Source of the DNA: Escherichia phage ES
Sequence record: OR466728.1
DNA length: 48,315 nt
Strand: one strand, 5' to 3'
Part shown: positions 1 to 48,315 of the stretch, piece after piece
Layout: every line of letters begins with the position of its first letter
How positions within the stretch are numbered: the stretch's first letter is position 1
Translations under genes and position numbers: made by a program
The notes under the pieces: generated by a model
Databases searched by the model: none
Seen by the model: the letters and a program-made list of their open reading frames with translations, nothing else
Told to the model about the DNA's origin: nothing

Positions 1-211
1 GATTAATGGGTCGTAGTTGCAAAAGTTGCACTCAAGAATTTATCGCGTCGGTTACTGCTAAGTCCTCAGAGGAAGCAGTAGCGAAAGTTAAGGTAATGTC
101 TGGTGCCGACCCGGATTACCACAAATTCCTAGTAGCTTACGTTCGTGAGCGAAAGTAAAAGAAGTTCTACTCTCTGTTTGTTTCATATCTCTCGTTGTTG
201 TTCGATACTTC

Positions 212-235
212 GCCCTCTTCTTGAGGGCTTTTTTT
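212..235 (+). terminator. rho-independent terminator
   Basis: 6-bp GC stem GCCCTC/GAGGGC, 5-nt loop, followed by 7 T. Confidence 0.55.
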
Positions 236-246
236 CGTTTGCTATA

Positions 247-255
247 TGATATAAT
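247..255 (+). promoter_or_regulatory. extended -10 promoter element (TGaTATAAT) upstream of packaging genes
   Basis: TG-n-TATAAT about 28 nt upstream of the small-terminase RBS; no clear -35. Confidence 0.35.
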
Positions 256-282
256 GCATCTCTAAACAAAGGAGGTAACAAA

Positions 283-807
283 ATGAAAGACGAAAACTTC
301 ACCAGTCAGGCGCAGGAAAAGGTCAGCTCTGGCAACTTTAAAGCCATGTACAATAAAAAGTACTCAGACATTACAACGCTAGCCAAAAACCGAAGCATGA
401 CACCCGAACAGCTATTTGAATTCGCCGTGAAATACTTCTCATGGGCTGAGGACCAGGCAATCAAGGCAATCGAGACAGCCAGCTTCCAGGGTGTGGTAAA
501 AGAGAGCCTGGTGCACAAACCACGAGTCTTCACGCTAACCGGATTCTGCCTTTACTGCGGCGTCACCCATAGCGCCATCGAGAAATGGAGGAAGTCGGCT
601 GGTTACGATGAGGTGATGGCATTCATTGATTCCGTGATTCGCGAGCAAAAGTACCAGTTAGCAGCGTCCGGCATCATTAACCCTGGCATGATTTCTAAAG
701 AGCTCGGTATCGACAAGCCGCAGGAGATTAACATCACCAGCACATCTTCAGCCAACGACGTCGATACGATGAAAGAGGCGCTCGAATCGGTTATTAGCAA
801 GTTGTAG
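283..807 (+). CDS. terminase small subunit (putative)
   Basis: 174-aa ORF, RBS AAAGGAGG 7 nt upstream, immediately upstream of large terminase; function inferred from position. Confidence 0.5.
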   Translation: MKDENFTSQAQEKVSSGNFKAMYNKKYSDITTLAKNRSMTPEQLFEFAVKYFSWAEDQAIKAIETASFQGVVKESLVHKPRVFTLTGFCLYCGVTHSAIEKWRKSAGYDEVMAFIDSVIREQKYQLAASGIINPGMISKELGIDKPQEINITSTSSANDVDTMKEALESVISKL

Positions 808-822
808 CACTTTTTGTTAAAA
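805..822 (+). promoter_or_regulatory. dyad box copy 1 (TAGCACTTTTTGTTAAAA)
   Basis: TAG is the stop codon of 283-807; GATAAT about 22 nt downstream; ATG of 875 is 70 nt downstream. Confidence 0.5.
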
Positions 823-874
823 ATAGCGAACCAATCAGTGGGATAATGGGTCACTAAATAAACAAGGAGAATAT

Positions 875-1351
875 ATGGATTGGGGTGATTTCTTCTATCT
901 TAGTGATGATTCCGTTTCTGGTATAAAGTGGAAGGTTAATAAGGGTCGGTCAATGGCTGGTGACGACGCTTTAACATCTGTTGGTAATGGATATTACAAA
1001 GGCAGACTCAACCAGAAGACAACGTACGCCCACAGGGTCGTTTACTTTCTTAACTATGGCGTAATCCCTGATGTTATAGATCATATGGATGGTAATGGGC
1101 TTAACAACTCAATAGAAAACCTAAGGGATGGCACCACAGCCAAGAATATGCAAAACAAGCTATGTAAGGGTTACAGCTACAATAAGAGGGATGACGTTTA
1201 TTATGCTCAGGTAACTACAAATGGGGTGACTAAACATGTAGGTTCTTTTGCAAGCAAGGAATTGGCTATTGCTGCTTACCTAAAGGAGAAGGAATTGCAG
1301 CATGATTTCTATAACAAAGAGAGGAAGATATGCTTGTTTGGGAAAGTATGA
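875..1351 (+). CDS. HNH homing endonuclease with AP2-like DNA-binding domain
   Basis: HNH signature YAHRVVY...IDHMDGNGLNN...NLR, then AP2-like C-terminal segment; RBS AAGGAG. Confidence 0.7.
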   Translation: MDWGDFFYLSDDSVSGIKWKVNKGRSMAGDDALTSVGNGYYKGRLNQKTTYAHRVVYFLNYGVIPDVIDHMDGNGLNNSIENLRDGTTAKNMQNKLCKGYSYNKRDDVYYAQVTTNGVTKHVGSFASKELAIAAYLKEKELQHDFYNKERKICLFGKV

Positions 1352-2892
1352 GCCAGCAGGAAAAGCTGGCTGTAAAACTTATATCAGAGAATAGTTTTGA
1401 GGGATTTTTAAGGTGCTGGTTTTCCATTACTCAGGGTGAGAGATACATCCCTAACTGGCACCACAAGTATCTTTGCAGAATCATCGATGAGATTATCGCA
1501 GGTGAGCGTAAGGACACAATCATCAACATAGCACCCGGGAGTGGGAAGACAGAGATAGCATCAATTCACTTCCCAGCCTACTCCATGGTTAAGTTGAAGA
1601 AGGTAAGGAACCTTAACATCTCGTTTGCCGACTCACTTGTTAAGCGTAACTCTAAGCGAGTGCGTGACCTGATTAAGTCGGTTGAGTTCCAGGAGTTGTG
1701 GCCCTGCAAGTTTGGCACATGTAAGGATGATGAGCTACAGATTCTGGATGAGTCTGGTAAGGTTCGGTTTGAGTCAATATCTAAGGCTGCTGGAGGCCAA
1801 ATAACCGGCGCAAGGGGTGGATATATAACGGATTCATATAGCGGAGCGGTTCTGTTAGATGATTTTGACAAACCAGCCGACATGCTTTCTGCTGTTTTTC
1901 GCGCTAACAATCACGTGATGCTAAAGAATACAATACGCTCTCGTAGGGCGAGCTCCGTAAAAGGAAAGGCGACGCCGATTATCTCTATCCAACAGCGCCT
2001 TCATGTGAATGATAGTACGTGGTTCATGATGAATGGCGGTATGGGTATTAGCTTCGACTTGATTAAGATACCGGCGCTCGTAACTGAGGATTACGTCGAA
2101 ACGCTTCCTGACTGGATTAAGCAGCAATTCATTGATGACGTTCTATCAAGCGAATATATTGAGCGTGATGGTGTTAGGTACTATAGCTATTTCCCTGGCA
2201 AGGAATCTGTTCACGACCTAGTTGCAATGTGGGATTCTGATAGCTATACATTCCTTAGCCAGTATCAGCAAGAACCAGTAGCACTTGGCGGCAACCTGAT
2301 TAACGTAGACTGGCTTCAACGCATTAGCGACACTCTGCGACCGCCAGCTAAGTACGATTACAGGTTTATGGTCCTTGATACTGCGATGACAACCAAAAGT
2401 TACAGCGACTTTAGTGTCATGCAGCTATGGGGTTATAAGGATGGGAAGATTTATCTGCTTGACCAGCGGCGCGGTAAATTTGAAGCTCCTGAGCTCGAGG
2501 CTGAGTTATTGAATTTCGAGAAGATGGCTAGGGCATCCAATCAGATAGATGGCATCCTTCGTAAAATCATCATCGAGAAGAAAGCCTCTGGTATTGGCCT
2601 GATTCAATCAGCCGGAAGGGTTATGCGAACGCCTATCGAGCCGTACGTTCCTGATAACGATAAGCTGACTCGCGTAATGAGTGCATTGCCGCAGATTAAA
2701 GCTGGTAACGTAATCCTTCCGGAGTCTGCTACTTGGCTTAATGGCTTGCTAACGGAGATTGCGGCATTCACGGCAGATGATTCACATGTTCACGATGACC
2801 AGATAGACTGTTTGACAATGGCTGTCAACCTGGTACTGAACATTGCAGAAGACCCTAAATCGAGGATGATGCGCCTCGCTGGCATCAAATAG
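1330..2892 (+). CDS. terL: terminase large subunit
   Basis: 520 aa; P-loop IAPGSGKT near N-terminus, acidic C-terminal nuclease-like half; start may be ATG 1348. Confidence 0.75.
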   Translation: MLVWESMSQQEKLAVKLISENSFEGFLRCWFSITQGERYIPNWHHKYLCRIIDEIIAGERKDTIINIAPGSGKTEIASIHFPAYSMVKLKKVRNLNISFADSLVKRNSKRVRDLIKSVEFQELWPCKFGTCKDDELQILDESGKVRFESISKAAGGQITGARGGYITDSYSGAVLLDDFDKPADMLSAVFRANNHVMLKNTIRSRRASSVKGKATPIISIQQRLHVNDSTWFMMNGGMGISFDLIKIPALVTEDYVETLPDWIKQQFIDDVLSSEYIERDGVRYYSYFPGKESVHDLVAMWDSDSYTFLSQYQQEPVALGGNLINVDWLQRISDTLRPPAKYDYRFMVLDTAMTTKSYSDFSVMQLWGYKDGKIYLLDQRRGKFEAPELEAELLNFEKMARASNQIDGILRKIIIEKKASGIGLIQSAGRVMRTPIEPYVPDNDKLTRVMSALPQIKAGNVILPESATWLNGLLTEIAAFTADDSHVHDDQIDCLTMAVNLVLNIAEDPKSRMMRLAGIK

Positions 2893-2907
2893 CACGTTTT
2901 GCTAAAG
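2890..2907 (+). promoter_or_regulatory. dyad box copy 2 (TAGCACGTTTTGCTAAAG)
   Basis: TAG is the terL stop; TATAGT about 22-23 nt downstream; ATG of 2962 is 72 nt downstream. Confidence 0.5.
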
Positions 2908-2961
2908 ACGCGCCGCCAAGGATGGCTTATAGTTACTTCACGCAAACGAGAGGAGTAAAAA

Positions 2962-3315
2962 ATGAAAGCAGTATTTAAAGGGTATAAAAAAGCTGGTTAT
3001 TTTGATTTTACCGTTGGTAAGATTTATGACTTATCAAGAACGCCTGGAAGTAATAATGAATACGTCAAAGTTAAGGATGATAAAGGCTATTTGGGCGTAA
3101 TTAATCTTAGTGTTTATGATTTCGAAGTTATAGAGCCTACCGATTTTGTCGTTAAAGGTGATAATTTTAAAGTTGAAAAGGCTGGGATTAAATACTTCAT
3201 CAACAAAGACATAGTAACTAAAGAGGCATTTTATGAAGTCAGAAGGGAGGTTCGCCAGTTAACACTTAATGGAGTGAAAACATCATCAATCAAGTTCGAA
3301 GTAAAATTCGAGTAA
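2962..3315 (+). CDS. hypothetical Lys-rich protein (AT-rich insertion)
   Basis: 117-aa ORF, RBS GAGAGGAG, AT-rich codon usage unlike flanking genes, own promoter box and terminator. Confidence 0.5.
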   Translation: MKAVFKGYKKAGYFDFTVGKIYDLSRTPGSNNEYVKVKDDKGYLGVINLSVYDFEVIEPTDFVVKGDNFKVEKAGIKYFINKDIVTKEAFYEVRREVRQLTLNGVKTSSIKFEVKFE

Positions 3316-3338
3316 CCATAAAAGCTATGCTAAACTAA

Positions 3339-3358
3339 GCCCCTAAATGGGGCTTTTT
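3339..3358 (+). terminator. rho-independent terminator
   Basis: GCCCC/GGGGC stem, TAAAT loop, 5 T. Confidence 0.55.
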
Positions 3359-3373
3359 ATTGGAGCAAATAAA

Positions 3374-4645
3374 ATGGTAAAAGCAGATTCATACGCCACG
3401 CAATTTCTTGGTGGCTCCAGTGATGGTAGCGAGATTTACGGGCACTTTGGCAACACGTATCTTACACCTCCTTTCGCTGATTCACTGTACGCATCAAACT
3501 CAATTGTACGCCGCATCGTCGACACCATACCGGAGACAGCAATCGCCGCAGGTTTCCATATCGATGGTATTGATAACGAAGGTGAATTCTGGTCCAGGTG
3601 GGATTACCTGAAGGTTAACGAGTCAATCTCTGACGCATGGTCATGGGCGAGGTTATTTGGCGGCTCTGCAATTGTGGCTATCGTTAAGGACAATCGTGCG
3701 CTAACTAGCCCGGTACGTGAAGGCGCGGAACTTGAATCACTTCGCGTTTATGAGCGTAGCCAGGTAAGAGTTCAGACTAAGGAGGAAAACCCTCGCAATG
3801 TGCGATTCGGTAAGCCATTAACGTATCGCATCACGCCAGAAGGTGGCGCCATGTTTTATGATGTGCACTACTCGCGAGTTCACATTATTGATGGCGAGAA
3901 GATTCCTAGTTCATTGCGTCGCGGTAATGACGGGTGGGGTGCTAGCGTTCTGGTTCCTGACCTGCTTGAATCAATCAAGGATTATCAGACGTGTGAGAAA
4001 CTGGCAACTCAGTTATTGCGCCGCAAGCAGCAGGCGGTGTGGAAGGCTAAAGGCCTTGCTGAACTGTGTGACGACGCGGAAGGTTTTGGTGCGGCGAGGT
4101 TGAGGCTTGCCCAGGTTGATGATAACTCTGGCGTTGGTCGCGCGATTGGTATCGACGCTGAAGCTGAAGAGTACAGCGTTCTTAACTCGGATATTGGTGG
4201 GATTGATGGATTCCTCGATAAGAAGTTCGACAGAATTGTTGCTCTGAGCGGTATCCATGAAATCATTCTCAAAGGTCGTAACGTTGGCGGGTTGTCATCA
4301 AGCCAGAATACAGCGCTAGAGACTTTCCACAAGCTAATCGACCGCAAGCGCAATGAGGAGTTACTTCCAGTGCTTGGTTTCTTAATCCCATTCATCACAA
4401 CCGAGCAGGAATGGTCAGTTGAGTTTAACCCTCTAGCTCAGGAATCGAAAAAGGACCGAGCTGAAATACTGAAGAATAACGTTGATTCAATAGCCGCCCT
4501 CATCACTAACGGCGTAATGGATGCTGATGAAGCACGAGATACCTTGCGCGCATTAGCCCCAGAGGTTAAGATTGGTGAGGGTTCGATTGCAAATGAGCAG
4601 CCCGCTCAGGAAGAATCACCAAAAGAGGAGCCTGCAATTGAATAA
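3374..4645 (+). CDS. portal protein (putative)
   Basis: 423 aa from ATG 3374 (RBS GGAG); large ORF directly after terL; call rests on gene order and size. Confidence 0.55.
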   Translation: MVKADSYATQFLGGSSDGSEIYGHFGNTYLTPPFADSLYASNSIVRRIVDTIPETAIAAGFHIDGIDNEGEFWSRWDYLKVNESISDAWSWARLFGGSAIVAIVKDNRALTSPVREGAELESLRVYERSQVRVQTKEENPRNVRFGKPLTYRITPEGGAMFYDVHYSRVHIIDGEKIPSSLRRGNDGWGASVLVPDLLESIKDYQTCEKLATQLLRRKQQAVWKAKGLAELCDDAEGFGAARLRLAQVDDNSGVGRAIGIDAEAEEYSVLNSDIGGIDGFLDKKFDRIVALSGIHEIILKGRNVGGLSSSQNTALETFHKLIDRKRNEELLPVLGFLIPFITTEQEWSVEFNPLAQESKKDRAEILKNNVDSIAALITNGVMDADEARDTLRALAPEVKIGEGSIANEQPAQEESPKEEPAIE

Positions 4646-4665
4646 TAAAGGTGAGGAGAATTGGG

Positions 4666-5781
4666 ATGTATAAGAATCGCTTTGATACAGCAACATTCAA
4701 AGCCACTATCGACGAGAACGGATTTCTCGTTGATACACCAGTAGTGGCAAGGTTGGGTGTTCAGGTTTATTACATGGAGGATGGCTCAGTCGTTCGCGAA
4801 TTCAGGCCAGCAGAAGAGGTGTTTAAAGAGGAGTCTCTAGCCAGCTATCAGGGTAAGCCAATGACTCTGGACCACGTATTCGTAAACTCTGATAACGCTA
4901 AAGATGTGGTTGTTGGCTCGGTAACTGGTAAAGCGGAGGCACTTGGCAGTACAGTTATTGCGCCAATTGTTGTTTACTCCCAAGAGGCAATCGACGAAGC
5001 TCGAGCTGGTAACGCCAAGGAATTATCCGTCGGTTACTCGGCAGTTCTTGATGAAACTCCAGGTTGGGGCGACCCGGCAACTGGTAAGTACATTCTTAGG
5101 ACTGACAACACGCAGGGTTTGGACATACCCGCTGACTGGCAAGAATTCGACGCAATACAGCGAGACATTAAGGTAAACCATTTAGCTATGGTGTTCAGTG
5201 GTAGGGCTGGAATTGCTAAGCTAAATATGGACGGGCAGCAAGAAAACCCGTATACTGACAACGTTGATTTAAATACTAAGGAAAACAAAATGACAGTTAA
5301 GATTAAGATTGACTCTGTTGAAGTTGAAGTGTCTAAAGAAGTTGCAGACCATATCTCCAAGATTAACTCTGCTGTTGAAGCGCAGAAAGCCAAGGTCGAC
5401 TCCATTGAAGCTGAGCGTGATGCGCTTAAGGCTAAAGTTGATGCAATGCCAGCAGAAATCGAGAAAGCAGTTGCTAAAGCGAAAGCAGACGCAGACGCGC
5501 TCGCAGCTTTGGTTGCTGTTGCTGCTGAAGCTGGTGTTAAAGCTGATGGCCTGGATGCTAAAGGCATTAAGGTAGCTTACGTTAAAGAAGTCTCTGGTCT
5601 TGATGTTTCTGAGAAGTCTGACGCATACATCGACGCAGCGTTCGACATTGCCAAAGAATCTGATAAAATGGCTGAAGTACGTAAAGCGACTACCGCTTCC
5701 GATAAATCTGACAAGTCCGACAAGGCTGATAATATCGCTGACCTTGACCCGCGTGCTTGCCTCAAGAAAATTAAAAAGTAA
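4666..5781 (+). CDS. prohead protease / scaffolding-like protein (putative)
   Basis: 372 aa from ATG 4666 (RBS GAGGAG); N-terminal globular domain plus Ala/Lys/Glu-rich coiled-coil C-terminus typical of scaffolds. Confidence 0.45.
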   Translation: MYKNRFDTATFKATIDENGFLVDTPVVARLGVQVYYMEDGSVVREFRPAEEVFKEESLASYQGKPMTLDHVFVNSDNAKDVVVGSVTGKAEALGSTVIAPIVVYSQEAIDEARAGNAKELSVGYSAVLDETPGWGDPATGKYILRTDNTQGLDIPADWQEFDAIQRDIKVNHLAMVFSGRAGIAKLNMDGQQENPYTDNVDLNTKENKMTVKIKIDSVEVEVSKEVADHISKINSAVEAQKAKVDSIEAERDALKAKVDAMPAEIEKAVAKAKADADALAALVAVAAEAGVKADGLDAKGIKVAYVKEVSGLDVSEKSDAYIDAAFDIAKESDKMAEVRKATTASDKSDKSDKADNIADLDPRACLKKIKK

Positions 5782-5792
5782 GGAGATAGATA

Positions 5793-6296
5793 ATGGCAAT
5801 TCGTTCTGTAGCACTGGCAGGTATGGTAGCTGATACTTCCCTGTATAATATCGATGGCGCTTGTGTAGTTGGCGGCAATGCTCAGGCTCGCATTCAGGTT
5901 GGCACAGCAGTCACTGTCACTCCAGACCCGCTAATCGATGGTCATAAAGTTGTTATCGCAGGTGCTTCAGCAACTCTTCCGGCTTACGGCGTTGTAGTTC
6001 GCTCTAGCTATGAAACTCCTGATGGCGCAGCTCGCGGCCAGGAAGCAGTTAACGTCATGAGTCATGGCCGCATCTGGATGCGCACCAGCCTGGCAGCAAA
6101 GCCAGCTTTCGGCTCTGAGGTTTTTGTAAATGGCTCTGGCGTTGCAGTCGCTGGCCCTGCTAGCGATTCAGTCTTCGCAACTGGCTGGACCTATGCTGGC
6201 GGCTTCGCTACAGCTTACACACCTGGTTTACTTCCGATTACCGAAGAACAATCCGTTGATGGCGCAATCGTAGAAGTTCAGGTTAAGCAAAAGTAA
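5793..6296 (+). CDS. Gly/Ala/Val-rich head accessory (decoration-like) protein
   Basis: 167 aa, RBS AAGGAG, between scaffold and capsid genes, followed by terminator. Confidence 0.35.
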   Translation: MAIRSVALAGMVADTSLYNIDGACVVGGNAQARIQVGTAVTVTPDPLIDGHKVVIAGASATLPAYGVVVRSSYETPDGAARGQEAVNVMSHGRIWMRTSLAAKPAFGSEVFVNGSGVAVAGPASDSVFATGWTYAGGFATAYTPGLLPITEEQSVDGAIVEVQVKQK

Positions 6297-6317
6297 AATA
6301 TCAAAGCTAAATTAAAG

Positions 6318-6337
6318 CCTCCTTCGGGAGGTTTTTT
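6318..6337 (+). terminator. rho-independent terminator
   Basis: CCTCC/GGAGG stem, TTCG loop, 6 T. Confidence 0.6.
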
Positions 6338-6390
6338 ATTGCCTTTTATCTGATAGAATGGTAATCACCACAAATAGTCAGGAGATTCAA

Positions 6391-7851
6391 ATGGAGTTAG
6401 TTGAAATCGCTTCAAATAGCTGCGAAGGACTTGAGGCAAAAGCGAAGGCTTTAATGCCATCATTTCAGCCTTATGACAGTATTATTCTGGTAGGTGACTT
6501 GCCAGTCAGGTGTTTAATGGCGTCTGGAACAGACCTAAGCATTACTGATATCAAGTTCCTAACTTTCGGTAGCCGAGCAAGGCTAATCACTGAAATTAAC
6601 AAGATGATTGCTGATGGTTGGGAGATTTTCGGCGAGCCAAAGGCTGACGCAAACAGATTTGGCACAATTATGACCAAAGGCTTTCAGGGCGCTAAGGGTA
6701 CGGCTGGTGTCGCTGGCCCGCAAGGTCCGCAGGGCGTTCAGGGTTTGCAGGGTCCAGAAGGCCCGCAAGGTCCAAAAGGTAATGATGGCGATGATGGTTC
6801 TCAAGGTGAGCGAGGACCACAAGGTCCGCAGGGTATCCGTGGCGAGCAAGGCGTTCAAGGTCCGCAGGGCATCCAGGGGCCAATCGGCTTAACTGGTGAT
6901 ACAGGTCAGCAGGGGCCAGCTGGTCCAACTGGTGCTACTGGTCCTCGTGGACCTCAAGGTGTGCAAGGTGAGGCTGGTCCTGCTGGCGCTACAGGTCTGG
7001 AATTTAAAGGCGCATGGGCTCCAGGTATCGAATACAAAGCAAACGACGCAGTGGCTTATAACGGTTCAACATGGTTTGCTGTGACTGGAAATACAGACGA
7101 GACACCAGGGACGGGAACATCATGGCAGGTAATGGCATCACAAGGTTCTCGCGGACCAGCCGGACCAGAAGGCCCGCAAGGTGATGTTGGCCCGCAAGGT
7201 GAGCAAGGAATTCAAGGACCAATCGGAGCAACTGGACCATCTGGACCTCAGGGCGCAAAAGGTGATACAGGAGACACTGGACCAGCAGGACCAGAAGGAC
7301 CACAAGGTTTAACTGGACCAGCCGGACCGCAAGGCATTCAAGGACCAGCTGGTGTTCGAGGTGCTACTGGTGCAACTGGTGTAAACGGAGCTAATGGCGC
7401 CACAGGACCGCAAGGGCCAGCTGGACCAAATGGTGATTCAGGTCTTAATTACACATATCAGAAATGGTCAAACGTAGCAAATGGCGTTGGGTATGTAACA
7501 ATCCCCGGGATGCCTAATACACAAATAGGAGTTAACAGGAATTCTGCCGGAGCAATTGTGTACACTCTCTATAGTACTGGTGGAACCGTTAGGTATCTTG
7601 ATTGGCGCGCTGAGATACCATCATATGATACAAATGCAATAACCACGGCTGCTGGCACGGCGACAACACCAAGCTCTGCTGGTGTAATAGCAACGATGAA
7701 TACCGTTTTATATAATGGGTTAAGATCAGTCAAATTTATAATTAAGGATTGGGGCGCATCAAGGATTGCTGTAATTGAATGTTACCAACACGGAAGGGCT
7801 AACTCAGACGCGAGGCCTGTTACTATCGAGATGCGCTCATTCTCTTACTAA
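6391..7851 (+). CDS. collagen-like (Gly-X-Y) repeat protein
   Basis: two long uninterrupted G-X-Y tracts (about 6679-6997 and 7141-7453) flanked by globular N- and C-terminal domains; RBS CAGGAG. Confidence 0.8.
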
Positions 7852-7876
7852 CTTCGACGCCTCAAGGAAGAGGCTA

Positions 7877-7904
7877 TTGCTACACCTGAAAACTCGTGTA
7901 TAAT
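7877..7904 (+). promoter_or_regulatory. sigma70-type promoter (TTGCTA -16 nt- TATAAT) for the capsid gene
   Basis: near-consensus -35 and perfect -10 with 16-nt spacer, 38 nt upstream of ATG 7942. Confidence 0.5.
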
Positions 7905-7941
7905 TAATCTCGTAATCTATTAACTAAAAGGAAGATACAGA

Positions 7942-8886
7942 ATGGCTATTAAGTTTGACGCTGAACAAGCGAAAATCACTGCTCACCTAGAGCAGATGGG
8001 CGTAGATAAAGCTGACGCCGCTGGCATCTGGACCGTCAAGCAACTGACACAGACCCTGAAGCGCAACTACGAGCGTGAATATACCGACAACTCTGTTGTT
8101 AATATCTTCCCGATCAGTAACGAAATCCCTGCTTCTGCTAAATACTTCGAGTACCCAGAATTCGATGGCGTTTCAATCGCTCAGATTATCGCAGACTACT
8201 CCGATGACCTGCCGCTTGTTGACGCGTTCATGACTGAGAAACAAGGTAAAGTGTTCCGCTTCGGTAACGCATTCCTGATCTCCATCGATGAAATCGCAGC
8301 TGGTGCAGCAACTGGTCAATCTCTGTCTGCTCGTAAACAGGCTCTGGCTTTTGAAGCTCACGACAACCTGCTTGACAAACTGGTATGGTTTGGCTCTGCT
8401 CCGCACGGTATTAACAGCGTATTTAATACCCCCAACGCAAGCCGCGTAACCCCGAACGCATGGGTTGATGCCGCTGCTGCTGTTAACGATATCACTCGAA
8501 TGATTGATGCTATCGAAACTAACACGCAGGGTATGCATACTGCTACTGATATCATTCTGCCAGCCTCCGCTCGCCGCTTGATGCAGCAACTGGTTCCTGG
8601 TACTACGATTAGCTATGCTCAGCTGTTCGCAACTAACAATACCAGCGTAAATATTCGCTATTTGCAGTTCCTGGACGATATTGATGGCGCTGGCACTAAA
8701 GCAGCTCTGGCGTTTGAAAAAGACCCGCTGAACATGAGTATTGAAATTCCTGAGGCAACCCACGTATTGCCGGGTCAGCCGAAAGATTTGCATTTCAAAT
8801 ACCCTGTTACTTCCAAGTCTACAGGTCTGGTTGTTTACCGACCTCTGACTCTTGCTATCATGTCTGGCATCGAAATTACCGCATAA
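7942..8886 (+). CDS. major capsid protein (putative)
   Basis: 314 aa, own strong promoter and terminator, RBS AAAGGAAG, position in head module. Confidence 0.6.
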   Translation: MAIKFDAEQAKITAHLEQMGVDKADAAGIWTVKQLTQTLKRNYEREYTDNSVVNIFPISNEIPASAKYFEYPEFDGVSIAQIIADYSDDLPLVDAFMTEKQGKVFRFGNAFLISIDEIAAGAATGQSLSARKQALAFEAHDNLLDKLVWFGSAPHGINSVFNTPNASRVTPNAWVDAAAAVNDITRMIDAIETNTQGMHTATDIILPASARRLMQQLVPGTTISYAQLFATNNTSVNIRYLQFLDDIDGAGTKAALAFEKDPLNMSIEIPEATHVLPGQPKDLHFKYPVTSKSTGLVVYRPLTLAIMSGIEITA

Positions 8887-8891
8887 TCACC

Positions 8892-8913
8892 GCCCTCTCC
8901 GGAGGGCTTTTTT
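8892..8913 (+). terminator. rho-independent terminator
   Basis: GCCCTC/GAGGGC stem, TCCG loop, 6 T. Confidence 0.6.
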
Positions 8914-8976
8914 ACGTCTGTACGAAGGCGTGTTTGTGCGATATAATTCACTCCTAAGATAACAAAGGAGATTAAA

Positions 8977-9222
8977 ATGGTACGTTTAGAACACATTGGC
9001 GCATGCTCAGTTAACTACAAGGATAAATATTACCTTCCTGGTGATATCATTGAGGCTGATGAAATCTGTACTGGCCTTAAAGCACTCATCGCTCAGGGTA
9101 TTCTTGAGATTGAAGGTGACGGTAAGACTTCAAAGCAGATCGCGTTAGAGGTTAAGGCGAAATCTAGGCGCAAAGAACCGAAGACCATTGACGAAGCTCA
9201 GACTGGTCAGGAATATAAATAA
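8977..9222 (+). CDS. hypothetical protein
   Basis: 81-aa ORF, RBS AAAGGAG, followed by hairpin plus T-run. Confidence 0.5.
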   Translation: MVRLEHIGACSVNYKDKYYLPGDIIEADEICTGLKALIAQGILEIEGDGKTSKQIALEVKAKSRRKEPKTIDEAQTGQEYK

Positions 9223-9228
9223 CCAAAT

Positions 9229-9250
9229 GGGCGCTTCGGCGTCCGTTTTT
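9229..9250 (+). terminator. rho-independent terminator
   Basis: GGGCGC/GCGTCC stem with one wobble pair, then GTTTTT. Confidence 0.4.
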
Positions 9251-9263
9251 GTATGGAGGTTTT

Positions 9264-9659
9264 ATGAACGAACAAGCATTGGCCTTTATGAGGTCACTAG
9301 TTCCAGCTTTGCGTAACGTGCAAGATGAAACGCTGGATGTATGGCTTGAACTTGCTAAACTTTACATCTGCACCAGTAAATTTGGTGATGATGCTTACAA
9401 GGCGCTTGCACTGTACACTATGCACATCGCCTTTCTTGATGGTGCGCTTAAGCAGAATGAGTCTTTGGATGATTATGGCAAGAAGGTGACTAGTTACTCC
9501 CTGAGTGGTGAATTTTCCATTAGCTATGAATCAACATCTCAATCGCAGTCAGCACTAACAGCAACTCCGTGGGGCCGACTGTACTGGAATCTTCTACGTA
9601 AGAAAGGTGGTGGATTTGGCTTAATTACGTCCACTGGGCGTGGGTGTGGTTGCCTATGA
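9264..9659 (+). CDS. head-tail connector/adaptor protein (putative)
   Basis: 131 aa from ATG 9264 (RBS GGAGG); position between capsid and tail genes. Confidence 0.35.
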   Translation: MNEQALAFMRSLVPALRNVQDETLDVWLELAKLYICTSKFGDDAYKALALYTMHIAFLDGALKQNESLDDYGKKVTSYSLSGEFSISYESTSQSQSALTATPWGRLYWNLLRKKGGGFGLITSTGRGCGCL

Positions 9660-10027
9660 ATTACTCACAAGTCGAATCATTGATGCGAACTGGCATCAAT
9701 ATCTTTAGTGATGGTGACGGAATCTTTACCATGGAAACTGGCAAAGGCGGTGTAGAAATTGTTGATGGCGTAGAAGTTCCTGTATCTGGTGGCACTGCAT
9801 TAATCAAGGGGCTGGTGAGGGGAATTAAAACCAGGGATATTGATGGTGAGTATATCCAGTTTGGTGATAAGCGAGGAATCTTTACTTCTGAAGTTCCAAT
9901 CTTACAGGGGTGCAGGATTATTGTGGACGATGAAACTTACACGGTAGTTGACCCGAGGCCAGTTAAACCAACAGGTACTGTAGTCGCATATAGGCCAATC
10001 CTAAGGAGGGTTGCTACTTATGGCTAA
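9656..10027 (+). CDS. head-tail joining protein (putative)
   Basis: 123 aa; ATGA overlap with upstream stop suggests translational coupling. Confidence 0.35.
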   Translation: MNYSQVESLMRTGINIFSDGDGIFTMETGKGGVEIVDGVEVPVSGGTALIKGLVRGIKTRDIDGEYIQFGDKRGIFTSEVPILQGCRIIVDDETYTVVDPRPVKPTGTVVAYRPILRRVATYG

Positions 10028-10463
10028 GTTTGGTGGAAACCTCGAGGTTCAGACTTTCTACAAAGACATTAACGGATGGATTGCGTTCGTTGAAGATTCC
10101 GTGAAGGATGTTGTTTATCTAACTGTTGAGAAGGCGTCTGAGGATATTGTAAAGCTATCCCCGGTTGACACAGGAAGATTTAAAGGCAACTGGCAGGTTA
10201 CTGCGAACGCCCCAGCACAACAGGCACTTATCGACAGGGATGTTGCTGGCTCAGATACAATAGCAAGGCTAAAGAGACAGGCGAGAGCTGTAGCTAATGC
10301 ACAATCTACCAAGGTAATTTTCATATCTAACGTCGTTGATTATAGCGTTCATCTTGAGTATGGTTCTTCATTGCAAGCGCCAAACGGGGTTCTTGGAGTG
10401 GTTGAGACAAGGTTAGGCAGGTATTTCTCTGAAGCGGTCGAGGAATCAAGGAGAAAACGATAA
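10020..10463 (+). CDS. tail completion / neck protein (putative)
   Basis: 147 aa from ATG 10020, RBS AAGGAGGG. Confidence 0.35.
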   Translation: MAKFGGNLEVQTFYKDINGWIAFVEDSVKDVVYLTVEKASEDIVKLSPVDTGRFKGNWQVTANAPAQQALIDRDVAGSDTIARLKRQARAVANAQSTKVIFISNVVDYSVHLEYGSSLQAPNGVLGVVETRLGRYFSEAVEESRRKR

Positions 10464-10861
10464 TGCAATATGAACTATCTTTAGCAGCAAGGAGGTTTGT
10501 AACTGATTTGGTTAAAACATTTCCAGTCAGGTATCCAATCTCCTACGAAAACGTAGCCTTTTCTCCACCAAGAAATGGTGGGATGTGGCTGAAATACGAC
10601 TATACTGAGGCTGATACAGTAACCTATAGCTTGAGTCGAAAGTGCAAATACTATGTAGGCATGGTTCAGTTATCTGTCTTTTTCTCCCCTGGTGATGGCG
10701 TTGATAAAGCGAGGAAACTAGCTAATCAATTGGCAGAATCAATGCTTGATGGTACAATGCTTGACACAGGCTACATTTATGAGGGCGGAGTAGTTCACCC
10801 GGTAGTGAAGTCAAAATCTGGCTGGTTTATTCCAGTTCGTTTCTATGTTCGTCTTGACTAA
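10463..10861 (+). CDS. tail terminator-like protein (putative)
   Basis: 132 aa, start overlaps upstream stop; last gene before major tail protein. Confidence 0.35.
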   Translation: MQYELSLAARRFVTDLVKTFPVRYPISYENVAFSPPRNGGMWLKYDYTEADTVTYSLSRKCKYYVGMVQLSVFFSPGDGVDKARKLANQLAESMLDGTMLDTGYIYEGGVVHPVVKSKSGWFIPVRFYVRLD

Positions 10862-10872
10862 AAGGAAAATAT

Positions 10873-11532
10873 ATGGCCCATCTCAGCAATGGCACCCAGG
10901 TGTTCGTAGAAGGCACCAGGGGTGATACTATCGACGTAACGGCAATTTCCAACGCTGTTACTCCTGTTTTAACTTTGTCCAGCGTGGCAGACATTGCACG
11001 CGGTGACTACCTGTTGTTTACCAGCTCTGCTTCAACTCTGCTTGCTGATAAGCAAGTTCGCGTTACCGCTGTAACTGGTTCCACTGTAACTGTTGAAGGT
11101 ATTGATACCTCCAGCACCACTAAGTTCCCTGCTGGTTTAACTGGTGAAGTGGTTAAGATTCTTAGCTGGTTTGAGGTTCCTTGCGTTCAAGACGTATCCA
11201 CTGACGGCGGCGAGCAGCAGTTCGTTAACTTCCAGTGTTTGTCCGATAACCGTGAGCAACAGATTCCAACTTACAAGTCCGCGGTAACCAACACCTATAC
11301 GTTCGCGCACGAATACACCAACCCGGTATATCCGATTCTGCGTAACTATGATGAGTCTGGCCAGGTTGTTGCAATTCGCCTGTTCGTACCTCGAGCCAGT
11401 GAAATGCGTCTTCAGTCAGGAACTATCGCTTTCAACGACACCCCGAGCATTGGTGTTAACGAAATCGAAACGGTATCCATCGCTGTTTCTATTCGCGGAA
11501 GGCTAAGTTCCGTAGCTTCTGAGCTAGCATAA
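10873..11532 (+). CDS. major tail protein (putative)
   Basis: 219 aa, RBS AAAAGGAA, followed by strong terminator, directly upstream of the chaperone/tape-measure genes. Confidence 0.55.
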   Translation: MAHLSNGTQVFVEGTRGDTIDVTAISNAVTPVLTLSSVADIARGDYLLFTSSASTLLADKQVRVTAVTGSTVTVEGIDTSSTTKFPAGLTGEVVKILSWFEVPCVQDVSTDGGEQQFVNFQCLSDNREQQIPTYKSAVTNTYTFAHEYTNPVYPILRNYDESGQVVAIRLFVPRASEMRLQSGTIAFNDTPSIGVNEIETVSIAVSIRGRLSSVASELA

Positions 11533-11539
11533 TAACCAA

Positions 11540-11559
11540 CCCTCTTCGGAGGGTTTTTT
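11540..11559 (+). terminator. rho-independent terminator
   Basis: CCCTC/GAGGG stem, TTCG loop, 6 T. Confidence 0.6.
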
Positions 11560-11564
11560 ATTGA

Positions 11565-11582
11565 TAGCACTTTTTGTTAAAG
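11565..11582 (+). promoter_or_regulatory. dyad box copy 3 (TAGCACTTTTTGTTAAAG)
   Basis: TATAGT 22 nt downstream, then CATCGAAAAG; ATG of 11641 is 76 nt downstream. Confidence 0.5.
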
Positions 11583-11640
11583 GCTAAGTCGCGGATTGCT
11601 GTATAGTTCATTCATCGAAAAGAAATGAGAGATTAATGAA

Positions 11641-11889
11641 ATGAACAACGTAAAAAACATCATCAAACTTGCCGCTGCTCTTGGTGCTTTCTACCTGGCA
11701 ATTCAGATTGTTAACCCAACTGGTAGCGCAACCGCAAACTCTGATGCAATAAAATATCAGACCAAATTCAATAGCGCATATTCATACTGTGAAAAAGTTG
11801 CTGGCGATAAAGTTAATCAGATTATGACGCATGGTCGCGAAGTGTGCACCGAAGTTGCTCACAACATTGTAAAAAACGAATCAAAGTAA
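11641..11889 (+). CDS. small exported/membrane protein (hypothetical)
   Basis: 82 aa, N-terminal hydrophobic segment LAAALGAFYLAIQIV, two Cys; own promoter box; inserted between major tail and chaperone genes. Confidence 0.5.
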   Translation: MNNVKNIIKLAAALGAFYLAIQIVNPTGSATANSDAIKYQTKFNSAYSYCEKVAGDKVNQIMTHGREVCTEVAHNIVKNESK

Positions 11890-11924
11890 TATAATAATTC
11901 AACATAAACAAAGGAGATAACGAG

Positions 11925-12239
11925 ATGGCAAAATTTAAACTTTCACTAAAGGCGCTGCCTGACTTTAAACTTCCAGTTAAGTTTCAGCTTGCGAATGGTG
12001 AAGATGCGGAAGTGGTACTGACGGTTAAGCACAAGAAATCATCCGAGTTGCAGGAGATTCTTAATCGTGAGAACTTCAGTACTAAAGAATTGATTAACGA
12101 AATCTGCTCTGATTGGGATTTAGAAGAGCCATTTAACGATGAGAACGTAGATGAGTTCACCAACCTTTTTCCGGGCGCTGTGCCATCGTTGATGGATAGC
12201 TACATGAAAGCTCTGGCAGGTCAGCGAGTAAAAAACTAA
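11925..12239 (+). CDS. tail assembly chaperone (G-like)
   Basis: 104 aa immediately upstream of tape measure; ends just after slippery A_AAA_AAC. Confidence 0.6.
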   Translation: MAKFKLSLKALPDFKLPVKFQLANGEDAEVVLTVKHKKSSELQEILNRENFSTKELINEICSDWDLEEPFNDENVDEFTNLFPGAVPSLMDSYMKALAGQRVKN

Positions 12240-12553
12240 AACGCGCAGTATACTTACAATACCAGTCACCGCCAACGGATGCTGAACTCGAAGCTATCGG
12301 AATGAAACGTTCCGATTATGAAGGTGATGAGCCTGAAGAGTTATACTTCGATGAAACAATGATGCAAAGCTGGGATGTGTACTGTGCCATGTCAACTCAA
12401 TGGCGAGTAGGGGCTTGCGGTGCCACAGGCCTTGATTATAATTGCCTTCCATTCTTGTTCAAAGTCTATAAAATAGATGATGACGAAATGGTACTTAACG
12501 ACATCAGAATACTTGAGGCTAAAGCCTTAGATATGATGAACGCCAAGAAATAG
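11925..12553 (+). CDS. tail assembly chaperone frameshift fusion (GT-like), -1 shift at 12230-12236
   Basis: heptamer A_AAA_AAC at 12230-12236; the -1 frame is open from 12236 to 12553 and joins ORF 12302-12553. Confidence 0.55.
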
Positions 12554-12576
12554 CCATCCTTCGGGGTGGCTTTTTT
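12553..12576 (+). terminator. rho-independent terminator
   Basis: GCCATCC/GGGTGGC stem with one wobble, TTCG loop, 6 T. Confidence 0.5.
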
Positions 12577-12590
12577 ATTATGGAGACAAC

Positions 12591-15563
12591 ATGGCAACTA
12601 ACGAAATTGCTGGTATCACGCTAGCCGTCGACGTAGCTCAGGTCGATAAGGGTACGCAATCCTTACAGAAATTCAGGCAAGCAAACGAGCAAGCTGCAAC
12701 AGGCATTAATAGCTTCGTCAACGCCGAACTTGTAGCCAAGACTCAAGCAAGGGACACTGCAAGGCAGCTTGAGGAGCAGCGCAAATCTTTCGCATCACTT
12801 CAGCAAGCCATAGACCCAACCGCTGCTAAATTCCTGAAGTTGCAGAAAGCAGCAACAGATTTGGACAAAGCATTTGAATCCGGGATAGTTCCTGATGATG
12901 AATTCTTCAGGCTTGGCTCTGTTATTGAAACTCAAATCAATAAGCTAAACAGGTCTAAAGCCGCTCTTAGCGAAGAAGGCAGGGCTGCACTACAGGCATC
13001 AATAGATAAAGAGAAAGCAACAACAGCAGCGCAAAAGTTCATTCAATCTCTTGAGAACGAGGCGAATGCAGCAAGCCTGACAAGGACTGAACTTCTTCAG
13101 CTTAAGGCTGCTCAGCTAGGAGTTAGTGACCAGGCTGCACCGATTATCGACAGGATTGGAAAGGCTGCCGAGGCATCTGCGGTACAATTGCAGAAGCAAA
13201 GCTCCGCTTTTGTTAAGTCTGGGCTTAGTGCCGGTCAATACAAGCAAGCAATACGACAGCTACCAGCTCAGATTACAGATATCGGAACATCTCTTGCTGG
13301 CGGCATCCCAATCTGGCTCATTGCAATTCAGCAGGGCGGTCAGATTAAGGATAGTTTTGGTGGCATTGGCAATACAGCAAGGTTTGCATTAGCAGCCATT
13401 AATCCATTAACGGCAGTTGTTGGGACTTTGGGATTGGCTCTTGGTGCTCTTGGTGTTGCAGCTTATCAGGCCGACAAGAATACTCGCGGACTAGCATCAA
13501 CGATAACACTGGTTGGCAACTCAACTATTACATCAACAGCGCAGATAAATCAGGTTGTTGATGGAATCGAGAGCTCAACGCTAGCCACGCGCGGACTTAT
13601 CCAGGAGATAGCTAACAGCCTGGTAGCAAACGGCAATCTAACGCTTACACAGATAGACAAAATAACTAAGGCAACCGCGCAGTGGGCAACTGTAACATCA
13701 ACTGACTCGAAAACTATTCTTGGGTACTTTGACCAGATTACAAAGGACCCAATTCAAGGTCTGATTGCACTCGATAAGCAGTTCAACTTCCTTCAGTCAG
13801 GGCAGTTAAAATACATTGAGAATATCAGGAAGACCGCTGGAGAAACGGAGGCTGTAACAGCAGCTACAGAGCTATTCGCTAACGTTATGGAAAACAGGCT
13901 CGCGGACGTTGCGCTAAGCCTTAACCCGCTTGAAAGTGCATGGAATAGCTTCAGGAAGTTTGTAAGTGAGATCTGGGATGATATAAGCAAAAGGACGCTT
14001 GGGGCGCTTAACTTAATAACTGACGTTGTTGCGGGTACGATTGAGCAGATAAGGTCGTTAATAAACTCCGGTGATATCCTATTAGGCGAGTTTGCAATAG
14101 CCGCAACCAAGACTCTTCAGTCAATCCCTGGACTTGGGGATTTAGGCAATGAGGCAATCGCTGAACAGCAAAAGATTGTTGATGCAGCCAAGAAGCAAAA
14201 TGAGGAGTTAGCAAAAAGCATAGCTGAGCGAGATGCTAGAATCAGGAAGGGTGAGCTTGGTTATGTTGAGAGTAACAATAACACCAACCCGAGCGGCAAC
14301 AAAACATCAACTGATAAGGAGTTCGGAGCAAGGAAGAAGGCGCTAGCTGATGAGCTTGATACAATAAAGAAAGCAAGGAGCGAGAGGAATAAGGCAGTAA
14401 AAGAAGAGAGGGATTTAACTTTATCTTATGAATCTGGTGTTCTTGCTCTTCAGGCTCAGTTAAAGGTTTTACAAGAGCACAAGACGATAAACGATGTAAT
14501 AAGTAACGAACGAAAGCAACTATTCCAGGAGGAAGCAAAGTTTGCAATACTTGAGCAAAGAAAGGCCGATGGCAGCTTAACTAAGTCCCAAGCTAAGCTA
14601 CTTGCTCAGAAGAATATCATTCTTGAACAGGCTAAACAGAAGGCTGAGCTTGGTGACCAGATTGTGCTTCAGGAGAGGTCAAACAAGTTACTTGATGACA
14701 ACCTCAAGAAGACTGTGCAGATTAAGAATGAGGCAAATAATGTTTCGCTTGCTGCTAATTTATCTGACAGGGAGAAGCAGAGGGCAAAAGAGCTTCAGGC
14801 TCTACAGTCCAATCAGGTAAACAAAGGTGGCTCTGTTGATGATACTGACTTTCAGGCTTTACTCGAAGCTAGGCGTAATTTCTATGCTCAAGAGGATGCG
14901 CTACGTGAAAACTGGCTCGCTGGTGTGCAGTCATCCTTCGCAAATTGGGCAGAGAGCGCGACAGATGCTTTCTCAATTGCTGGTGAATTAACAACTTCTG
15001 TCTTTACAGGAATTACGGAGCAGATTACTAGCCTTGTGACAACTGGCACGGCAGACTTCAGGAGTTTTACCGTTGAAATCCTGAAACAGATTGCGAAGAT
15101 TGCTACTCAGCTTCTGATTGTGAAGGCGATTGAGTCAAGCTTAAGTAGCTTTGGTGGCACTGGCGGCGCAATTGGTTCAATTGGTAGCGCTCTTGGCTTT
15201 GCTGGCGGCGGTTATACTGGTGATGGTGGGAAGTATCAACCTGCCGGAACTGTGCACCGCGGTGAGTTTGTATTCACAAAAGAAGCAACAAGCAGAATTG
15301 GCGTTAAGAATCTGTATAAGCTAATGCGAGGTTATGCAAATGGCGGTGCTGTTGGTGGGCCTTCTGGATATGCTAATGGTGGAGTTGTTGGCGGTACTAA
15401 TGTCAGTGTTGGTGGTGTGACGGTTAACGTAAGCTCTGGATTTAGTAGCGGTAATGATGCTAAGGCGATAGAATCTGGAGTCAAGGTTATCGTTGCTGAG
15501 GAAATCAGCAAGTCATTCCAGCAGGGCGGCAGAGCCTTTGCTTATCTGAGGGGTTACAACTAA
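12591..15563 (+). CDS. tail tape measure protein
   Basis: 990 aa, Ala/Gln/Lys-rich coiled-coil body, Gly-rich C-terminal region, follows the G/GT chaperones. Confidence 0.8.
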   Translation: MATNEIAGITLAVDVAQVDKGTQSLQKFRQANEQAATGINSFVNAELVAKTQARDTARQLEEQRKSFASLQQAIDPTAAKFLKLQKAATDLDKAFESGIVPDDEFFRLGSVIETQINKLNRSKAALSEEGRAALQASIDKEKATTAAQKFIQSLENEANAASLTRTELLQLKAAQLGVSDQAAPIIDRIGKAAEASAVQLQKQSSAFVKSGLSAGQYKQAIRQLPAQITDIGTSLAGGIPIWLIAIQQGGQIKDSFGGIGNTARFALAAINPLTAVVGTLGLALGALGVAAYQADKNTRGLASTITLVGNSTITSTAQINQVVDGIESSTLATRGLIQEIANSLVANGNLTLTQIDKITKATAQWATVTSTDSKTILGYFDQITKDPIQGLIALDKQFNFLQSGQLKYIENIRKTAGETEAVTAATELFANVMENRLADVALSLNPLESAWNSFRKFVSEIWDDISKRTLGALNLITDVVAGTIEQIRSLINSGDILLGEFAIAATKTLQSIPGLGDLGNEAIAEQQKIVDAAKKQNEELAKSIAERDARIRKGELGYVESNNNTNPSGNKTSTDKEFGARKKALADELDTIKKARSERNKAVKEERDLTLSYESGVLALQAQLKVLQEHKTINDVISNERKQLFQEEAKFAILEQRKADGSLTKSQAKLLAQKNIILEQAKQKAELGDQIVLQERSNKLLDDNLKKTVQIKNEANNVSLAANLSDREKQRAKELQALQSNQVNKGGSVDDTDFQALLEARRNFYAQEDALRENWLAGVQSSFANWAESATDAFSIAGELTTSVFTGITEQITSLVTTGTADFRSFTVEILKQIAKIATQLLIVKAIESSLSSFGGTGGAIGSIGSALGFAGGGYTGDGGKYQPAGTVHRGEFVFTKEATSRIGVKNLYKLMRGYANGGAVGGPSGYANGGVVGGTNVSVGGVTVNVSSGFSSGNDAKAIESGVKVIVAEEISKSFQQGGRAFAYLRGYN

Positions 15564-15594
15564 TTAACGGGGCTTCGGCCCCTAAGGATTTTAA

Positions 15595-15945
15595 ATGGCA
15601 TTGCAAACATTTAACTGGTGCTTGAACGTTCTCAACGGTGGATCATTATTTAGTAACAAGAACAACGTTAGAATTGTATCCTTTGGCAACGGCTTTGAAC
15701 AAAGGGGTACTGGAGGATACAGGACAAACAAAAGGACGTATACGGTTAGCTACGTTGGTCGTGAGTGGGAGGCAGTAATGAACTTCTGCTTTGATCACAT
15801 TGTAAAACCTTTCGCATGGACTACGCCACAGGGTGAATTAAAGCTGTTTGTTATTCAGCAGGATAGTATCAGCGTCACTCCTAGCACAAAAGAAGTCCAG
15901 ACTGTTAGCATGCAATTTACTGAAGTTTTTACTTCAATGAGTTAA
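15595..15945 (+). CDS. M: minor tail protein (lambda M-like)
   Basis: 116 aa, first gene after tape measure in a lambda-like M-L-K-I-J block. Confidence 0.6.
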   Translation: MALQTFNWCLNVLNGGSLFSNKNNVRIVSFGNGFEQRGTGGYRTNKRTYTVSYVGREWEAVMNFCFDHIVKPFAWTTPQGELKLFVIQQDSISVTPSTKEVQTVSMQFTEVFTSMS

Positions 15946-15950
15946 ACTAA

Positions 15951-15971
15951 GGCCCATAGAGGGCCTTTTTT
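15951..15971 (+). terminator. rho-independent terminator
   Basis: GGCCC/GGGCC stem, ATAGA loop, 6 T. Confidence 0.5.
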
Positions 15972-15983
15972 ATTGGAGAGAAT

Positions 15984-16739
15984 ATGGCAAGTTTAAAGTT
16001 TGAAAACCAGCTTCAATCACTTTTTCCTGGTGAAGTGGTTACGCTTATTGAGGTTGACGGAAGTAAATTCGGGGCAAGGGTTTACAGGTTTCATGGGGAG
16101 AACATCTCATACACGCCTGAAGAAATCATGCAAGCCCAAGCGTCCGGCCAGCCACTACCATCCAAGACAATCACTTTCCGTGGAGAAGAGTATGGAGCCA
16201 GGCCTTTCGGTATTAGCGGCATTAATCTTACTTCTGACGGCAAAGCAAACAAGCTCACGCTAATTTTATCAAACGTAGACCAGGCTGTTTCCGCGCTAAT
16301 ACGTCAGTATAATGGCATGGTTCAGGCTAAGGTGACAATTTGGGTTACTATCAGGGATAATATCAATGAGGACGGCAGCATTGCAGATGGTGATTATCGT
16401 AAGATGGTTTACTTTATTGAGCGCCCAAAGCAGGTTGACTACAAAACTGCCTCTTTTGAGTTATCTAGCCCAATTGATATGGATGGCATTTATATTCCAG
16501 CGAGGTTAGTCCAGTCAGTATGCTACTTCGCTTCTCGCGGCTGGTATCGCAGCGGTAACGGTTGTGATTATGCCGGGAATCGATACTTTGATAAAGACAA
16601 TAATCCGGTTGATGACCCTGGCCTGGATTTCTGCGCCGGAACTGTTGATGCATGTAAGTTAAGGTTTGGTGAAAACAACCAGCTATCATTTGGAGGTTGT
16701 GCCTCTGCCAGTTTACAAGCTAAGAATAACCAGAACTAA
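15984..16739 (+). CDS. L: minor tail protein (lambda L-like)
   Basis: 251 aa with Cys-containing C-terminal region; position in M-L-K-I-J block. Confidence 0.65.
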   Translation: MASLKFENQLQSLFPGEVVTLIEVDGSKFGARVYRFHGENISYTPEEIMQAQASGQPLPSKTITFRGEEYGARPFGISGINLTSDGKANKLTLILSNVDQAVSALIRQYNGMVQAKVTIWVTIRDNINEDGSIADGDYRKMVYFIERPKQVDYKTASFELSSPIDMDGIYIPARLVQSVCYFASRGWYRSGNGCDYAGNRYFDKDNNPVDDPGLDFCAGTVDACKLRFGENNQLSFGGCASASLQAKNNQN

Positions 16740-16749
16740 GGGGAGTAAA

Positions 16750-17508
16750 GTGCTTACACCAAAAGTTAAATTAGAAATCATGCGCCACGCAAAAGAGGAT
16801 TACCCAAACGAATGCTGCGGGGTTGTCACACAAAAGGGCATGGCCCAGAAGTATCACAGAATCACTAACGCATCAAAAGACCCCGAGAGTGAATTCATTC
16901 TTAATGCCAATGAGTATGCCGATATTGTCTTTAGTCTTGGCTACAGCGAATCAATTGTCTATATCGCTCACTCACACACCGGAGATGGAGCCACCACTCG
17001 ACCAAGCCCAGCAGATATATGCAGTTGCAATGAGTGTGAGATTCCTTATGTGATTGTTAGCTACCCTGAGGGGGATATGCGAATCCTTGAGCCTGAGGAT
17101 ATGCCGTTAGCAGGAAGGCCGTGGGGGCTTGGTAGCTTCGATTGTTGGGGGTTGATAATGGCGTTCCACGCAAAACACGGCGTTAAACTGGCTGATTACC
17201 GCGTTAATTATCCATGGTGGAACAAGGAGTATGGCGAAAATATCTATGACGAGAATTGGATTAAGGAAGGATTTGAGCTAGTAGAAACTGATGATATTCC
17301 AGTTGGCTCCATGATTATGATGCAGGTTCAAAGTGAGACGACAAACCACGCAGGAATCTACATTGGAGATAACAAGTTCCTGCATCACCTTTACGGAAAG
17401 ATGAGTAAAGTAGATACTTATAGCGATTACTGGCGCGAGCGCACGGTTCGCATTGTTCGCCACAAAGATTTACCAGAAGGAGTAAACTACAATGCAGAGA
17501 CTGATTAA
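16750..17508 (+). CDS. K: tail assembly protein K (MPN/JAB plus NlpC/P60 domains)
   Basis: JAB-like EDYPNECCGVV...HSH motif and NlpC/P60-like C-terminus; GTG start 16750 with RBS AAGGGGAG (ORF-track start 16666 overlaps L). Confidence 0.7.
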   Translation: MLTPKVKLEIMRHAKEDYPNECCGVVTQKGMAQKYHRITNASKDPESEFILNANEYADIVFSLGYSESIVYIAHSHTGDGATTRPSPADICSCNECEIPYVIVSYPEGDMRILEPEDMPLAGRPWGLGSFDCWGLIMAFHAKHGVKLADYRVNYPWWNKEYGENIYDENWIKEGFELVETDDIPVGSMIMMQVQSETTNHAGIYIGDNKFLHHLYGKMSKVDTYSDYWRERTVRIVRHKDLPEGVNYNAETD

Positions 17509-18067
17509 AATTAAACTTGGATTATCCCTCGGCAGGAAGTACGGAAAGATTCACGAACTTTGCGTTGAGTCAGTGCCCGAGGCGCTAAGGGCCCTATCTG
17601 TTAACATCCCAGCGTTCAAGGAATTTATGCAAAGCCATGCCGGGCAGAACACAAGGTTTGCAATCTTCGCGGATGGTAAGAACCTTAATGAACATCGCAT
17701 TAAAGACTTCAAGGCAGTTAAAGAGATTCGCATCATGCCAATCCCTCAGGGTCGAAAGAGTGGTGGGTTGTTCCAGACTGTTTTGGGGGCTGCACTAATA
17801 GGTGCCAGCTTCTTTCTTACTGGTGGTATTGCAACCGCTGTTCTTGGTGCTGGTATCTCACTAGCTGCTGGCGGTGTAGCTCAACTGCTTTCTCCACAGG
17901 CAGCTGGATTAAAGACACAGGAGTCAGCGCAAAACAGGGCTTCATATGCCTTTGGTTCTGCCGTAAATACTGTAGCGGCTGGTTATCCTGTGTGTTTGCC
18001 ATATGGGTACAGGTCTGTTGGTGGCTCAGTATTTAGCGCAGGCAGTTACTCAGAGGATATTAGTTAA
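17492..18067 (+). CDS. I: tail assembly protein I-like
   Basis: 191 aa between K and J, Gly/Ala-rich C-terminal hydrophobic segment. Confidence 0.55.
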   Translation: MQRLIKIKLGLSLGRKYGKIHELCVESVPEALRALSVNIPAFKEFMQSHAGQNTRFAIFADGKNLNEHRIKDFKAVKEIRIMPIPQGRKSGGLFQTVLGAALIGASFFLTGGIATAVLGAGISLAAGGVAQLLSPQAAGLKTQESAQNRASYAFGSAVNTVAAGYPVCLPYGYRSVGGSVFSAGSYSEDIS

Positions 18068-18075
18068 AAACAAAG

Positions 18076-18096
18076 CCCGCCTAGTGCGGGTTTTTT
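18076..18096 (+). terminator. rho-independent terminator
   Basis: CCCGC/GCGGG stem, 6 T. Confidence 0.55.
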
Positions 18097-18108
18097 ATTT
18101 AGTGTAGA

Positions 18109-21100
18109 ATGGCACAAATGGTCAAAACAAATACGGAGCTATGTGATATGGCACAAGATATTAAGATTTATGGGAGTAAGGGCGGTAGCCAGAAACAGAG
18201 ACAGCCTGTTGAGCAACCTGACAACCTGGTATCTGTAAACAAGGTTAAAGTACTTTTGGCGGTAGCGGATGGTGAGGTTGATAGTTCTTTTTCACTTCGT
18301 GATTTGTACCTGGCTGATGTTCCCGTTCAGAATGCAGATGGTACTTTAAACTACGAAGGAGTCACGGCTGAATTTAGGCCGGGAACTCAAGATCAGGATT
18401 ATATTCCTGGACTTGACGGTGCTAACTCGGAGGTTCAGGTTAGCCGAGAAATCACCAACAGCACTCCTTACATTATTGCCGTTAACAACAGTCAGCTATC
18501 GGCAATTAGGGTTAAGTTGTTTTGGCCAAGACTGATTAGCCAAGAAAGTAATGGCGACCTTAATGGCACTACGTGCGAGTACGCGATTGACTTATCTGTT
18601 GATGGCGCAACTTACACTGAATACACGCGCGGCGTAGCTAATGGCAAGACAACTAGCGGATACGACAGAAGTATCAGGGTTAACCTTCCAGCGGAGTTCT
18701 CTAGCGCACTGGTAAGGATTCGAAAGATTACGGCAGATTCAGAAAGTTCTACGCTGGTTAACGACATGCAAATTACGACCTATCAGGAAGTAATTGATGC
18801 TAAATTCCGCTACCCACTTACAGCGCTGGTTTACGTTGAGTTCAGTTCTGACCTCTTCCCTAACGGAATCCCGACGATTTCAATCAAGAAGAAGTGGAAG
18901 TTGATTCGCGTTCCAACTAACTACAACCCAGAGACAAGGACTTACAGCGGAACCTGGAACGGCACCTTTAAGATGGCGTATTCCAATAACCCGGCGTGGG
19001 TTCTTTACGACTTGGTGACGAATCAGCGTTACGGACTTGACCAGCGAGAGCTTGGCATTACTATTGATAAGTGGGGTCTGTATGAGGCGGCGCAATTCTG
19101 TGACCAGATGGTTCCAGATGGTAAGGGTGGAGTTGAGCCGCGCTACCTGTGTGATGTTGTCATTCAGCAGAAAGTTGAAGCATATCAGGTAATCCGTGAT
19201 ATTTGCTCTATCTTCCGTGGGCTGACATTCTATGACGGCGAGCAGATAGGGATTGTTGTCGATAAGCCGCGTCAACCATCGTACGTATTCACCAATGACA
19301 ACGTTGTTGATGGATTGTTCAACCGTACATTTGGTAGCGATAAGTCACTTTACACGGTTGCCAACGTTCAGTTTGATGACGTTGAAAACTCATACCAACA
19401 GGATGTTGAGCCAGTATTCGAGTTAGAGGCAACAAGGCGTTTTGGTTACAACCCGGTCGACCTTACAGCTATTGGATGTACTCGCAGGAGTGAGGCAAAC
19501 CGCCGCGGGCGCTGGTTATTAAAGACGAACATTCGCAGCGAGACTATTAGTTTCACTACTGGTCTGGAAGGTATGATTCCAATGATTGGTGAGGTTATTG
19601 CAGTTAATGACCAGGCATGGTCTAGCAACTACACCCTTAACCTTTCTGGTCGTATCGAGTCAGTAAGTGGGTTGCAAGTTTTTGTGCCATTTAAGATTGA
19701 TGCTACTGCTGGCGACAGGATTCTAATAAACAAGCCTGATGGAATGCCAGAGTACAGGACCATTGCATCTGTATCTGAAGATGGTATGACGCTGCAACTT
19801 AATACAGCGTTTAGCTTTACTCCTCAGCCTGACACAGTATTTGCGATTGATAAGGAAAATCTTGCTCTTCAGCAATATGTTGTGACCGGGATTCAAAAAG
19901 CAGACAGCGATGGAGACGATGCGTTCGGTTACAGCATTACGGCAGTCGAGTACGACCCGAATAAATACGACGAAATTGATTACGGCGTAAACATTCAGGA
20001 TAGGCCATCGTCAATCGTTGAACCTGACACGCTACTTGCCCCAGAAAATGTTCAGGTGAGCAGCTACAGCAAGGTTGTGCAGGGTTTATCAGTTGAAACA
20101 ATGGTAATCACCTGGGACAAAGTTCAGTACGCCAAGACTTACACGGTACAGTGGCGTAAGGAGAACGGAAACTGGATTAACGTACCGCGCACAGCAAACA
20201 CAGAAGTTGATATTGAAGGTATTTATGCTGGTATTTATCAGGTTCGCGTGAGGGCTGTTTCTGATACTGAAAACGTATCCGCATGGTCTGACATTGTTTC
20301 AGCAAGCCTAACTGGTAAAATTGGAACGCCGTCTGAGCCTACGGTAATCACAGCTTCAGATGATGAAATATTCGGCATTAGGGTTAAGTGGGGATTTCCT
20401 GAAAACTCAGCCGATACGTCATACACTGAATTGCAGCAAGTAGCCGACAATGGTGATGGTACTTACTCACCAGAGAACGCCAGTTTGTTAACGCTAGTTC
20501 CTTACCCGGGTTACGAGTATTGGCACACTACATTGCCGGCAGGAAAGGTTATCTGGTACAGGGCGCGACTGATTGACAAGATTGGTAACGTCTCACCATG
20601 GACTGATTTTGTAAGGGGTATGGCAAGCGATGATGTGTCGTCAATCATTGGTGATATTAAGGTTGATATAGAAAACTCAGATGGGTTCAAGTATCTCCAA
20701 CAGAATGCCATTGAGTCAAACGGAGCTATTCAGGCGCAAGCGGAATCAATAATTGAGAACGCCCTGGCTAATGATGGTGACGTGCGTAGAATGACGAAGG
20801 AAAACGGCAAGAGGAAGGCCGAATTTGTTCAGGCTGTGAATCTTATCGCCGATGAAGAAAGGGCTCGCGTAGAGGCTCTGACGCAGCTTAAAGCGCAGAT
20901 TGATGATGAGATTGTGGCTTCGTTGACAAGGATTGATACGGCGCTAGCGGAAGAAACGCAAGCAAGGACCACTGCGGACACTGCTTTATCTGCAAGGCTC
21001 GGTGAGAATGAAGCTGCTTTAAATGAGAAGCTGGATACTTACGTTACAGCTGATTCAATTGGTGCGCAGTACGGCATTAAGCTGGGTCTTACTTACAATG

Positions 21101-21534
21101 GGGTTGAGTACAATTCAGGGATGAGCATGGAACTAACCGGATCTGGTGGCAATGTTCGCAGTCAGGTCATATTTGATGCTAACAGGTTCGCAATCAGTAA
21201 TGGGGTTAGTTCTGGCTCCGGTCAGTGGTCATTGCCTTTCGTGGTTGAGAATAATCAGGTATTCATTCAAAGCGCAGTGATTCAGGATGGTTCAATCACT
21301 AACGCGAAGATTGGTAACCGGATTCAATCTAATAACTACGTGGCTGGTTCTCAGGGTTGGGCCATTGATAAGTCAGGCAGTGCGGAACTTAACAATGCAA
21401 CTGTAAGGGGTAGTCTGTACGCAAGTAACGGCAACTTTGCGTTTAACGGAACCAACAACACTGTTCAGATTAACAATAATGGAATTACAGTTAATTTACC
21501 GAATGGTGGAAGGGTTGTAGTTGGAGTGTGGTAA
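18109..21534 (+). CDS. J: host specificity protein J (central tail fibre / tip attachment)
   Basis: 1141 aa; segments such as VPTNYNPETRTYSGTWNGTFKMAYSNNPAWVLYDLVTNQRYG match recalled lambda J; start could be ATG 18148. Confidence 0.9.
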   Translation: MAQMVKTNTELCDMAQDIKIYGSKGGSQKQRQPVEQPDNLVSVNKVKVLLAVADGEVDSSFSLRDLYLADVPVQNADGTLNYEGVTAEFRPGTQDQDYIPGLDGANSEVQVSREITNSTPYIIAVNNSQLSAIRVKLFWPRLISQESNGDLNGTTCEYAIDLSVDGATYTEYTRGVANGKTTSGYDRSIRVNLPAEFSSALVRIRKITADSESSTLVNDMQITTYQEVIDAKFRYPLTALVYVEFSSDLFPNGIPTISIKKKWKLIRVPTNYNPETRTYSGTWNGTFKMAYSNNPAWVLYDLVTNQRYGLDQRELGITIDKWGLYEAAQFCDQMVPDGKGGVEPRYLCDVVIQQKVEAYQVIRDICSIFRGLTFYDGEQIGIVVDKPRQPSYVFTNDNVVDGLFNRTFGSDKSLYTVANVQFDDVENSYQQDVEPVFELEATRRFGYNPVDLTAIGCTRRSEANRRGRWLLKTNIRSETISFTTGLEGMIPMIGEVIAVNDQAWSSNYTLNLSGRIESVSGLQVFVPFKIDATAGDRILINKPDGMPEYRTIASVSEDGMTLQLNTAFSFTPQPDTVFAIDKENLALQQYVVTGIQKADSDGDDAFGYSITAVEYDPNKYDEIDYGVNIQDRPSSIVEPDTLLAPENVQVSSYSKVVQGLSVETMVITWDKVQYAKTYTVQWRKENGNWINVPRTANTEVDIEGIYAGIYQVRVRAVSDTENVSAWSDIVSASLTGKIGTPSEPTVITASDDEIFGIRVKWGFPENSADTSYTELQQVADNGDGTYSPENASLLTLVPYPGYEYWHTTLPAGKVIWYRARLIDKIGNVSPWTDFVRGMASDDVSSIIGDIKVDIENSDGFKYLQQNAIESNGAIQAQAESIIENALANDGDVRRMTKENGKRKAEFVQAVNLIADEERARVEALTQLKAQIDDEIVASLTRIDTALAEETQARTTADTALSARLGENEAALNEKLDTYVTADSIGAQYGIKLGLTYNGVEYNSGMSMELTGSGGNVRSQVIFDANRFAISNGVSSGSGQWSLPFVVENNQVFIQSAVIQDGSITNAKIGNRIQSNNYVAGSQGWAIDKSGSAELNNATVRGSLYASNGNFAFNGTNNTVQINNNGITVNLPNGGRVVVGVW

Positions 21535-21541
21535 ATGATTA

Positions 21542-21566
21542 GGCCCCTTTCGGGGCCTTTTCTTTT
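21542..21566. terminator. bidirectional terminator between convergent J and minus-strand genes
   Basis: GGCCCC/GGGGCC stem, TTTC loop, T-rich on plus strand. Confidence 0.55.
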
Positions 21567-22527
21567 AGTAGAAGTTTGGTATGAATGGTAGAGCCATTGA
21601 TATGTTTGTGTCGAATGGGAATTGGGCTCCCGTCTGCGTTGAGTAGTTCCCTATCACAGTGCCTGGAACTGCCCTTACGGCACCACCAGACATGCATATT
21701 CCCTTGTACCTTAAGTTGTTATACCCTCCAGTAACTCTTGTTGTAGCGCCGCACCTGAGCAGTGGGAAGAACCCTCCATTTATTGACTGGAAACCGTTAG
21801 TCATTTGTATAAAGCCACCAAGCACAAACGGTCGCCTAACGCTGGAAAAGACAATCTGTCCAGAACTATTAGACATTGTGAGTCCTGGGCCAGCTACTGG
21901 AGGGTCATTCCTGAATATCACTAACTGTACGTAAGTACTTGCTGCAACGTCATCTATGCCGCTGTAGTTTATGTTGCGGCACCAAATTGTATTACCGTCG
22001 CTCTCCAGAGAAACGTTTGGGTTATCCCATTTACCAAATGGAATCCCACTGACTGGTAGTGAGGCGGCGCCGTTAACCTGTATTCCACCAACCCATGCCG
22101 CAGACATTAACCGCGAATTGCTTGAAATTGCCAAAAAGTCAGTTGAGTTCTCAACCAGTATTCCTGGGCTTGATGAAGACGAGGCTGGGAGTATTTCAAA
22201 GCAATTTCCAGCAAAGTCAATTATACGACCTCTTGCGCCATTGAAGTCACTAAGCGTTATCCTGCCAGTTCCGTCATTTACCTTCTGGAACCCGTTCATA
22301 TAATAAACTTCAGGTACAACATCATAAGCGTCAACGTGCACAGCCTTTGTTGGAAGGCAGAATGCTGTTGATCCTGGGGACATGGTTAAACCAAAATCCC
22401 ATGATGATGCTGGCGTCGAAAGTCCATTGGTATTTATTGAGCCAGTCACAGCGGGCGCTCTTAATCCTGCCGTTATTTCCATAGGTGGCCTTCCGTCGTT
22501 GAGGTCTATCAATATACCCTGTGGCAT
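21565..22527 (-). CDS. hypothetical Gly/Asn/Ser-rich protein; candidate receptor-binding protein
   Basis: 320 aa from ATG 22527 (RBS AAGGAG); TAATG coupling with the upstream lipoprotein gene; function inferred. Confidence 0.35.
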   Translation of the reverse strand: MPQGILIDLNDGRPPMEITAGLRAPAVTGSINTNGLSTPASSWDFGLTMSPGSTAFCLPTKAVHVDAYDVVPEVYYMNGFQKVNDGTGRITLSDFNGARGRIIDFAGNCFEILPASSSSSPGILVENSTDFLAISSNSRLMSAAWVGGIQVNGAASLPVSGIPFGKWDNPNVSLESDGNTIWCRNINYSGIDDVAASTYVQLVIFRNDPPVAGPGLTMSNSSGQIVFSSVRRPFVLGGFIQMTNGFQSINGGFFPLLRCGATTRVTGGYNNLRYKGICMSGGAVRAVPGTVIGNYSTQTGAQFPFDTNISMALPFIPNFY

Positions 22528-22772
22528 TATTTCCACTCCTTAGACCCGTGATCTGCAACTGAACCGCCATAACCTCCACCAGCCTTGCTCTCAATACCAG
22601 CGTAGCGCACATCAACTTCACCAGCCGGTACAATCACGCCACCTTTCCATTTAGCCACGCATACACCGTTTGCTTTCGTTGCACACCATCCGTCAGGACG
22701 CGGAGCAGAAGAGCAACCCACCATTATGATTGCTGCTGCTGCGATGATTGAAAGTTTGATTAAGTTAGTCAT
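22527..22772 (-). CDS. lipoprotein, candidate superinfection-exclusion (Llp/Cor-like)
   Basis: 81 aa from ATG 22772 (RBS AAGGAA); signal peptide with lipobox IMVGC; small Cys-containing mature protein. Confidence 0.5.
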
Positions 22773-22833
22773 TTTCGTATTCCTTGTGAGGTTCGTTTCG
22801 ATGGAGTAATCATACATCATCTATAATCTTTGT

Positions 22834-22851
22834 CTTTAGCAATTCGTGCTA
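22834..22851 (-). promoter_or_regulatory. dyad box copy 4 (minus strand TAGCACGAATTGCTAAAG)
   Basis: on minus strand followed by TATGAT at about 22 nt and CATCGAAAC; 62 nt upstream of lipoprotein ATG. Confidence 0.5.
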
Positions 22852-22910
22852 TTGGTTACGCGTAACCGATGTAACTCGATGTATACCATATGCATCCGCG
22901 GGAAATCGTA

Positions 22911-23000
22911 TACACCTATTTACGCCTCGATACGCCATAGTTACATTAAAATATCTATATATATCAACCCTTTACTCTTATTATTATTATTATATATATT
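22911..23000. repeat. control-region repeat block 1 (copy A) with (TA)n/(TTA)n microsatellite
   Basis: about 80% identical to 43029-43121 by eye, including ATATCTATATATATCAACC..TTTACT..ATTATTATTATTAT. Confidence 0.6.
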
Positions 23001-23143
23001 ACTGTGTATATCATGTAACTACTATTCTGTAGTGTTCCGGTTATAATTTTTATATCATGTGATTTTATACAGTATTGCGAGGCACCCATACCTATGCACC
23101 ATCCGCCAAGATCGGTATACACGATATACGCACCATTTACATT

Positions 23144-23197
23144 GAGCTATAGCTGGGCTCAGGCAGTGAAAAACGTAACCAATAGAAATGTCTACAC
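23144..23197. repeat. control-region repeat block 2 (copy A)
   Basis: AGCTATAGCTGGGCT...AAAACGTAACCAAT matches 43256-43308. Confidence 0.6.
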
Positions 23198-23317
23198 GTA
23201 GTTACGGATTTATACGCGTATACTTGATTAATTAATCGGTGATACCAATTGGACTGTGTGTCTTGCGTGCGGCATCATTACATCATCGAAATCACGCAAC
23301 CAAAGAGAGATAAAGAA

Positions 23318-23512
23318 ATGCCATACTTCATCATCAAAGAGAAAAACAACGCACTGTTCGACGACTGCTACTTTGGTGGCCCGGCTGGATACACAATTCA
23401 TAAATCTGAAGCCGATCGATTCGAGACTAAGGAAGAAGCTAAGTCTATTCTGACCGGATATTTCACTGAGGAAGATTTGAAAGCCGTTAAGATTGTTAAA
23501 GTTAAGGATTGA
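23318..23512 (+). CDS. hypothetical protein
   Basis: 64 aa from ATG 23318, RBS AAAGAGAGA, preceded by CATCGAAAT element. Confidence 0.5.
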   Translation: MPYFIIKEKNNALFDDCYFGGPAGYTIHKSEADRFETKEEAKSILTGYFTEEDLKAVKIVKVKD

Positions 23513-23515
23513 ATC

Positions 23516-24487
23516 ATGACATTCAAAGTTTATTTAAATAACGAACTTAGCAACGAAGCCTATCACGAAGAGCAGGACCACATCTCTGGCTCTTCACTGG
23601 CTGAGATTCTTGCTACCTCACCAGCTAAATGGAAGTTTAAGCAGCGCAATAACTCTAGCGCAGCACTTAAGTTTGGCACACTAAGTCACTGCATGATGCT
23701 AGAGCGCGAGGTGTTTGACTCAACATACATGCGAGCTACTGACTTTGACGAAGTGGAAGGATTGATTACTAGCCAAACGGCTTTATCCGCAGCGCTTAAA
23801 AAAGTTGGAGTTTCAGGCACGTCAGGGAAGGGTTATAACGAGCTTGTAGAGATGATGTATAAGTGTGGTGAGGATTGGCCTGTTAAATGGTTAATTGAGC
23901 AGCAGGAGAGCGCTCATGCGCTAATTAGTGGCAAAGAGCTAGTTGCTGCGAAAGATTACGATAAAGTAATTCAAATGCGAGAGGTTCTAACTAATATTCC
24001 GGCATATGATTCGGTAATTAATTCACCATCAGCGCAGAAAGAACTATCAATATTTGGTGAGATTCTCGGTTGTGGTGTTAAGGTTCGTCTTGACCATGTG
24101 GATGTTGTTGATGGTATTGTCTACATTACTGACTATAAAACTACGTCAGACGCAAGCCCGAGGGGGTTTGGGAAGTCAGCTTATGACCATGGATACCTGT
24201 GCAAGATGGCACTTCAGCGAGATCTGTTTGTGAAAGCCTTTAATGAGAAACGTAAGGTTGTAGTTCGCCTTCTGGCGCAGGAGAAAACAGAGCCTTACTT
24301 ACCAATGAGCTACACTCTTACGGATGAACAGCTTAGAATTGGACGTTTACAATATTGTGAGGCACTGTCAATTTACAAGAATTGCAAGGAAACAAACATG
24401 TGGCCCGGATACTCAAACGGAGCAACGGAACAGGAGTTAATGATACCTGAATGGGTAATTAACAGTTATAAGGATATTATAAAGTGA
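23516..24487 (+). CDS. PD-(D/E)XK (RecB-family) exonuclease, recombination partner
   Basis: 323 aa; nuclease motif ...D...VYITDYKTT; located just upstream of Erf and SSB. Confidence 0.55.
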   Translation: MTFKVYLNNELSNEAYHEEQDHISGSSLAEILATSPAKWKFKQRNNSSAALKFGTLSHCMMLEREVFDSTYMRATDFDEVEGLITSQTALSAALKKVGVSGTSGKGYNELVEMMYKCGEDWPVKWLIEQQESAHALISGKELVAAKDYDKVIQMREVLTNIPAYDSVINSPSAQKELSIFGEILGCGVKVRLDHVDVVDGIVYITDYKTTSDASPRGFGKSAYDHGYLCKMALQRDLFVKAFNEKRKVVVRLLAQEKTEPYLPMSYTLTDEQLRIGRLQYCEALSIYKNCKETNMWPGYSNGATEQELMIPEWVINSYKDIIK

Positions 24488-24968
24488 TTGATAAATTTAA
24501 TGATATCTTTAGATATGATGGTGAAAAGCTGTACTATAAAAACTGGGTAAACGGTAGAAGTAAGTCTCTTGGACTAGAGGCTGGTAGCAAACAGAATGGT
24601 TACTTGAAAGTTACAATTGGCGGCAGAAATTATAAAGTTCATAGAATTATATGGGAAATGGTTAATGGTGAAATACCTGATGGAATGGAATAGATCACAT
24701 AAATCACGTAAAGGATGATAATAGGATTGAGAATCTAAGGCTGGTAACTCACAAGGAAAACTCAAGAAATAGGAAAAAGAGGTCAGATAACTCTTCAGCA
24801 ACACAGGGCGTTTCTCTGCATAAGATTACAAGGAAGTGGCAATCTTATTGCTCTGATAATGATGGAAAAATTATGTACCTTGGATTATTTGAGGATATTA
24901 ATGATGCTATTGATGCTAGGGTTAAGTTCGCCTCACAATGTGACTTCCATGAGAATCATGGTAAATAG
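24484..24968 (+). pseudogene. HNH endonuclease, frameshifted (1-nt deficit near 24689-24691)
   Basis: N-part VHRIIWEMVNGEIPDGME in frame 1 and C-part IDHINHVKDDNRIENLRLVTHKENSRN in frame 0; paralogue of intact 41210-41707. Confidence 0.6.
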
Positions 24969-24983
24969 CAATAATTGCTAAAG
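24966..24983 (+). promoter_or_regulatory. dyad box copy 5 (TAGCAATAATTGCTAAAG)
   Basis: TAG is the stop of the HNH C-terminal frame; TATCAT about 22 nt downstream; ATG of 25039 is 73 nt downstream. Confidence 0.45.
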
Positions 24984-25038
24984 ACAAATCTTATAGGTGG
25001 GGTATCATTACCCCATAGAAACTAAAGAGAGATAGGTA

Positions 25039-25689
25039 ATGAAAACTTCAGAACAAAACAAGCAGGTATTGAAAGCGTTATTTGAGGCTAAATCAAAGTT
25101 TGCAAAGGCTGAAAAGTCAAAGCAGAACTCGCACCTCAAGAACAAGTACGCGACCCTTGAAGACGTTTTGGCGGCTGTAGAGCCAGGACTCGCAGATAGC
25201 GGCCTTGTCATGTTTCAAGGCATGATTGATGATGAAGCCACAACTAGAATTAAGGTTGAAACAACTGTCTATCATGCAGAATCTGGAGAGTGGGTCAGCT
25301 TCCTGACAATCGTCCCAATCAGCAAGCAAGATGCTCAAGGTTATGGGTCATCACTTACATACGCTCGCCGTTACGCAATCACAGCGGCGTTAGGTTTAAG
25401 CCAGGCAGATGATGATGGTCAGTTAGCAGTTAAAGGCATCAACTCATTTAAGAAAGATTTAGCTAAGTGCAACACTCTTGATGACCTGCGAGATGTATAC
25501 AAAGAAGCTAAGCAGTCTCTTGATTCAGCTGGTTGGCTGGTGATTGAACCTCACATTATTGAGCGTAAGGCAGAGATTCAGGCTAATGCAACTAACGGCT
25601 TCAATCCTGCAAAACCTAAACAGGTTGCACAAAAGTCTGTTCAAGAAGAAAAAGTTGAAGTACAATCTCAAGAAATCGACACATTCTAA
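25039..25689 (+). CDS. erf: Erf-family single-strand annealing protein
   Basis: 216 aa; GYGSSLTYARRYAITAALGL core resembles the Erf signature; sits between exonuclease and SSB. Confidence 0.7.
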   Translation: MKTSEQNKQVLKALFEAKSKFAKAEKSKQNSHLKNKYATLEDVLAAVEPGLADSGLVMFQGMIDDEATTRIKVETTVYHAESGEWVSFLTIVPISKQDAQGYGSSLTYARRYAITAALGLSQADDDGQLAVKGINSFKKDLAKCNTLDDLRDVYKEAKQSLDSAGWLVIEPHIIERKAEIQANATNGFNPAKPKQVAQKSVQEEKVEVQSQEIDTF

Positions 25690-25729
25690 TTTAACGGGGC
25701 TGCGGCCCCAACATTAAGAGAGAAAGAAA

Positions 25730-26167
25730 ATGAGTCATGTAATTACTGGTGTTATCCGTCGCGCTCCGTTCACCAAAGAAGGTCAGAATGCTAACGGAAC
25801 CTGGAAAATGTATGCAGTTGATTTAAGCGAGCGCTACAAGGACAAGGATGGTCAGGTACATTACAGTAACTATCGAGCTGTCTTCTTCGCAAAAGAATCA
25901 ATGCTTGCATGGTACGATGAGGCTTTTCAGGAAGGAAAAATTGTTAGCGTAAGCTGCGAAACTCTTGCTGTAGATGTTCGTGATAAAGATGGTAAGACGT
26001 ATGTAACCATTAACATGAACAACCCGCGACTTGAGTTTAGTCAGCGCGGTGATGGTATTCAGCAACAACAGCGCCAGCAGCCACAGCAGCAACAAAGCCA
26101 ACAACCACAGCAGAACCATCAGCAACCTAAGCAGCAGCAGAACTTCGACGATGACATCCCATTCTGA
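25730..26167 (+). CDS. ssb: single-stranded DNA-binding protein
   Basis: 145 aa, Gln/Pro-rich linker and C-terminal acidic tail ending DDDIPF, as in bacterial SSB. Confidence 0.8.
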   Translation: MSHVITGVIRRAPFTKEGQNANGTWKMYAVDLSERYKDKDGQVHYSNYRAVFFAKESMLAWYDEAFQEGKIVSVSCETLAVDVRDKDGKTYVTINMNNPRLEFSQRGDGIQQQQRQQPQQQQSQQPQQNHQQPKQQQNFDDDIPF

Positions 26168-26176
26168 TAAAAGATA

Positions 26177-26199
26177 AAGCCCCTTTCGGGGCTTTTTTT
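26177..26199. terminator. bidirectional terminator
   Basis: AAGCCCC/GGGGCTT stem flanked by A-run upstream and T-run downstream, between convergent genes. Confidence 0.6.
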
Positions 26200-28732
26200 A
26201 TGCGAGAGAAACTCTTGAATTTGCAAATATCATGGCATCCCTTTGGTTATCAAACTGCACAACAAAGTAATCAGCAAGACTTAACACCATACCAGTTAGT
26301 CCATCAAGGTTGATATGCAGGTTTGCAGTGCCAGATACTGAAGCCTGAGCAACTCCAAATGTATGAACCCACTTACCGCCCTCAGTGAACACTTTCCCTA
26401 AAGATGCAGTACCAAAAATACTGATAGCACCATCTGCACCACCTTGAATCCTGTTTGCAGAGATACCCCAAACGTACCATTTGCCGGAAGTTATATTAAA
26501 GCCACCATTTATCAATTCGTACTGAGCCGCACCAGCCAATTCGTAGTATCCAGATGATTGCGAGTGTATACCCCTTGTATCAGAACCTTCACTTGCCGAC
26601 CCTGTTCCACCAAAGTTGTTCCCACCAGTACCAAAAGGCCTCCTGACTAAAACAGTTCCGGAATCGGGATTAAAAACTCGACCCTTAGTAACATATCCTC
26701 TAACAGATAAGTCAGATGTACCCGTTATCTTGGCTGTCTGTGATACCAGTGACTCAACTATAACGTTTGATGTTGAAGAGCCATTCAGGTATGCATCCTT
26801 AGCAAAAATAATACTGTTCGAATCAAGAGAGAAACTTTGATGCCCATCAGCGTTATCAAACCTGCAACCGTAAGTAACAAGGTTTGAGTTAGACAACTCA
26901 ATGTTATTAATGTAGGAGTGCTCAGCAAAGAAAACAGACGTATCAATAAGCTTCAAAACCCTTGGTAGCTCAGCACCCTCACCTACGTTAATTGCCCCAC
27001 CAGTCGCTATTGCTTCAAACCATACATTTGACAAACCACAAGGCGAGGTCGGGCAATCTCCAGGTTTATTCTTTAACCTTATACCACCTCCAGCAGAGGC
27101 CTCCATTATTGAATCCCTAATCCACCATCCACCAATCCCTCCAGCACCAGGGTTAGTTGCACTACTTGTGCTTGTCGCATCTAGCATTACTGAATATTGA
27201 GAGATTGTATCTGAGTGGTACCCGTATAAAGTGTCCGCTCCTATATGCATTTCGTCATGAGCTTTGGCTCGATACCCGTAATTCGCATTTCTAATACTTA
27301 CGTTTCTGTAGGTATTTCCAATGTTGCCAGCATTTTTCCTTATACCAACATCCAGGTCATTGAAGTAAAGCCTATCCAATACAACCCTTCCAGCATAAGG
27401 GTCATCCGGGAATTGAAAGCCGTTATTACCTTGTATTGCAGTACCTGTAAACTGCAAATCCGATAAATGCTTTTGCCTCCAGTGCGGAACCGATAGCGTT
27501 GAGGTGAGTCCGGTTTCAAAAGGTTTAACACTTATTACGGTATTATATCCAGAGCCTGATATGTTCCTGCCAGCAAAGGAGTAGTTATTACTCTCATAAG
27601 TTCCCGGGCTTATAACTACCGACCCGCCATCGCCAGCGGCTTCTATTGCTGAAGATATTGAGCCGCTATAGCTTGATGTGCTTTTTGAATCTGTATTTAA
27701 AATTGATGACACCTCACCCTTTGAGTAAACATCAAGGTTGGTTCTTGCCACGGACTTATCTGCAATGTCTGAAAGATTCAATGATTTTTGAAACGTCTCG
27801 GATTTTGAGTAAACATCAAGCAACCCCCTAACCCTTGACGCGCTTGATCCACCAGTTGCAGCATCACCGCCAGGCAAGCTTAGTACTTCCCTTACATAAA
27901 AAACCCTAGATCCAGTCGCACCAGAAATTGTGACATCTGCAATCCTAAAATTTGAGTTTGACCCAGTAGACGGAGATAACCTTAATACTTTAGCCGAATT
28001 AACACCCCTAGTTGCAATAACATCAATACAAATAGGAGTTGTTGAAACCGGAAACATTGAACTAATTTCTTTTGGGGTGTTTAACATATTCCCAGGTGTG
28101 CACTGATAACGACCTCCGGAATAAAATTGCATTGTTTGCCAATCTAAAGAGGTAAGTAATGGCGTTGTCGTGCTACCTATTCCGTGATTAGCAAAGTAAG
28201 CAACAGCCGCTGTATTTCCAGCCGCATTTATTGCTTCAACCGTCCTGTTATATGAATTTTGTGCGTTAGTGCTTGCACCAACTGCGGTCGCTGCACTTTC
28301 AGCAGCAGCAATCTGACTAGCTAACGCCTCCGCAGCTCCGGTAGTTGACTGAGTTGCCAGTTGTTCAAAACGAGGCCAATCAAAAGTATCTTGACCAATA
28401 AATTGCAGTAGACTTTCAATAGAAGTCTCTTTTGACTGGTAGTAACGCAATGTTTCCGCAACATCCTGTGCCAACCCCTGAACAGTAATTCCATCATGAG
28501 CAAGAATTGCGTAACCAGTACCAGCGGGAACAGTTTCAGAACTTGGATTATAAACATTAACCTGAGTATCGCTGATGATTTCAGAGATGGTGTAAATTTT
28601 CAGAGGGCTGGTTTTGAAAATGATAGTAGCACCTACACGAATCAGCGTAAGCGGCGCTTTCCATGTTGTACCGACACCAGTTACCTCTCCATTCGCGGCC
28701 AGTGACGCTGTTCCTAAGTCATAAATTGCCAT
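26198..28732 (-). CDS. tail fibre / tailspike-like protein
   Basis: 844 aa from ATG 28732 (RBS GGAGA; ORF-track start 28762 is GTG); Gly/Ser/Thr/Asn-rich repetitive beta-type composition. Confidence 0.5.
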   Translation of the reverse strand: MAIYDLGTASLAANGEVTGVGTTWKAPLTLIRVGATIIFKTSPLKIYTISEIISDTQVNVYNPSSETVPAGTGYAILAHDGITVQGLAQDVAETLRYYQSKETSIESLLQFIGQDTFDWPRFEQLATQSTTGAAEALASQIAAAESAATAVGASTNAQNSYNRTVEAINAAGNTAAVAYFANHGIGSTTTPLLTSLDWQTMQFYSGGRYQCTPGNMLNTPKEISSMFPVSTTPICIDVIATRGVNSAKVLRLSPSTGSNSNFRIADVTISGATGSRVFYVREVLSLPGGDAATGGSSASRVRGLLDVYSKSETFQKSLNLSDIADKSVARTNLDVYSKGEVSSILNTDSKSTSSYSGSISSAIEAAGDGGSVVISPGTYESNNYSFAGRNISGSGYNTVISVKPFETGLTSTLSVPHWRQKHLSDLQFTGTAIQGNNGFQFPDDPYAGRVVLDRLYFNDLDVGIRKNAGNIGNTYRNVSIRNANYGYRAKAHDEMHIGADTLYGYHSDTISQYSVMLDATSTSSATNPGAGGIGGWWIRDSIMEASAGGGIRLKNKPGDCPTSPCGLSNVWFEAIATGGAINVGEGAELPRVLKLIDTSVFFAEHSYINNIELSNSNLVTYGCRFDNADGHQSFSLDSNSIIFAKDAYLNGSSTSNVIVESLVSQTAKITGTSDLSVRGYVTKGRVFNPDSGTVLVRRPFGTGGNNFGGTGSASEGSDTRGIHSQSSGYYELAGAAQYELINGGFNITSGKWYVWGISANRIQGGADGAISIFGTASLGKVFTEGGKWVHTFGVAQASVSGTANLHINLDGLTGMVLSLADYFVVQFDNQRDAMIFANSRVSLA

Positions 28733-28756
28733 TGTGTAAAGTCTCCATTTGTAAAA

Positions 28757-28774
28757 TAGCACGAATTGCTAAAG
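28757..28774 (+). promoter_or_regulatory. dyad box copy 6, orphan (plus orientation between two minus-strand genes)
   Basis: exact TAGCACGAATTGCTAAAG; no plus-strand gene or good -10 downstream; overlaps 5' leader of the tail fibre gene. Confidence 0.4.
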
Positions 28775-28797
28775 TTGATTGTAGCATCTTTGAGTCA

Positions 28798-28819
28798 TAA
28801 AAAAACCTCCCTTAGGAGG
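28798..28819 (-). terminator. rho-independent terminator (minus strand) after primase
   Basis: CCTCC/GGAGG stem, CTTA loop, 8 A on plus strand (T-run on minus). Confidence 0.55.
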
Positions 28820-29743
28820 TTAGTCTAGCAATTCGCTTGCCTTGTATATTCGCTTTCTTATGCCTGACTTGAAAAAATTATCATCATTTGGCATTACCAC
28901 ATCAAGATCGCGATCGTCAGCAACGGCGAGTAAATCAAAAGCGTGGCGAGTGCAAGCGATGCGTAACTTGTATTTTCTAAGCGCGTAAGCAACCATTTCC
29001 ATGTTGTAGCTGGAGTAGCAAACAATCACGCAGCGGTTGCCAGTAGCAAGATGAACGCGAATACCATCAATCCAATTATCGACAAGATAAGCGTACTCAT
29101 CATCTTTAAGGGAGCCAATAACAGACACTGACTGTCGAGTATAATCTTTTGCAGCATAGCTAACATCTCCTTCCTCATTGATAAACATTACATTGCACAT
29201 TTCTTCTGATATGCCGTCACTATAAGCCATAAAGCACGGGACAGCATGGATTAATTCACCTGATTTTGTTCTACCAACATCAAATCCAAACTCGCTATAA
29301 ATACCCTCGTATGTACTGAGTGGAGTTGATTCTACTCTTTCCGTCCTTTCCATTATCTCCAGGCATCTTTCGTGGTCAATCTGTGCTCCCATTTTGTAGA
29401 GCTGGGCTCTTGATGCTTGCTTGTTTGCCTTGTTAACAACTTCAACCGGGATGAGGTTCAGCCACTCACCTAGAGTGTCAATACATTCACTGAATGACTC
29501 ACCCCGCATCTTCATGACCCAAATAATCCCATCACCTGACCCGCACTGGTTGCAGATAATCCCACCGTCACCATCCTCACTAACCTTGTTTGTCCAGCGA
29601 GCGCGGTCAACTCCTCCACAATAAATACATGGCTTATGCTTTTTTGTCTGGAAGAATTTTGGGTCTGCGCCGCAAATGTTTATAAGCGCCTTATCCCACA
29701 GTCCGCGCATTCTTGGTAAAACTTCTTTCTTGTCGTAGTGCAT
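28820..29743 (-). CDS. DNA primase (zinc-ribbon type, putative)
   Basis: 307 aa; N-terminal CIYCGG...CNQCG zinc-binding motif; adjacent to helicase region. Confidence 0.55.
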   Translation of the reverse strand: MHYDKKEVLPRMRGLWDKALINICGADPKFFQTKKHKPCIYCGGVDRARWTNKVSEDGDGGIICNQCGSGDGIIWVMKMRGESFSECIDTLGEWLNLIPVEVVNKANKQASRAQLYKMGAQIDHERCLEIMERTERVESTPLSTYEGIYSEFGFDVGRTKSGELIHAVPCFMAYSDGISEEMCNVMFINEEGDVSYAAKDYTRQSVSVIGSLKDDEYAYLVDNWIDGIRVHLATGNRCVIVCYSSYNMEMVAYALRKYKLRIACTRHAFDLLAVADDRDLDVVMPNDDNFFKSGIRKRIYKASELLD

Positions 29744-29764
29744 ATCAATCTACCTCTTAACAAA

Positions 29765-29795
29765 TAAAAAAGGATGTACCGATTATGGCACATCC
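29765..29795 (-). terminator. hairpin plus T-run (minus strand) after HTH gene
   Basis: GGATGT/ACATCC stem with 12-nt loop, 6 A on plus strand (T-run on minus). Confidence 0.35.
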
Positions 29796-29801
29796 AATCC
29801 T

Positions 29802-30275
29802 TTACTCTTTAGCTTTTCGTGCTGCTTCGTTAGCGGCCTTAATCTTGCGCCATGATCGACACTCTGGCTTGGTGGCTAGCTCTGCTTCAGTAACTACGCG
29901 AAGCATATGACGCTTCTTACATCGAAGTGTTAGCGGCTTACCGTTTCCGTCGAATTGCAGGTCTGGTCGGCAGAACGTAGCTCGAAATCCTTCCTTATTT
30001 CTCTTATACGCATTGTGAGCTTTCTGCGCTCCTCGAGCCGAAATCATCCCGCGATCAAACCATTGCTCTACAGTCTGGTGAGATACGTTTAACTGCTTTG
30101 CGATGTTCGCCTTTGTTCCATAGAAATCAAGAACCATCTCCAGGCGAGCACGTAGCCCAGCCTTTACCTCATCTTTCAATACGTAGTAGCCTGACGGTCG
30201 TTTGCGTTGCTTCTTGTCTTGTGTGCGTACCGTTCCGTTATTGCCGTTAATAGTTCGTTTGTCAATTTCACACAT
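29802..30275 (-). CDS. HTH DNA-binding protein (candidate transcription regulator)
   Basis: 157 aa, basic, HTH-like GTKANIAKQLNVSHQTVEQWFDRG; RBS GAGG; a dyad box overlaps its 5' region. Confidence 0.5.
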   Translation of the reverse strand: MCEIDKRTINGNNGTVRTQDKKQRKRPSGYYVLKDEVKAGLRARLEMVLDFYGTKANIAKQLNVSHQTVEQWFDRGMISARGAQKAHNAYKRNKEGFRATFCRPDLQFDGNGKPLTLRCKKRHMLRVVTEAELATKPECRSWRKIKAANEAARKAKE

Positions 30276-30288
30276 CTCATTACCTCAA

Positions 30289-30306
30289 TAGCACTTTTTG
30301 TTAAAC
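30289..30306 (+). promoter_or_regulatory. dyad box copy 7 (TAGCACTTTTTGTTAAAC) in divergent region
   Basis: TATTAT about 21-22 nt downstream; helicase ATG 83 nt downstream; 14 nt from the ATG of the divergent HTH gene. Confidence 0.5.
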
Positions 30307-30371
30307 AATAGGTTCGATAATTGATATTATACAGCAATGCAACGAACTAACAAACTGTCAGGATACTTAAA

Positions 30372-33300
30372 ATGCTTCCAGTAGAGCGCTTAGTGGCAAA
30401 CTTTGATCAAGAGAAAATCAAACAGATTCAGAAAGATTACCAGTTTGGAGACATAACTCCTTACGAATTCCAGTGTGTAACATTTGACGCAATTGGTAAG
30501 GCTATTGGTAAGTACGAGGCTCCATTCATCGCAGACCTGTCTGTATCTGCTGGTAAAACAATAATTCTTGCCATGATTGGGAAAAGAATGGAGCAACTTG
30601 GACTTCCTTATATGGTACTGTCTCGCCAGTCAGAGATTATCAGCCAGAACGCAGAGGAACTCCGTAACTTCGGTATCCGTAATAGCGTCTATTGCGCTGG
30701 ACTTAACGTTAAATCAGTTTACTACCCAACCATAGTGGCTAGTGAGGGTACAGCTGCCAATGGCCTGTTTAAGGGGCTTGGTGACTATGTTCCTGCTGTT
30801 ATCGCGATAGATGAGTGCTTAACTGGAGACACGATGATAACCACCGATTCAGGGATGATGAGGATTGATAGCGAAGACCTTATCAATCATAAAATAAAAT
30901 GCATAAACGAAAGCACTGGTGATTACTTCTATCATAAGCCAAAAAGAGTTTTTACTAATGGTGTAAGACATGTATCATCAATTAAATTAGAAAGCGGAGA
31001 GGAAATAAAATGCACGAGTACACACAAACTTTATTCGAACGGCTGCTGGGTAGGAGCGGGAAAACTTCGTATTGGGATGAATCTGTCGCTAGACGGCTCG
31101 CAGGACAAATTTACGAAAAAGCTCCTGCGTGCAAGTGTGGCTGTGGTGAAAAAGTTATGCCGCATTCAAGCAAGGGGTTAGGCGTACTTCTTAAGAACCC
31201 TTTCGATTTCTATTTGGATTACAGAACGGGGCATCATAATTCAACCGTCAACCCATCAATGGAGGTTGATGACTTTTTACATCAAAACATTCTTGCGGCA
31301 ATGGCTGGTGATGGTTGCTTGATTAAAAATACAGAAAAAGGAACGCATAGGCTATCTTGGAATATGGGAAATAAGGAGCACGCACTAAGCAAGGTTGAAA
31401 GGTTTGCAAAACTAAACCCTAGATACAGGGAGAAGAAAAACCCTGGATTTGGCGACAACTGGTTTTGCGTATCAACATCATGTACGAAAGTTCTGGATTC
31501 ATATGCTGATAAGTACGGAAATTCTAAGGATGGTTACGATATTGGAAAGATATGCAGAGAGCTTGATCCAGTTGGTTGGGCTGCTTACTTTGGTGATGAT
31601 GGTCATTGCACTGTAAGCTCAGGGAAGAGGGTTGTAGAAATCCACACCGAATCATTTAGCAGGCGTGAAGTTCAATCAGTAGTTGATGCGCTAATAGCAT
31701 TTATTGCTAATGACGGAGTTAATGTTAGAAGCTATATTGGCGGCAAGAAAAAGAGAGAGCTTTACTCAGTATCAATAACAACGAGGTCGGCACAAGATGA
31801 GTTTTTTAAGAGAATTAGTAAGCACATGGAAAATGGCGTGGAATACAAAATCAAGCAAAATTAAAGACATCTCACCCATTGGCAAGGAACTTGTTTGGGA
31901 TATAGAGATGCCTGAGCACCATAATTTCATTGCTGACGGGGTCGTGGCACATAATTGCCACATGGTGGACCATATGGATATCGTAGAAGCTGAAGAGAAT
32001 GAGGAAACATTCGAGCAGATGAGCACGAAGAAGGGTGAGATGGTCTTTAAGGATGGTGTGAATACCGGGCTTCTTGGCACTGGTCGCGCGCAATACACGT
32101 TAATCATTACCGAAATGAAGCGTCGATGCAAGGAGAAGTACGGTCGCGAACTTCGTATCTTTGGGTTAACTGGTAGCCCGTACCGTAACAACGACCACAT
32201 TGTAGTTAGTAACCCAAATGTCCGTGGATTCTGGCGCAAAACTGTAATGCAAGTGCCAACCAGCTACCTTGTTGACTTGGGGTTCGTTGTTCCTACTGTC
32301 TACGGTGAAGTTGGTGATTTGGGCTACGACCTTAGTGAGTTCACTCCTGATGGAAGTGATGGGGTTAAGGACTTCAGCAAGAAAGAAATGGATGCGATGG
32401 CTGCAAAGATTCACGAAAACCAAACGATGACACAAAAGATAATGGGATTTGCTGCTAGGTTTATGGAAACAAGGAATGCTGCATTGGTAACTTGCGCTGG
32501 CAAACAGCATTGCGAGGAGGCGGCAGCCGCACTTCCAGAAGGTGTTACTTGGGCGATAGTTACCAACTCCACTGGTGATAAGAAGCGTAGAGAGATACTT
32601 GAGAAGGCAGCCAGCGGAGAATATAAGTTCATATTTCAGATTGGTTGCCTCACAACTGGCGTAAACTGCCCCCCGTGGGATACAAGCATTATCCTGAGGA
32701 AGGTTGGTAGCATTACTCTACTCATTCAGTTGCTTGGTCGTGGTATGCGTATCCTTAAGAAGAAGCACAAAGAAGCTGGAATGGTAAAAGATGACCATGT
32801 TGTTCTTGATTTTGCCGGGACGCTTGACGATATGGCAGAACTCTACTTCGACCCAATTATAGAAGAGGTTCAGGACCAGAAGTTTAAGTCATCCAGGAAA
32901 GGGGGTGATGAACCAAGAATTTGCCCAGCATGTTCTTATGAGAATTCTCCTTTCGCACGGCGCTGTAATAATGTGATTGACGGTAAACGATGCGAGCATT
33001 TTTTTCAGTTCCGTCTTTGCGAAGATATTGAGGACCCGCAGACGAAAGTTATCGTTAAGAAAGGTTGCGGAGAGAAAAATGACGTTGCAGCAAAGAACTG
33101 CCGCTGCTGCGGAGAGATGCTGATAGACCCAAATGCAAAGCTATCTGGAAAAATGTATCGGAAAGGGGACTGGTTGAGAGTTTATGACTTCAAGATTGGG
33201 TTGACAAAAAACCAGTCAGGGATCGTTGCTTCATATGAGGTAATGGCTCATAGTGGAGATAAGTTCCGAGCTTATGAAACATTCTTCCCGGAGTCAGACC

Positions 33301-33506
33301 ATCGTGTTTGTTCTGTCAAATGGAAGGCGTTTTGCTCAACTCACATCGAGAACAGGACTGAGGCTTTTAGGATTGGCAGATTGCGTAATGCTAAAATGAT
33401 TATGACAAATGCACATCTTTTCCGTGCGCCGCTAAGGATTACGCACCGCAAGAATCAGAAGTCGCAAGATATTATCGCCAACAAATCATTTACGATGGAG
33501 GATTGA
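30372..33506 (+). CDS. SF2 DExH-box DNA helicase, interrupted by an intein (exteins 30372-30815 and 31956-33506)
   Basis: Walker A SVSAGKT; motif II DE|CH restored on excision; three track ORFs (30372, 31010, 31797) belong to one gene. Confidence 0.75.
30816..31955 (+). mobile_element. intein with LAGLIDADG homing-endonuclease domain (1140 nt, 380 codons)
   Basis: starts CLTGDTMI, block B TSTHKL, LAGLIDADG-like ILAAMAGDGCL and AAYFGDDGHC, ends NFIADGVVAHN before +1 Cys; endonuclease domain is in a different frame. Confidence 0.8.
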
Positions 33507-33507
33507 T

Positions 33508-33927
33508 ATGAAAATCACAGACAAAGGTGATTACCTCGAGTTCTATGGCGGACCGGTGAAGTCATGCCCAAAGGAAGACGATGAACAAATCTTCTGCTCT
33601 GATTGGGTGAAATACAACTATCCGCAGATTGTTTACTGGCACACGATTAACGAAAATAAAAAGAGCATTGGTCAAGCAATAAAAGACCAAGCCAAGGGGC
33701 TTCTCAAAGGTGTGTCAGACTGCTTATTTCTGATACCTGAGTCATTGCGTGGCGGTTATCCATTTGGCGCCATAGAGTTAAAGAGGGCTGGTAAAACGCA
33801 AGCAAGCCCAGTTAGCAATGAGCAAAAGTCATTCCTAAAAAGCGTAAGGGAATCAGGCGGTTTCGCAGCGGTGGCTTATGGAAGAGAGGGTTTTCTTGCG
33901 GCATTCGCAGAGATGATAAGAAAATAG
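33508..33927 (+). CDS. VRR-NUC-like nuclease (putative)
   Basis: 139 aa; ...D...IELKRAGK... PD-(D/E)XK-like core; RBS GGAGG. Confidence 0.45.
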   Translation: MKITDKGDYLEFYGGPVKSCPKEDDEQIFCSDWVKYNYPQIVYWHTINENKKSIGQAIKDQAKGLLKGVSDCLFLIPESLRGGYPFGAIELKRAGKTQASPVSNEQKSFLKSVRESGGFAAVAYGREGFLAAFAEMIRK

Positions 33928-33942
33928 CACGAATTGCTAAAG
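33925..33942 (+). promoter_or_regulatory. dyad box copy 8 (TAGCACGAATTGCTAAAG)
   Basis: TAG is the stop of 33508-33927; TATTAT 22 nt downstream, then CATCGAAAC; ATG of 34006 is 81 nt downstream. Confidence 0.55.
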
Positions 33943-34005
33943 ACGAATTGGTGAGTTGGTGTATTATCAACTCATCGAAACGAAACAAAGAGAGAGATAA
34001 ATAAA

Positions 34006-34194
34006 ATGAAAGACATTATTACTAAAGAATCCCAAAGCTACTACGCCTCATACTATGAGACAGTTAATGGTTTTAAATTTATTGATATAGAGCAAGGTGG
34101 AAACGCCGTTACGCTAACTAGCGAAAAAGATTTAAATGACATGATTTCGTTCTTAGAAAAAGTGAAAGAGCATTTAAATAGCACGAATTGCTAA
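34006..34194 (+). CDS. hypothetical protein (C-terminus NSTNC)
   Basis: 62 aa, RBS AAAGAGAGAGA; last five codons are encoded by the next dyad box. Confidence 0.5.
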   Translation: MKDIITKESQSYYASYYETVNGFKFIDIEQGGNAVTLTSEKDLNDMISFLEKVKEHLNSTNC

Positions 34195-34196
34195 AG
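34179..34196 (+). promoter_or_regulatory. dyad box copy 9 (TAGCACGAATTGCTAAAG)
   Basis: lies inside the 3' end of 34006-34194; TATAGT 22 nt downstream, CATCGAAAC; ATG of 34256 is 77 nt downstream. Confidence 0.55.
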
Positions 34197-34255
34197 AGAT
34201 TTCGCAGGGACGCGATATAGTTACTCCATCGAAACAAAACGCAGAGAGAAAGAAA

Positions 34256-34444
34256 ATGGCTACTATCTATACTGGTAAATTCTACGAATCACGCAAGACT
34301 GGTTACGAATATGAATTAGTAATTACAGATGACGGTTATGCTCTTGATGATGGTGAAGGATACGCATTTGAAGTTAGCCCAACTTACAAATATGATCTGG
34401 AAACTGTTAAAAACGAATTCGGCGAAAAATTTGATGAGGTATAA
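34256..34444 (+). CDS. hypothetical protein
   Basis: 62-aa ORF, RBS AGAGAGAAAG. Confidence 0.5.
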   Translation: MATIYTGKFYESRKTGYEYELVITDDGYALDDGEGYAFEVSPTYKYDLETVKNEFGEKFDEV

Positions 34445-34449
34445 GAGTA

Positions 34450-34671
34450 ATGGCAATTTTAACATTTGACAAACAATGGGAACTATTTCAGGCAATGGGG
34501 GTTCAGGAGCTACACAATGCTGGTTATAAAGGTAACTCATGGTTTTTAGCAGGATGCCTTGATTACAGCTTTGAAGAAGATTACTTGCGAACGGACATCG
34601 AAACATGGCGCGAACGCATGGTTGCAGACATTGCGGAAATGAAAAAAGATTGCCCGGAGGATTTTGAATAA
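34450..34671 (+). CDS. hypothetical protein
   Basis: 73-aa ORF, RBS GAGG. Confidence 0.5.
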   Translation: MAILTFDKQWELFQAMGVQELHNAGYKGNSWFLAGCLDYSFEEDYLRTDIETWRERMVADIAEMKKDCPEDFE

Positions 34672-34796
34672 TGAAAATCTTAGATAAGGAGATGTTCGAA
34701 ATTGCACAGACTTATGCAAATGAAGCAGTTAAAACCGGATCAGAATATTGTTGGATGTGTGCTAAAGAATATCTGAAAATGGCTTATGACTTATGA
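34671..34796 (+). CDS. hypothetical small protein
   Basis: 41-aa ORF below the track cut-off, tightly packed in the operon. Confidence 0.35.
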   Translation: MKILDKEMFEIAQTYANEAVKTGSEYCWMCAKEYLKMAYDL

Positions 34797-35041
34797 TAGT
34801 TGAAACCGGACGCGCCGCAGTTTGGGCGCATTGCGGAGAGGCGGGATTGCAGGATGACATCAAGAAAATATCTAAATACTTCGATATTCAAGAAATCAGC
34901 GTTGTCTACGGCGGTAAGTTTTCATATATACAAGATCGTCCAAGGAAATATGTAAGAGTTAAACCAGGTGCCAGGATTGATGTTAACGAGTTCCTTAAAT
35001 CTGAGGGATTCAAGTTTAAGATAACGAAGCATAAGGATTAA
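34793..35041 (+). CDS. hypothetical protein
   Basis: 82-aa ORF, ATGA overlap with upstream stop. Confidence 0.45.
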   Translation: MIVETGRAAVWAHCGEAGLQDDIKKISKYFDIQEISVVYGGKFSYIQDRPRKYVRVKPGARIDVNEFLKSEGFKFKITKHKD

Positions 35042-35043
35042 TC

Positions 35044-35190
35044 ATGAAGCCACACGAATATTCAGCATTGGTTAACGGGTTACTTGAGGTTTCTATAAAA
35101 TTCAAGGATACGCAGCAGTTAAGGGAGCAGCTATCACGAGAACTCTCAAGGCATGGTATTAGACCGAGTCATAAGATGGAAAAGGATTGA
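35044..35190 (+). CDS. hypothetical small protein
   Basis: 48-aa ORF below the track cut-off, fills the gap between flanking genes. Confidence 0.3.
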   Translation: MKPHEYSALVNGLLEVSIKFKDTQQLREQLSRELSRHGIRPSHKMEKD

Positions 35191-35192
35191 GC

Positions 35193-35444
35193 ATGTTGGG
35201 TTTAGATTTTCAGCCGGAGCATTACGATTTAGTATATGGTCAAAGTGGTGCGAAGTTTAGAGCGATACCTATTTCTGACTGGTTTCCTCCTGACTACGTG
35301 GATGTTAATGCGAAGACGAAGGATGGTAAATGGGTACAGATTTACTATTCCCCAGCGTGCGGGAATCTCTGCATGACAGACCTGGACCAGAAATTAGAAA
35401 TTAGTGCAGATTTAATTGATTACTGGTTGAAAGAGGTTGTATGA
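35193..35444 (+). CDS. hypothetical protein
   Basis: 83 aa from ATG 35193, RBS AAGGA. Confidence 0.45.
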   Translation: MLGLDFQPEHYDLVYGQSGAKFRAIPISDWFPPDYVDVNAKTKDGKWVQIYYSPACGNLCMTDLDQKLEISADLIDYWLKEVV

Positions 35445-35515
35445 AGTACACAGCCCTAGTAGCATTAGTACCACTGTTTAGCTTTACTATCTTATATTTT
35501 ATTGTGATGAACTAA
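35441..35515 (+). CDS. hydrophobic micro-peptide (24 aa, putative membrane)
   Basis: MKYTALVALVPLFSFTILYFIVMN; RBS AAGAGG 5 nt upstream; ATGA overlap with upstream stop. Confidence 0.3.
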   Translation: MKYTALVALVPLFSFTILYFIVMN

Positions 35516-35525
35516 GGACTTAAAA

Positions 35526-36659
35526 ATGGCAGCATCAAAGATTACAAATGAACAGCTTATCGAAGAGCTGAAAAGCGGCCTGACTAACAAGGCAATTGCA
35601 GAGAAGTACGGCATGAATATTCGCAACGTTGAGCTTCGTCGCAGTAAGTTGGCTAAGAGTGGTATTGGGCATGGTAATGAAGGTATCAAGAAGCTAGTTC
35701 CTGACGGTTATTTAGTCAAGGGCACCTCAACAATGATTGATGCGGAAGGGAATGAGAAGCTGCGTTGGGTTAAGACTTCGATTGATGCTGAGAAGCAAGA
35801 AGAGATGCTTCAGCAGATTGTTAAGGCTCTTACAGACGAGGTTCCTCGCGAGACTCCAAAGCCACTCAGTGAATCAAGCTATGAAGATACATTGAGTCTC
35901 TACCCTGTATTTGATATGCACATTGGCGCAATGGCTCACCATGCAGAGTGTGGGGAGAACTACAGTACAGAAATTGCAGAGCGAGTGCTTAACCAATACT
36001 TTGATTATGCAGTTGCTAAGGCCCCGAATTCATCAAAAGCCGTATTACTGATTGGTGGAGACTTCCTTCACTCGGATGGAATGGAAGCTGTAACTCCAAC
36101 CAGCAAGCACGTACTTGATCAAGATAGCCGTTATCATAAACTTGTCTACGTAGCTGTTCGTGCAACTCGCCGCGCCGTCAGTAAGATGCTTGACAAGCAT
36201 AAAGAGGTTGAGGTTCAGATTATACCAGGCAACCACGACCTTTCTGGGATGATTTGGCTTCGAGCTGCAATGGCTGCCTTCTACATGGATGAGCCTCGTG
36301 TAAATGTTGATGCCTCACCAGCCGCTCTTCACGTGACGGAGTTTGGTAAAACATTGTTGGGTTACTGCCATGGTCATGAATTGCGAAAGCCTGACACTCG
36401 TCTTTCAACTCTTGCGCGCGACCATCGCAAAGCATTTGGTAATGCTGAATACGTTTATACACATAGTGGCCATTATCATCATCAGACGGTTACTGAGGGT
36501 AATCTTGGAATTGATGAGTCACACGGTCAGTTGGGTGCTAAAGATGCGTACAGCGCAAACGGAGGGTATCGCTCTTATCGTCAGGCCTCAGTAATTATCT
36601 ATAGCTCAGAGTACGGTGAAGTTGGTCGATTCACTTGCCGACCTGAAATGTTTAAGTAA
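35526..36659 (+). CDS. calcineurin-like metallophosphoesterase with N-terminal HTH domain
   Basis: phosphoesterase motifs DMHIG, GGDFLHSD, PGNHD; N-terminal HTH-like LTNKAIAEKYGMNIRNV. Confidence 0.55.
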   Translation: MAASKITNEQLIEELKSGLTNKAIAEKYGMNIRNVELRRSKLAKSGIGHGNEGIKKLVPDGYLVKGTSTMIDAEGNEKLRWVKTSIDAEKQEEMLQQIVKALTDEVPRETPKPLSESSYEDTLSLYPVFDMHIGAMAHHAECGENYSTEIAERVLNQYFDYAVAKAPNSSKAVLLIGGDFLHSDGMEAVTPTSKHVLDQDSRYHKLVYVAVRATRRAVSKMLDKHKEVEVQIIPGNHDLSGMIWLRAAMAAFYMDEPRVNVDASPAALHVTEFGKTLLGYCHGHELRKPDTRLSTLARDHRKAFGNAEYVYTHSGHYHHQTVTEGNLGIDESHGQLGAKDAYSANGGYRSYRQASVIIYSSEYGEVGRFTCRPEMFK

Positions 36660-36677
36660 TAGCACTTTTTGTTAATA
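36660..36677 (+). promoter_or_regulatory. dyad box copy 10 (TAGCACTTTTTGTTAATA)
   Basis: immediately after the TAA stop of 35526-36659; ATG of 36733 is 73 nt downstream; -10 weak (CAAAAT). Confidence 0.4.
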
Positions 36678-36732
36678 AAGCCTCAAAGGATTGAGGCAAA
36701 ATGAATAAACGATAACGATATGAGGAGTTGTA

Positions 36733-37206
36733 ATGATTTACGTGTTTGATATTGATGGAACTGTTGCTAACAATGAACATAGAAGCCACCTCTTACCATC
36801 TAGTGACCTTCACTTGACTTCAAGTTGGAGTGATTACAATAGAGCCTGTTCTGGAGATTCACCGATAATCCCAATGATAAACATGATGAATGCGTTAGCT
36901 GAGTTATCGCCAGTTTACATCATGACTTCAAGAAGTGACGAAGTCGAATGTATGACGCTTGAATGGCTTCAGTATAATAATATTAATTATGATGGAATAT
37001 ATATGAGGAGTAGATTGGATAACAGAAATGACTATATCATTAAAGAGATGTGGCTAAATGATTTGTGTAATGGTGACAAAGCAAGTGTGATAATCTTTGA
37101 GGATAATCCTAATGTTATCAGTCACCTAAGGAATTGCGGATATACTGTAATGTCAGTTTGTGAATATAAAGAATTACCAAAAGACTGCGAATCTCACGGA
37201 GAATAA
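36733..37206 (+). CDS. HAD-superfamily phosphatase (polynucleotide 3'-phosphatase-like)
   Basis: motif I VFDIDGTV at N-terminus; 157 aa; RBS GAGGAG. Confidence 0.55.
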   Translation: MIYVFDIDGTVANNEHRSHLLPSSDLHLTSSWSDYNRACSGDSPIIPMINMMNALAELSPVYIMTSRSDEVECMTLEWLQYNNINYDGIYMRSRLDNRNDYIIKEMWLNDLCNGDKASVIIFEDNPNVISHLRNCGYTVMSVCEYKELPKDCESHGE

Positions 37207-37207
37207 A

Positions 37208-37762
37208 ATGAAAAAGTTAATCATCCTTAATGCACCCCCTGGTGCTGGAAAAGATACAGTTGCAGATATCATTGTTAATCTTGGAATTTGCAAGGATAAG
37301 GTTTCATTCAAGTCACCAATGTTTAATGTTGCAAAAGGAATACTATCAAGTGATGAGTTTGATGGATTTATTAATAATTACGATGACCGAGAGTACAAAG
37401 AATCACCACACGAATTTCTTGGTGGAATGACTGTTCGTGAATTTATGATTTGGATTAGCGAATCAGTTATGAAGCCAGTCTTTGGTGATGATGTTTTCGG
37501 CAAAAGGCTCACACAATCACTTGGTGATGGATGCTACATTTGTTCAGACGGTGGATTTGCGAGTGAAATCGAACCACTGATTGGCAACGGCGTTGAGGTT
37601 ACATTGATTAGGCTTCACAGGCCTGGTTATACTTTCGAAGGAGATAGTAGGTCATACCTTAGTTGCGTCTGCGCAAGAGAGATTGATGTTGATGTTATTG
37701 AAGGTGATATTAAAAGAACTACAGAAAAAGTAATTAGTGCAATCAATAGCACGAATTGCTAA
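37208..37762 (+). CDS. P-loop kinase (nucleotide or polynucleotide kinase-like)
   Basis: Walker A LNAPPGAGKDT at residues 6-16; 184 aa from ATG 37208 (RBS GGAG); ends NSTNC inside a dyad box. Confidence 0.55.
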   Translation: MKKLIILNAPPGAGKDTVADIIVNLGICKDKVSFKSPMFNVAKGILSSDEFDGFINNYDDREYKESPHEFLGGMTVREFMIWISESVMKPVFGDDVFGKRLTQSLGDGCYICSDGGFASEIEPLIGNGVEVTLIRLHRPGYTFEGDSRSYLSCVCAREIDVDVIEGDIKRTTEKVISAINSTNC

Positions 37763-37764
37763 AC
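37747..37764 (+). promoter_or_regulatory. dyad box copy 11 (TAGCACGAATTGCTAAAC)
   Basis: overlaps the last codons of 37208-37762; AATAAT about 23 nt downstream, CATCGAAAAC; ATG of 37821 is 74 nt downstream. Confidence 0.5.
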
Positions 37765-37820
37765 AATCACCTTAGAGATGCGGAATAATCAACACATCGA
37801 AAACAAGAGAGGATTCAAAA

Positions 37821-37994
37821 ATGACTAAATTATACTGCGTTAAAAACAACTCCAAGACACTGCCTTTTACCGAGAGCCAACCTTATAGCGGAGAGTCGCT
37901 TGGAGATGGTTACTACAAGATTTACGGAGACGATATGACTCACATCCTTGCGCCGATTGATGGCTCTTTGGTGGAATTTATTATCGCAGATTAA
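37821..37994 (+). CDS. hypothetical small protein
   Basis: 57-aa ORF, RBS AAGAGAGG, followed by strong terminator. Confidence 0.4.
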   Translation: MTKLYCVKNNSKTLPFTESQPYSGESLGDGYYKIYGDDMTHILAPIDGSLVEFIIAD

Positions 37995-38021
37995 CACATC
38001 AAAAACATAGATTTGCATGCG

Positions 38022-38047
38022 GGGGGCCTTTTGGCTCCCTTTTTTTT
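38022..38047 (+). terminator. rho-independent terminator
   Basis: 7-bp stem GGGGGCC/GGCTCCC with one wobble, TTTT loop, 8 T. Confidence 0.55.
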
Positions 38048-38121
38048 GCTTATAATTTGCCACCGCCTAATGTATGATATTTGCACTATGTATTGACAAA
38101 TTAGGATTTAAAGGTGATCAC

Positions 38122-38337
38122 ATGAGGGAAGTAATTAACGCCGCCACGGCATCAACCGGCGGAGCCGCTGTAACTGGTGCCGCAACTGGTCAAATGACTA
38201 TAGCAATAATCAGCCTTGTGGCTCTTGTTGTTTTCGGGCTGTGGGGAGCATATTGGAAGTTTAAGGACAGTCAGGCAATCAGGAAGGCTCTAGAGTCGGG
38301 TGATTTAAAGACAGCTATCAATATTAGGAGTAAGTAA
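38122..38337 (+). CDS. holin (putative)
   Basis: 71 aa from ATG 38122 (RBS AGGTGA); one hydrophobic TMD IAIISLVALVVFGLWGAYW and charged C-terminus; directly upstream of endolysin. Confidence 0.55.
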   Translation: MREVINAATASTGGAAVTGAATGQMTIAIISLVALVVFGLWGAYWKFKDSQAIRKALESGDLKTAINIRSK

Positions 38338-38822
38338 TGAAGCAGAAGCTGGTAATTAGTGCAGCGACGGCTGTGGCAATATACATCGCAGCGCCGATTA
38401 TTGAGCTAGTAGAAGGTGTGGAATACAAGCCTTACATGGACATTGCAGGCATTCCTACGGTTTGTTCAGGTATCACTGGTCCTGATGTGGTGTGGGGTAA
38501 AAAGTACAGTGCAAGGGAGTGCAGGAACTTACTGGAGAAACACATCCAGATTCATGGAAAGTATGTGCAGGATGCAGTAACTTACCCAATCTCTCCACAG
38601 ACAAGGGCGGCGTTAATCAGCTTTAGCTACAACGTTGGTGGCGCTGCAATGAGGAAGTCAACGGCAGTAAGGCTGATTAATCAGGGCAAGATTGAAGAGG
38701 GTTGTAATGCTCTCGCCTCCTGGAATAAAGCTCGAGTAAATGGCAAGCTAAAAGTTGTTAAAGGCCTCGTTAACAGGCGCAACGAGGAGATTAAATTATG
38801 CTTAAGTGGGGTGGGTAAATGA
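38337..38822 (+). CDS. SAR endolysin (T4-lysozyme-like)
   Basis: N-terminal weakly hydrophobic signal-anchor-release segment, then E-x8-D-x5-T catalytic triad (ELVEGVEYKPYMDIAGIPT). Confidence 0.75.
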   Translation: MKQKLVISAATAVAIYIAAPIIELVEGVEYKPYMDIAGIPTVCSGITGPDVVWGKKYSARECRNLLEKHIQIHGKYVQDAVTYPISPQTRAALISFSYNVGGAAMRKSTAVRLINQGKIEEGCNALASWNKARVNGKLKVVKGLVNRRNEEIKLCLSGVGK

Positions 38823-39205
38823 AGGCTGCGTTAATTGCTGCGGTAATTATACTTTCTGGTTGCTCGGCAACATCTGCGCTGACCGGGTTGATTGGTAGTA
38901 AGCCAGAGATTAGCGCTCAAGCAGGTGCGGAGAATAACAAGGTTGGAGTAGGGCTAACTAATAAGGTTGATTCAAGTTCCAGCGCAAAGGCTGAAGTGAA
39001 GAACTCTAAGGTTGACACTCTTGATAGTTCAAGCGGTAAAAAGACTTCTGATAACTCAATCAAGGCATCAACAATCACGGCTGAGAAGATTGAAATCACC
39101 AACAATGACTCGTCTGCAATCCCGTGGATTGGGAGTGGAATCATGTTTTGCGTCATCATCATTCTGCTCTTAATGATATTCAGGAAAAACAAAAAAGCCC
39201 CGTAA
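38819..39205 (+). CDS. unimolecular spanin (T1 gp11-like)
   Basis: N-terminal lipoprotein signal with lipobox ILSGC and C-terminal TMD GIMFCVIIILLLMIF in one 128-aa protein. Confidence 0.65.
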   Translation: MKAALIAAVIILSGCSATSALTGLIGSKPEISAQAGAENNKVGVGLTNKVDSSSSAKAEVKNSKVDTLDSSSGKKTSDNSIKASTITAEKIEITNNDSSAIPWIGSGIMFCVIIILLLMIFRKNKKAP

Positions 39206-39218
39206 TGGGGCTATTTTT
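39196..39218. terminator. bidirectional terminator between lysis cassette and minus-strand block
   Basis: AGCCCC/GGGGCT stem, A-run upstream and T-run downstream. Confidence 0.55.
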
Positions 39219-39552
39219 ATGCAAACAATTCGTCATCACTCATGTTGGCTATGTTCATCATCTCACTGACGTAATCACTGGACCTACCTTCAAGGCTCAT
39301 GAATTCAAACTGAAATGGTCGCTTAATTGAACCCTTACACCAGTACACTCCATTAACTCCATCAAGATAACCAGCCGTAAGCATTCTCGCCATAAACTCC
39401 TTCGAGCAACTTGAGGCAAAATACCTTTCATCAACCCCGGCAGCCTTGGCCATCCTTGCGCAATCCTTGTGCTTATAGATGAATCTTGCCAGGTGCTGGC
39501 GGTTGAAGTTCTTGTATCCTTCGCAGAAATTATACAGGTCGAGCAGGTACAT
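39217..39552 (-). CDS. hypothetical protein
   Basis: 111-aa ORF, overlaps the upstream minus-strand gene. Confidence 0.45.
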   Translation of the reverse strand: MYLLDLYNFCEGYKNFNRQHLARFIYKHKDCARMAKAAGVDERYFASSCSKEFMARMLTAGYLDGVNGVYWCKGSIKRPFQFEFMSLEGRSSDYVSEMMNIANMSDDELFA

Positions 39553-39555
39553 AAA

Positions 39556-41139
39556 TTACCCCAGCAATCGTGGATTAATGTAAATTTTATCACCAATCAG
39601 GCATGTGTAGTTTTTCTCATCAAGCATAGGAATCAAGTGGTCCTTAATGCGAGTCATAATTCCAGCCTGAGCTTCAAAAGGTTTAACCTTGCGTGCAGCC
39701 TCATACAACGAGCGAACACCAACAACACCTTTACCATTCTTGCCCTGCTTAATCAGGATATCAACCAGCTTGTTCATCTCGGCATTGTCACCAGCATGAC
39801 CAGCAGCACTAGCTGATGACAAATACGTCTTGCTTAGCTCGTTGAAAATCATAACTGCCTCCTGCATTGTCTCCAGTTCAATCTCTCTGGACTTCTGCGG
39901 GCTAGAGCCAGTTTGTGAGGACCAGTTACGAATAACGTGAAGTACGGAAGCGATGCGGATTGCTTGCTTATCAAACTTACCAAGAGCACCGCGCAACATT
40001 GTGTGAGAATACTTGCCACCATCACCAAGATGAGGCTCCATCTCCTGACGTGCTCGGTTAAGGTAACGCATTGATGATGCGCTTACTGTTAGCTTAACCT
40101 CTACTTCATTCATAATCTCATGAACAAGACGGAAGTAGTCCGCTTTCAGGCCGCCATCAATAGCCTCGTATGTTGAATCACCATTAGCATCAACAAATAC
40201 GCGGTCGCCAAGGAATGACTTTTCGCGCACCAGAAGGAAACGCTCAGATACACCAATACCACGCGCACCAGCATTCATAATGGCATTGATTGTTTCATCC
40301 TGAGCAATTACGGAGATGCATCCCATAGCCACAAAGCTCATGTTATTTTCTGCGTTCGCACGGGCAATTGACACATTACCTGCATCCCATGCTTTCAGCA
40401 CGAGCTCGCTGTTCGTTTTCTTAGAGCCATCACCATATGTCATACCCAACAATGAGTTGACGCTAGTTGCCTCATCCGAGATTACCGAGAAGTTACCCTG
40501 GCGGTTGTTGATTCGCGCAAGGCCTTCTGGTGTAGTATCGGAGACAGGGAATACGATATCGCACAGCTTCTCAAGTTTTTCCTCCAGGTCTTCTTTATCT
40601 TCAAACAATGAAGCCATTTCAGAAGGTGATTTCTCCTGCTTCATCTCTTTAGCCAGGGCGGACAGTTTAGCCATAATCTTTTTTCGATCACGTTTACGTA
40701 CTTCATTCAACCGCTCAGTCTCAGCAATCATTGGCGCGATTGCCAGTGAGTTAATGGCTGACTTACCAGTTGAAGGAGGCTGGCTCGTCACGACATAAAG
40801 AGATGTCGGCTGCTGGGTTCCGTGATACTCAACAGTGAAGCGCCCAAGCATTGCAGCGGACACGCAGCCCAGAAAGTGCATATAAGCAGATGACTCAGGG
40901 AACTGAACTGAGCGAGCGATGTTGGCTGACAGCTTGCCAACAATATCAATGTCATTACCGAGTGAGATTACTGGATATTTGTAATTCCCAGCATCAATCT
41001 CGACAGGTGCTTTCCAGAATGATTGAGACTGGCGATAACCATTTGCATTAATTGCTACGCGAAGTGGTGGAAGGTTGTCTGTAGCTGCAATTGCCATAAC
41101 TTGTTCAACAGATAGTTTATCTTCGTTGAAATCAAACAT
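39556..41139 (-). CDS. P-loop ATPase, replication-associated (putative)
   Basis: 527 aa; Walker-A-like VTSQPPSTGKSA; own promoter box upstream. Confidence 0.35.
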   Translation of the reverse strand: MFDFNEDKLSVEQVMAIAATDNLPPLRVAINANGYRQSQSFWKAPVEIDAGNYKYPVISLGNDIDIVGKLSANIARSVQFPESSAYMHFLGCVSAAMLGRFTVEYHGTQQPTSLYVVTSQPPSTGKSAINSLAIAPMIAETERLNEVRKRDRKKIMAKLSALAKEMKQEKSPSEMASLFEDKEDLEEKLEKLCDIVFPVSDTTPEGLARINNRQGNFSVISDEATSVNSLLGMTYGDGSKKTNSELVLKAWDAGNVSIARANAENNMSFVAMGCISVIAQDETINAIMNAGARGIGVSERFLLVREKSFLGDRVFVDANGDSTYEAIDGGLKADYFRLVHEIMNEVEVKLTVSASSMRYLNRARQEMEPHLGDGGKYSHTMLRGALGKFDKQAIRIASVLHVIRNWSSQTGSSPQKSREIELETMQEAVMIFNELSKTYLSSASAAGHAGDNAEMNKLVDILIKQGKNGKGVVGVRSLYEAARKVKPFEAQAGIMTRIKDHLIPMLDEKNYTCLIGDKIYINPRLLG

Positions 41140-41194
41140 TACTTCTCTCCGTATTGTTTCTGAGCGGATATTATATCAACAGCCGCTTATAATA

Positions 41195-41212
41195 CATTAT
41201 CAATTTGTGCTA
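41195..41212 (-). promoter_or_regulatory. dyad box copy 12 (minus strand TAGCACAAATTGATAATG)
   Basis: TAG is the stop of HNH gene 41210-41707; perfect TATAAT 22 nt downstream on minus strand; 56 nt upstream of ATG 41139. Confidence 0.5.
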
Positions 41213-41707
41213 TTTGCCATGATTTGGGTGATAACCCAGCCTCACCTCTGCAACAATTCTTGCCTCACATGCAGAGATAAAGTCATCAAAAAAACCAAGG
41301 TGAACAGTCTTTCCACCACTCTGTATTGAGGCCCTCCACTTACCTGTTCTTTTGTATATGGCGACTCCAGTTACACCACTTTTATTATCAAACCTTAATG
41401 ATGAGTTCATTGAATTCACTTTTTGGGTAACAAGCCTTAGATTTTCAATCCTATTGTCACGCCTATTTCCATTTATGTGGTCTATGAATAGACAATCAGG
41501 TATGTCTCCATTAGTCATCTCCCATATAATTCTGTGAGCCATTGTGTAGCCGATTCCCTTATTGCTAACCCTAACGTACCCGCTTGTTGTAACCTCCGTG
41601 TTAACTGGCTTATTTGCATATTTTGTATTCCAAGATTGAGTTCTATCTGACCTCTCCTTTCTGTACAAAACTGAATCTTTTATATAAAAAATTTCATTCC
41701 AGTTCAT
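41210..41707 (-). CDS. HNH homing endonuclease
   Basis: AHRIIWEMTNGDIPDCLFIDHINGNRRDNRIENLRLVTQKVN; ATG 41707 overlaps upstream stop (ATGA). Confidence 0.7.
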   Translation of the reverse strand: MNWNEIFYIKDSVLYRKERSDRTQSWNTKYANKPVNTEVTTSGYVRVSNKGIGYTMAHRIIWEMTNGDIPDCLFIDHINGNRRDNRIENLRLVTQKVNSMNSSLRFDNKSGVTGVAIYKRTGKWRASIQSGGKTVHLGFFDDFISACEARIVAEVRLGYHPNHGK

Positions 41708-42090
41708 GAGTATTTTGCTTCCATTTTGTATGTGCCACACAATGTTTTAAAGCCAACGTCATCCCTGTACAGCTGCCATGCAAAGCCACCCTCATCATAG
41801 ATGTACCCCGCTTGCTGGCCCAGTCCAGAGTGAAGGTTTACGATATATCTCTTGCCTTCTTTGAAGTCTTTCTTAACTCCTGACTTATGGTTAACATTAG
41901 TGCAGTAAAGCGTCTTCGTCTTAATGTATTTCCCACGCTCTTCAAGATTAATCCACTTGCCATTTTTCTTGATTTGCTCAAATTCAACTTCCTCAGCGAC
42001 ACCGTTAACCCACTGGTGAATCTTTTTAACGCGAGCTTTAAACAGTTTGTTATCGTTGCTAATCCAATTTTTGGTTATCGTAGTAGTCAT
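41704..42090 (-). CDS. hypothetical protein
   Basis: 128-aa ORF, RBS AGAGAG upstream of ATG 42090. Confidence 0.45.
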   Translation of the reverse strand: MTTTITKNWISNDNKLFKARVKKIHQWVNGVAEEVEFEQIKKNGKWINLEERGKYIKTKTLYCTNVNHKSGVKKDFKEGKRYIVNLHSGLGQQAGYIYDEGGFAWQLYRDDVGFKTLCGTYKMEAKYS

Positions 42091-42127
42091 TATTTTACTC
42101 TCTTCGTTGTTTCATTTCGATGAAATA

Positions 42128-42154
42128 ACTATACAGGAAAAGCCCCGAAGGGCT
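42128..42154 (-). terminator. minus-strand terminator hairpin embedded in a promoter spacer
   Basis: on minus strand AGCCC/GGGCT stem then TTTTCC, immediately followed by TATAGT. Confidence 0.45.
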
Positions 42155-42170
42155 TTAGCAATTCGTGCTA
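42153..42170 (-). promoter_or_regulatory. dyad box copy 13 (minus strand TAGCACGAATTGCTAAAG)
   Basis: overlaps the NSTNC C-terminus of the 53-aa minus ORF; TATAGT 22 nt downstream; ATG 42090 about 63 nt downstream. Confidence 0.5.
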
Positions 42171-42316
42171 TTTCGTGCCTTCTCAATCGCCTTCAGCATA
42201 ATCTCGTGAGACTCAAGCAAGTCCTCGTTGAACCAGTCTCCGCAAGGCCACCCCTTCCCACTGTAAGCGGCAACAACGCTCAAGTCGTAATAGTTAATGT
42301 CAGATGGTAGAAGCAT
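42155..42316 (-). CDS. hypothetical small protein (C-terminus NSTNC)
   Basis: 53-aa ORF, TAATG coupling with the upstream gene. Confidence 0.35.
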   Translation of the reverse strand: MLLPSDINYYDLSVVAAYSGKGWPCGDWFNEDLLESHEIMLKAIEKARNSTNC

Positions 42317-42519
42317 TATTCAGTCACCTTAAAAGTTGCAATTCCTGGGATGACTACGTAATCAAGGCATTTAAGCGCCTGGAACGTATCGTGGTTCTTG
42401 TGCGGACGATCTCCGGTAATAAGGCACATGTCATTTTTAAACTCAGTAGCGTTGTATTCAGAACCCTTATTGAAGGCATCGTTAAAGTCTTTAATTACGT
42501 TCGTGCAAATTAGCTTCAT
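42316..42519 (-). CDS. hypothetical protein
   Basis: 67 aa from ATG 42519 (RBS AAGGAA). Confidence 0.4.
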   Translation of the reverse strand: MKLICTNVIKDFNDAFNKGSEYNATEFKNDMCLITGDRPHKNHDTFQALKCLDYVVIPGIATFKVTE

Positions 42520-42530
42520 TATCTCATTCC

Positions 42531-42716
42531 TTACCAGGGTAAACATTCGTCGCAGCCGAGGCCATCGCAGCACAGATAATAATCTTCTGACTGGAATTGC
42601 TTAGCCAGGTCGATATCGATGCGTCCGCGTAAAACCATATCAGTATAGTCACTGTTCAATCCAATCAGCGCACATTCCTGCTTTAATTGCTCAAATGCTT
42701 CGTCTTTAAGTTTCAT
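42531..42716 (-). CDS. hypothetical Cys-rich small protein
   Basis: 61 aa with CCDGLGCDEC near C-terminus; RBS GAGGAGAGGG. Confidence 0.45.
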   Translation of the reverse strand: MKLKDEAFEQLKQECALIGLNSDYTDMVLRGRIDIDLAKQFQSEDYYLCCDGLGCDECLPW

Positions 42717-42769
42717 ATCCCTCTCCTCGTTGTTGATGGATTCATTATGGCCTCGTCGCCAGTTTTTGT

Positions 42770-42787
42770 CATTAGCAAAAAGTGCTA
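42770..42787 (-). promoter_or_regulatory. dyad box copy 14 (minus strand TAGCACTTTTTGCTAATG)
   Basis: perfect TAGCA-N5-TGCTA dyad; CATAAT about 22-23 nt downstream on minus; 54 nt upstream of ATG 42716. Confidence 0.5.
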
Positions 42788-42807
42788 TTCGTTGGATTTA
42801 TCTATTG

Positions 42808-42899
42808 TTGCAGCTATTGCAATGATTATCATGATTATTGCACATATAGCAATATTGCATGGAATGCAATGATGTTTTTGATTGTTGCAGAATTTGCAA
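42808..42899. promoter_or_regulatory. array of four TTGCA-N5-TGCAA palindromic sites (operator- or iteron-like)
   Basis: sites at 42808-42822, 42838-42852 (imperfect), 42855-42869, 42885-42899; spacings 30/17/30 nt. Confidence 0.55.
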
Positions 42900-43028
42900 T
42901 GATTGATGTGGGGTGAATGAATAGTGGATGAACTACCATACAAGTTGATTTTGATTCTTGCTGAGCCAATTTGGATATACACGTTATCGAAGTTATGGTG
43001 TGTATATGAGGTGCGCTTCCGAAGAATC

Positions 43029-43121
43029 ATACACGCCTACCACGCGAGATTACGCAATGGTTACATAATAATATCTATATATATCAACCTTTTACTATAT
43101 TATTATTATTATTATATATAT
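43029..43121. repeat. control-region repeat block 1 (copy B) with (TAT)n microsatellite
   Basis: matches 22911-23000. Confidence 0.6.
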
Positions 43122-43255
43122 GTATGTATATGGTGTAGATTGGTCGTATGGATGGGTCGATAGTTTTTCTATGAAAACTACTAATTTTATCTATATAGAT
43201 ACATATGCATACCCCCGGCGAATCCGCGTAAAATCTTACACAGGGTAATTACACC

Positions 43256-43308
43256 AGCTATAGCTGGGCTGAGAGGTCAAAAAGCGTAACCAATGCAGAT
43301 ATAAACAC
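43256..43308. repeat. control-region repeat block 2 (copy B)
   Basis: matches 23144-23197 (AGCTATAGCTGGGCT...GCGTAACCAAT). Confidence 0.6.
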
Positions 43309-43388
43309 AACATAACACTTGATAACGCGTATATTCATGATACCATGGTTTCATCTTAACGAAGAGCAACCAATCAGGAGTAACGAAT

Positions 43389-43910
43389 ATGTCAGAACAT
43401 AAAGAAGCAGTAAGTTTGGGTGAAATCATTCGATACATGGCGAGTCAGGCGCTCAAGTCAGAAGACAAAGTGTGCACAGTCCCTGTGACCATGATTGCTC
43501 GTCAATACTTCGGCATGAGTCGTGAGACGTTCGTATCGCTAAGTGGTGAGGAGGTTCTACCTGGTGGTGAATACCACATGCCAAAACTAAAAGCGTCATA
43601 CGTTTCAAACACCGTAAGCCGAATGCCTGAGATTAAGGCGGCTGACGTGCGCTCAAGGTTCTCACTTAGTTTTACCGACTTTGAGGGCGAGAGTGAGACA
43701 TACTGCGCATCACTTAGCCTGGTTCCTGGCGCTGTAAAATCCGGCTCAAGAAGCAAAGCAGAGCAAGAGAAGGAGGCGGCTACCATTGAAAGGTTCAAGG
43801 CTCGATTGTTGAAACTATCACCAAGCGTCGCTGGTCTTGAAGGTGATGAACTTAAGGGTGCAGTATCAATGATTAACGCATACCAGGAAATGATTAAGGA
43901 GACTAAATAG
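43389..43910 (+). CDS. hypothetical protein (first gene of early region)
   Basis: 173-aa ORF, RBS CAGGAG. Confidence 0.5.
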   Translation: MSEHKEAVSLGEIIRYMASQALKSEDKVCTVPVTMIARQYFGMSRETFVSLSGEEVLPGGEYHMPKLKASYVSNTVSRMPEIKAADVRSRFSLSFTDFEGESETYCASLSLVPGAVKSGSRSKAEQEKEAATIERFKARLLKLSPSVAGLEGDELKGAVSMINAYQEMIKETK

Positions 43911-44011
43911 TAGGTATCCTAGTAGACTACCATACCACTTTCGGTACGGTGAGGAGGAGGTTGAGGCGGCTATGGAGTTTTATCGGAAAGCTAAGTCACT
44001 CCTGAATGGAA

Positions 44012-44029
44012 ATAGCACTTTTTGCCTAA
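44012..44029 (+). promoter_or_regulatory. dyad box copy 15 (TAGCACTTTTTGCCTAAC)
   Basis: CATAAT 22 nt downstream, CATCGAAAC; ATG of 44093 is 81 nt downstream; spacer contains ATGCCA/TGGCAT hairpin. Confidence 0.5.
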
Positions 44030-44092
44030 CGCAATAATGCCATGGATGGCATAATTATCTCATCGAAACGAGAGGCACAAAGGAAAACGAAA

Positions 44093-44281
44093 ATGGCTAA
44101 GCGCATCACTAAAGAACTTAAAGTCCTGAATAAAGAAAACGTAATCACCATCCTGACAATGTTCGGATACAACGAAGAGTCAGCGATTGCAAAGGTTGAG
44201 GCTGGTTACGATGTTGCAGTACGTAGTATGCCGGAAGCAACCTCAAAAGGTATCGCCGACTTCCTGGCTACCTGCTACTGA
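44093..44281 (+). CDS. hypothetical protein
   Basis: 62 aa from ATG 44093, RBS AAAGGAAAA. Confidence 0.45.
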   Translation: MAKRITKELKVLNKENVITILTMFGYNEESAIAKVEAGYDVAVRSMPEATSKGIADFLATCY

Positions 44282-44336
44282 GTTATCTTACAAGGCATCT
44301 CGCGGGGTGCCTCAATAAGACAACTGGAGAAACAGC

Positions 44337-44522
44337 ATGAAAACTAAAATGGTACATAAGAGCGAAGTTAAGATTGGCGATACTGTTATCCATCGTGGCT
44401 ATCTTAGAACTGTAAATGCCAACACTTTTAGTAAGGATGAGTTTATGGGACTACTTCTTTGGGGCGACTCCTACCGGCTTGGGCAGGAGATGGTTGAAGT
44501 TATAATTGATGTTAAGTTTTGA
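44337..44522 (+). CDS. hypothetical protein
   Basis: 61-aa ORF, RBS GGAGA. Confidence 0.45.
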   Translation: MKTKMVHKSEVKIGDTVIHRGYLRTVNANTFSKDEFMGLLLWGDSYRLGQEMVEVIIDVKF

Positions 44523-44523
44523 A

Positions 44524-44541
44524 TAGCACAAATTGTTAAAC
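44524..44541 (+). promoter_or_regulatory. dyad box copy 16 (TAGCACAAATTGTTAAAC)
   Basis: starts 2 nt after the TGA of 44337-44522; TATAGT 22 nt downstream; ATG of 44599 is 75 nt downstream. Confidence 0.5.
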
Positions 44542-44598
44542 CTTCCGCAAGGCCATTTGATATAGTGGCCTTATTAAAGCAAAGCAAGAGAGGGTGGG

Positions 44599-44829
44599 AT
44601 GGATAGGAACAAATATGAAAGAGAGATTACTGGGCTTAATGGCGAGCGGGCTGTTGTTGATGTGTATCGCACGCTATCAGCGTTCAACGTTACAGACCCA
44701 GCATGTCAGCATGCAATCAAAAAGCTGCTCTGCATGGGTTTACGAGGTCACAAGGATGTTATCACAGACCTTGATGACGCAATAGACTCACTGAACAAGA
44801 TGAAAACTTACCTGGAACAAACGAAATGA
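44599..44829 (+). CDS. hypothetical protein
   Basis: 76-aa ORF, RBS AGAGAGGG. Confidence 0.45.
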   Translation: MDRNKYEREITGLNGERAVVDVYRTLSAFNVTDPACQHAIKKLLCMGLRGHKDVITDLDDAIDSLNKMKTYLEQTK

Positions 44830-45059
44830 TTACAATTAACCTGTCAGAGAAAGATGCAGCAATCCTTAAATCGATCATAATGAAGCCGATGTACTCTACG
44901 CTCACCTTTGAGCAGATGCGTGTCGTAAAAGAGACTAGCGCGCAAATCAACAATCAGCAGTTCGACGTATCAGACTTCGAGTCATCTCGCCAGTACGAGC
45001 AGCTAAGCGTGCAGAATGCTGGCTACCTCACTAACTGGGATAAGGCGACAAAGAGATGA
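44826..45059 (+). CDS. hypothetical protein
   Basis: 77-aa ORF, ATGA overlap with upstream stop. Confidence 0.45.
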   Translation: MITINLSEKDAAILKSIIMKPMYSTLTFEQMRVVKETSAQINNQQFDVSDFESSRQYEQLSVQNAGYLTNWDKATKR

Positions 45060-45202
45060 TTTACATTCACACTTACTATACAGGAAAGTTTAACAGCGTT
45101 AAGCACGTGCGTGTGCATGAAACATACGAATCGGCACATAGTCAGCTTAGAGTTCTTGGTGGAACAATTACAATGTGTGAAATTGTTGAAGAATACAGAT
45201 AG
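45056..45202 (+). CDS. hypothetical small protein
   Basis: 48-aa ORF, ATGA overlap; its TAG stop is the first triplet of a dyad box. Confidence 0.35.
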   Translation: MIYIHTYYTGKFNSVKHVRVHETYESAHSQLRVLGGTITMCEIVEEYR

Positions 45203-45217
45203 CACGAATTGCTAAAC
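45200..45217 (+). promoter_or_regulatory. dyad box copy 17 (TAGCACGAATTGCTAAAC)
   Basis: CATAAT 22 nt downstream, CATCGACAAC; spacer hairpin GCCGGAGTAATCCGGC; ATG of 45275 is 75 nt downstream. Confidence 0.55.
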
Positions 45218-45274
45218 AATCGCCGGAGTAATCCGGCATAATTACTACATCGACAACGAACGAGTAAATGAAGA

Positions 45275-45487
45275 ATGAAAATTAAAATTATCGACGTGAA
45301 CCACATACCAGAAGAAGGCGTTCTGACACTTGAAGAATGCGGGTTTAAGGTTGGTGACGTATTAGAAGTAACCGGTCGGTTCGGGTGTGGTAGCTTATCA
45401 GCTCGAGAGATTCGTGATACTGAGTTAGTATCAATAGGACAGATGGTTAGTTTTGAAGAAGGCGAGTACAAGGTGGTCGAAGAATGA
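45275..45487 (+). CDS. hypothetical protein
   Basis: 70-aa ORF. Confidence 0.45.
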   Translation: MKIKIIDVNHIPEEGVLTLEECGFKVGDVLEVTGRFGCGSLSAREIRDTELVSIGQMVSFEEGEYKVVEE

Positions 45488-45663
45488 AATTCCAGAAAAG
45501 TAACCCTAAGCTCCAGGCTAACAACTTCGATGGTTACACAACATTTATCATCGCCCAGGCTTTCGGTTTGCATGATGAACCTAAGGTTCATACTATCCAC
45601 TTAAATGAAGAGCAAGCTCGAGAACTGGCTTTCGAGATTCTTGATCAATTGAATAAAATTTAA
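45484..45663 (+). CDS. hypothetical small protein
   Basis: 59-aa ORF, ATGA overlap with upstream stop. Confidence 0.35.
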   Translation: MKFQKSNPKLQANNFDGYTTFIIAQAFGLHDEPKVHTIHLNEEQARELAFEILDQLNKI

Positions 45664-45673
45664 GGTTTATAAA

Positions 45674-46096
45674 ATGAAATTAAGCAAATCTCAAAGGGAA
45701 GAGTTGAAGGGCAAGTTCGGTGGTCGCTGCGCTTATTGTGGGTGTGAACTACCTGAGAAAGGCTGGCATGCTGACCATGTTGAACCGGTGCTACGTAAAT
45801 CTGAGGTATGCATGAAGGCAGCGGAGAAAGGAACTTTCAAGCTGAAGGCGACAGGTGAGTTTAATCGACCACAAGCTGATCGAATGGAAAACCTTTACCC
45901 TGCATGTGCTCCATGCAACCTCATGAAAACTTGCTATTCCCTTGAAATGTTCAGGGAACAGGTGTCTCTTCAAGTCGCTCGCGGGCGTAAGAGCAGCATG
46001 AATTTTCGCACGGCAGAGCGGTTCGGCCTCATCTCCATAGTGGAGGATCCAGTTGTTTTCTGGTTTGAGAAGTTTGAGCAAATTAACAAAATCTGA
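45674..46096 (+). CDS. HNH endonuclease (zinc-finger HNH type)
   Basis: CAYCGC...WHADHVEPV...NLYPACAPCN motif arrangement. Confidence 0.65.
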   Translation: MKLSKSQREELKGKFGGRCAYCGCELPEKGWHADHVEPVLRKSEVCMKAAEKGTFKLKATGEFNRPQADRMENLYPACAPCNLMKTCYSLEMFREQVSLQVARGRKSSMNFRTAERFGLISIVEDPVVFWFEKFEQINKI

Positions 46097-46106
46097 GGAT
46101 AGAGAA

Positions 46107-46241
46107 ATGCATACTGGGTTAATGATGGATGAAGTTCTGGTTGAAGCATTGCCATGGTTACTCTGGTCATTGGGCTTCATGATTATTTACATGATTTCAG
46201 CAGCCGTAGATGACGCTAAAAGCGATTCTAACGAACTATAA
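46107..46241 (+). CDS. small membrane protein (putative)
   Basis: 44 aa from ATG 46107 (RBS GAGGA), hydrophobic helix ALPWLLWSLGFMIIYMISAAV. Confidence 0.35.
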   Translation: MHTGLMMDEVLVEALPWLLWSLGFMIIYMISAAVDDAKSDSNEL

Positions 46242-46259
46242 TTTAAGTGAGGTGATTGC

Positions 46260-46420
46260 ATGATTAAGATCGTATACATTGGTCAGGATGATTATATGGC
46301 GCGCTTAAAGCATGGCGACGTATTCTATGCAGAGCCTAGCGAAGATGGCAATGGGTACTTCATTAAAAACAAGCACGATGAGGAGCTTTACATAGCAAAC
46401 CACGAGGCTCTTGTTTACTA
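46260..46420 (+). CDS. hypothetical small protein
   Basis: 53-aa ORF, RBS GTGAGGTG. Confidence 0.35.
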
Positions 46421-46561
46421 ATGGATAACTACGAAACACCAAGCCAGTGGGCTAAACGGATGATGGATGAGGCTAAGACTGGCGAGGTTGCCATGATGTA
46501 CTTCGAGCTGATGAATCTATGGAAGGAGCGTGAAGATAAAATAAACAGCACGAATAGCTAA
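46421..46561 (+). CDS. hypothetical small protein (C-terminus NSTNS)
   Basis: 46-aa ORF overlapping upstream stop; its 3' end is encoded by a dyad box. Confidence 0.35.
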   Translation: MDNYETPSQWAKRMMDEAKTGEVAMMYFELMNLWKEREDKINSTNS

Positions 46562-46563
46562 AC
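46546..46563 (+). promoter_or_regulatory. dyad box copy 18 (CAGCACGAATAGCTAAAC, degenerate)
   Basis: perfect TATAAT 22 nt downstream; spacer hairpin GGCA/TGCC; ATG of 46618 is 72 nt downstream. Confidence 0.45.
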
Positions 46564-46617
46564 ACCAAAGGCATGGATGCCATATAATTTATATATCAAA
46601 CAGCGAGAGGTTAGAAA

Positions 46618-46854
46618 ATGTTCGGATTAGAAGACGCATACTTTAACGCAGTCAAGCGACAGGCTGACAAGCTGAATGAAGAGTACGGCAAGCTGGGTGT
46701 AAAGAAGAAAGATGATAAGGTTGTGGCGGCACTGATTACCCAGGTTTGGGGGCCAGTTTCGACATTAATTGCTCGTGATAAGTTTGTGTGGATTGCTGGC
46801 TATCGAAAAGGTCGAGTGGGTCATGATGAGAATGGGAATAGCCTTTATGAGTAA
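46618..46854 (+). CDS. hypothetical protein
   Basis: 78-aa ORF, RBS GAGAGG. Confidence 0.45.
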   Translation: MFGLEDAYFNAVKRQADKLNEEYGKLGVKKKDDKVVAALITQVWGPVSTLIARDKFVWIAGYRKGRVGHDENGNSLYE

Positions 46855-47098
46855 AGATTTTCAGGAATTTTTAGAAAGCATAGCGATAGGTATCTTTATT
46901 GGTTTTGTGTTCATGGCGGTCCTGACGGTGGTATGATGAGTGTACTAATCTAGTGGTGGTCTAAGTATGAATGATATTATTATTGATTTAGTGTTAACTT
47001 TGATTGCTGTTGTTCTTGCTATTGCTACAGGTGCAGGGATGCTTTTACTTGTAATGAGACTTTCTTAATGGATGTTGATAAGAACAGGAGCCATATGT

Positions 47099-47290
47099 AT
47101 GAATGAAAACGACAATAACCACAAGCATCGCTACGTTTACGTGTTCACATCAAATATTAACGATTTTGACATTAAAGCGCTAAACGACAAGTACCATGAG
47201 TCAACAAAACAAAGTCTATTTGTTGGTGAAAGCTGTTCATTCTACGAGTGCAAAGATTGTGGCAAGATGCTTATAACTGAGGAGTTTTGA
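47099..47290 (+). CDS. hypothetical Cys-containing small protein
   Basis: 63 aa from ATG 47099 (RBS AGGAG); C-x4-C-x2-C near C-terminus. Confidence 0.4.
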   Translation: MNENDNNHKHRYVYVFTSNINDFDIKALNDKYHESTKQSLFVGESCSFYECKDCGKMLITEEF

Positions 47291-47487
47291 TGAATAAAAT
47301 TATTAAGAAAGGCGATGCTATCAAGTGCACAAAGGCAGTATCGGATGACTTCATGGATGGATGCGATTACCAGGTCGAAAAGGTATCGAAGACTGGCCAC
47401 GTATTCTGCTACAGCGATAATGGCGAATTGGTGAGCATTGACTACCCGTATGACCAGAATTATGGGAAATTCGAAAGAGTAAGTTGA
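47287..47487 (+). CDS. hypothetical protein
   Basis: 66-aa ORF, ATGA overlap with upstream stop. Confidence 0.4.
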   Translation: MMNKIIKKGDAIKCTKAVSDDFMDGCDYQVEKVSKTGHVFCYSDNGELVSIDYPYDQNYGKFERVS

Positions 47488-47675
47488 CACATCTAACCCT
47501 GACTGGTACATTAACAACTGTAGACAGACGAGGCCACCAAGTGGCAACGGCGCACGGAGCGCAACACAAAGTCCATAGCTCACTAAGCAGCGTATATGGC
47601 GAAATCGGTCGAGAAACTCGACGCTGGAAGCGTAACCAGCAATCCTTCAATAGCGCAATCGCTACTCAAGGATTT

Positions 47676-47751
47676 GTTCTGCTGGCGTAACAGGATAACG
47701 CAAAGACCTCCTAAGTCTTAGTTACTGGTTCGAGTCCAGTGCGGAACACCA
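47676..47751 (+). tRNA. tRNA-Arg (anticodon CCT)
   Basis: hand-folded cloverleaf: 7-bp acceptor GTTCTGC/GCGGAAC, D-arm GCGT/ACGC with GG loop, anticodon loop CTCCTAA, T-arm ACTGG-TTCGAGT-CCAGT, discriminator A, encoded CCA. Confidence 0.8.
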
Positions 47752-47782
47752 AATTAAGAAACCAATAATCCTGGGGGATTAA

Positions 47783-47995
47783 ATGAAAAAAGTAACAATC
47801 ATCGTAAAAGATATTGAAAGCGGCACTTCCCAAAAATTCAACGCAACACTTGACCGTGAACATAAATGCTTAAAGGGTGTGATTGGCGGGGTTTCAGTTA
47901 GCGCGGATATTAAAGGTTATCTCGAGCTTGAAAGAGAAATTCAAAACTATAGCAATCAGAGCGGGAAGATAAAAAATGCAGCTCTGGGATGTTAA
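47783..47995 (+). CDS. hypothetical protein
   Basis: 70-aa ORF, RBS GGGGGA; last gene before the junction with position 1. Confidence 0.45.
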   Translation: MKKVTIIVKDIESGTSQKFNATLDREHKCLKGVIGGVSVSADIKGYLELEREIQNYSNQSGKIKNAALGC

Positions 47996-48004
47996 GCTTT
48001 CAAT

Positions 48005-48160
48005 CTGCTTCCTCTGAGGACTTAGCAGTAACCGACGCGATAAATTCTTGAGTGCAACTTTTGCAACTACGACCCATTAATCGGATTGAAAGCTTAACAT
48101 CCCAGAGCTGCATTTTTTATCTTCCCGCTCTGATTGCTATAGTTTTGAATTTCTCTTTCA
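48005..48160. other. 156-nt fold-back: reverse complement of the end-to-start junction (probable assembly artefact)
   Basis: 48005-48082 is the exact reverse complement of 1-78; 48083-48160 is the reverse complement of 47929-48004 plus CC. Confidence 0.7.

Positions 48161-48315
<155 letters not shown>

Follow-up and report, generated by a model that had tools for sequence, protein, structure and literature searches.

The helicase gene of Escherichia phage ES (OR466728.1) is interrupted by a 1140-nt insert that most probably makes it a "fractured" gene: a naturally split, trans-splicing class-1 intein (IntN and IntC) together with a free-standing LAGLIDADG endonuclease in the +2 frame, the whole forming a mobile 1140-bp cassette. 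The insert lies on the plus strand of the window (the entire 48,315-nt stretch analysed), between a GAG and a TGC that are the Glu and Cys codons of motif II (DE/CH) of an SF2 helicase (Table 1). An earlier sequence-only reading of this DNA had placed an intein with a LAGLIDADG endonuclease in this helicase motif; the site, the splicing-type termini and the associated endonuclease are all confirmed here, but the intein is neither contiguous nor cis-splicing and its endonuclease is not in frame.

The insert starts with CLTGDTMI directly after ..VIAIDE and ends with ..NFIADGVVAHN, followed by Cys-His, precisely the borders and length given in that reading. As had also been claimed, conceptual excision restores AIDE-CHMVD and yields a gap-free helicase of 664 aa. 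This product is 92% identical to the helicase of P818 and 82% identical to that of phiA2-1, both of which are insert-free and align with it without gaps; the comparison previously proposed as a check thus finds relatives that lack the 380 residues. Matches to the insert-free relatives end at about query position 446 and restart at about 1588, with exactly the insert missing, and in match H2 the span of the record is 1140 nt shorter than that of the query. The empty sites of the relatives read GATGAG/TGCCAC and GATGAG/GCGCAC. Only one of the 46 matching phage records covers the insert, the one identical to the window, and this sporadic distribution, which is as expected for a homing element, supports such a nature for the insert. 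With respect to the exteins, the N-terminal one has a Walker A motif and partial matches to RadD-like proteins and to a PHROG annotated "DNA helicase", and the C-terminal one holds the rest of the enzyme, with Helicase_C (Pfam, E 5.5e-9), a C-terminal zinc-ribbon-like region and a partial RadD-like match of 150 bits.

The insert had been taken as 380 codons of a single frame, and this does not hold, as 10 stop codons interrupt the helicase/intein frame within the insert, between 31179 and 31776. Intein blocks A, B, F and G are in the helicase frame; the two LAGLIDADG motifs do exist, as had been noticed, but both are in the +2 frame, a change of frame that had been overlooked. Because of these stops and the different frame of the motifs, the insert is not one contiguous 380-codon intein, and the single uninterrupted ORF through IntN, endonuclease and IntC that a contiguous bifunctional intein would have is missing. 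There are instead two host ORFs at one locus, with IntN at the end of the first and IntC at the start of the second, which is the arrangement that defines a fractured gene. ORF1 and ORF3 are in the same frame and the length of the insert is a multiple of three, features that would also be predicted by a contiguous ancestor or by a double frameshift.

Table 1. Features of the interrupted helicase locus of phage ES (positions in the window).
Feature	Position	Strand	Description
ORF1	30372..31181	+	helicase N-part and IntN
N-extein	30372..30815	+	helicase residues 1-148; ends ..AIDE, first half of motif II
Walker A	30540-30560		SVSAGKT
Insert	30816..31955	+	1140 nt
IntN	30816..31181	+	121 codons and TAG stop (31179-31181)
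Cys1	30816-30818		first residue of IntN
SD-like site	30996..31002	+	GGAGAGG, 7 nt 5' of endonuclease ATG, within IntN codons (S-G-E-E)
ORF2	31010..31864	+	I-SceI-like LAGLIDADG endonuclease, 284 aa and TAA; offset +2 from helicase
Block B	31014-31025		TSTH
End of Hint N-lobe	31097		..LSLDG
C-K-C-G-C-G module	31130-31147		in ORF2
LAGLIDADG motif 1	31289-31321		ILAAMAGDGCL
LAGLIDADG motif 2	31577-31609		WAAYFGDDGHC
SD-like site	31783..31787	+	GAGGT, 9 nt 5' of first Met of IntC-helicase ORF, within endonuclease coding region
ORF3	31797 or 31833..33506	+	IntC and helicase C-part
IntC	31797..31955	+	53 codons from ATG 31797, or 41 from ATG 31833
MAWN-K segment	31833-31850		invariant
Block F	31893-31928		VWDIEMPEHHNF
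Block G	31941-31955		..VVAHN
C-extein	31956..33506	+	Cys+1 (TGC 31956-31958), H-M-V-D.., second half of motif II; 516 aa and stop

Both ends of the insert are recognised as intein termini in a profile search, a check that had likewise been suggested: TIGR01445 (intein_Nterm) scores 33.0 bits (cut-off 24.5) on ORF1 residues 149-221, beginning exactly at Cys149, and TIGR01443 (intein_Cterm) scores 26.9 bits (cut-off 15.6) on ORF3 residues 34-54. Pfam Intein_splicing gives 21.1 and 23.8 bits on the two halves, under its gathering cut-off of 35.8. IntN matches DnaX and DnaB inteins, its best match of solved structure being the Spl DnaX mini-intein (7cfv, E 1.2e-9), and it contains the TSTH block B reported earlier. 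Among seven aligned sequences C1, T67 and H70 of IntN are unchanged, as are W155-F165, H173, N174 and C+1 (C175) at the other end. Beyond the Hint N-lobe, IntN continues into a basic tail of about 26 aa that is an alternative-frame reading of the 5' region of the endonuclease; over the eight loci this tail carries a charge of +5 to +7, except in the two Pectobacterium phages (+2 to +3), and the IntC core one of -2 to -4. All 19 of the IntN-bearing protein clusters found are 243-284 aa long. IntC consists of a leader, the MAWN-K segment and blocks F and G, and its two candidate start codons are equally conserved; the depositors used the downstream one. Of the six lineages shown, four have a GAGG or AAGGA ahead of the aligned IntC Met, with those of the two UViG loci deduced from the encoded residues. 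AlphaFold2 modelling of fused IntN and IntC from the seven-sequence alignment predicts a complete Hint fold (pLDDT 88.4; the five models span 47 to 88), and in Foldseek searches of the PDB this model matches the Spl DnaX, Ssp DnaB, Mtu RecA, Npu DnaE, gp41-1 and NrdJ-1 inteins with probability 1.00, with target-normalised TM scores of 0.76-0.86 to mini-inteins. With N- and C-terminal splicing regions, an in-frame insertion and a predicted Hint fold, the two halves together qualify as a putative class-1 intein.

The protein encoded by ORF2 matches Pfam PF03161 (LAGLIDADG_2, 29.2 bits, cut-off 25) and phrog_11023 (E 1.8e-8); NCBIfam had no match, and a sequence search of the PDB had no significant one. 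Its AlphaFold2 model (pLDDT 84.7) has I-WcaI and I-SceI as best PDB folds (E 2e-9 to 4e-8, TM 0.68-0.70). The residues G100-D101-G102 and G195-D196-D197-G198, with the acidic residues of both motifs, are unchanged in 21 of 21 sequences. By profile, predicted fold and double motif, this is thus a predicted monomeric LAGLIDADG endonuclease. ORF2 shares 172 nt with IntN and 68 nt with the IntC ORF, and its ATG lies inside the block-B codons. A GGAG, GGTGAGG or AGGAGA stands 7-10 nt 5' of this ATG in six of six lineages, even though the IntN residues encoded there are SGEE in some and SGDT in others. With its own conserved ATG and SD-like site, ORF2 appears to be a free-standing ORF between the intein halves, probably with its own initiation. 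Moreover, its homologues in Pectobacterium phages and viral contigs align from residue 1. The internal Met at 31157 ("MPHSS"), chosen as the start by some gene callers, was rejected because it is unconserved (VFPH in locus L006, TGPN in L010) and lies 3' of the invariant C-K-C-G-C-G module. In an exhaustive profile search the nearest relatives of ORF2 were small proteins with the same C-x-C-G-C-G module, and in-frame, intein-borne relatives appeared only at E of about 1e-14 or weaker. Word-indexed searches for close relatives, made with the endonuclease and with fused IntN and IntC, gave small, ORF-sized proteins and no contiguous relative.

The same layout occurs in at least six lineages, each with 6-13 stops in the intein frame. 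The carriers are the Pectobacterium phages Amona, Abuela, Ymer, Koroua and Sabo, three IMG/VR contigs and two SRA contigs; they share the insertion site, the +2 offset, the start codon within block B and a 5' overlap of 166-178 nt, with inserts of 1140-1149 nt. Sequencing error and recent decay are excluded, since the layout, the starts, the SD-like sites and the frame-specific purifying selection are common to the lineages; likewise, a recent frameshift was rejected on finding one frame structure in six independently assembled lineages. Selection differs by frame. In four pairs the synonymous to nonsynonymous ratios are 25:10, 30:15, 13:10 and 29:17 in the ORF2 frame, and those of the helicase frame in the endonuclease-only region are 2:34, 3:42, 1:22 and 3:43, from which it follows that the helicase frame is non-coding there. 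The exteins are under strongly purifying selection (38:7, 16:0, 15:0 and 12:0 in the C-extein, with 20:0 also counted for exteins), and IntN gives 12:4, 14:6 and 14:5 in three UViG pairs and 2:6 for Amona/Abuela. In the three UViG pairs the dual-coded 5' overlap diverges by 1.2-3.0%, against 8-10% in the adjacent IntN; the Amona/Abuela pair departs from this pattern (5.5% against 4.2%). The invariant splicing residues persist across lineages only 55-72% identical in IntN, and the layout across lineages whose endonucleases are only about 43% identical. In L012, a second and related fractured helicase, each of the three parts is in a frame of its own and there is an intergenic gap. Predicted promoters and terminators were at the counts expected from shuffled sequence, and hairpins that might sequester the ribosome-binding sites of ORF2 and ORF3 had a z of about 0 over the five lineages folded, single lineages reaching about -2.5 to -2.7.

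Indirect evidence of mobility comes from the decoupling of intein and extein identity: the N-extein and IntN identities are, respectively, 51% and 82% for P0022, 95% and 79% for P0023, and 32% and 72% for P0026.

Since two separate ORFs encode it, the helicase would have to be made from two polypeptides by protein trans-splicing. In the mechanism that we propose, one mRNA would carry three overlapping cistrons, each with an SD-like site and an ATG that conservation suggests to be used. ORF1 would give helicase(1-148)-IntN and ORF3 IntC-helicase(149-664); the two intein halves would pair non-covalently into one Hint domain, perhaps aided by the basic, predicted helical IntN tail and the acidic IntC. 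Class-1 chemistry would follow: an N-S acyl shift at Cys1, trans-thioesterification to Cys+1, cyclisation of the terminal Asn and an S-N shift. The exteins would thereby be ligated into the 664-aa helicase (about 75 kDa, with the junction peptide GLGDYVPAVIAIDECHMVDHMDIVEAEENEETFEQMSTK) and DECH restored; the expected products include two precursors and no free intein of 380 residues. We infer trans-splicing from the invariant catalytic residues, the predicted fold and the complementarity of the halves. The product of ORF2, an I-SceI-like monomeric double-motif enzyme, is predicted to cleave insert-free alleles at their motif-II DNA in mixed infections, with repair from the occupied allele copying in the whole cassette; both the distribution of the insert and the identity patterns are consistent with such homing.

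The first alternative is that no splicing takes place and that the intein halves act only as non-covalent association domains for two helicase fragments. As a precedent, one phage enzyme is assembled even though a homing endonuclease has split it: the fragmented Aeh1 NrdA, held together, according to the available part of the report (PMC3045599), via interaction domains left by the mobile element. Against it, all of the class-1 residues are invariant (Cys1, T-x-x-H, block F, His-Asn and Cys+1), and an unspliced complex would keep about 170 foreign residues within motif II, the Walker B catalytic site; we consider this explanation improbable.

Programmed frameshifting at two points, by -1 in the 5' of the two overlaps and by +1 in the 3' one, could in principle give a contiguous bifunctional intein precursor, a polyprotein of about 1044 aa. 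Two frames are open in both overlaps, and the common ORF1/ORF3 frame and an insert length that is in all cases a multiple of three also fit; moreover, a -1 slippery heptamer, G_GGA_AAA (31058), lies in the 5' overlap in four of six lineages, and both overlaps contain A-rich runs. Nevertheless, a scan of both overlaps for X_XXY_YYZ heptamers and homopolymers found no slippery site kept in all lineages, and a shift at G_GGA_AAA would remove the last strands of the IntN lobe. The conserved ATG and SD-like sites (six of six lineages for ORF2, four of the six shown for ORF3) and the three frames and intergenic gap of L012 also argue against frameshifting, and two efficient shifts in a replication gene would be unparsimonious. 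This alternative is therefore very unlikely.

To the idea of a decaying element, with the ORFs as remnants and the helicase inactive and dispensable, we give still less credence. The depositors did label ORF1 "hypothetical protein" ("minor tail protein" in phage ES) and omit ORF2, but the strongly purifying selection on the exteins extends to IntN and the endonuclease, the architecture is kept in lineages whose endonucleases have diverged to about 43% identity, and the carriers include isolated and propagated phages (PMC11445585).

I-SceI-like endonucleases of the PF03161 type are usually intron-encoded, and ORF2 has I-WcaI and I-SceI as its best folds, so a group I (or II) intron with a LAGLIDADG ORF in a mini-intein gene, whose RNA splicing would restore the mini-intein, also comes to mind. 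It has only a very slight chance of being correct: a permissive Rfam 15 scan of 30300..32500 (E <= 10) found no intron family, only two chance-level unrelated matches (E > 3), and a ribozyme core of about 200 nt would find no room, as protein-coding constraint, in one frame or in both, acts on almost all bases of the insert. Finally, a canonical, contiguous 380-residue cis-splicing intein with an internal LAGLIDADG domain would account for termini, blocks B, F and G and both motifs all within 1140 nt (3 x 380), but is practically eliminated by the 10 stops, the out-of-frame motifs, the recurrence of this frame structure in independent assemblies, which excludes sequencing error, and the non-coding state of the helicase frame in the endonuclease-only region.

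The preferred reading, a fractured helicase gene with a split intein, has several consequences. The public records need correcting: ORF1 is called "hypothetical" or "minor tail protein", the endonuclease is missed (PP944860.1, for one, does not annotate it) and the "DNA helicase" start is placed inside IntC. The coding is dense: the codons for a conserved catalytic block in one protein also hold the start codon and the SD-like ribosome-binding site of another. The halves are a new, predicted natural split-intein pair, with Cys1 and Cys+1 at an IDE/CHM junction, that may serve protein ligation. The system should also be tractable, as its carriers include isolated, culturable E. coli and Pectobacterium phages with insert-free close relatives, in which direct tests could be made of trans-splicing, of the specificity of the endonuclease, of homing during mixed infection and of what a split replication gene costs in fitness. 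No previous description of this element, in Drexlerviridae or phages of the Ymer genus, came up in our literature search.

The closest known arrangement is that of the fractured genes of Dassa et al. (2009, PMC2677866), in which the halves of a split intein flank a free-standing gene for a homing endonuclease. There too, in a phage setting, the break in a replication or repair gene falls at a conserved motif, IntN and IntC are kept apart by an independent endonuclease ORF, and the upstream stop and downstream Met are inside the endonuclease gene; the overlap of its 3' end with the IntC ORF is 68 nt here and 6-69 bp there. The differences are that those endonucleases are GIY-YIG or Vsr-like, with LAGLIDADG unmentioned; that here the endonuclease overlaps IntN by 166-178 nt, with its start codon and SD-like site in block B; that no upstream hairpin or late-promoter element was found here; that the host gene is gp41 in those and an SF2 RadD-like helicase here; and that those came from marine metagenome reads and these from cultured enterobacterial phages (PMC2677866). 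The present cassette would thus be the LAGLIDADG version of the fractured-gene intermediate predicted by the invasion model, only GIY-YIG and Vsr-like versions having been described previously, and LAGLIDADG relatives of three kinds are now seen: proteins of free-standing size, enzymes nested out of frame and enzymes encoded in frame.

A non-canonical cyanobacterial dnaX intein whose LAGLIDADG ORF is not in the intein frame is credited to Gorbalenya 1998 in the available text of 10.1101/2025.01.02.630785, where the Synechocystis dnaX case is termed "anti-sense". The dnaX intein that we compared (L013) has the same I-D-E/C-H-M context; its IntN and IntC are 33% and 39% identical to the phage halves, and its endonuclease, 29% identical, has the same C-x-C-G-C-G module, the +2 offset and the same strand. 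As judged by sequence, the phage element is homologous to this intein of dnaX (Pol III gamma/tau) at an identical context. The host genes differ (dnaX there, an SF2 helicase in the phages), and the 430-codon intein frame of L013 has no stop, so that one chain is possible, whereas the phage inserts have 6-13. It is because of these stops, in inserts of about 41% GC, that the phage intein is obligately split, the intein frame being open in the GC-rich dnaX example.

A tentative and rather doubtful synthesis is that the cassette, moved between unrelated ATPases and split by stop density, preserves an intermediate stage in the emergence of canonical LAGLIDADG inteins. The first step may have been the invasion of a mini-intein, at +2, by a free-standing, I-SceI-like endonuclease whose C-x-C-G-C-G module would bind DNA; transfer between the dnaX Walker B and the helicase motif II may have occurred via the common I-D-E/C-H-M coding sequence; and the element may be contiguous in L013 and split in the AT-richer phages simply through stop-codon density in the unused frame. 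As a corollary, the IntN tail and the IntC leader, which are dual-coded and predicted to be helical, may have acquired a role as a clamp that holds the split halves together.

Most canonical inteins have an endonuclease of the LAGLIDADG family. With the bifunctional PI-SceI, PI-PfuI and Tli VMA inteins the phage cassette shares a Hint domain, a double-motif LAGLIDADG enzyme, a catalytic motif as target and the position of the endonuclease between block B/N4 and block F. Unlike in these, the endonuclease here is out of frame and has an N-terminal C-x-C-G-C-G module; it matches Pfam LAGLIDADG_2 rather than LAGLIDADG_3, and its predicted fold is nearer to the intron-type I-SceI and I-WcaI (E about 1e-9) than to intein-borne enzymes (E about 1e-5). 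[quoted passage not shown] As far as that part goes, their endonucleases are nested, split inteins are treated as a separate outcome, and the out-of-frame enzymes are endonuclease VII-like in sense and LAGLIDADG in antisense, whereas in the phages described here a LAGLIDADG endonuclease in sense orientation is combined with a split intein.

The putatively mobile 1140-nt insert in motif II of the helicase gene has exact borders (table), and the termini, motifs and restored motif II proposed for it in the sequence-only reading are all correct. Its single 380-codon frame, by contrast, was wrong: helicase-frame stop codons interrupt the insert, and both LAGLIDADG motifs lie at a frame offset of +2, outside the helicase frame. 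The reading as a homing element made of an intein and a LAGLIDADG endonuclease in helicase motif II stands; what falls is contiguous self-splicing, and the stops in the intein frame exclude a contiguous canonical intein. The locus carries three overlapping ORFs, with a frame common to the first and the third. We read the element as a naturally split intein together with an overlapping, out-of-frame endonuclease gene that is predicted to be translated separately; trans-splicing between the N- and C-terminal intein halves (IntN and IntC) would yield a helicase containing the junction peptide GLGDYVPAVIAIDECHMVDHMDIVEAEENEETFEQMSTK. Across the helicase locus, phage AN_ECEAS (PP944860.1; Drexlerviridae, Braunvirinae) is 100% identical to the window. 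An antisense ORF crossing the IntC/extein junction has neither conservation nor profile support and is most likely spurious.

Features of the helicase locus and of the compared contigs
Feature	Position	Content
Insert	window 30816..31955	CLTGDTMI to ..NFIADGVVAHN; preceded by ..VIAIDE (ends 30815), followed by Cys-His-Met-Val-Asp
ORF1	window 30372..31181	helicase residues 1-148 + 121-residue IntN
ORF2	window 31010..31864	284 aa, LAGLIDADG endonuclease
ORF3	window 31797..33506	53-residue IntC + helicase residues 149-664
Helicase-frame stop codons	window, between 31179 and 31776	10 stops
IntN tail	window 31098-31178	predicted helix, ..DKFTKKLLRASVAVVKKLCRIQARG
IntC leader	window 31797-31832	predicted helix, MSFLRELVSTWK
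Formal -1 slippery heptamer	window 31058-31064	G_GGA_AAA, IntN frame
Antisense ORF	window 31772-32239 (- strand)	155 aa
Primase-side interval	window 28820..30275	primase straight to 157-aa ORF
Primase-side gene, P818	L002:315-845	HNH or 'endonuclease'
Primase-side gene, phiA2-1	L003:399-878	HNH or 'endonuclease'
HNH-type endonuclease ORF	L008:6331-6915	..HRIIWEMHNEPIQGGMQIDHINHVRDDNRIENLRLV..
Second fractured SF2 helicase	L012:2034-4693	..SDE/CLTYN… and …VVHN/CHR
dnaX intein	L013:2774-4063	430 codons, stop-free; VIDE/CLTGD…LLVHN/CHMLS
Nested LAGLIDADG ORF	L013:3001..3996	331 aa, offset +2

Full-length homologues of ORF2, aligning from residue 1, are found in five Pectobacterium phages (42% identity), in three IMG/VR viral contigs (UViGs; 68-69%) and in SRA-derived contigs (45-54%). 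All of the homologous loci use the same helicase site, ·DE/C[LV]TGD … [AM]HN/C[HQ] (slashes mark the junctions); in all of them the stop of IntN comes 23-28 residues past its final N-lobe strand, while the endonuclease gene runs at offset +2 with a 5' overlap of 166-178 nt and overlaps IntC at its 3' end. The inserts measure 1140-1149 nt, every one a multiple of 3, and contain 6-13 intein-frame stops per locus. The block-B cysteine codon and the one just ahead of it (xxA TGC) always supply the endonuclease ATG, with GGAG, GGTGAGG or AGGAGA 7-10 nt upstream, even in lineages whose intein residues at that motif differ. For the IntC ORF, four of the six lineages shown have GAGG or AAGGA ahead of the aligned first Met; in the two UViG loci this motif was deduced from the encoded residues and not from printed sequence. 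An internal Met, which some gene callers take as the endonuclease start, was rejected: the lineages do not share it, and the invariant C-K-C-G-C-G module lies upstream of it. Conservation of the three-frame layout rules out both an artefact and recent decay. A double programmed frameshift through IntN, endonuclease and IntC could draw on the slippery heptamer, present in four of six lineages, but is unlikely: we found no slippery site kept in all lineages, a shift at this one would truncate the IntN lobe and fuse the truncated IntN to the endonuclease, conserved start codons exist, and the three parts of a related fractured helicase (L012) are each in a different frame. The heptamer is probably incidental.

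The two halves of the predicted split intein are recognised by the intein-terminus profiles, both above their curated cut-offs and on two separate polypeptides: TIGR01445 scores 33.0 on ORF1 (cut-off 24.5), matching from Cys149, and TIGR01443 scores 26.9 on ORF3 (cut-off 15.6), its match ending at the HN/C junction. Pfam Intein_splicing also matches both halves, below its gathering score, and IntN is similar in sequence to the Spl DnaX mini-intein (E 1.2e-9) and to DnaB inteins (~3e-5). All lineages retain Cys1, T-x-x-H, block F, His-Asn and Cys+1 unchanged. When fused in silico, IntN and IntC model as one Hint domain (pLDDT 88.4; five models 47 to 88), with target-normalised TM of 0.76-0.86 against solved mini-inteins and split inteins. 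A non-splicing association of the helicase fragments fits poorly with the invariance of the catalytic residues, and it would leave ~170 foreign residues within the Walker B site. In the split intein, the IntN tail and IntC leader, both dual-coded with the endonuclease, are predicted to form helices at residues 99-116 and 123-137 of the fused AF2 model (pLDDT 77-89). The net charge of the IntN tail is +5 to +7 in six of eight loci and +2 to +3 in the two Pectobacterium phages, and that of the IntC core is -2 to -4. Perhaps, and this is speculation, these helices and charges aid association of the halves, for instance by pairing as a clamp.

To follow selection, synonymous and non-synonymous differences were counted between closely related pairs (three UViG pairs, and the Pectobacterium phages Amona/Abuela). 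The endonuclease-only region gives synonymous:non-synonymous counts of 25:10, 30:15, 13:10 and 29:17 in the +2 frame and of 2:34, 3:42, 1:22 and 3:43 in the helicase frame. In the helicase frame, the IntN-only region gives 12:4, 14:6 and 14:5 in the three UViG pairs and 2:6 in Amona/Abuela, and the exteins (the helicase parts either side) 20:0, 38:7 and 16:0. Such region-by-frame counts imply purifying selection on each frame where coding is expected. Where both frames overlap at the 5' side, the UViG pairs diverge by 1.2-3.0% versus 8-10% in the adjacent IntN, which is what dual coding would predict; for Amona/Abuela the values are 5.5% versus 4.2%. At the codon level within the two overlaps, constraint at C-K-C-G-C-G comes from the endonuclease frame, since the differences that swap V and A in the IntN tail are synonymous there and keep Cys, and at M-A-W-N-x-K it comes from the IntC frame. 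An intron carrying the endonuclease is not supported, the Rfam scan being negative and almost every base of the insert being under coding constraint. Pseudogenisation is contradicted by the purifying selection and by the carriers being propagated phages (PMC11445585).

Matches to this locus came from 46 phage records. Only the record identical to the window reads through the insert; the rest align in the flanks alone, and those aligned on both flanks span 1140 nt less than the query does. The empty sites of the insert-free relatives P818 and phiA2-1 read GATGAG/TGCCAC (DE/CH) and GATGAG/GCGCAC (DE/AH), and the conceptually spliced helicase of 664 aa (SF2, RadD-like, the RadD-like model being matched only partially) aligns with theirs without gaps at 92% and 82% identity, respectively. 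ORF2 matches Pfam LAGLIDADG_2 (29.2; cut-off 25) and phrog_11023, and the acidic residues of both LAGLIDADG motifs are invariant. The best folds for its model (pLDDT 84.7) are I-WcaI and I-SceI (E 2e-9 to 4e-8), the intein-borne PI-SceI, PI-PfuI and Tli VMA giving about 1e-5. Intein identity to the window is decoupled from extein identity: for proteins P0022, P0023 and P0026, N-exteins at 51%, 95% and 32% accompany IntN at 82%, 79% and 72%, and contig L006 has N- and C-exteins at 40% and 48% with IntN at 71% and endonuclease at 69%. This decoupling and the exact presence/absence polymorphism form the pattern expected of horizontal transfer by homing, which we infer.

Other endonuclease genes occur nearby. 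In IMG/VR contig L008 an HNH-type ORF separates the helicase and VRR-NUC genes; L006 and L007, collinear in other respects, lack it, which implies a second, independent homing-endonuclease polymorphism here. In P818 and phiA2-1 an HNH or 'endonuclease' gene adjoins the primase gene, a position empty in the window; in related phages, one replication module thus hosts different homing endonucleases at different sites.

The depositors of PP944860.1 list ORF1 as 'hypothetical protein', start 'DNA helicase' at 31833 and leave ORF2 without annotation. In phage ES, ORF1 is labelled 'minor tail protein', and in the Pectobacterium phages the LAGLIDADG gene is annotated but variously truncated. None of these records (AN_ECEAS, phage ES, Pectobacterium phages) mentions an intein, and a literature search of incomplete coverage found no prior account of the element in Drexlerviridae or in Ymer-genus Pectobacterium phages.

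In an exhaustive profile search, the nearest outgroups of the phage endonuclease were proteins of 250-430 aa with one to three 'AP·CKCGCG' modules. Two of these outgroups are encoded on contigs L012 and L013. In L012 (ENA ERZ15184984 NODE_827, 37% GC) an SF2 helicase is fractured in a second way: a related LAGLIDADG gene with the C-x-C-G-C-G module separates its halves, and IntN, endonuclease and IntC occupy three frames; a ~70-nt gap precedes the endonuclease gene, and the called IntC start lacks an ATG. L013 (Logan ERR9580615 contig, 59% GC, cellular gene neighbourhood) has a dnaX intein inserted at VIDE/CHMLS; about 330 codons in the middle of this intein give low-complexity 'junk', which is a nested LAGLIDADG ORF read at -1. 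It shares the local extein context I-D-E/C-H-M with the phage helicase element, which suggests a switch between unrelated ATPases by way of a common target sequence. More distant lineage members are in-frame domains of ordinary inteins: the metagenomic proteins P0122 (1120 aa) and P0135 (1004 aa) have two contiguous LAGLIDADG inteins apiece (LLGD… WY·DDG… SM·YK) and no C-x-C-G-C-G module. The endonuclease lineage spans four states: free-standing-sized, nested out of frame, gene-fracturing and in frame. Taken together, these sequences make the phage element a split, AT-richer relative of a non-canonical dnaX-type intein.

The arrangement fits the 'fractured gene' as defined by Dassa et al. 2009 (PMC2677866), in which the endonuclease gene contains the upstream stop and the downstream Met and overlaps IntC at its 3' end by 6-69 bp. 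Their 26 loci are metagenomic, with GIY-YIG or Vsr-like endonucleases, and the term LAGLIDADG is absent from that paper; the element here, in contrast, has a LAGLIDADG endonuclease and resides in culturable coliphages. The preprint 10.1101/2025.01.02.630785 describes out-of-frame or antisense actinobacteriophage endonucleases nested in the intein HEN region, with split inteins as a separate outcome, and credits the non-canonical LAGLIDADG arrangement of the Synechocystis dnaX intein to Gorbalenya 1998. The fractured-gene kind is already established, and the phage element is the LAGLIDADG version predicted by the invasion model; as its carriers are culturable coliphages with insert-free relatives, every inferred step is directly testable.

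Follow-up and report, generated by a model that had tools for sequence, protein, structure and literature searches.

A helicase locus of Escherichia phage ES with the probable organisation of a fractured gene: a split intein and a LAGLIDADG homing endonuclease gene in an overlapping frame

In the genome of Escherichia phage ES (sequence record OR466728.1; the window referred to below is this whole stretch of 48,315 nucleotides) the gene of an SF2 DExH helicase of the replication module carries an intein site inside motif II, and the endonuclease encoded between the splicing ends is read in another frame than these. A first-pass annotation, made from the sequence alone, had offered three explanations, namely homopolymer sequencing error, a decayed intein and ribosomal frameshifting, all of which are contradicted by the observations described below. 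The evidence supports an alternative absent from that annotation: the intein is split by nature, and the endonuclease gene is translated on its own. The helicase locus is very probably a 'fractured gene' comprised of a split intein and a free-standing LAGLIDADG homing endonuclease gene (HEG), for which we infer trans-splicing, DNA cleavage and the exact translation starts from the sequence. The element is conserved and mobile, and neither sequencing error nor gene death nor ribosomal frameshifting accounts for it.

A scan of the plus strand has identified three ORFs (30372-31181, 31010-31864 and 31797-33506), which encode an N-fragment of the helicase (269 aa with IntN), a homing endonuclease (HE) and a C-fragment (569 aa with IntC) in the relative frames 0 / -1 / 0, each with its own start and its own stop. 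The ORF list together with Pfam confirms the earlier description of an intein within a helicase, with a LAGLIDADG endonuclease, this order of frames and intact splicing ends. The reported positions also hold: frame 0 stops at 31179-31181, where a TAG ends the ORF 30372-31181; the LAGLIDADG ORF of 31010-31864 is open in the -1 frame only (previously called 'frame 2'); and frame 0 resumes at 31797, where an ATG opens the ORF that extends to 33506. The -1 frame is open over 30986-31864, and frame 0 has 10 stop codons from the block-B Cys codon (31011) to 31835. The HE ORF overlaps the N ORF by 172 nt (31010-31181) and the C ORF by 68 nt (31797-31864). The A-runs near which two frameshifts had been placed are present (31116-31120, 31847-31850 and 31857-31860), but there is no shift at these runs; the ORFs overlap with starts and stops of their own. 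A promoter and terminator scan gave 10 promoter-like sites against 7.7 expected. The features of the locus are given below, the arrow in a motif marking the intein junction.

30372-30815, plus strand: N-extein, the SF2 helicase up to residue 148, which closes with ...AIDE, the first half of motif II (DE↓CH); collinear with residues 1-148 of the intein-free P818 helicase
30791-32444, plus strand: low-divergence tract, the last 25 nt of the N-extein, the cassette and ~490 nt of the C-extein (comparison with an independent phage assembly)
30816-31181, plus strand: IntN, N-terminal split-intein half, 121 aa and the TAG stop at 31179-31181 (ORF, Pfam, conservation, alignments)
30816-30818, plus strand: Cys1, the IntN nucleophile
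30996-31002, plus strand: SD-like GGAGAGG, 7 nt 5' of the endonuclease ATG, within the IntN codons S-G-E-E (motif position across lineages)
31010-31864, plus strand: putative homing endonuclease gene, -1 frame, 284 aa (MHEYTQ...), I-SceI-type double-motif LAGLIDADG, TAA stop at 31862-31864 (ORF, Pfam, model)
31010-31181, plus strand: 5' dual-coding overlap, 172 nt, IntN core past block B and tail (frame 0) with endonuclease residues 1-57 (-1 frame) (no -1 stops in 11 lineages)
31011-31025, plus strand: block B, C-T-S-T-H, within IntN
31130-31147, plus strand: CxCGCG motif of the HE ORF
31289-31321, plus strand: LAGLIDADG motif 1 of the HE ORF, ILAAMAGDGCL
31577-31606, plus strand: LAGLIDADG motif 2 of the HE ORF, WAAYFGDDGH
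31783-31786, plus strand: SD-like GAGG, 10 nt 5' of the IntC ATG (motif position across lineages)
31797-31955, plus strand: IntC, C-terminal split-intein half, 53 aa, MSFLRELVSTWKMAWNTK...VWDIEMPEHHNFIADGVVAHN, blocks F and G (ORF, Pfam, conservation, alignment)
31797-31864, plus strand: 3' dual-coding overlap, 68 nt, endonuclease C-terminus (KHMENGVEYKIKQN, then stop) with IntC N-terminus (..TWKMAWNTKSSKIK) (low diversity at all three codon positions)
31950-31955, plus strand: His-Asn of the IntC end, ...VVAHN↓C
31956-33506, plus strand: C-extein, Cys+1 (31956-31958), HMVDH... and the rest of the helicase (516 aa) with stop (ORF, Pfam, alignment)

The two intein halves possess the splicing motifs Cys1, CTSTH, VWDIEMPEHHNF and VVAHN↓C. 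The Intein_splicing matches of Pfam on ORF 1 and ORF 3 are weak and lie below the family cut-off; Helicase_C is matched on ORF 3. When IntN and IntC are joined, they align end to end with a contiguous DnaX mini-intein (E-value 2e-23). Cys1, TxxH, the DIEMP stretch, the HNF motif, the His-Asn and Cys+1 are invariant across the loci compared. In silico excision of the halves leaves 148 + 516 residues, a helicase of 664 aa (about 75 kDa) with the junction AIDE↓CHMVDH, which shares 92% identity without gaps with the 664-aa intein-free helicase of phage P818. The IntN core is followed by a basic tail of 27 aa, SQDKFTKKLLRASVAVVKKLCRIQARG. An exhaustive representative search with IntN of a library of 1.84 billion proteins, grouped in clusters of 50% identity, gave about 30 best clusters that are almost all made up of proteins of 236-313 aa, and in nearly all of them the IntN match ends within ~15 residues of the C-terminus. 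The conserved basic tail of IntN (LLRASAAVVKKL) and the head of IntC (M.L..L.ELK.TW..AWNTK) could possibly serve as a dedicated association module.

Split-intein halves bind each other tightly, and IntN and IntC might accordingly be a non-covalent dimerisation module that holds two pieces of the helicase together with no splicing. Mere association, however, has no need of Cys1, TxxH, His-Asn and Cys+1, which are retained in all loci, and a HINT domain of ~170 aa left within motif II (DE↓CH) would probably disrupt the ATPase site. Association of this kind is considered very unlikely, and the pattern of residues points to trans-splicing of the helicase halves.

LAGLIDADG_2 (PF03161) matches the HE of the window at 29.2 bits (cut-off 25) and also matches 18 of the 18 HE family members. 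The GDG (100-102) and the GDDG (195-198) are invariant in the HE family, and the endonuclease has a C-terminal motif of the form M..G.EYK. I-WcaI and I-SceI are the nearest solved structures both by sequence and by fold: an AF2 model (pLDDT 86), in keeping with the monomeric alpha-beta-beta-alpha-beta-beta-alpha double fold of these nucleases, has its best PDB matches in I-WcaI (6x1j) and I-SceI, with target-normalised TM-scores of 0.67-0.70, and the intein-borne PI-SceI and PI-PfuI match the HE more weakly than the I-SceI / I-WcaI family does. The product is predicted to cleave DNA. A group I intron with an I-SceI-type HEG was also considered for this locus and is rejected; no Rfam match was obtained at E <= 1 over 30300-32300, and the flanks encode HINT blocks.

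The presence of A-runs near both junctions, in a raw-looking assembly that ends with a poly-G artefact of ~150 nt, could be taken to mean that sequencing or assembly error at homopolymer runs has produced the frames out of what is really a canonical in-frame intein. PP944860.1, Escherichia phage AN_ECEAS, matches the stretch with 100% identity, and an independent assembly differs from the stretch by 57 substitutions in the 2029 nt compared (97.2% identical) with no indel. The same frames are found in about 20 distinct and divergent loci from unrelated projects, where the A-runs of the window are not conserved. Frame 0 is moreover interrupted by ten stops in 31011-31835 and not by one, so that one indel would not be enough to bring the endonuclease into frame. 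The probability left to such an error is negligible.

The layout of three ORFs in the same relative frames is seen in about 20 distinct loci with HE identities of 34-100%. The loci compared come from five Pectobacterium phages, E. coli phage isolates or phage-like contigs, and IMG/VR, ENA, Logan and JGI contigs of viral and metagenome origin. All the HE homologues found (20 of 20) are stand-alone proteins of 167-294 aa. All 20 loci (of 20) have the HE ATG (31010) at one and the same codon, and stops of the -1 frame lie just upstream. Ahead of the overlap, the -1 frame of 11 lineages has 210 stops among 2239 codons (about 1 per 10.7), against none in the 54-62 codons of the overlap; synonymous shuffling of the overlap gives a probability of 0.0006-0.09 per lineage that it would be open. 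A GGnGAGG-type motif occurs at the same position before the endonuclease start in most lineages (duplex dG -5 to -13 kcal/mol). For IntC a conserved ATG lies 5' of AWNTK, 13 or 16 codons from the Ala codon; a frame-0 stop precedes this ATG by 1-8 codons and, in nearly all lineages, a GAGG- or AAGGA-type motif is situated 6-12 nt 5' of it. From the block-B Cys codon to AWNTK frame 0 is closed in all 20 loci, the number of stops being 6-22.

Each of the three ORFs possesses a conserved ATG and an SD-like motif, with stops close before the ATG, and the start codons given here are predictions. An endonuclease start at ATG 31157 (SD GGTGA), from which the 235-aa versions of gene callers are derived, is rejected for the family as a whole because ATG 31010 is universal and the -1 frame upstream of 31157 is kept open; the Met of 31157 is missing in many lineages. 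The IntC start of GenBank, ATG 31833, is likewise rejected and is probably too far downstream, because its Met is not conserved; loci L020, L021, L025, L028 and L030 have T, K or Q instead.

The diversity at codon positions reveals purifying selection on all three ORFs (IntN, IntC and HE). Where only IntN or only IntC is encoded, the third position of the frame-0 codons varies most, and in the HE-only blocks the third position of the -1-frame codons does so. Variation in the overlaps 'LRASVAVVKKLC / APACKCGCGEKV' and 'WKMAWNTKS / MENGVEYKI' is suppressed at all three positions. The first ~29 residues of HE evolve as hitch-hikers of frame 0, and only stop avoidance and the ATG are visible there; on statistical grounds these residues are probably translated. 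The IntN tail seems to be under dual constraint, but this may follow passively from the CxCGCGEK motif. AAVVK is paired with CGCGEK in a DnaX intein of cyanobacteria as well, and frame 0 serves there only as linker; for this reason a selected association helix in the IntN tail is no more than a possibility.

These patterns bear directly on the proposal of a decaying intein or pseudogene, in which frameshift mutations would have killed the intein and left an inactive helicase, the phage managing without it or borrowing that of the host. Such decay would be in keeping with the interrupted intein frame and with the annotation of PP944860.1, where the N fragment is a 'hypothetical protein' and the HE ORF is omitted. 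It is contradicted by the intact splicing residues, both LAGLIDADG motifs and extein motifs in about 20 lineages down to ~35% identity, and by the selection on IntN, IntC and HE seen at the codon positions. No disrupted HE or intein half was seen at any locus examined, and isolated phages are among the carriers. Decay is hence regarded as extremely unlikely.

Programmed recoding would require a -1 shift in 31010-31181 and a +1 shift in 31797-31864, giving one helicase-intein-endonuclease precursor that is spliced in cis like a canonical LAGLIDADG intein. The two shifts cancel, a near-dnaX heptamer G_AAA_AAG is situated at 31115-31121 in register with frame 0, and the relative frames are conserved in all loci. 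The last of these is already explained by the overlaps and is no independent evidence for or against frameshifting, because the overlaps lock the frames. No heptamer is conserved, 7 of the 20 loci are without any slippery heptamer in the overlap, the KK codons are missing in many lineages, and no stable RNA structure lies 3' of G_AAA_AAG (z = -0.69). A conserved ATG with an SD-like motif for both HE and IntC, and stops just upstream, are needs of separate cistrons and not of a fusion, and with two successive frameshifts very little of this conserved replication-module helicase would be made. Recoding is considered very unlikely as the explanation of the locus, though a slight incidental -1 slippage at G_AAA_AAG might take place.

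The split intein with a free-standing endonuclease gene suggests the following course of events. The helicase gene of the Drexlerviridae phage would be broken at motif II (AIDE↓CH) by the natural split intein, and three proteins would be made separately: the N-extein with IntN, the free-standing HE, and IntC with the C-extein. The start ATG of HE would be built into the Cys-Thr codons of block B, the HE gene overlapping both intein halves. Association of IntN and IntC after translation, followed by trans-splicing, would give the intact 664-aa helicase. The HE would cut intein-free helicase alleles of co-infecting phages near ...GATGAG↓TGCCAC..., and repair of the cut allele would copy in the whole cassette (homing). 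The intein-free site in phage P818 or Rtp reads ccgttatagctatagatgag↓tgccacatggtcgatcac.

The divergence from assembly GCA_021149145.1 is 0.35% in the cassette, 11.5% in the N-extein and 9% in the distal C-extein. Within the tract 30791-32444 it amounts to 0.35-0.45%, and on both sides of the tract to 9-12%. The low-divergence tract is read as a probable homing or co-conversion tract, and it gives indirect evidence for the predicted site-specific cleavage of the element-free allele.

To our knowledge, classical fractured genes are known from ocean metagenomes only. The present locus differs in that the cassette occurs in cultured enterobacterial phages. Split-intein halves parted by a free-standing HEG, the 3' end of which overlaps the start of IntC by 6-69 bp, were described by Dassa et al. 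2009 (NAR 37:2560, PMC2677866), with gp41-1, NrdJ-1 and IMPDH-1 as examples. The locus shares with these a host gene of DNA metabolism in adjacent N and C ORFs bearing IntN and IntC, a separate HEG between the halves with its 3' end over the IntC start (68 bp here), and a phage origin. The HEGs of Dassa et al. are GIY-YIG or Vsr-like (EDxHD), whereas that of the present locus is of the I-SceI-type LAGLIDADG class, a word that is absent from their paper (PMC2677866). Unlike in their fractured genes, the HEG here also overlaps IntN by ~170 nt, starting inside block B, and the host protein, an SF2 DExH helicase interrupted in motif II, is not the gp41 (DnaB-like) helicase.

The closest contiguous relatives of the phage intein are the inteins of cyanobacterial DnaX (pol III tau), one of which (locus L031) has a homologous nested HE ORF in the -1 frame. 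A DnaX intein with an out-of-frame homing endonuclease is the subject of a bioRxiv preprint (10.64898/2026.09.14.751524), and the term 'split intein' occurs 0 times in its text. The phage cassette and the cyanobacterial DnaX intein have a homologous splicing domain (34-39% identity over the IntN core) and the same insertion context, IDE↓CHM, in the P-loop Walker B / motif II. In L031, as in the phages, a LAGLIDADG ORF with the common motif CxCGCGE(K/R) is nested in the same -1 frame, and the M.YK of the HE C-terminus overlaps the W.T motif of the intein. The two nevertheless differ in the host proteins and the organisms, and the phage HE shares only ~24% identity with the nested HE of DnaX. 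The intein frame of L031 is open across HE (contiguous and cis-splicing, 452 aa), whereas that of the phages is closed by the 6-22 stops and followed by a new ATG.

Phage inteins with an endonuclease out of frame with the splicing domain have also been reported by Gosselin, Arsenault and Gogarten in actinobacteriophages, where the HENs lie in another frame or on the opposite strand (bioRxiv 10.1101/2025.01.02.630785). The origin proposed there is the invasion of an intein by a free-standing HEG, and annotation pipelines are stated to miss such elements often. Listed there are one in-frame HNH, two antisense cases (a LAGLIDADG and a Vsr-like HEN) and an EndoVII-like HEN in frame 3; the intein frame is described as continuous, and a sense-strand LAGLIDADG out of frame in a split intein is not among them. 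The canonical inteins PI-SceI and PI-PfuI resemble the present element in the combination of a HINT domain with a double-motif LAGLIDADG nuclease at one locus and in the homing life style. They are single polypeptides with the nuclease in frame, whereas three polypeptides with HE in the -1 frame are encoded here, and the present nuclease, unlike theirs, is nearest to the intron-type I-SceI / I-WcaI family (LAGLIDADG_2).

The chances are about even that these loci represent an undescribed and widespread family of split inteins in SF2 helicases of enterobacterial siphophages, with a LAGLIDADG gene dual-coded with both halves, and a split sister of the contiguous DnaX intein. Such loci can be taken for frameshifted pseudogenes by pipelines and readers, as exemplified by PP944860.1, which leaves the endonuclease unannotated and the helicase start probably misplaced. 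As a natural split intein with a Cys+1 junction, the pair is also a possible new tool for protein engineering. Since the element occurs in cultured phages of E. coli and Pectobacterium, one could measure trans-splicing, homing during co-infection, and whether a fractured helicase is a cost or a benefit.

The origin of split inteins is a long-standing question. If the proposed relationship is true, the DnaX and phage pair captures the transition from contiguous to split directly: with HE read in another frame the in-frame linker would become dispensable, and a stop and a restart codon would turn cis-splicing into trans-splicing. One homologous intein family with contiguous and split forms would make the model of 'endonuclease invasion, then fracture' directly testable.

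In the current analysis the helicase locus of Escherichia phage ES (OR466728.1) has been found to comprise three open reading frames, overlapping by 172 nt and 68 nt:

30372-31181, plus strand: frame 0, closed by TAG at 31179-31181; helicase N-terminus to ...AIDE, then CLTGDT... (intein block A) and CTSTH (block B)
31010-31864, plus strand: -1 frame; LAGLIDADG_2 protein, the homing endonuclease (HE)
31797-33506, plus strand: frame 0 resumed; starts with ...VWDIEMPEHHNFIADGVVAHN|CHMVDH (blocks F and G, Cys+1), then the rest of the helicase

The first-pass annotation had described these frames correctly (its "frame 2" is the -1 frame), since 10 stops interrupt frame 0 from 31011 to 31835, but its two compensating shifts are in fact the two overlaps. 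The locus is very probably a naturally split intein, with N- and C-terminal halves (IntN and IntC) and, between them, a LAGLIDADG homing endonuclease gene that is dual-coded and translated on its own. This replaces the three interpretations offered earlier, namely sequencing error, a decayed intein and ribosomal frameshifting.

Over this stretch the window matches Escherichia phage AN_ECEAS (PP944860.1; Drexlerviridae, Braunvirinae) with 100% identity; positions 26012-29146 there correspond to 30372-33506 of the window. The GenBank record annotates the locus only in part: it calls the N fragment 'hypothetical protein', leaves out the 284-aa endonuclease ORF, and starts its 'DNA helicase' CDS at a non-conserved Met (window 31833) and not at 31797. 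At its end (48162-48315) the window has about 154 G's interrupted by one A, as is typical where a contig runs into the no-signal artefact of two-colour Illumina sequencing; it is therefore a raw assembly and not the curated 48,081-nt GenBank record. Directly downstream of the helicase, 33508-33927 corresponds to a VRR_NUC-family nuclease gene in related loci (Pfam PF08774). Two loci of E. coli-phage type (L008, L010) preserve the gene order primase, small Cro-like protein, helicase, VRR_NUC, and the primase-helicase-VRR_NUC core recurs in two others (L012, L013).

Relatives of the cassette (IntN, HE and IntC) have been identified by tblastn and protein searches and by scanning viral and metagenome collections with profiles. 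Five Pectobacterium phages have the same cassette (HE 42% identical, IntN 55-56%), with the three genes annotated as hypothetical, homing endonuclease and DNA helicase. A single-protein query of IMG/VR gave three further loci, and additional ones came from ENA, Logan and NCBI contigs and from the profile scans. The relative frames 0, -1, 0 are found in about 20 non-identical loci, and the 2029 nt compared with the independent assembly GCA_021149145.1 contain 57 substitutions but no indel; sequencing error is rejected on these grounds. Decay of the intein is likewise discarded, as the layout is the same in the approximately 20 loci compared and none has a broken HE or intein half. Homologues of the HE in a collection of 5.8 billion proteins are all stand-alone (20 of 20, 167-294 aa). 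In an exhaustive IntN search the approximately 30 best clusters (at 50% identity) consist almost entirely of proteins of 236-313 aa, the match ending within about 15 residues of the C-terminus in nearly all.

The endonuclease family has invariant GDG and GDDG motifs, and Pfam LAGLIDADG_2 matches 18 of its 18 members. I-WcaI and I-SceI are nearest by sequence. The predicted model of the HE (pLDDT 86) has an I-SceI-like fold with a target-normalised TM-score of 0.67-0.70, and the protein presumably cleaves DNA. An N-terminal extension of about 60 residues, modelled at moderate confidence (pLDDT 60-83), bears a CxCGCG motif.

Ribosomal frameshifting would require neither the HE nor IntC to have a start of its own, and the window does contain G_AAA_AAG (31115-31121), which shares the register of frame 0 and is similar to A_AAA_AAG, the -1 frameshift heptamer of dnaX. 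This heptamer is lineage-specific, found in only some lineages; no slippery heptamer is common to the 20 loci and seven of them have none, and RNA 3' of the window heptamer is no more stable than shuffled sequence. The probable HE start, an ATG made of the wobble A of the preceding codon and the TG of the block-B Cys codon, lies at the identical codon in all 20 loci, with an SD-like GGAGAGG 7 nt ahead. In the -1 frame, one to four stops occur within the preceding 26 codons and none follows. Upstream, across the helicase and IntN, 2239 codons contain 210 stops in this frame, whereas the 54-62-codon overlap is free of them in 11 lineages; when frame-0 codons were resampled synonymously, only 0.06-9% of the trials for a given lineage left the -1 frame open. 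The likely IntC start (31797) is also conserved; it precedes the AWNTK Ala codon by 13 or 16 codons, with a frame-0 stop 1-8 codons ahead and SD-like GAGG or AAGGA 6-12 nt before it, while the second Met (31833) is replaced by T, K or Q in five loci. Recoding is therefore rejected in favour of separate starts; low-level incidental slippage at G_AAA_AAG, yielding an IntN-HE fusion, is conceivable. No group I intron has been found at the locus.

Selection was followed as mean pairwise nucleotide diversity at frame-0 positions 1, 2 and 3. The maximum is at position 3 in IntN-only (0.37, 0.36, 0.50) and IntC-only (0.21, 0.10, 0.56) regions, and HE-only blocks peak (0.50-0.63) at position 2, which is position 3 of the -1 frame. 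The overlap in the IntN core after block B has a pattern like frame 0. Diversity is low at all three positions in the overlaps 'LRASVAVVKKLC / APACKCGCGEKV' (0.22, 0.27, 0.26) and 'WKMAWNTKS / MENGVEYKI' (0.14, 0.24, 0.22), as dual coding predicts. The W.T motif is part of the intein itself, because a DnaX mini-intein without endonuclease also carries it. The IntN tail may be no more than a side effect of the CxCGCGEK motif; an identical pairing is seen in a DnaX intein that has linker in frame 0 at this place.

Removal of IntN (121 aa) and IntC (53 aa) in silico leaves 148 + 516 = 664 aa, collinear without gaps and 92% identical with the 664-aa intein-free helicase of phage P818. The junction lies inside motif II (AIDE|CHMVDH), and the two extein parts would be joined by trans-splicing. 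About 45 other Drexlerviridae records match the exteins only and therefore lack the cassette. A contiguous mini-intein of DnaX gives an end-to-end alignment with IntN joined to IntC (E 2e-23).

Dassa et al. 2009 (PMC2677866) described 'fractured genes' that share this architecture, including the overlap of the HEG 3' end with the IntC start, but the nucleases there are GIY-YIG or Vsr-like, with no mention of LAGLIDADG, the type encoded here. Gosselin et al. 2025 (10.1101/2025.01.02.630785) listed actinobacteriophage inteins whose HENs are out of frame or antisense; none of their cases is a split intein with an out-of-frame LAGLIDADG on the sense strand. According to a 2024 paper, no inteins in coliphages had been reported to its authors' knowledge. 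Among contiguous inteins, the splicing domain is closest to those of cyanobacterial DnaX, which sit at IDE|CHML. One such dnaX gene (L031; GCA_041738045.1, JBGSQN010000085.1) has, at 1615-2676 of L031, a nested 353-aa LAGLIDADG ORF in the same -1 frame, 24% identical to the HE (E 5e-14), with two CxCGCGE(K/R) repeats (duplicated 'PLC.CGCGE(K/R)LEIP'). Its 452-aa intein frame is contiguous and open across the nested ORF, whereas frame 0 of the window is closed by 10 stops; the in-frame 'linker' there looks like non-functional read-through sequence. A September 2026 preprint (10.64898/2026.09.14.751524) announces an out-of-frame HE in a dnaX intein in its title, and the term 'split intein' is absent from its text. 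This kinship makes the phage element look like the split counterpart of the cyanobacterial DnaX intein family, and the evolutionary direction was presumably from contiguous to split. P0096, a 232-aa N-fragment of DnaX, stops soon past the IntN core (...MKILAPISQSKHKQNNL); the reason could be a split intein in DnaX or simply truncation of the gene call.

Mobility of the element is suggested by comparison with GCA_021149145.1, a 34.8-kb TPA contig labelled E. coli that is evidently a related phage genome. Divergence is 11.7% upstream of the helicase, 11.5% in the N-extein, 0.35% in the cassette (30816-31955), 0.45% in the next 445 nt of the C-extein and 9.0% beyond 32401. The boundary of this conversion-like tract (30791-32444, about 0.4%) is sharp, the last 5' difference being at 30790, 25 nt ahead of the insertion site. 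Such a pattern is expected from recent homing with asymmetric co-conversion. The same cassette occurs at DE|CH in another locus (L030, 924-2649; protein P0029), where the downstream sequence includes ...HNCHGITPT...SAT and the C-extein reads ...HNCHGITPTIQK...LGLSATPYR. The interrupted protein is apparently another SF2 helicase; this would point to extein switching and suggests that the element has moved between helicase families with a common motif II sequence.

What the first reader, a model, noticed from the sequence alone, without database searches (positions are those of the whole stretch)
33925..46563. Dyad boxes overlap the 3' ends of upstream genes and impose NSTNC-type C-termini
In seven copies (805, 2890, 24966, 33925, 41195, 45200, and 44524 offset by 2 nt) the leading TAG of the box is, or directly follows, the stop codon of the preceding gene. 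In four others the box is read as the last codons aat-agc-acg-aat-tgc-TAA, giving unrelated proteins the same tail: 34006-34194 ...HLNSTNC, 37208-37762 ...AINSTNC, 42155-42316(-) ...ARNSTNC, 46421-46561 ...KINSTNS. A fifth small ORF (43972-44037) reads a variant box as NGNSTFC. The regulatory element therefore constrains coding sequence in a very compact genome.
Basis: seen in the sequence. Interest (0 to 1): 0.5.

Follow-up and report, generated by a model that had tools for sequence, protein, structure and literature searches.

The report
Phage promoter boxes double as stop codons
In this T1-like coliphage a conserved 20-bp promoter box sits flush against the preceding gene and supplies its stop codon or its last five amino acids (N-S-T-N-C), and the box itself looks like a binding site for the host stress regulators MarA/SoxS/Rob rather than a symmetric "dyad".

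Summary
The window is Escherichia phage AN_ECEAS (Drexlerviridae). It carries 19 oriented copies of AAATAGCACnnnTTGYTAAA.

In 12 of 13 junctions with a co-directional upstream gene, that gene ends on or against the box:
- at the box's TAG (6 genes);
- at its internal TAA, giving ...NSTNC/S tails (4 genes);
- at its own stop 1-4 nt before the box (2 genes).

The same holds across 590 box contexts from T1-like phages. There, 427 upstream ORFs stop at exactly -4, -3, 0 or +13.

Orthologues switch between these positions while the box stays put. Orthologues without a box lack the tail. The tail's codons vary only where the box is degenerate.

- The box is asymmetric, not a dyad.
- It is already published as the T1/TLS "21-nt direct repeat" of unknown function.
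- Two of the listed ORFs are doubtful genes.

New lead, inferred only: the box matches both published marbox/soxbox consensuses. It lies 18 bp upstream of an extended -10, the same spacing as in the E. coli micF class II promoter. This suggests that host MarA/SoxS/Rob drive these phage promoters.

The parts
805..819 (+). Box (T-type, TAGCACTTTTTGTTA). Its TAG (805-807) is the stop of the TerS-like gene 283..807.
2890..2904 (+). Box. Its TAG is the stop of the large terminase gene 1330..2892. The next start codon is 72 nt from the box start.
11565..11579 (+). Box with no overlap. The major tail gene stops 35 nt upstream and a terminator hairpin lies between.
22837..22851 (-). Box in a divergent intergenic region. 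There is no upstream co-directional gene.
24966..24980 (+). Box. Its TAG ends the 3' segment (...FHENHGK) of an HNH endonuclease gene frameshifted near 24690.
28757..28771 (+). Box antisense to both flanking minus-strand genes. It faces the primase terminator.
30289..30303 (+). Box in the divergent region between the HTH regulator gene (29802..30275, -) and the helicase gene.
31695..31709 (+). Weaker box inside the unannotated LAGLIDADG ORF 31010..31864.
33925..33939 (+). Box. Its TAG is the stop of the VRR-NUC gene 33508..33927. A -10 hexamer TATTAT lies at 33962-33967. The predicted transcription start is A33974.
34177..34194 (+). AAT AGC ACG AAT TGC TAA. The box at 34179 is read as N-S-T-N-C-stop at the end of the unannotated 62-aa ORF 34006..34194.
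36657..36674 (+). The gene's own TAA (36657-36659, gene 35526..36659) lies immediately before box 36660, giving an in-frame TAA-TAG.
37745..37762 (+). Box 37747 read as N-S-T-N-C-stop at the end of the dNMP-kinase-like gene 37208..37762.
41198..41212 (-). Box. Its TAG (41212-41210) is the stop of the HNH endonuclease gene 41707..41210.
42155..42172 (-). Box 42156 read as N-S-T-N-C-stop at the end of the 53-aa gene 42316..42155 (phrog_4548).
42773..42787 (-). Box. Its TAG is the stop of the unannotated 81-aa ORF 43030..42785, which is conserved in L003 and L014.
44013..44028 (+). Variant box with a 1-nt insertion (TTGCCTAA). It is overlapped by a doubtful 21-aa ORF, 43972..44037 (...NGNSTFCLTQ).
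44520..44538 (+). TGA of gene 44337..44522, then one A, then box 44524. This is the third-frame solution, in which the gene uses its own stop.
45200..45214 (+). Box. Its TAG is the stop of the 48-aa gene 45056..45202 (phrog_3955).
46544..46561 (+). Degenerate box (CAGCACGAATAGCTA) read as N-S-T-N-S-stop at the end of the 46-aa gene 46421..46561 (phrog_1312). The PHROG profile does not cover the tail.

Best explanation
Shown: the box is the upstream element of the standard promoter module of T1-like phages. The module is AAATAGCACnnnTTGYTAAAAC, then 18 bp, then an extended -10 (TGnTATAGT), then a conserved start region (CCATCGAAAC), then a GAGAGA ribosome site and ATG. The start codon lies 70-83 nt from the box start.

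Shown: the box begins with TAG and has TAA at bases 14-16. Its A-rich 5' flank becomes TAA with a single extra T. In a tightly packed genome almost no spare DNA lies between a gene and the next promoter, so the upstream gene runs up to the box. It then ends at the box TAG (frame 0), at the box TAA after translating AAT-AGC-ACN-AAT-TGC as N-S-T-N-C (frame +1), or at its own TAA/TGA 1 nt before the box (third frame). The box acts as a built-in backstop, and the peptide tail is a by-product of DNA-level constraint.

Inferred, about 55% likely: the box is not a dyad operator. It is an asymmetric class II marbox/soxbox, bound by a monomer of host Rob, MarA or SoxS. That protein replaces the missing -35 contact and recruits RNA polymerase.
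For: Module and spacing: consensus from 183 contexts; box-to-ATG distance 70-83 nt.

Stop positions:
- window table;
- 590 contexts from 1.42 Mb of T1-like DNA: 270 stops at 0, 57 at -4, 42 at -3, 58 at +13, and only 4 beyond +15;
- random-position control: 1-7 of 210;
- 126 of 158 upstream gene families have a member at one of the four positions, and 21 families switch state among orthologues.

Independent annotation: ten T1 RefSeq CDS end at these offsets, including ST66 ...KTNSTNC.

The tail tracks the box. Synonymous sites are frozen. Five of the eight TAG stops among the annotated genes of this genome are box TAGs.

Marbox reading:
- Published definitions are gcannwwntgnnaaa (PMC12052159) and AYNGCACNNWNNRYYAAAYN (PMC2064960).
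- They match 13 sites (0.99 expected) and 15 sites (1.04 expected) in the window. All 13, and 13 of the 15, are box copies.
- E. coli micF reads ACAGCACTGAATGTCAAAAC + 18 nt + TAGAAT. The phage reads ATAGCACGAATTGCTAAAAC + 18 nt + TATAGT.
- In the Rob-RNAP-micF structure, Rob contacts -47G and -45A of GCAC. Those are the positions of the phage GCAC if transcription starts 7 nt after the -10.
- The micF soxbox is centred at -41.5.
- Position 12 is C in 63% of copies and T in the rest, which is the Y of the marbox but breaks the dyad.
- No MarA homologue is encoded in the window or in T1.
Against: - No transcription start site, protein binding or expression data exist for these promoters. The -10 and the start site are inferred from conservation.
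- The box is more conserved than the marbox consensus requires (T at positions 0, 9 and 13). A dedicated phage factor with similar specificity is therefore not excluded.
- Classical T1-resistance genetics, as I remember it, found receptor genes and not rob, marA or soxS. Any dependence would then be redundant or merely stimulatory.
- A few boxes lie antisense to their neighbouring genes (window 28757; T1 18835-18849). The simple model does not explain these.
- Translation of the NSTNC tails is unproven, and one of the four ORFs has no homologue in the two phage collections searched.
Confidence: 0.8

Rival explanations
1. The box is a symmetric (dyad) operator for a dimeric phage-encoded regulator, for example the conserved HTH protein at 29802..30275(-), the T1 ST23 homologue. 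The overlap with gene ends is the same by-product.
For: The core TAGCA-N5-TGCTA is a 5+5 inverted repeat. The phage encodes a conserved regulator: phrog_2856, E 8e-84, with weak Cro/MerR-like HTH hits. One box lies next to its gene.
Against: Conservation is asymmetric. G at position 2 is 100% conserved, but its dyad partner at position 12 is C in only 63% of copies. Position 5 (C) and position 9 (T) are not complementary. Both flanks are A-rich rather than A and T. Orientation relative to the -10 and to the gene is fixed in 17 of 19 copies. The whole 20 bp fits a monomeric two-HTH site.
Confidence: 0.2
2. N-S-T-N-C is a selected C-terminal peptide signal (a degradation, modification or targeting tag) shared by unrelated proteins. 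The DNA similarity would then be a consequence of the peptide.
For: The same five residues end unrelated proteins in the window and in T1.
Against: All 36 such ORFs use the same codons. Variation occurs only at box-degenerate bases. Orthologues lose the tail when the box is absent or is met in another frame. The same sequence occurs at 270 sites where it is not translated.
Confidence: 0.03
3. The box acts at the RNA or elongation level, as a hairpin, terminator or L5-type 'stoperator', and is coupled to translation termination.
For: The TLS paper raised stoperators as one possibility. The box is transcribed whenever upstream genes read through it.
Against: The RNA hairpin is weak (-3.7 and -1.3 kcal/mol) and has no U-tract. 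Each box is followed at a fixed 22 nt by a -10 element and a start region. T1-like phages are virulent and have no known repressor.
Confidence: 0.05
4. The promoter modules are recombination junctions. Genes are gained and lost as box-to-box cassettes, and that is why unrelated genes end exactly in a box. This is compatible with the main explanation and accounts for origin, not function.
For: Relative to relative L003, the window has a 254-bp insertion consisting of one extra promoter module plus the 62-aa ORF without homologues. Both window modules align to the single L003 module. HNH endonuclease genes repeatedly end ...NHGK-TAG on a box.
Against: Only one clear case was examined. Frame switching among orthologues is explained more simply by small indels.
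Confidence: 0.3

Closest known systems
21-nt direct repeats of T1-like phages (aaATAGCACnnnTTGnTAAAA), described for TLS and noted in T1, Rtp and Rogue1 (PMC11447400)
   Same: Same sequence, same orientation with transcription, same distance of about 76 nt to start codons, and the same A/T/G subtypes of the central triplet.
   Different: That paper left the function open (stoperator, enhancer site or UP-like element). Its text section and its supplementary table of repeats do not mention overlap with stop codons or imposed C-termini.
Class II MarA/SoxS/Rob promoters of E. coli (e.g. micF)
   Same: A 20-bp asymmetric site that matches both published consensuses. It has forward orientation, 18 bp to the -10, no usable -35, and GCAC at about -47 to -44.
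   Different: It lies in a virulent phage at about 19 copies per genome. It is much less degenerate than the chromosomal sites. It is paired with an extended -10. Binding and activation are untested.
Phage promoters that overlap the end of the preceding gene (e.g. T7-type promoters; recalled from memory, not checked here)
   Same: A conserved promoter sequence shares bases with the 3' end of the upstream gene in a compact genome.
   Different: Here the element carries stop codons in two frames, plus a flank that easily supplies the third. Gene ends therefore fall at four exact offsets family-wide, and one frame yields a fixed pentapeptide.
Mycobacteriophage L5 stoperators
   Same: Many short, asymmetric, oriented sites in short intergenic spaces.
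   Different: Stoperators are repressor sites that block elongation in a temperate phage. These boxes each carry their own -10 at fixed spacing, in a virulent phage.

Membership tests
T1-like phage 21-nt direct repeat | Consensus aaATAGCACnnnTTGnTAAAA | tested here: met
   19 copies in the window. The family consensus from 183 contexts is identical.
T1-like phage 21-nt direct repeat | Oriented with transcription, about 76 nt upstream of start codons | tested here: met
   16 of 19 copies lie 70-83 nt from the next annotated start. Box 33925 lies 81 nt from the unannotated ATG at 34006. The exceptions are 28757 and 31695.
Class II mar/sox/rob promoter | Match to the marbox/soxbox consensus (gcannwwntgnnaaa; AYNGCACNNWNNRYYAAAYN) | tested here: met
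   13 exact matches against 0.99 expected, and 15 matches with up to 1 mismatch against 1.04 expected. Consensus sources.
Class II mar/sox/rob promoter | Forward orientation, overlapping the -35 position, centred near -41.5, about 18 bp from the -10 | tested here: met
   The spacing to the conserved -10 is 18 bp, the same as measured on MG1655 micF. The position relative to +1 rests on an inferred start site.
Class II mar/sox/rob promoter | Binding and activation by MarA, SoxS or Rob | not testable with these tools
   Needs EMSA, in vitro transcription or host mutants. No phage-encoded MarA homologue was found.
Palindromic operator for a dimeric regulator | Two-fold symmetric conservation; function independent of orientation | tested here: not met
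   Positions 2/12, 5/9 and the flanks are not symmetric, and orientation is fixed.
Sigma-54 promoter (look-alike TGGCAC-N5-TTGC) | GG at -24 and GC at -12, exactly 10 bp between the dinucleotides | tested here: not met
   The box has AG instead of GG, and the two elements are 2 bp closer (read from the sequence). The sigma-54 consensus is from memory.
Intrinsic terminator | Stable GC-rich hairpin followed by a U-tract | tested here: not met
   Hairpin energy is -3.7 or -1.3 kcal/mol, and the hairpin is followed by A's.

The most novel reading that the evidence does not exclude
T1-like phages (Drexlerviridae) have built nearly all their promoters as high-affinity class II marboxes. Phage gene expression would then be driven by the host stress and antibiotic-response activators Rob, MarA and SoxS. 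The roughly 20 sites on each replicating genome could also titrate those activators away from the host regulon. The stop codons embedded in the marbox let genes be packed flush against each promoter.
Probability: 0.5. Interest if true: 0.75.

Novelty: new member of a known kind. Interest (0 to 1): 0.5.

Why it matters
- It shows cleanly and quantitatively that a regulatory DNA element dictates protein C-termini and stop-codon choice across a whole phage family. This is useful for annotation, because short genes and true gene ends can be called from the box. The GenBank record misses two ORFs that end on boxes.
- The four discrete solutions (-4, -3, 0, +13), and the switching between them among orthologues, illustrate how genome compaction is reconciled with overlapping codes.
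- The repeats of T1-like phages have been unexplained since the T1 genome paper (my recollection; the 2024 TLS paper, still leaves their function open). Recognising them as class II marbox look-alikes turns that question into simple experiments. If confirmed, it would link infection by a very common coliphage family to the mar/sox/rob antibiotic-stress regulon.

Tried and rejected
- Sigma-54 promoter: rejected. The spacing is 2 bp too short and the box has AG instead of GG.
- Terminator or RNA hairpin: rejected as too weak.
- IHF and Fis sites: compared by eye with remembered consensuses. No fit; no tool-based test was run.
- Functional peptide tag: rejected.
- Homologues of ORF 34006..34194: none among 50,697 phage records or in IMG/VR. 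Its status as a gene therefore rests only on its promoter-RBS-ATG geometry. The large protein databases were not searched for it.
- L019 and L020, which lack boxes, as a natural control: they share only the kinase gene and are not T1-like phages, so they are uninformative.
- Enrichment of C for T at box position 0 when the box is translated: 24% in the first data set but only 17% against about 5% in the larger one, and the contexts are not independent. I treat it as a weak trend.
- Literature: ten searches found no mapped transcription start sites for T1-like phages and no paper linking marboxes or Rob/MarA/SoxS to these phages. The library lacks most subscription journals, including the 2004 T1 genome paper.
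Full report
**Identity of the window.** The window is Escherichia phage AN_ECEAS (PP944860.1; Drexlerviridae, Braunvirinae). It is 100% identical over the tested 5 kb. It is rotated so that window coordinate = record coordinate + 4360. The last ~155 bases are poly-G, preceded by an inverted duplication that begins near 48005; both look like an assembly artefact.

**The observation.**
- The 18-mer AATAGCACGAATTGCTAA occurs 14 times with up to 3 mismatches, against 0.06 expected.
- The core TAGCA-N5-TGCTA occurs 18 times with up to 1 mismatch, against 2.25 expected.
- A position weight matrix finds 19 oriented copies.

For every copy I located the stop codon of the upstream co-directional ORF.
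- Six ORFs stop at the box's own TAG: 283..807, TerL 1330..2892, VRR-NUC 33508..33927, HNH 41707..41210, 45056..45202, and an unannotated but conserved 81-aa ORF 43030..42785.
- A seventh TAG (box 24966) ends the 3' segment of an HNH gene frameshifted near 24690.
- Two genes stop just before the box: TAA at -3 (box 36660) and TGA at -4 (box 44524).
- The remaining boxes have no co-directional gene close upstream. Box 11565 follows a terminator. Boxes 22837 and 30289 lie in divergent regions. Box 28757 is antisense. Box 31695 lies inside an ORF.
- The 21-aa ORF at 43972 is a weak candidate.

**Generality.** I collected T1 itself and IMG/VR loci. These give 147 sources and 1.42 Mb.
- Among 590 distinct box contexts, the stop of the upstream ORF (at least 40 aa) lies at 0 in 270, at -4 in 57, at -3 in 42 and at +13 in 58. 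It lies beyond +15 in only 4.
- Random positions give 1-7 hits per 210, against 156 of 210 observed in the smaller set.
- Grouped by upstream gene family, 126 of 158 families use one of the four offsets. In 21 families the offset differs among orthologues.
- By majority state, frame 0 (offsets 0 and -3) is used by 78 families and each of the other two frames by 22. By my arithmetic this is far from 1:1:1 (chi-square about 51). The solution that adds no foreign residues is therefore preferred.
- In the independently annotated T1 RefSeq record, ten CDS end at these offsets. They include ST66, which ends KTNSTNC.

**Is the tail imposed by the DNA?** Yes.
- Orthologues of the 184-aa dNMP-kinase-like gene (phrog_139) are followed by the box in all T1-like loci. 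They end at +13 (NSTNC), 0, -3 or -4 depending on lineage.
- The 53-aa protein ends ...ARNSTNC where a box follows. It ends ...AKNINGEHK where the next gene overlaps directly and there is no box.
- The 46-aa protein likewise has other endings where no box follows.
- All 36 ORFs ending ST[NF][CS] among 3219 ORFs carry the box. Their codons vary only at positions where the box is degenerate.
- In this genome, five of the eight annotated TAG stops are box TAGs. Two of the other three belong to disrupted genes.

**What the box is.** The element is already published as the 21-nt direct repeat of TLS, T1, Rtp and Rogue1. Its function is unresolved and no overlap with stop codons is mentioned.

Alignment of 183 contexts shows a fixed module: AAATAGCACnnnTTGYTAAAAC, then 18 nt, then TGnTATAGT (an extended -10), then ccATCGAAAC, then an A/G-rich ribosome site. 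The start codon lies 70-83 nt from the box. No -35 hexamer sits at the proper spacing. The hexamer in that position reads AAAAAC.

Conservation is asymmetric, so 'dyad' is a misnomer:
- position 12 is C in 63% of copies and T in the rest;
- positions 5 and 9 are not complementary;
- both flanks are A-rich.

**The marbox lead.** The 20-bp element fits both published definitions of the MarA/SoxS/Rob site.
- The definitions are gcannwwntgnnaaa (PMC12052159) and AYNGCACNNWNNRYYAAAYN (PMC2064960).
- The window has 13 exact matches to the first (0.99 expected) and 15 matches with up to 1 mismatch to the second (1.04 expected).
- On the MG1655 sequence, micF reads ACAGCACTGAATGTCAAAAC + 18 nt + TAGAAT. 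The phage reads ATAGCACGAATTGCTAAAAC + 18 nt + TATAGT.
- The mar operon marbox ATGCCACGTTTTGCTAAATC shares 17 of 20 bases with the box at 2890.
- Neither the window nor T1 encodes a MarA homologue.
- I found no paper connecting marboxes with these phages.

This identification is an inference from sequence and geometry. It is not a demonstration of binding.

**How it most likely works.** The promoter element must stay intact, and selection for compactness removes DNA between a gene and the next promoter. The element offers TAG in one frame and TAA in a second. Its AAA flank offers TAA in the third with one extra T. Deletions that remove a gene's native stop are therefore tolerated, and genes end flush with the promoter. 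In the +1 frame this costs five extra residues.

One cassette-type event is visible. Relative to L003, the window has one extra promoter module plus the 62-aa ORF that has no known homologue, bounded by the repeated modules.

**Rivals.** The alternatives considered were a palindromic operator for the conserved phage HTH regulator, a functional peptide tag, and an RNA hairpin or stoperator. They are weighed in the rival section. The first remains possible at about 20%. The others are contradicted by the data.

**Verdict.** The observation and its interpretation hold and extend to the whole family. The phenomenon itself is a modest, tidy case of overlapping codes on a known repeat. The marbox identity of that repeat is the more consequential lead, and it is still unproven.

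Noticed in passing
window 30372-33506: The replicative helicase is a single gene in T1 (ST22). Here it is split into 30372..31181 (helicase N-terminus plus weak intein/HINT hits), an unannotated LAGLIDADG endonuclease ORF 31010..31864 in another frame, and 31833..33506. This looks like an intein or homing-endonuclease insertion with frame changes, or an assembly or annotation problem.
   Followed up: partly
window 24484-24968: This HNH endonuclease gene appears frameshifted at an A-run near 24690. GenBank annotates only the first 69 aa. The remaining reading frame continues to the box TAG at 24966.
   Followed up: partly
window 33922-34262: Relative to IMG/VR relative L003, the window has a 254-bp insertion made of one extra promoter module plus the 62-aa ORF without homologues. 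It is flanked by two copies of the module. This suggests gene gain by recombination at promoter modules.
   Followed up: partly
window 28757-28830; L002 (T1) 18780-18849: A complete box plus extended -10 points antisense to the neighbouring late genes and fires straight into a terminator hairpin. T1 has the same arrangement between its major tail gene and the next gene. The purpose is unknown; a short antisense RNA or transcriptional interference are possibilities.
   Followed up: no
window, about 45-57 nt downstream of each box start (e.g. 33970-33981): The predicted start region ccATCGAAAC is conserved across promoters and across phages, followed by an A/G-rich leader and a GAGAGA ribosome site. 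This is a shared 5' leader of unknown role.
   Followed up: no
window 42785-43030 (-): An unannotated 81-aa hydrophobic ORF that ends on a box TAG. It is conserved at 55-68% identity in L003 and L014. In L014 the box TAG is TGG, and the ORF runs 8 codons further.
   Followed up: partly
window ~48005-48315: The contig end carries an inverted duplicate of the preceding ~230 bases, followed by about 150 G's. This is a typical sequencing or assembly artefact and is absent from the GenBank record.
   Followed up: yes

What the first reader, a model, noticed from the sequence alone, without database searches (positions are those of the whole stretch)
35526..36659. Metallophosphoesterase fused to an N-terminal HTH domain
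A roughly 120-residue N-terminal region with an HTH-like segment precedes a calcineurin-like phosphoesterase core (DxH, GDxxHSD, GNHD). The fusion suggests a DNA-targeted nuclease or phosphatase, or a second candidate for binding the dyad boxes.
Basis: partly seen in the sequence, partly recalled or inferred. Interest (0 to 1): 0.4.

Follow-up and report, generated by a model that had tools for sequence, protein, structure and literature searches.

The report
Phage nuclease-like phosphoesterase with DNA-binding head
This T1-like coliphage gene encodes a metal-dependent phosphoesterase of the Mre11/SbcD nuclease type with a small DNA-binding (helix-turn-helix) domain at its front end; it belongs to a very common but untested phage family and is a reasonable candidate for the still-unidentified enzyme that lets T1-like phages break down the host chromosome.

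Summary
ORF 35526..36659 (+, 377 aa) encodes an N-terminal three-helix HTH (residues 8-44), a conserved beta-hairpin plus helix (62-105), and a calcineurin-type metallophosphoesterase core (119-377). All metal-binding motifs are invariant across 60 diverse relatives.

The window is a T1-like coliphage, 100% identical to phage AN_ECEAS. The protein is an ordinary member of PHROG 704 ("DNA repair exonuclease"). That family occurs in about 2,000 phage genomes and is a core gene next to the lysis cassette in 508 of 522 Drexlerviridae.

The HTH is real, but the proposed link to the "dyad boxes" is not supported. The boxes are directional promoter modules already described in phage TLS. They are absent from a Kagunavirus that encodes a homolog with a 53%-identical N-terminal 60 residues.

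New here: the gene travels with a HAD phosphatase and a dNMP-kinase-like gene as a three-gene cassette in unrelated phage backbones.

Best reading: a DNA-tethered nuclease, possibly the unidentified T1 host-DNA-degrading enzyme. This is untested. Interest is modest.

The parts
35514..35518 (+). Ribosome-binding site AAGGA, 7 nt before the ATG
   Evidence: Read directly from the sequence
35526..36659 (+). Complete CDS, 377 aa: HTH, beta-hairpin/helix, then metallophosphoesterase (PHROG 704)
   Evidence: ORF list; PHROG 704 E=6.8e-150 over residues 4-376; 100% identical to a hypothetical protein of Escherichia phage AN_ECEAS
35547..35657 (+). Three-helix HTH domain, residues 8-44 (helices 8-16, 21-27, 32-44; the last is the presumed recognition helix NIRNVELRRSKLAK)
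35658..35708 (+). Low-confidence linker, residues 45-61 (SGIGHGNEGIKKLVPDG)
   Evidence: pLDDT 62-70 in both models
35709..35840 (+). Conserved beta-hairpin (62-86) plus long helix (88-105); family signature VPDGFxVKGxST..G....WVKT with W81 invariant; role unknown, possibly an accessory substrate-binding element
   Evidence: Alignments; secondary structure of the models
35880..36656 (+). Calcineurin-type binuclear metallophosphoesterase core, residues 119-377
35913..35921 (+). Motif I, D130-M-H132 (metal ligands), followed by G134
   Evidence: Invariant in 60 sequences
36057..36077 (+). Motif II, G178-D179-F-L-H182-S-D184 (bridging aspartate; GDxxH as in Mre11's GDLFH, the latter from my own knowledge)
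   Evidence: G178 and D179 invariant, H182 and D184 at least 90% conserved
36078..36131 (+). Family-specific conserved loop, residues 185-202 (VTPTSKHVLDQDSR; T190, P191, D200, R202 invariant); low model confidence, likely a substrate-contact loop
   Evidence: Alignment invariants; pLDDT about 60 for residues 181-200
36228..36239 (+). Motif III, G235-N236-H237-D238
   Evidence: G235, N236, H237 invariant
36369..36377 (+). Motif IV, H282-G283-H284
   Evidence: Invariant
36468..36479 (+). Motif V, G315-H316-Y-H318
   Evidence: H316 and H318 invariant
36733..37206 (+). Downstream partner 1: HAD-type phosphatase (PNKP phosphatase domain)
   Evidence: Pfam PF25109 E=6.4e-15; phrog_415 and phrog_505; immediately follows MPE homologs in unrelated phages
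37208..37762 (+). Downstream partner 2: P-loop kinase of the dNMP-kinase family (likely start is the ATG at 37208)
   Evidence: phrog_139 E=8.6e-45; same trio in L047 and in a Yersinia phage
34179..34193 (+). Nearest upstream promoter box (TAGCACGAATTGCTA), likely driving the run of small ORFs that ends with this gene
36660..36674 (+). Promoter box (TAGCACTTTTTGTTA) starting one base after the stop codon; serves the phosphatase and kinase genes, not part of the protein's function

Best explanation
The gene encodes an active binuclear (Mn2+/Fe-type) metallophosphoesterase of the nuclease-like branch of the superfamily, the branch that holds Mre11, SbcD and PolD DP1. A flexible linker joins the enzyme to an N-terminal three-helix HTH.

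Proposed mechanism: the HTH holds the enzyme on duplex DNA, probably with little sequence specificity. The core then hydrolyses DNA phosphodiester bonds as an exo- and/or endonuclease, without needing a Rad50/SbcC-type ATPase.

Proposed role in T1-like phages: breakdown of the host chromosome into nucleotides for reuse, with the two downstream genes (a HAD phosphatase and a dNMP-kinase-like kinase) processing the products.

Shown here: the architecture, the intact catalytic motifs, the fold relationships, the distribution and the gene linkage. Inferred, not shown: DNA as the substrate, HTH-DNA binding, and the host-degradation role.
For: - Intact active site. All seven canonical metal ligands plus H237 are invariant in 60 relatives down to 30% identity, so this is an enzyme and not an inactivated scaffold.
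- HTH. Confirmed by profile, fold and family-wide Pfam hits. An HTH-type hit at about residues 12-48 recurs in most of the divergent full-length homologs checked: RcIroh HTH_28, Vibrio phage HTH_8 (weak, E=0.045), P0177 HTH_30. The Yersinia-phage homolog and P0155 gave none.
- Gene linkage. The MPE, HAD phosphatase and dNMP-kinase-like genes occur as a tight trio in part of the Drexlerviridae. They also form an opposite-strand island inside the tail module of a Guernseyvirinae-type phage that shares no other neighbour with this window. A Yersinia phage has the same trio.
- An open slot in T1 biology. T1 and TLS degrade the host genome and reuse its nucleotides, and the responsible gene has not been identified (PMC11447400, section 19).
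- Precedents. T5 A1, a predicted metallo-phosphatase, is necessary and sufficient for host chromosome digestion (bioRxiv 10.64898/2026.04.02.716235), and some A1-family members also carry N-terminal HTH domains. Mycobacteriophage A10ZJ24 gp48, an MPE, is a DNase in vitro and degrades host DNA in vivo (PMC12287305).
- Persistence. The gene is present in 508 of 522 Drexlerviridae (PMC13164509).
Against: - No biochemical or genetic data exist for any member of this family.
- The family is not detectably related to T5 A1 (hhalign 25%, HTH segment only) or to Bxb1 gp47 (3%) beyond superfamily level. Those are analogies, not homologs.
- The phosphatase and kinase partners accompany only about 19 of 80 sampled homologs.
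- Homologs also occur in a temperate phage with an integrase and in groups not known to degrade host DNA.
- The HTH recognition helix is poorly conserved across the family, so nothing can be said about a specific target sequence.
Confidence: 0.35

Rival explanations
1. It is a replication or recombination nuclease. An Mre11-like enzyme would process phage DNA ends, flaps or hairpins to feed the phage RecE/Erf/SSB recombination-dependent replication, rather than attack host DNA.
For: DP1, Mre11 and SbcD are the closest folds. In T1-like phages the gene lies in the same + strand block as the helicase and VRR-NUC genes. Annotators call it 'DNA repair exonuclease' or 'proof-reading exonuclease' (PMC11447400). 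From my own knowledge, the Bxb1 gp47 metallophosphoesterase is needed for phage DNA replication.
Against: No Rad50/SbcC-like ATPase is present in the window or its relatives. T1-like phages already encode RecE, Erf and SSB. In Guernseyvirinae-type phages the gene sits as an island in the tail module, far from the replication genes. In several distant phages it lies beside lysis or tail genes.
Confidence: 0.2
2. It is the phosphodiesterase arm of a Pnkp-like nucleic-acid end-healing cassette. The MPE would remove blocked or damaged termini or 2',3'-cyclic phosphates, the HAD enzyme would remove 3'-phosphates and the kinase would phosphorylate 5'-OH ends. Together they would repair phage or host nucleic acids nicked by host defences.
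For: The MPE/HAD/kinase trio is conserved across unrelated phage backbones. The HAD protein matches the PNKP phosphatase domain PF25109 (E=6.4e-15), the C-terminal half of phrog_505 'polynucleotide kinase' and, weakly, Pnkp1. There is a weak NCBIfam hit to the ligase-associated endonuclease PdeM. From my own knowledge, bacterial Pnkp combines a kinase with a calcineurin-type phosphoesterase.
Against: No ligase gene was seen in the window or its relatives. The kinase matches the dNMP-kinase family phrog_139, not a polynucleotide kinase. Most family members lack the two partners. An HTH is not a feature of known end-healing enzymes.
Confidence: 0.2
3. It is an anti-defence phosphodiesterase that destroys host immune signalling nucleotides (cyclic oligonucleotides or similar). 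The HTH would be incidental or would serve in protein-protein contact.
Against: The HTH is near-universal in the family. The gene is a persistent core gene of Drexlerviridae, not an accessory one (PMC13164509). There are no matches to PADLOC models. Its linked genes deal with nucleotide monophosphates and DNA ends, not with immune signals.
Confidence: 0.07
4. It is primarily a transcription factor that binds the TAGCA-N5-TGCTA promoter boxes through its LuxR-like HTH, with the enzyme domain secondary.
For: The HTH is of the LuxR/sigma-70 region 4 type. The box dyad is centred near -42 relative to the -10-like element, a position used by class II activators (plus my own reckoning). One box begins one base after the gene's stop codon.
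Against: There are zero boxes in a Kagunavirus genome that encodes a homolog with a 53%-identical N-terminal 60 residues. The family is much wider than the boxes (2,045 records against the T1-like group). A box drives the operon that contains the gene itself, and boxes precede nearly all units, so a pre-existing factor is needed. The catalytic motifs are invariant while the recognition helix is not. A dedicated regulator with the matching T1-like-only distribution exists at 29802..30275.
Confidence: 0.05

Closest known systems
PHROG 704 ('DNA repair exonuclease'; rtp61 in phage Rtp, probably gp66 'proof-reading exonuclease' in TLS; named 'winged helix-turn-helix domain-containing protein' or 'metallophosphoesterase' by NCBI)
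   Same: Full-length match, E=6.8e-150, including the N-terminal region. Same length, motifs and position upstream of the lysis cassette (PMC13164509).
   Different: Nothing differs; the window's protein is an ordinary member. The family name comes from similarity only, and I found no member that has been tested.
Archaeal PolD small subunit DP1 (3'-5' proofreading exonuclease; 5ihe)
   Different: Only 12% identity and no sequence-level hit. No DP2 catalytic partner, and T1-like phages encode no DNA polymerase at all (PMC11447400). DP1's OB fold is replaced here by an HTH plus a beta-hairpin and helix.
Mre11 / SbcD / T4 gp47 nucleases
   Different: No C-terminal capping domain: the chain ends with the core at residue 377. 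No Rad50/SbcC partner gene. No NCBIfam or Pfam family-level hit. Carries an N-terminal HTH instead.
Phage T5 A1 (PHROG 1745), the predicted metallo-phosphatase that drives host-DNA degradation
   Same: A phage metallophosphoesterase linked to DNA. A1 works with a DNA-binding protein, A2, and about 530-aa A1-family members carry an N-terminal HTH. Motif III and its extension look alike (SNHDLALSRWL against GNHDxxSSxWLR).
   Different: Profile-profile comparison finds only the HTH segment, at 25% probability. A1 is 556 aa with a large extra middle region, and its other motifs differ (GDIHAEK, HDxxDFxxRNHHN). Not the same family.
Mycobacteriophage Cluster A metallophosphoesterase (A10ZJ24 gp48, Bxb1 gp47; PHROG 221)
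   Same: A phage MPE with demonstrated phosphodiesterase and DNase activity that degrades host DNA (PMC12287305). The alignment to this family is in register over motifs II-V.
   Different: hhalign probability is only 3%. It is 255 aa with motif I at residue 10, so it has no HTH and no hairpin module. It belongs to a different PHROG.
Pseudomonas putida MPE / PdeM (ligase-associated DNA-damage endonuclease)
   Different: Score far below the family cut-off (18 against 150 bits). No Lhr helicase or ligase neighbours. No HTH in PdeM.

Membership tests
Calcineurin-like metallophosphoesterase superfamily | Five motifs providing the binuclear metal site: DxH, GD, GNH[DE], H, GHxH | tested here: met
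   D130/H132, G178/D179, G235/N236/H237/D238, H282/H284 and G315/H316/H318 are all present and invariant in 60 relatives
Calcineurin-like metallophosphoesterase superfamily | Alpha/beta sandwich fold | tested here: met
Calcineurin-like metallophosphoesterase superfamily | Pfam PF00149 at or above the gathering score | tested here: inconclusive
   19.6 bits against a cut-off of 21.5 for this sequence. 14 of 48 family members hit it, best E=7.2e-6
PHROG 704 | Full-length match to the family profile | tested here: met
   E=6.8e-150, residues 4-376 on profile positions 2-389 of 390
Mre11/SbcD nucleases | C-terminal capping domain after the phosphoesterase core | tested here: not met
   The model ends with core strands 354-371 and a 4-residue helix; there is no extra C-terminal domain
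Mre11/SbcD nucleases | Partner Rad50/SbcC ATPase gene | tested here: not met
   None among the window's ORFs or in the annotated relatives SU57 and ACG-M12
Mre11/SbcD nucleases | Nuclease activity on DNA ends or hairpins | not testable with these tools
   Needs biochemistry
PolD DP1 / polymerase B-subunits | OB fold preceding the phosphodiesterase domain, and association with a DP2 or family-B catalytic subunit | tested here: not met
   The N-terminal module is an HTH plus hairpin and helix. No polymerase gene in T1-like phages (PMC11447400)
T5 A1 family (PHROG 1745) | Profile-level homology across the enzyme core | tested here: not met
   hhalign of the two family alignments matches only the HTH segment, at 25% probability
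Cluster A mycobacteriophage MPE (PHROG 221; Bxb1 gp47 / A10ZJ24 gp48) | Profile-level homology | tested here: not met
   hhalign probability 3%, although the motifs align in register. Bxb1 gp47 hits phrog_221 and not phrog_704
LuxR/GerE / sigma-70 region 4 type HTH | Helix-turn-helix within a small helical bundle, recognisable by sequence profile and by fold | tested here: met
LuxR/GerE / sigma-70 region 4 type HTH | Fourth (dimerisation) helix of the GerE domain | tested here: not met
   The models show only three helices (8-16, 21-27/28, 32-44) followed by a low-confidence linker
LuxR/GerE / sigma-70 region 4 type HTH | Binding to DNA | not testable with these tools
   Needs a gel-shift or footprinting assay
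PPP-type Ser/Thr phosphatases (lambda phosphatase type) | Signature motifs GDxHG, GDxVDRG, GNHE (from my own knowledge) | tested here: not met

The most novel reading that the evidence does not exclude
The HTH-metallophosphoesterase would be the long-unidentified nuclease that T1-like phages use to destroy the host chromosome, the function lost in the classical T1 high-transduction mutants of Roberts and Drexler (1981). Together with the HAD phosphatase and the dNMP-kinase-like gene it would form a mobile three-gene 'host DNA to nucleotides' salvage cassette that has moved between unrelated phage families.
Probability: 0.3. Interest if true: 0.55.

Novelty: new member of a known kind. Interest (0 to 1): 0.33.

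Why it matters
T1-like phages are classic model phages, notorious laboratory contaminants and common therapy candidates. The gene responsible for their breakdown of the host chromosome is still unassigned (PMC11447400). This protein is a core gene of the family and of about 2,000 sequenced phages, yet no member has been tested.

If it is the host-DNA nuclease, three things follow:
- It would explain nucleotide reuse in phages that lack their own polymerase.
- It would predict which phages are poor or good generalized transducers, which matters for therapy safety.
- It would add a third independent case, after T5 A1 and mycobacteriophage gp48, of phages recruiting metallophosphoesterases for host-genome destruction.

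If it is not, it remains a routine "DNA repair exonuclease" annotation with a correctly recognised HTH.

Tried and rejected
- Direct sequence search of the protein and of the family profile against solved structures. There were no hits to the enzyme core, only to the HTH, so fold search was needed.
- T5 A1 as a true homolog. Rejected: single-sequence and profile-profile comparisons match only motif III or the HTH, at 19-25% probability. It is kept as an analogy.
- Bxb1 gp47 / A10ZJ24 gp48 as a homolog. Rejected at family level (3% probability, different PHROG).
- Defence or anti-defence libraries. No PADLOC hits. Only far sub-threshold NCBIfam hits to PdeM and a 'DS9 anti-phage phosphoesterase'.
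- HTH as the dyad-box binder. Rejected on distribution and on box architecture.
- Reading the box as a sigma-54 promoter (TGGCAC-N5-TTGC). Rejected by my own count: the two half-sites are 2 nt too close, and a -10-like element follows.
- Reading TTGCTA as a sigma-70 -35 element. The spacer to the -10-like hexamer is about 22 nt, which is too long.
- Short Vibrio-phage homologs as HTH-less variants. Rejected: the annotated protein is 415 aa and shows a weak HTH_8 hit at residues 16-44.
- Literature. No paper in the library links this family to an experiment. The Nature 2026 STAND paper and the PUA-Cal-HAD preprint do not mention it.
- Solved-structure searches for the kinase and phosphatase partners were uninformative.
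I could not check how the HTH sits relative to the active site, or surface charge.
Full report
**What is there.** The ORF is exactly as reported: 35526..36659, + strand, 377 aa, ATG start. An AAGGA ribosome-binding site lies 7 nt upstream. The quoted motifs are present: D130-M-H132, G178-D-F-L-H-S-D184 and G235-N-H-D238. So are H282-G-H284 and G315-H-Y-H318.

**Where the window comes from.** The window is a T1-like siphovirus. The stretch 35000-37800 is 100% identical to Escherichia phage AN_ECEAS (PP944860), where this protein is annotated as hypothetical. It is about 80% identical at DNA level to Braunvirinae such as SU57 and ACG-M12.

**How common the family is.**
- The protein matches PHROG 704, "DNA repair exonuclease", over its whole length (E=6.8e-150).
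- tblastn finds it in 2,045 phage records. These include T1-like phages of Escherichia, Klebsiella and Shigella, Guernseyvirinae (Kagunavirus and Jersey-like), Dhillonvirus, and Rhodobacter, Ruegeria, Vibrio, Flavobacterium and Campylobacter phages.
- An exhaustive search gives 4,695 clusters at 50% identity with E ≤ 1e-3.
- A published pangenome study lists it as a persistent gene beside the lysis cassette in 508 of 522 Drexlerviridae (PMC13164509).
- So the protein is an ordinary member of a very large, phage-restricted and experimentally untouched family.

**N-terminal region.** On its own the sequence gives only a weak HTH_24 hit (E=0.07). The family evidence is much stronger.
- Diverse members hit Sigma70_r4_2 (1.5e-9), GerE (2.4e-8), HTH_8, HTH_1, HTH_28, HTH_23 and others.
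- A profile of residues 1-122 hits dozens of solved LuxR/FixJ/GerE and LysR DNA-binding domains, all in the same register.
- AlphaFold models of the full protein (pLDDT 85.8) and of residues 1-122 (pLDDT 80.0) both give helices 8-16, 21-27 and 32-44.
- An HTH-type hit at about residues 12-48 recurs in most of the divergent full-length homologs checked (RcIroh, a 415-aa Vibrio-phage protein at E=0.045, P0177). The Yersinia-phage homolog and P0155 gave none.
- The HTH has three helices and lacks the fourth helix of a GerE domain.
- After it come a low-confidence linker (45-61), then a beta-hairpin (62-86) and a long helix (88-105). This second module is better conserved than the HTH itself (W81 invariant; G66, S68, G75 and K83 in at least 90%). 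Its role is unknown.

**Enzyme core.**
- Residues 119-377 form a metallophosphoesterase sandwich.
- All canonical metal ligands and the motif III histidine are invariant in 60 relatives down to 30% identity, so the enzyme should be active.
- A family-specific loop between motifs II and III (VTPxSxHxLDxDxR; T190, P191, D200 and R202 invariant) is strongly conserved but modelled with low confidence. I take it to be a likely substrate-contact element; this is inference.
- Sequence profiles find no solved relative of the core.
- The predicted viral structure library shows the same fold and similar length in many other phage proteins (Roseovarius, Campylobacter, Lactobacillus, Bacillus and Cellulophaga phages). 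These are unnamed or labelled "DNA polymerase II small subunit" by similarity.
- The protein has no capping domain. There is no Rad50/SbcC gene, and T1-like phages have no polymerase (PMC11447400). It therefore works like, but is not a member of, the Mre11/SbcD or DP1 families.

**Gene context.**
- In the window the gene ends a run of small + strand ORFs that follow the helicase and VRR-NUC genes.
- Downstream come a HAD-type phosphatase (PNKP phosphatase domain, E=6.4e-15), a dNMP-kinase-family P-loop kinase, and then holin, endolysin and spanin.
- I compared 80 homolog loci from viral contigs with the window's neighbours. The phosphatase and kinase follow the gene in one subset of the Drexlerviridae.
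- They also follow it at only 12 nt distance in a group at 45-46% identity that shares no other neighbour with this window.
- In that group (locus L047) the three genes form an opposite-strand island between the minor tail/tail-tube genes and the tail-chaperone/tape-measure genes of a Guernseyvirinae-type phage.
- A Yersinia phage has the same trio. Other homologs have the phosphatase alone, or neither partner. About 19 of 80 loci have at least the phosphatase.
- This recurrence in unrelated backbones argues that the three products act on related substrates.
- Elsewhere the gene tends to lie next to lysis or tail genes rather than replication genes.

**The dyad boxes.**
- TAGCA-N5-TGCTA occurs 18 times with one mismatch allowed, against 2.25 expected.
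- Oriented with the flanking genes, the boxes are part of a directional module: AATAGCACgaaTTGCTAAAg, about 22 nt, a TATAGT-like -10 element, CATCGAAAC, a ribosome-binding site, then ATG. This module lies in front of nearly every transcription unit.
- The same 21-nt repeat was described in phage TLS, with unknown function (PMC11447400).
- One box starts one base after this gene's stop codon and serves the next genes. The nearest upstream box (34179) heads the run of ORFs that contains this gene.
- The boxes are present in SU57 and ACG-M12. They are absent from the whole genome of Kagunavirus fFiEco02, whose homolog has a 53%-identical first 60 residues.
- The 157-aa regulator at 29802..30275 has a T1-like-only distribution, which fits the boxes better.
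- I therefore do not support the idea that this protein is a box binder. Only a binding assay can exclude it.

**Comparison with characterised phage metallophosphoesterases.**
- T5 A1, a predicted metallo-phosphatase, is necessary and sufficient for host chromosome digestion and acts with the DNA-binding protein A2 (bioRxiv 10.64898/2026.04.02.716235).
- I found that about 530-aa A1-family members carry N-terminal HTH domains. That is a parallel architecture. Profile-profile comparison shows no specific relationship.
- Mycobacteriophage A10ZJ24 gp48 (the Bxb1 gp47 family) is an MPE with demonstrated DNase activity that degrades host DNA (PMC12287305). It aligns in register over the motifs, but only at 3% probability, and it lacks the N-terminal modules.
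- These two are functional precedents, not relatives.

**Most likely mechanism.** I commit to an HTH-tethered, metal-dependent DNA nuclease that needs no ATPase partner.
- My estimate that DNA is the substrate is about 0.6 to 0.65.
- For the biological role I favour host-chromosome breakdown coupled to nucleotide reuse, at about 0.3 to 0.35. The reasons: T1 and TLS do this with an unidentified enzyme (PMC11447400), the gene is core to the family, two independent phage MPEs do this job, and the gene travels with a dNMP-kinase-like gene.
- The rivals are a replication/recombination end-processing nuclease (0.2), the phosphodiesterase arm of a Pnkp-like end-healing cassette (0.2), an anti-defence nucleotide phosphodiesterase (0.07) and a box-binding transcription factor (0.05).
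- None of these can be separated further without experiments.

**Novelty and value.** Public annotation already covers both halves of the architecture ("metallophosphoesterase", "winged helix-turn-helix domain-containing protein", "DNA repair exonuclease"). This work adds three things:
- a firm structural assignment of the three N-terminal elements;
- the negative result on the dyad boxes;
- the recurrent three-gene cassette and a concrete, testable candidate for an old open question in T1 biology.

I rate it a new member of a known kind, of modest interest.

**Limits.** No structure coordinates were available for inspecting how the HTH sits relative to the active site. The neighbourhood survey used tblastn with this window's proteins only, so divergent partners would be missed. 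The statements about Mre11's GDLFH motif, T4 gp46/47, the role of Bxb1 gp47 in replication and the classical T1 mutants rest on my own knowledge, not on tool output.

Noticed in passing
window 30372-33506: The replicative helicase gene is interrupted inside its DExH box (AIDE|C...VVAHN|CH). ORF1 (30372..31181) is helicase-N plus about 120 aa of intein N-terminal region (CLTGDTMITTDSG...) and ends in a stop. ORF2 (31010..31864, another frame) is a LAGLIDADG homing endonuclease. ORF3 (31797..33506) has its own ATG, then a 53-aa intein C-terminal region, then helicase-C. ORF1 and ORF3 share a frame, with 10 stops between them. This looks like a 'fractured gene': a split intein with a free-standing homing endonuclease between the halves. 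A promoter box lies at 31695, about 100 nt before ORF3. In SU57 and ACG-M12 the helicase is one uninterrupted ORF.
   Followed up: partly
window 47929-48315 and 1-78: Positions 48005-48082 are the exact reverse complement of window 1-78. They lie within an 82-nt inverted repeat and are followed by about 150 nt of poly-G. This is almost certainly an assembly or sequencing artefact at the contig end, not phage sequence.
   Followed up: partly
window, 18 sites (e.g. 2890, 24966, 28757, 33925, 34179, 36660, 37747, 42156, 45200): The 'dyad boxes' are directional promoter modules: AATAGCACgaaTTGCTAAAg, about 22 nt (often a small hairpin), a TATAGT-like -10, CATCGAAAC, RBS, ATG. The 22-nt gap is too long for TTGCTA to be a sigma-70 -35, and the dyad centre falls near -42, a position used by class II activators. 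They are known from phage TLS as a 21-nt repeat of unknown function (PMC11447400). What recognises them is unexplained.
   Followed up: partly
window 29802-30275 (- strand): A 157-aa predicted transcriptional regulator with weak excisionase/DicC-type HTH hits. It is found only in T1-like phages (824 records), the same distribution as the promoter boxes, so it is a better candidate box binder than the finding's protein.
   Followed up: partly
window 35526-37762; L047 7896-10170; L003 4986-7278: The MPE, HAD phosphatase and dNMP-kinase-like genes form a three-gene cassette that recurs in unrelated phage backbones. In a Guernseyvirinae-type phage it is an opposite-strand island within the tail module.
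   Followed up: yes
window 6358-7851: A 497-aa ORF with long collagen-like Gly-X-Y repeats (GGT/GGA-rich 9-nt periodic repeats at 6685-7444) lies within the head/structural region.
   Followed up: no
window 22931-23197 and 43051-43308: Two roughly 75%-identical copies of a long AT-rich non-coding stretch (TACGCxATxGTTACAT...TATATATATCAACC... and AGCTATAGCTGGGCT...) lie 20.1 kb apart in direct orientation. Their function is unknown (families D7 and D11).
   Followed up: no
window 41210-41740 (-), 45674-46096 (+): Two further free-standing HNH homing-endonuclease genes. An inverted repeat pair at 24639-24765 / 41410-41537 suggests a related HNH-like sequence near 24.7 kb.
   Followed up: no

What the first reader, a model, noticed from the sequence alone, without database searches (positions are those of the whole stretch)
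36733..37762. Overlapping HAD-phosphatase and P-loop kinase genes: a possible split polynucleotide kinase-phosphatase
A DxDGT (FDIDGTV) HAD phosphatase and a GxxGxGKDT P-loop kinase are encoded back to back with only 1 nt between them. T4 polynucleotide kinase-phosphatase combines the same two activities in one protein, in the opposite order, to heal nicked nucleic acid ends. A split version here could be an end-healing or nucleotide-salvage module, but no ligase partner is evident and a dNMP kinase plus nucleotidase is equally possible.
Basis: inference. Interest (0 to 1): 0.5.

Follow-up and report, generated by a model that had tools for sequence, protein, structure and literature searches.

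The report
Phage nucleotide phosphatase plus dNMP kinase pair
Two back-to-back genes of a T1-like coliphage encode a small phosphatase related to the T4 Pnkp phosphatase domain and to the T5 dNMP phosphatase, and a kinase related to the T4 and T5 dNMP kinases, so this is most likely an ordinary nucleotide-supply module rather than a split nucleic-acid end-repair enzyme.

Summary
The window is Escherichia phage AN_ECEAS (Drexlerviridae). A 157-aa HAD phosphatase (36733-37206) and a 184-aa P-loop kinase (37208-37762) are 1 nt apart. The kinase's ribosome-binding site lies inside the end of the HAD gene.

The "split Pnkp" reading is half right.
- The HAD passes Pfam HAD_PNKP and keeps all catalytic residues of the T4 Pnkp phosphatase.
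- The HAD also shares its PHROG with T5 Dmp, a 5'-dNMP phosphatase.
- The kinase is not Pnkp-type. Its best structural match is T4 gp1 dNMP kinase, and it shares its PHROG with T4 gp1 and T5 Dnk.

Context points to mononucleotide metabolism.
- Kinases with the same conserved residues sit beside RNR, ThyA and dUTPase genes in other phages.
- One kinase is fused to a domain related to the 5'-deoxynucleotidase YfbR.
- A 41%-identical HAD is coupled to nrdB in a phage that also has full PseT and RnlA.

The pairing looks functional. HAD-kinase fusions exist, and a metallophosphoesterase-HAD-kinase trio recurs in three phage lineages.

The best reading is a dNMP-pool module serving T1-type reuse of host DNA, as recent papers already suggest. 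The substrates are untested. Low novelty, modest interest.

The parts
35526..36659 (+). Upstream neighbour: 377-aa metallophosphoesterase with an N-terminal helix-turn-helix-like region (annotated elsewhere as 'DNA repair exonuclease' or 'phosphoesterase'). It is a likely third member of the module.
36722..36727 (+). Shine-Dalgarno-like GAGGAG, 5 nt upstream of the HAD start codon
   Evidence: Read directly from the sequence.
36733..37206 (+). 157-aa HAD (DxDxT) phosphomonoesterase of the HAD_PNKP / phrog_415 family. It has no kinase domain, although GenBank labels it 'putative polynucleotide kinase'.
   Evidence: PF25109 56 bits against a 27.6 cut-off; phrog_415 2.9e-48. D6, D8, T65, K104 and D124 align with T4 Pnkp D165, D167, S211, K258 and D278 (residue roles from PMC3592404). 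T5 Dmp is in the same PHROG.
37198..37201 (+). GGAG ribosome-binding site of the kinase gene, inside the last codons of the HAD gene. It fits translational coupling.
   Evidence: Read directly from the sequence. There are 6 nt to ATG 37208, and the HAD stop is at 37204-37206.
37208..37762 (+). 184-aa P-loop kinase, a compact relative of the T4 gp1 and T5 Dnk dNMP kinases
37821..37994 (+). 57-aa DUF7244 (standalone SH3-like) gene, last gene before the terminator. It is probably co-transcribed, but published work links it to the lysis cassette rather than to this module.
   Evidence: PF23896 7.4e-27; KanT1 paper PMC13164509.
38021..38050 (+). Intrinsic-terminator-like hairpin with a T-run that closes the transcription unit before the holin gene
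   Evidence: 8-bp stem with 6 G-C pairs, followed by TTTTTTTGCT.

Best explanation
The two genes encode a co-expressed pair of enzymes that most likely act on mononucleotides.

- The kinase is most likely a (d)NMP kinase of the T4 gp1 / T5 Dnk lineage. It would convert deoxynucleoside monophosphates to diphosphates, and host Ndk would then make the triphosphates.
- The HAD protein is an aspartyl-phosphate phosphomonoesterase. It sits between the T4 Pnkp 3'-phosphatase domain and the T5 5'-dNMP phosphatase Dmp. It most likely dephosphorylates nucleotides, either 5'- or 3'-dNMPs, or the 3'-phosphates left on DNA breakdown products.
- Together with the upstream metallophosphoesterase, a probable nuclease or phosphodiesterase, the pair would form an accessory cassette. 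That cassette would feed and trim the dNMP pool released when T1-like phages degrade the host chromosome and reuse its nucleotides.

What is shown: family membership, intact catalytic residues, tight gene linkage, natural fusions, and nucleotide-metabolism neighbourhoods of homologues.

What is inferred: the substrates, the 5' versus 3' specificity of the HAD, the nuclease activity of the metallophosphoesterase, and the link to host-DNA recycling.
For: Kinase:
- It belongs to phrog_139 (3.4e-43) with T4 gp1 (1.8e-65) and T5 Dnk (1.4e-51), both known dNMP kinases.
- Foldseek against the whole PDB returns only small-molecule kinases in the top 50.
- The family HMM aligns collinearly to gp1 and Dnk through the GKDT P-loop, SFxxP, (S/T)(V/P)R and DxxFxxE motifs.
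- Seventeen of the 25 invariant residues were checked in ten distant homologues and are unchanged whether or not a HAD is next door; R138 is not kept in three of them.
- The homologues without a HAD lie beside ribonucleotide reductase, thymidylate synthase, dUTPase or nucleoside deoxyribosyltransferase genes.
- P0280 fuses the kinase to an HD domain related to Atu1052 and the 5'-deoxynucleotidase YfbR.

HAD:
- It shares phrog_415 with T5 Dmp (3.6e-57).
- It shares with Dmp, but not with T4 Pnkp, a roughly 14-residue insert just after motif I.
- A 41.5%-identical standalone HAD overlaps the stop codon of nrdB in phage E26, which also carries complete PseT and RnlA.

Pairing:
- The gap is 1 nt, with the ribosome-binding site inside the HAD gene.
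- The HAD lies upstream on the same strand in 69 of 80 T1-like loci.
- HAD-kinase fusions P0172 and P0197 exist.
- A metallophosphoesterase-HAD-kinase trio recurs in Autographiviridae, in Yersinia phage 526-1 and in contig L099.

Biology and literature:
- T1 and TLS degrade host DNA and reuse the nucleotides, and the genes responsible are unidentified (PMC11447400).
- The KanT1 paper already proposes that these two genes enhance nucleotide supply (PMC13164509).
Against: - No substrate has been tested for any member of either subfamily.
- The kinase does not reach Pfam DNMK (PF21448) at E <= 1. Its sequence match to gp1 and Dnk outside the P-loop is weak (20-23 bits).
- The D-(T/V)-R arginine of gp1 and Dnk is replaced by an invariant G-G.
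- An HMM of the kinase-linked HADs scores T4 Pnkp-C higher (45 bits, full length) than T5 Dmp (18.7 bits, N-terminus only). T5 Dmp does not hit PF25109 at all.
- A 5'-dNMP phosphatase co-translated with, or fused to, a dNMP kinase would compete for the same substrate unless their specificities differ.
- In two Autographiviridae the trio is followed directly by a DNA ligase gene, which fits an end-repair reading.
- The 80 T1-like loci are closely related, so their linkage counts are not independent.
Confidence: 0.6

Rival explanations
1. Split, reordered Pnkp-like end-healing system. The HAD removes 3'-phosphates (and 2',3'-cyclic phosphates, perhaps with the metallophosphoesterase) from broken DNA or RNA. 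The kinase phosphorylates 5'-OH ends. A host or phage ligase then seals the break, for example after attack by host nucleases.
For: - The HAD passes Pfam HAD_PNKP and keeps every T4 Pnkp phosphatase catalytic residue.
- An HMM of the kinase-linked HADs scores T4 Pnkp-C higher than T5 Dmp.
- Tight coupling and natural fusion of a phosphatase with a kinase is the Pnkp logic.
- A metallophosphoesterase is the phosphatase module of bacterial Pnkp (Clostridium thermocellum type; from my own knowledge).
- The trio is followed directly by an ATP-dependent DNA ligase gene in Aeromonas phage Aer_P220 and Erwinia phage S2.
Against: - The kinase has no AAA_33 or phrog_505 match, whereas T4 Pnkp hits both.
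- Where T4 Pnk has its general base D35 after strand 2, this family has an invariant lysine (the register is inferred).
- Kinases with the same conserved residues occur without any phosphatase in RNR, ThyA and dUTPase neighbourhoods.
- Phage E26 carries this HAD subfamily in addition to complete PseT and RnlA.
- The window genome has no ligase.
- In Autographiviridae the ligase is part of the general DNA-metabolism block, so its adjacency may be incidental.
Confidence: 0.17
2. Hybrid pipeline. The metallophosphoesterase is the nuclease that degrades host DNA. The HAD is a genuine 3'-phosphatase that clears 3'-phosphate-blocked ends, 3'-dNMPs or 3',5'-bisphosphates so that degradation yields usable 5'-dNMPs. 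The kinase then phosphorylates those 5'-dNMPs.
For: - This reading reconciles the HAD's closer overall similarity to T4 Pnkp-C with the dNMP-kinase nature of the kinase.
- It explains why a phosphatase and a kinase can be fused without a futile cycle.
- It explains the recurrent trio, including a permuted gene order.
- T4 Pnkp phosphatase is known to accept 3'-TMP (PMC3592404).
- T1 reuses host nucleotides (PMC11447400).
Against: - Nothing shows that host DNA breakdown in T1 infection produces 3'-phosphates.
- The metallophosphoesterase is a persistent core gene in 508 of 522 Drexlerviridae whether or not the HAD and kinase are present (PMC13164509). Within that family its adjacency may simply reflect an insertion hotspot.
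- In 37 of 80 loci the HAD and kinase are 0.1-2.2 kb apart and no metallophosphoesterase was detected within the 4 kb fetched upstream.
Confidence: 0.2
3. The kinase phosphorylates a non-nucleotide phospho-metabolite, as animal phosphomevalonate kinase does, or is a regulatory ATPase. The HAD is a generic acid phosphatase. The linkage has no nucleotide-specific meaning.
For: - One source names a homologue 'phosphomevalonate kinase'.
- The HAD gives sub-threshold Acid_phosphat_B hits.
Against: - Phages have no isoprenoid pathway context.
- All informative neighbours are DNA or nucleotide enzymes.
- The closest characterised relatives of both proteins act on nucleotides or nucleic acids.
Confidence: 0.03

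Closest known systems
T5 Dmp (deoxynucleoside 5'-monophosphatase) plus T5 Dnk (dNMP kinase)
   Same: Both window proteins fall in the same PHROGs as this characterised pair: phrog_415 for the HAD and Dmp, phrog_139 for the kinase and Dnk. The HAD shares with Dmp the DxDGT...HR motif and the insert after motif I. The kinase shares 35% identity with Dnk over its first 60 residues, plus the DxxFxxE motif. T5 also uses a predicted metallophosphatase (A1) for host DNA breakdown.
   Different: In T5 the two genes lie far apart and are expressed at different times, pre-early and early. Here they are 1 nt apart. The window proteins are much shorter (157 against 244 aa, 184 against 250 aa). Only the N-terminal third of the HAD aligns with Dmp. 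Dmp misses Pfam HAD_PNKP, and the window kinase misses Pfam DNMK. T5 discards host nucleotides, whereas T1-like phages reuse them. The window metallophosphoesterase shows no detectable sequence homology to A1.
T4 gp1 deoxynucleoside monophosphate kinase (PDB 1DEK)
   Different: Identity is 16-18%. gp1 has an insert of about 60 residues. The window kinase does not reach PF21448. The arginine of gp1's DTR motif is replaced by GG.
T4 polynucleotide kinase-phosphatase (PseT/Pnkp)
   Same: The HAD belongs to the same Pfam family as the Pnkp phosphatase domain. It aligns over its full length with the catalytic residues conserved: D6/D8/T65/K104/D124 correspond to D165/D167/S211/K258/D278, and R17/R67 to R176/R213. 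A phosphatase is paired with a P-loop kinase.
   Different: These are two separate genes in the opposite order. The kinase belongs to a different clade: it is not AAA_33 or phrog_505, and it lacks the D35/R38-type motif. The HAD carries a 14-residue insert that Pnkp lacks. The genome has no RNA or DNA ligase partner.
Drexlerviridae 'polynucleotide kinase' and 'dNMP kinase' annotations (TLS Gp09/Gp14; KanT1 analysis)
   Same: These are the same gene families in the same phage family. They were already noted as the genes most often found directly after the 'DNA repair exonuclease', with the suggestion that they enhance nucleotide supply (PMC13164509 and PMC11447400).
   Different: Those papers rely on PHROG labels and take the HAD to be a polynucleotide kinase. 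They report no biochemistry, no fusions and no cross-family comparison.

Membership tests
T4-type Pnkp (bifunctional 5'-kinase/3'-phosphatase) | DxDxT acylphosphatase domain of the Pnkp type (Pfam PF25109 above the gathering score) | tested here: met
   56 bits against a 27.6 cut-off. T4 Pnkp itself scores 199.8 bits.
T4-type Pnkp (bifunctional 5'-kinase/3'-phosphatase) | Phosphatase catalytic set: Asp nucleophile, Asp acid/base, Ser/Thr and Lys phosphate contacts, Asp Mg ligand | tested here: met
   D6, D8, T65, K104 and D124 align with D165, D167, S211, K258 and D278. Residue roles are from PMC3592404.
T4-type Pnkp (bifunctional 5'-kinase/3'-phosphatase) | Kinase domain of the Pnkp clade (Pfam AAA_33 / phrog_505, with the general-base Asp and Arg after strand 2) | tested here: not met
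   No AAA_33 or phrog_505 hit, whereas T4 Pnkp hits both. An invariant K35 lies where D35 would be (register inferred). No polynucleotide kinase appears in the Foldseek top 50.
T4-type Pnkp (bifunctional 5'-kinase/3'-phosphatase) | Both activities in one polypeptide, kinase N-terminal | tested here: not met
   There are two genes with the HAD first. Natural fusions exist but also have the HAD first.
T4-type Pnkp (bifunctional 5'-kinase/3'-phosphatase) | Ligase partner in the genome (Rnl1/Rnl2 or a DNA ligase) | tested here: not met
   No ligase is annotated anywhere in PP944860.1. The only large unassigned ORF is DUF6453.
T4-type Pnkp (bifunctional 5'-kinase/3'-phosphatase) | Activity on polynucleotide 5'-OH and 3'-phosphate ends | not testable with these tools
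   This needs enzyme assays.
gp1/Dnk-type dNMP kinase | Profile membership with the characterised enzymes | tested here: inconclusive
   phrog_139 is met (3.4e-43, alongside T4 gp1 at 1.8e-65 and T5 Dnk at 1.4e-51). Pfam DNMK PF21448 is not reached at E <= 1, whereas gp1 scores 358 bits and Dnk 43 bits.
gp1/Dnk-type dNMP kinase | gp1-like fold | tested here: met
gp1/Dnk-type dNMP kinase | Shared sequence motifs (GKD[T] P-loop, SFxxP after strand 2, (S/T)(V/P)R, DxxFxxE, RPG lid) | tested here: inconclusive
   The alignments to gp1 and Dnk are collinear but weak (19.6 and 22.6 bits). The arginine of D-(T/V)-R is replaced by G-G.
gp1/Dnk-type dNMP kinase | Phosphorylation of dNMPs | not testable with these tools
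   This needs enzyme assays or complementation of T4 gene 1, tmk or gmk mutants.
T5 Dmp-type 5'-dNMP phosphatase | Profile membership with Dmp | tested here: met
   phrog_415: the window HAD scores 2.9e-48 and T5 Dmp 3.6e-57.
T5 Dmp-type 5'-dNMP phosphatase | Full-length similarity to Dmp | tested here: not met
   BLASTP aligns only residues 2-52 (29% identity, E 6e-4). The HMM of kinase-linked HADs scores 18.7 bits over the N-terminus only.
T5 Dmp-type 5'-dNMP phosphatase | 5'-dNMP hydrolysis | not testable with these tools
   This needs enzyme assays.
Mre11/SbcD-type nuclease (upstream metallophosphoesterase) | Calcineurin-like metallophosphoesterase motifs and fold | tested here: inconclusive
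Mre11/SbcD-type nuclease (upstream metallophosphoesterase) | Rad50/SbcC ATPase partner | tested here: not met
   None is annotated in the genome.

The most novel reading that the evidence does not exclude
The metallophosphoesterase-HAD-kinase trio could be a mobile three-enzyme nucleic-acid end-processing system, in which a kinase from the gp1/NMP-kinase lineage has been recruited as a new type of polynucleotide 5'-kinase. Alternatively, the kinase could phosphorylate a 5'-phosphate on a polynucleotide end. Either way it would work with two different phosphoesterases to repair phage DNA or RNA cut by host defence nucleases, and a host or adjacent phage ligase would seal the break.
Probability: 0.12. 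Interest if true: 0.7.

Novelty: new member of a known kind. Interest (0 to 1): 0.3.

Why it matters
This matters mainly as a correction and as a lead.

- **Annotation error.** Thousands of phage genes carry the label 'polynucleotide kinase' through phrog_415, yet they encode a kinase-less HAD phosphatase whose PHROG also contains the T5 dNMP phosphatase. Annotation pipelines spread this misleading name.
- **An open T1 question.** Which genes let T1-like phages recycle the host chromosome into their own DNA has been unknown since the 1980s. The TLS reannotation says the responsible gene products are still unidentified. The metallophosphoesterase-HAD-kinase cassette is a concrete, easily deletable candidate set.
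- **Defence systems.** Phage enzymes that reshape dNMP and dNTP pools are now known to interact with nucleotide-sensing or nucleotide-depleting bacterial defences. For example, Dmp mutations let T5-like phages escape the Clover system. This pair could therefore influence sensitivity to defence.

None of this would surprise a specialist in phage nucleotide metabolism.

Tried and rejected
- **Sequence searches of the kinase against the PDB.** A single-sequence search and a 32-sequence profile search found only P-loop matches.
- **hhalign of the kinase profile against single T4 gp1 and T4 Pnkp sequences.** Both gave P-loop-only alignments with similar scores, so this did not discriminate.
- **NCBIfam.** It gave nothing for either protein.
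- **Word-indexed homologue search with the HAD.** It reached only close relatives (28 hits), so no deep HAD alignment was built. Both structure-prediction jobs went to the kinase and the metallophosphoesterase, so the HAD was never modelled.
- **Homology between the window metallophosphoesterase and T5 A1, T5.034, T5.035, or the metallophosphoesterases of Aer_P220, ZPAH7B and PS3.** None was detectable with HMMs. The resemblance to T5 A1 is an analogy at superfamily level only.
- **First HAD HMM.** It included T4 Pnkp-C, so its T4 score was circular. I rebuilt it without T4.
- **Promoter scan.** It found no more sites than in shuffled sequence (13 against 13.2), so no promoter is claimed.
- **Retron Eco2 paper.** It looked relevant (Drexlerviridae plus polynucleotide kinase) but mentions PNK only as a laboratory reagent.
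Full report
**Identity of the window**

The region 36000-38400 is 100% identical to Escherichia phage AN_ECEAS (PP944860.1), a member of Drexlerviridae, Braunvirinae. Window position equals record position plus 4360. GenBank annotates the first gene as 'putative polynucleotide kinase' and the second as 'hypothetical protein'.

**The observation**

- The HAD ORF runs 36733-37206 (157 aa, MIYVFDIDGTV...).
- The mechanical ORF list starts the kinase at GTG 37160. Homologues, the GenBank call and a GGAG at 37198-37201 all place the start at ATG 37208 (MKKLIILNAPPGAGKDT; 184 aa; stop at 37760-37762).
- The HAD stop codon is 37204-37206, so one nucleotide separates the genes. The kinase ribosome-binding site lies inside the HAD coding sequence, an arrangement typical of translational coupling.
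- A strong terminator-like hairpin at 38021-38050 follows the next small gene, DUF7244. The promoter scan found nothing above background.
- The pair sits in a G+C trough of 34-35%, against 45-47% in the flanks. This fits an accessory insert between the core metallophosphoesterase gene and the lysis cassette.

**What the HAD is**

- It passes Pfam PF25109 HAD_PNKP (56 bits, cut-off 27.6) and matches phrog_415 at 2.9e-48.
- It aligns over its full length with residues 160-298 of T4 Pnkp. D6, D8, T65, K104 and D124 correspond to the nucleophile D165, the acid/base D167, the phosphate contacts S211 and K258, and the Mg ligand D278. R17 and R67 match R176 and R213 (residue roles from PMC3592404). 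It therefore looks catalytically competent.
- It has no kinase domain, so the database label is wrong.
- The experimentally characterised T5 deoxynucleoside 5'-monophosphatase Dmp is a full-length member of the same PHROG (3.6e-57). Dmp shares with the window HAD a roughly 14-residue insert directly after motif I that T4 Pnkp lacks.
- Against this, an HMM built only from HADs that accompany this kinase scores T4 Pnkp-C at 45 bits over the whole domain and T5 Dmp at 18.7 bits over the N-terminus only. Dmp also misses PF25109.
- The protein therefore sits between a known 3'-phosphatase, which also accepts 3'-TMP, and a known 5'-dNMP phosphatase. Sequence alone cannot say which phosphate it removes.

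**What the kinase is**

- It has no Pfam, NCBIfam or PDB sequence match beyond the P-loop. It matches phrog_139 at 3.4e-43.
- T4 gp1 (1.8e-65) and T5 Dnk (1.4e-51), the two characterised phage dNMP kinases, are in that same PHROG.
- The T4 Pnkp kinase domain belongs to phrog_505 and AAA_33, which the window kinase does not hit.
- An AlphaFold2 model from 32 homologues has pLDDT 89.
- Foldseek over the whole PDB lists only small-molecule kinases in the top 50. The highest query-normalised TM-score, 0.64, is for 1DEK.
- A family HMM aligns collinearly with gp1 and Dnk through the GKDT P-loop, the SFxxP segment after strand 2, an (S/T)(V/P)R motif, DxxFxxE and (for gp1) RPG. gp1 and Dnk carry an insert of about 60 residues.
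- Two differences stand out. The arginine of the D-(T/V)-R motif is an invariant G-G here. Where T4 Pnk has its general base D35, the family has an invariant lysine (this register is inferred).
- The family is large: 4,525 representative clusters at E <= 1e-3 and 1,451 phage genome records.

**Evidence that the two proteins work together**

- In 80 T1-like IMG/VR loci, the HAD lies upstream on the same strand in 69. In 32 it is directly adjacent, in 37 it is 0.1-2.2 kb away, and in 11 it was not found within the flank. These loci are closely related and are not independent samples.
- Outside Drexlerviridae, the HAD lies directly upstream of the kinase in three Autographiviridae (Aeromonas phages Aer_P220 and ZPAH7B, Erwinia phage S2) and in Yersinia phage 526-1. 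The three of these HADs I scanned (Aer_P220, S2, 526-1) all pass PF25109.
- Two natural fusions have the HAD_PNKP domain at the N-terminus and this kinase at the C-terminus: P0172 (403 aa) and P0197 (461 aa). Both are confirmed at the DNA level.
- A metallophosphoesterase precedes the pair in the window, in the three Autographiviridae and in the Yersinia phage. The proteins in Erwinia S2 and Yersinia 526-1 are full-length orthologues of the window protein (1e-112, 1e-104). Those of Aer_P220 and ZPAH7B are unrelated at sequence level.
- On contig L099 the fusion gene is followed, not preceded, by an orthologue of the window metallophosphoesterase (1e-125). Linkage has survived a change of gene order.
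- One caveat applies. Within Drexlerviridae the metallophosphoesterase is a persistent core gene (508 of 522 genomes) regardless of the pair (PMC13164509).

**Mononucleotides or polynucleotide ends?**

Several independent lines favour mononucleotides.

1. Both characterised relatives of the kinase are dNMP kinases, and its fold neighbours are NMP kinases.
2. Seventeen of the kinase family's 25 invariant residues were checked in ten distant homologues, and all seventeen are conserved in every one. An eighteenth, R138, is kept in only seven.
3. Four of the six homologues without a HAD sit next to nucleotide-metabolism genes: ribonucleotide reductase and nucleoside deoxyribosyltransferase (LAh_6), thymidylate synthase and RNR (an rV5-like phage), dUTPase (Mangalitsa) or a pyrophosphatase (Vibrio phage 1701).
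4. P0280 fuses the same kinase to an HD domain related to Atu1052 (5e-13) and the 5'-deoxynucleotidase YfbR (3e-3). It is found intact in several samples. This pairs the kinase with a phosphohydrolase domain of an unrelated fold, related to known 5'-deoxynucleotidases.
5. In the RB49-like phage E26, a standalone HAD 41.5% identical to the window protein overlaps the stop codon of nrdB. The same genome keeps a complete PseT and RnlA. This HAD subfamily is therefore not a substitute for Pnkp.
6. T1 and TLS degrade host DNA and reuse the nucleotides, with the responsible genes unidentified (PMC11447400). The KanT1 study already suggested the two genes 'enhance nucleotide supply'.

The end-healing rival keeps some weight for these reasons.

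- An HMM of the kinase-linked HADs scores T4 Pnkp-C higher than T5 Dmp.
- Fusing a phosphatase to a kinase is the Pnkp design.
- A metallophosphoesterase is the phosphatase of bacterial Pnkp (from my own knowledge).
- A DNA ligase gene follows the trio directly in Aer_P220 and Erwinia S2.
- A 5'-dNMP phosphatase coupled to a dNMP kinase would compete for substrate unless their specificities differ.

A hybrid reading removes that last objection: a 3'-phosphatase clears breakdown products for a 5'-dNMP kinase.

**Ligase partner**

No ligase is annotated anywhere in the genome. The only large unassigned ORF is DUF6453.

**Verdict**

The 'split Pnkp' interpretation is only partly supported: the phosphatase half holds, the kinase half does not. 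I put about 0.6 on a mononucleotide-level function, 0.2 on the hybrid pipeline, and about 0.17 on genuine end healing.

Both families have characterised members, and the pair is already described, under partly wrong names, in recent Drexlerviridae papers. Novelty is therefore low. The useful additions here are:
- the correction of the annotation;
- the link to T5 Dmp;
- the natural fusions;
- the recurrence across phage families of a trio with a metallophosphoesterase, which gives a testable candidate set for T1 host-DNA recycling.

Noticed in passing
window 48161-48315: The last 155 bases of the window are a poly-G run (98% G). This is almost certainly a sequencing or assembly artefact at the contig end, not phage sequence. 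It probably accounts for part of the 234-base difference in length from the 48,081-bp GenBank record; I did not check this.
   Followed up: partly
window 30372-33506: The replicative helicase gene is broken into three ORFs. 30372-31181 holds the helicase N-terminus plus an intein N-terminal fragment. 31010-31864 is in a different frame and encodes a LAGLIDADG_2 endonuclease. 31797-33506 is in the same frame as the first piece and holds an intein C-terminal fragment plus Helicase_C. This is either an intein whose homing-endonuclease part is frame-shifted, or sequencing errors. GenBank annotates the first piece as hypothetical.
   Followed up: partly
window 37821-37994: The 57-aa gene after the kinase is DUF7244, the standalone SH3-like protein recently described as part of the Drexlerviridae lysis module. 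That paper found it together with the two 'kinase' genes in only seven genomes, so this phage has a rare arrangement.
   Followed up: partly
window 36700-37500: There is a G+C trough of 34-35% over the HAD gene and the start of the kinase gene, against 45-47% in the flanking metallophosphoesterase and lysis genes. The HAD is 35.4%, the kinase 38.2% and the whole window 44.3%. Megablast also shows mosaicism: some relatives match only from the kinase onward, others only the metallophosphoesterase.
   Followed up: partly
phrog_415 / window 36733-37206: The PHROG label 'polynucleotide kinase' is attached to a family of kinase-less HAD phosphatases that includes the T5 5'-dNMP phosphatase Dmp. The label has spread into many GenBank records, including this phage.
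   Followed up: yes
L104 (Escherichia phage E26, MN655998.1) 4001-4477: A standalone HAD 41.5% identical to the window protein overlaps the stop codon of nrdB in an RB49-like phage. The same phage also carries endonuclease II, RnlA and a complete PseT a few kb downstream.
   Followed up: partly
P0280 (loci L100-L102): This is a 354-aa protein made of this kinase family fused to an HD-domain phosphohydrolase related to Atu1052 and the 5'-deoxynucleotidase YfbR. It is present as an intact ORF in several metagenome samples, but only on contigs of about 1.1 kb, so its genomic context is unknown.
   Followed up: partly
L099 6001-8500: On a 60.8-kb phage-like contig, the HAD-kinase fusion P0172 is followed by a full-length orthologue of the window metallophosphoesterase. 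This is the same three functions in a different order. A PAPS-reductase-like gene and a Dam-type methyltransferase gene follow.
   Followed up: partly
window 39196-39212: A GC-rich hairpin is flanked by T-runs on both strands, between the end of the spanin gene and the convergent minus-strand genes. It looks like a bidirectional terminator.
   Followed up: no
window 875-1351, 41210-41740, 45674-46096: Several HNH or homing-endonuclease genes are scattered through the genome. One is directly upstream of the large terminase gene, one is an HNH_3 gene next to the DUF3987 gene, and one matches phrog_2118 (HNH endonuclease) but is annotated 'DNA repair ATPase' in GenBank.
   Followed up: no
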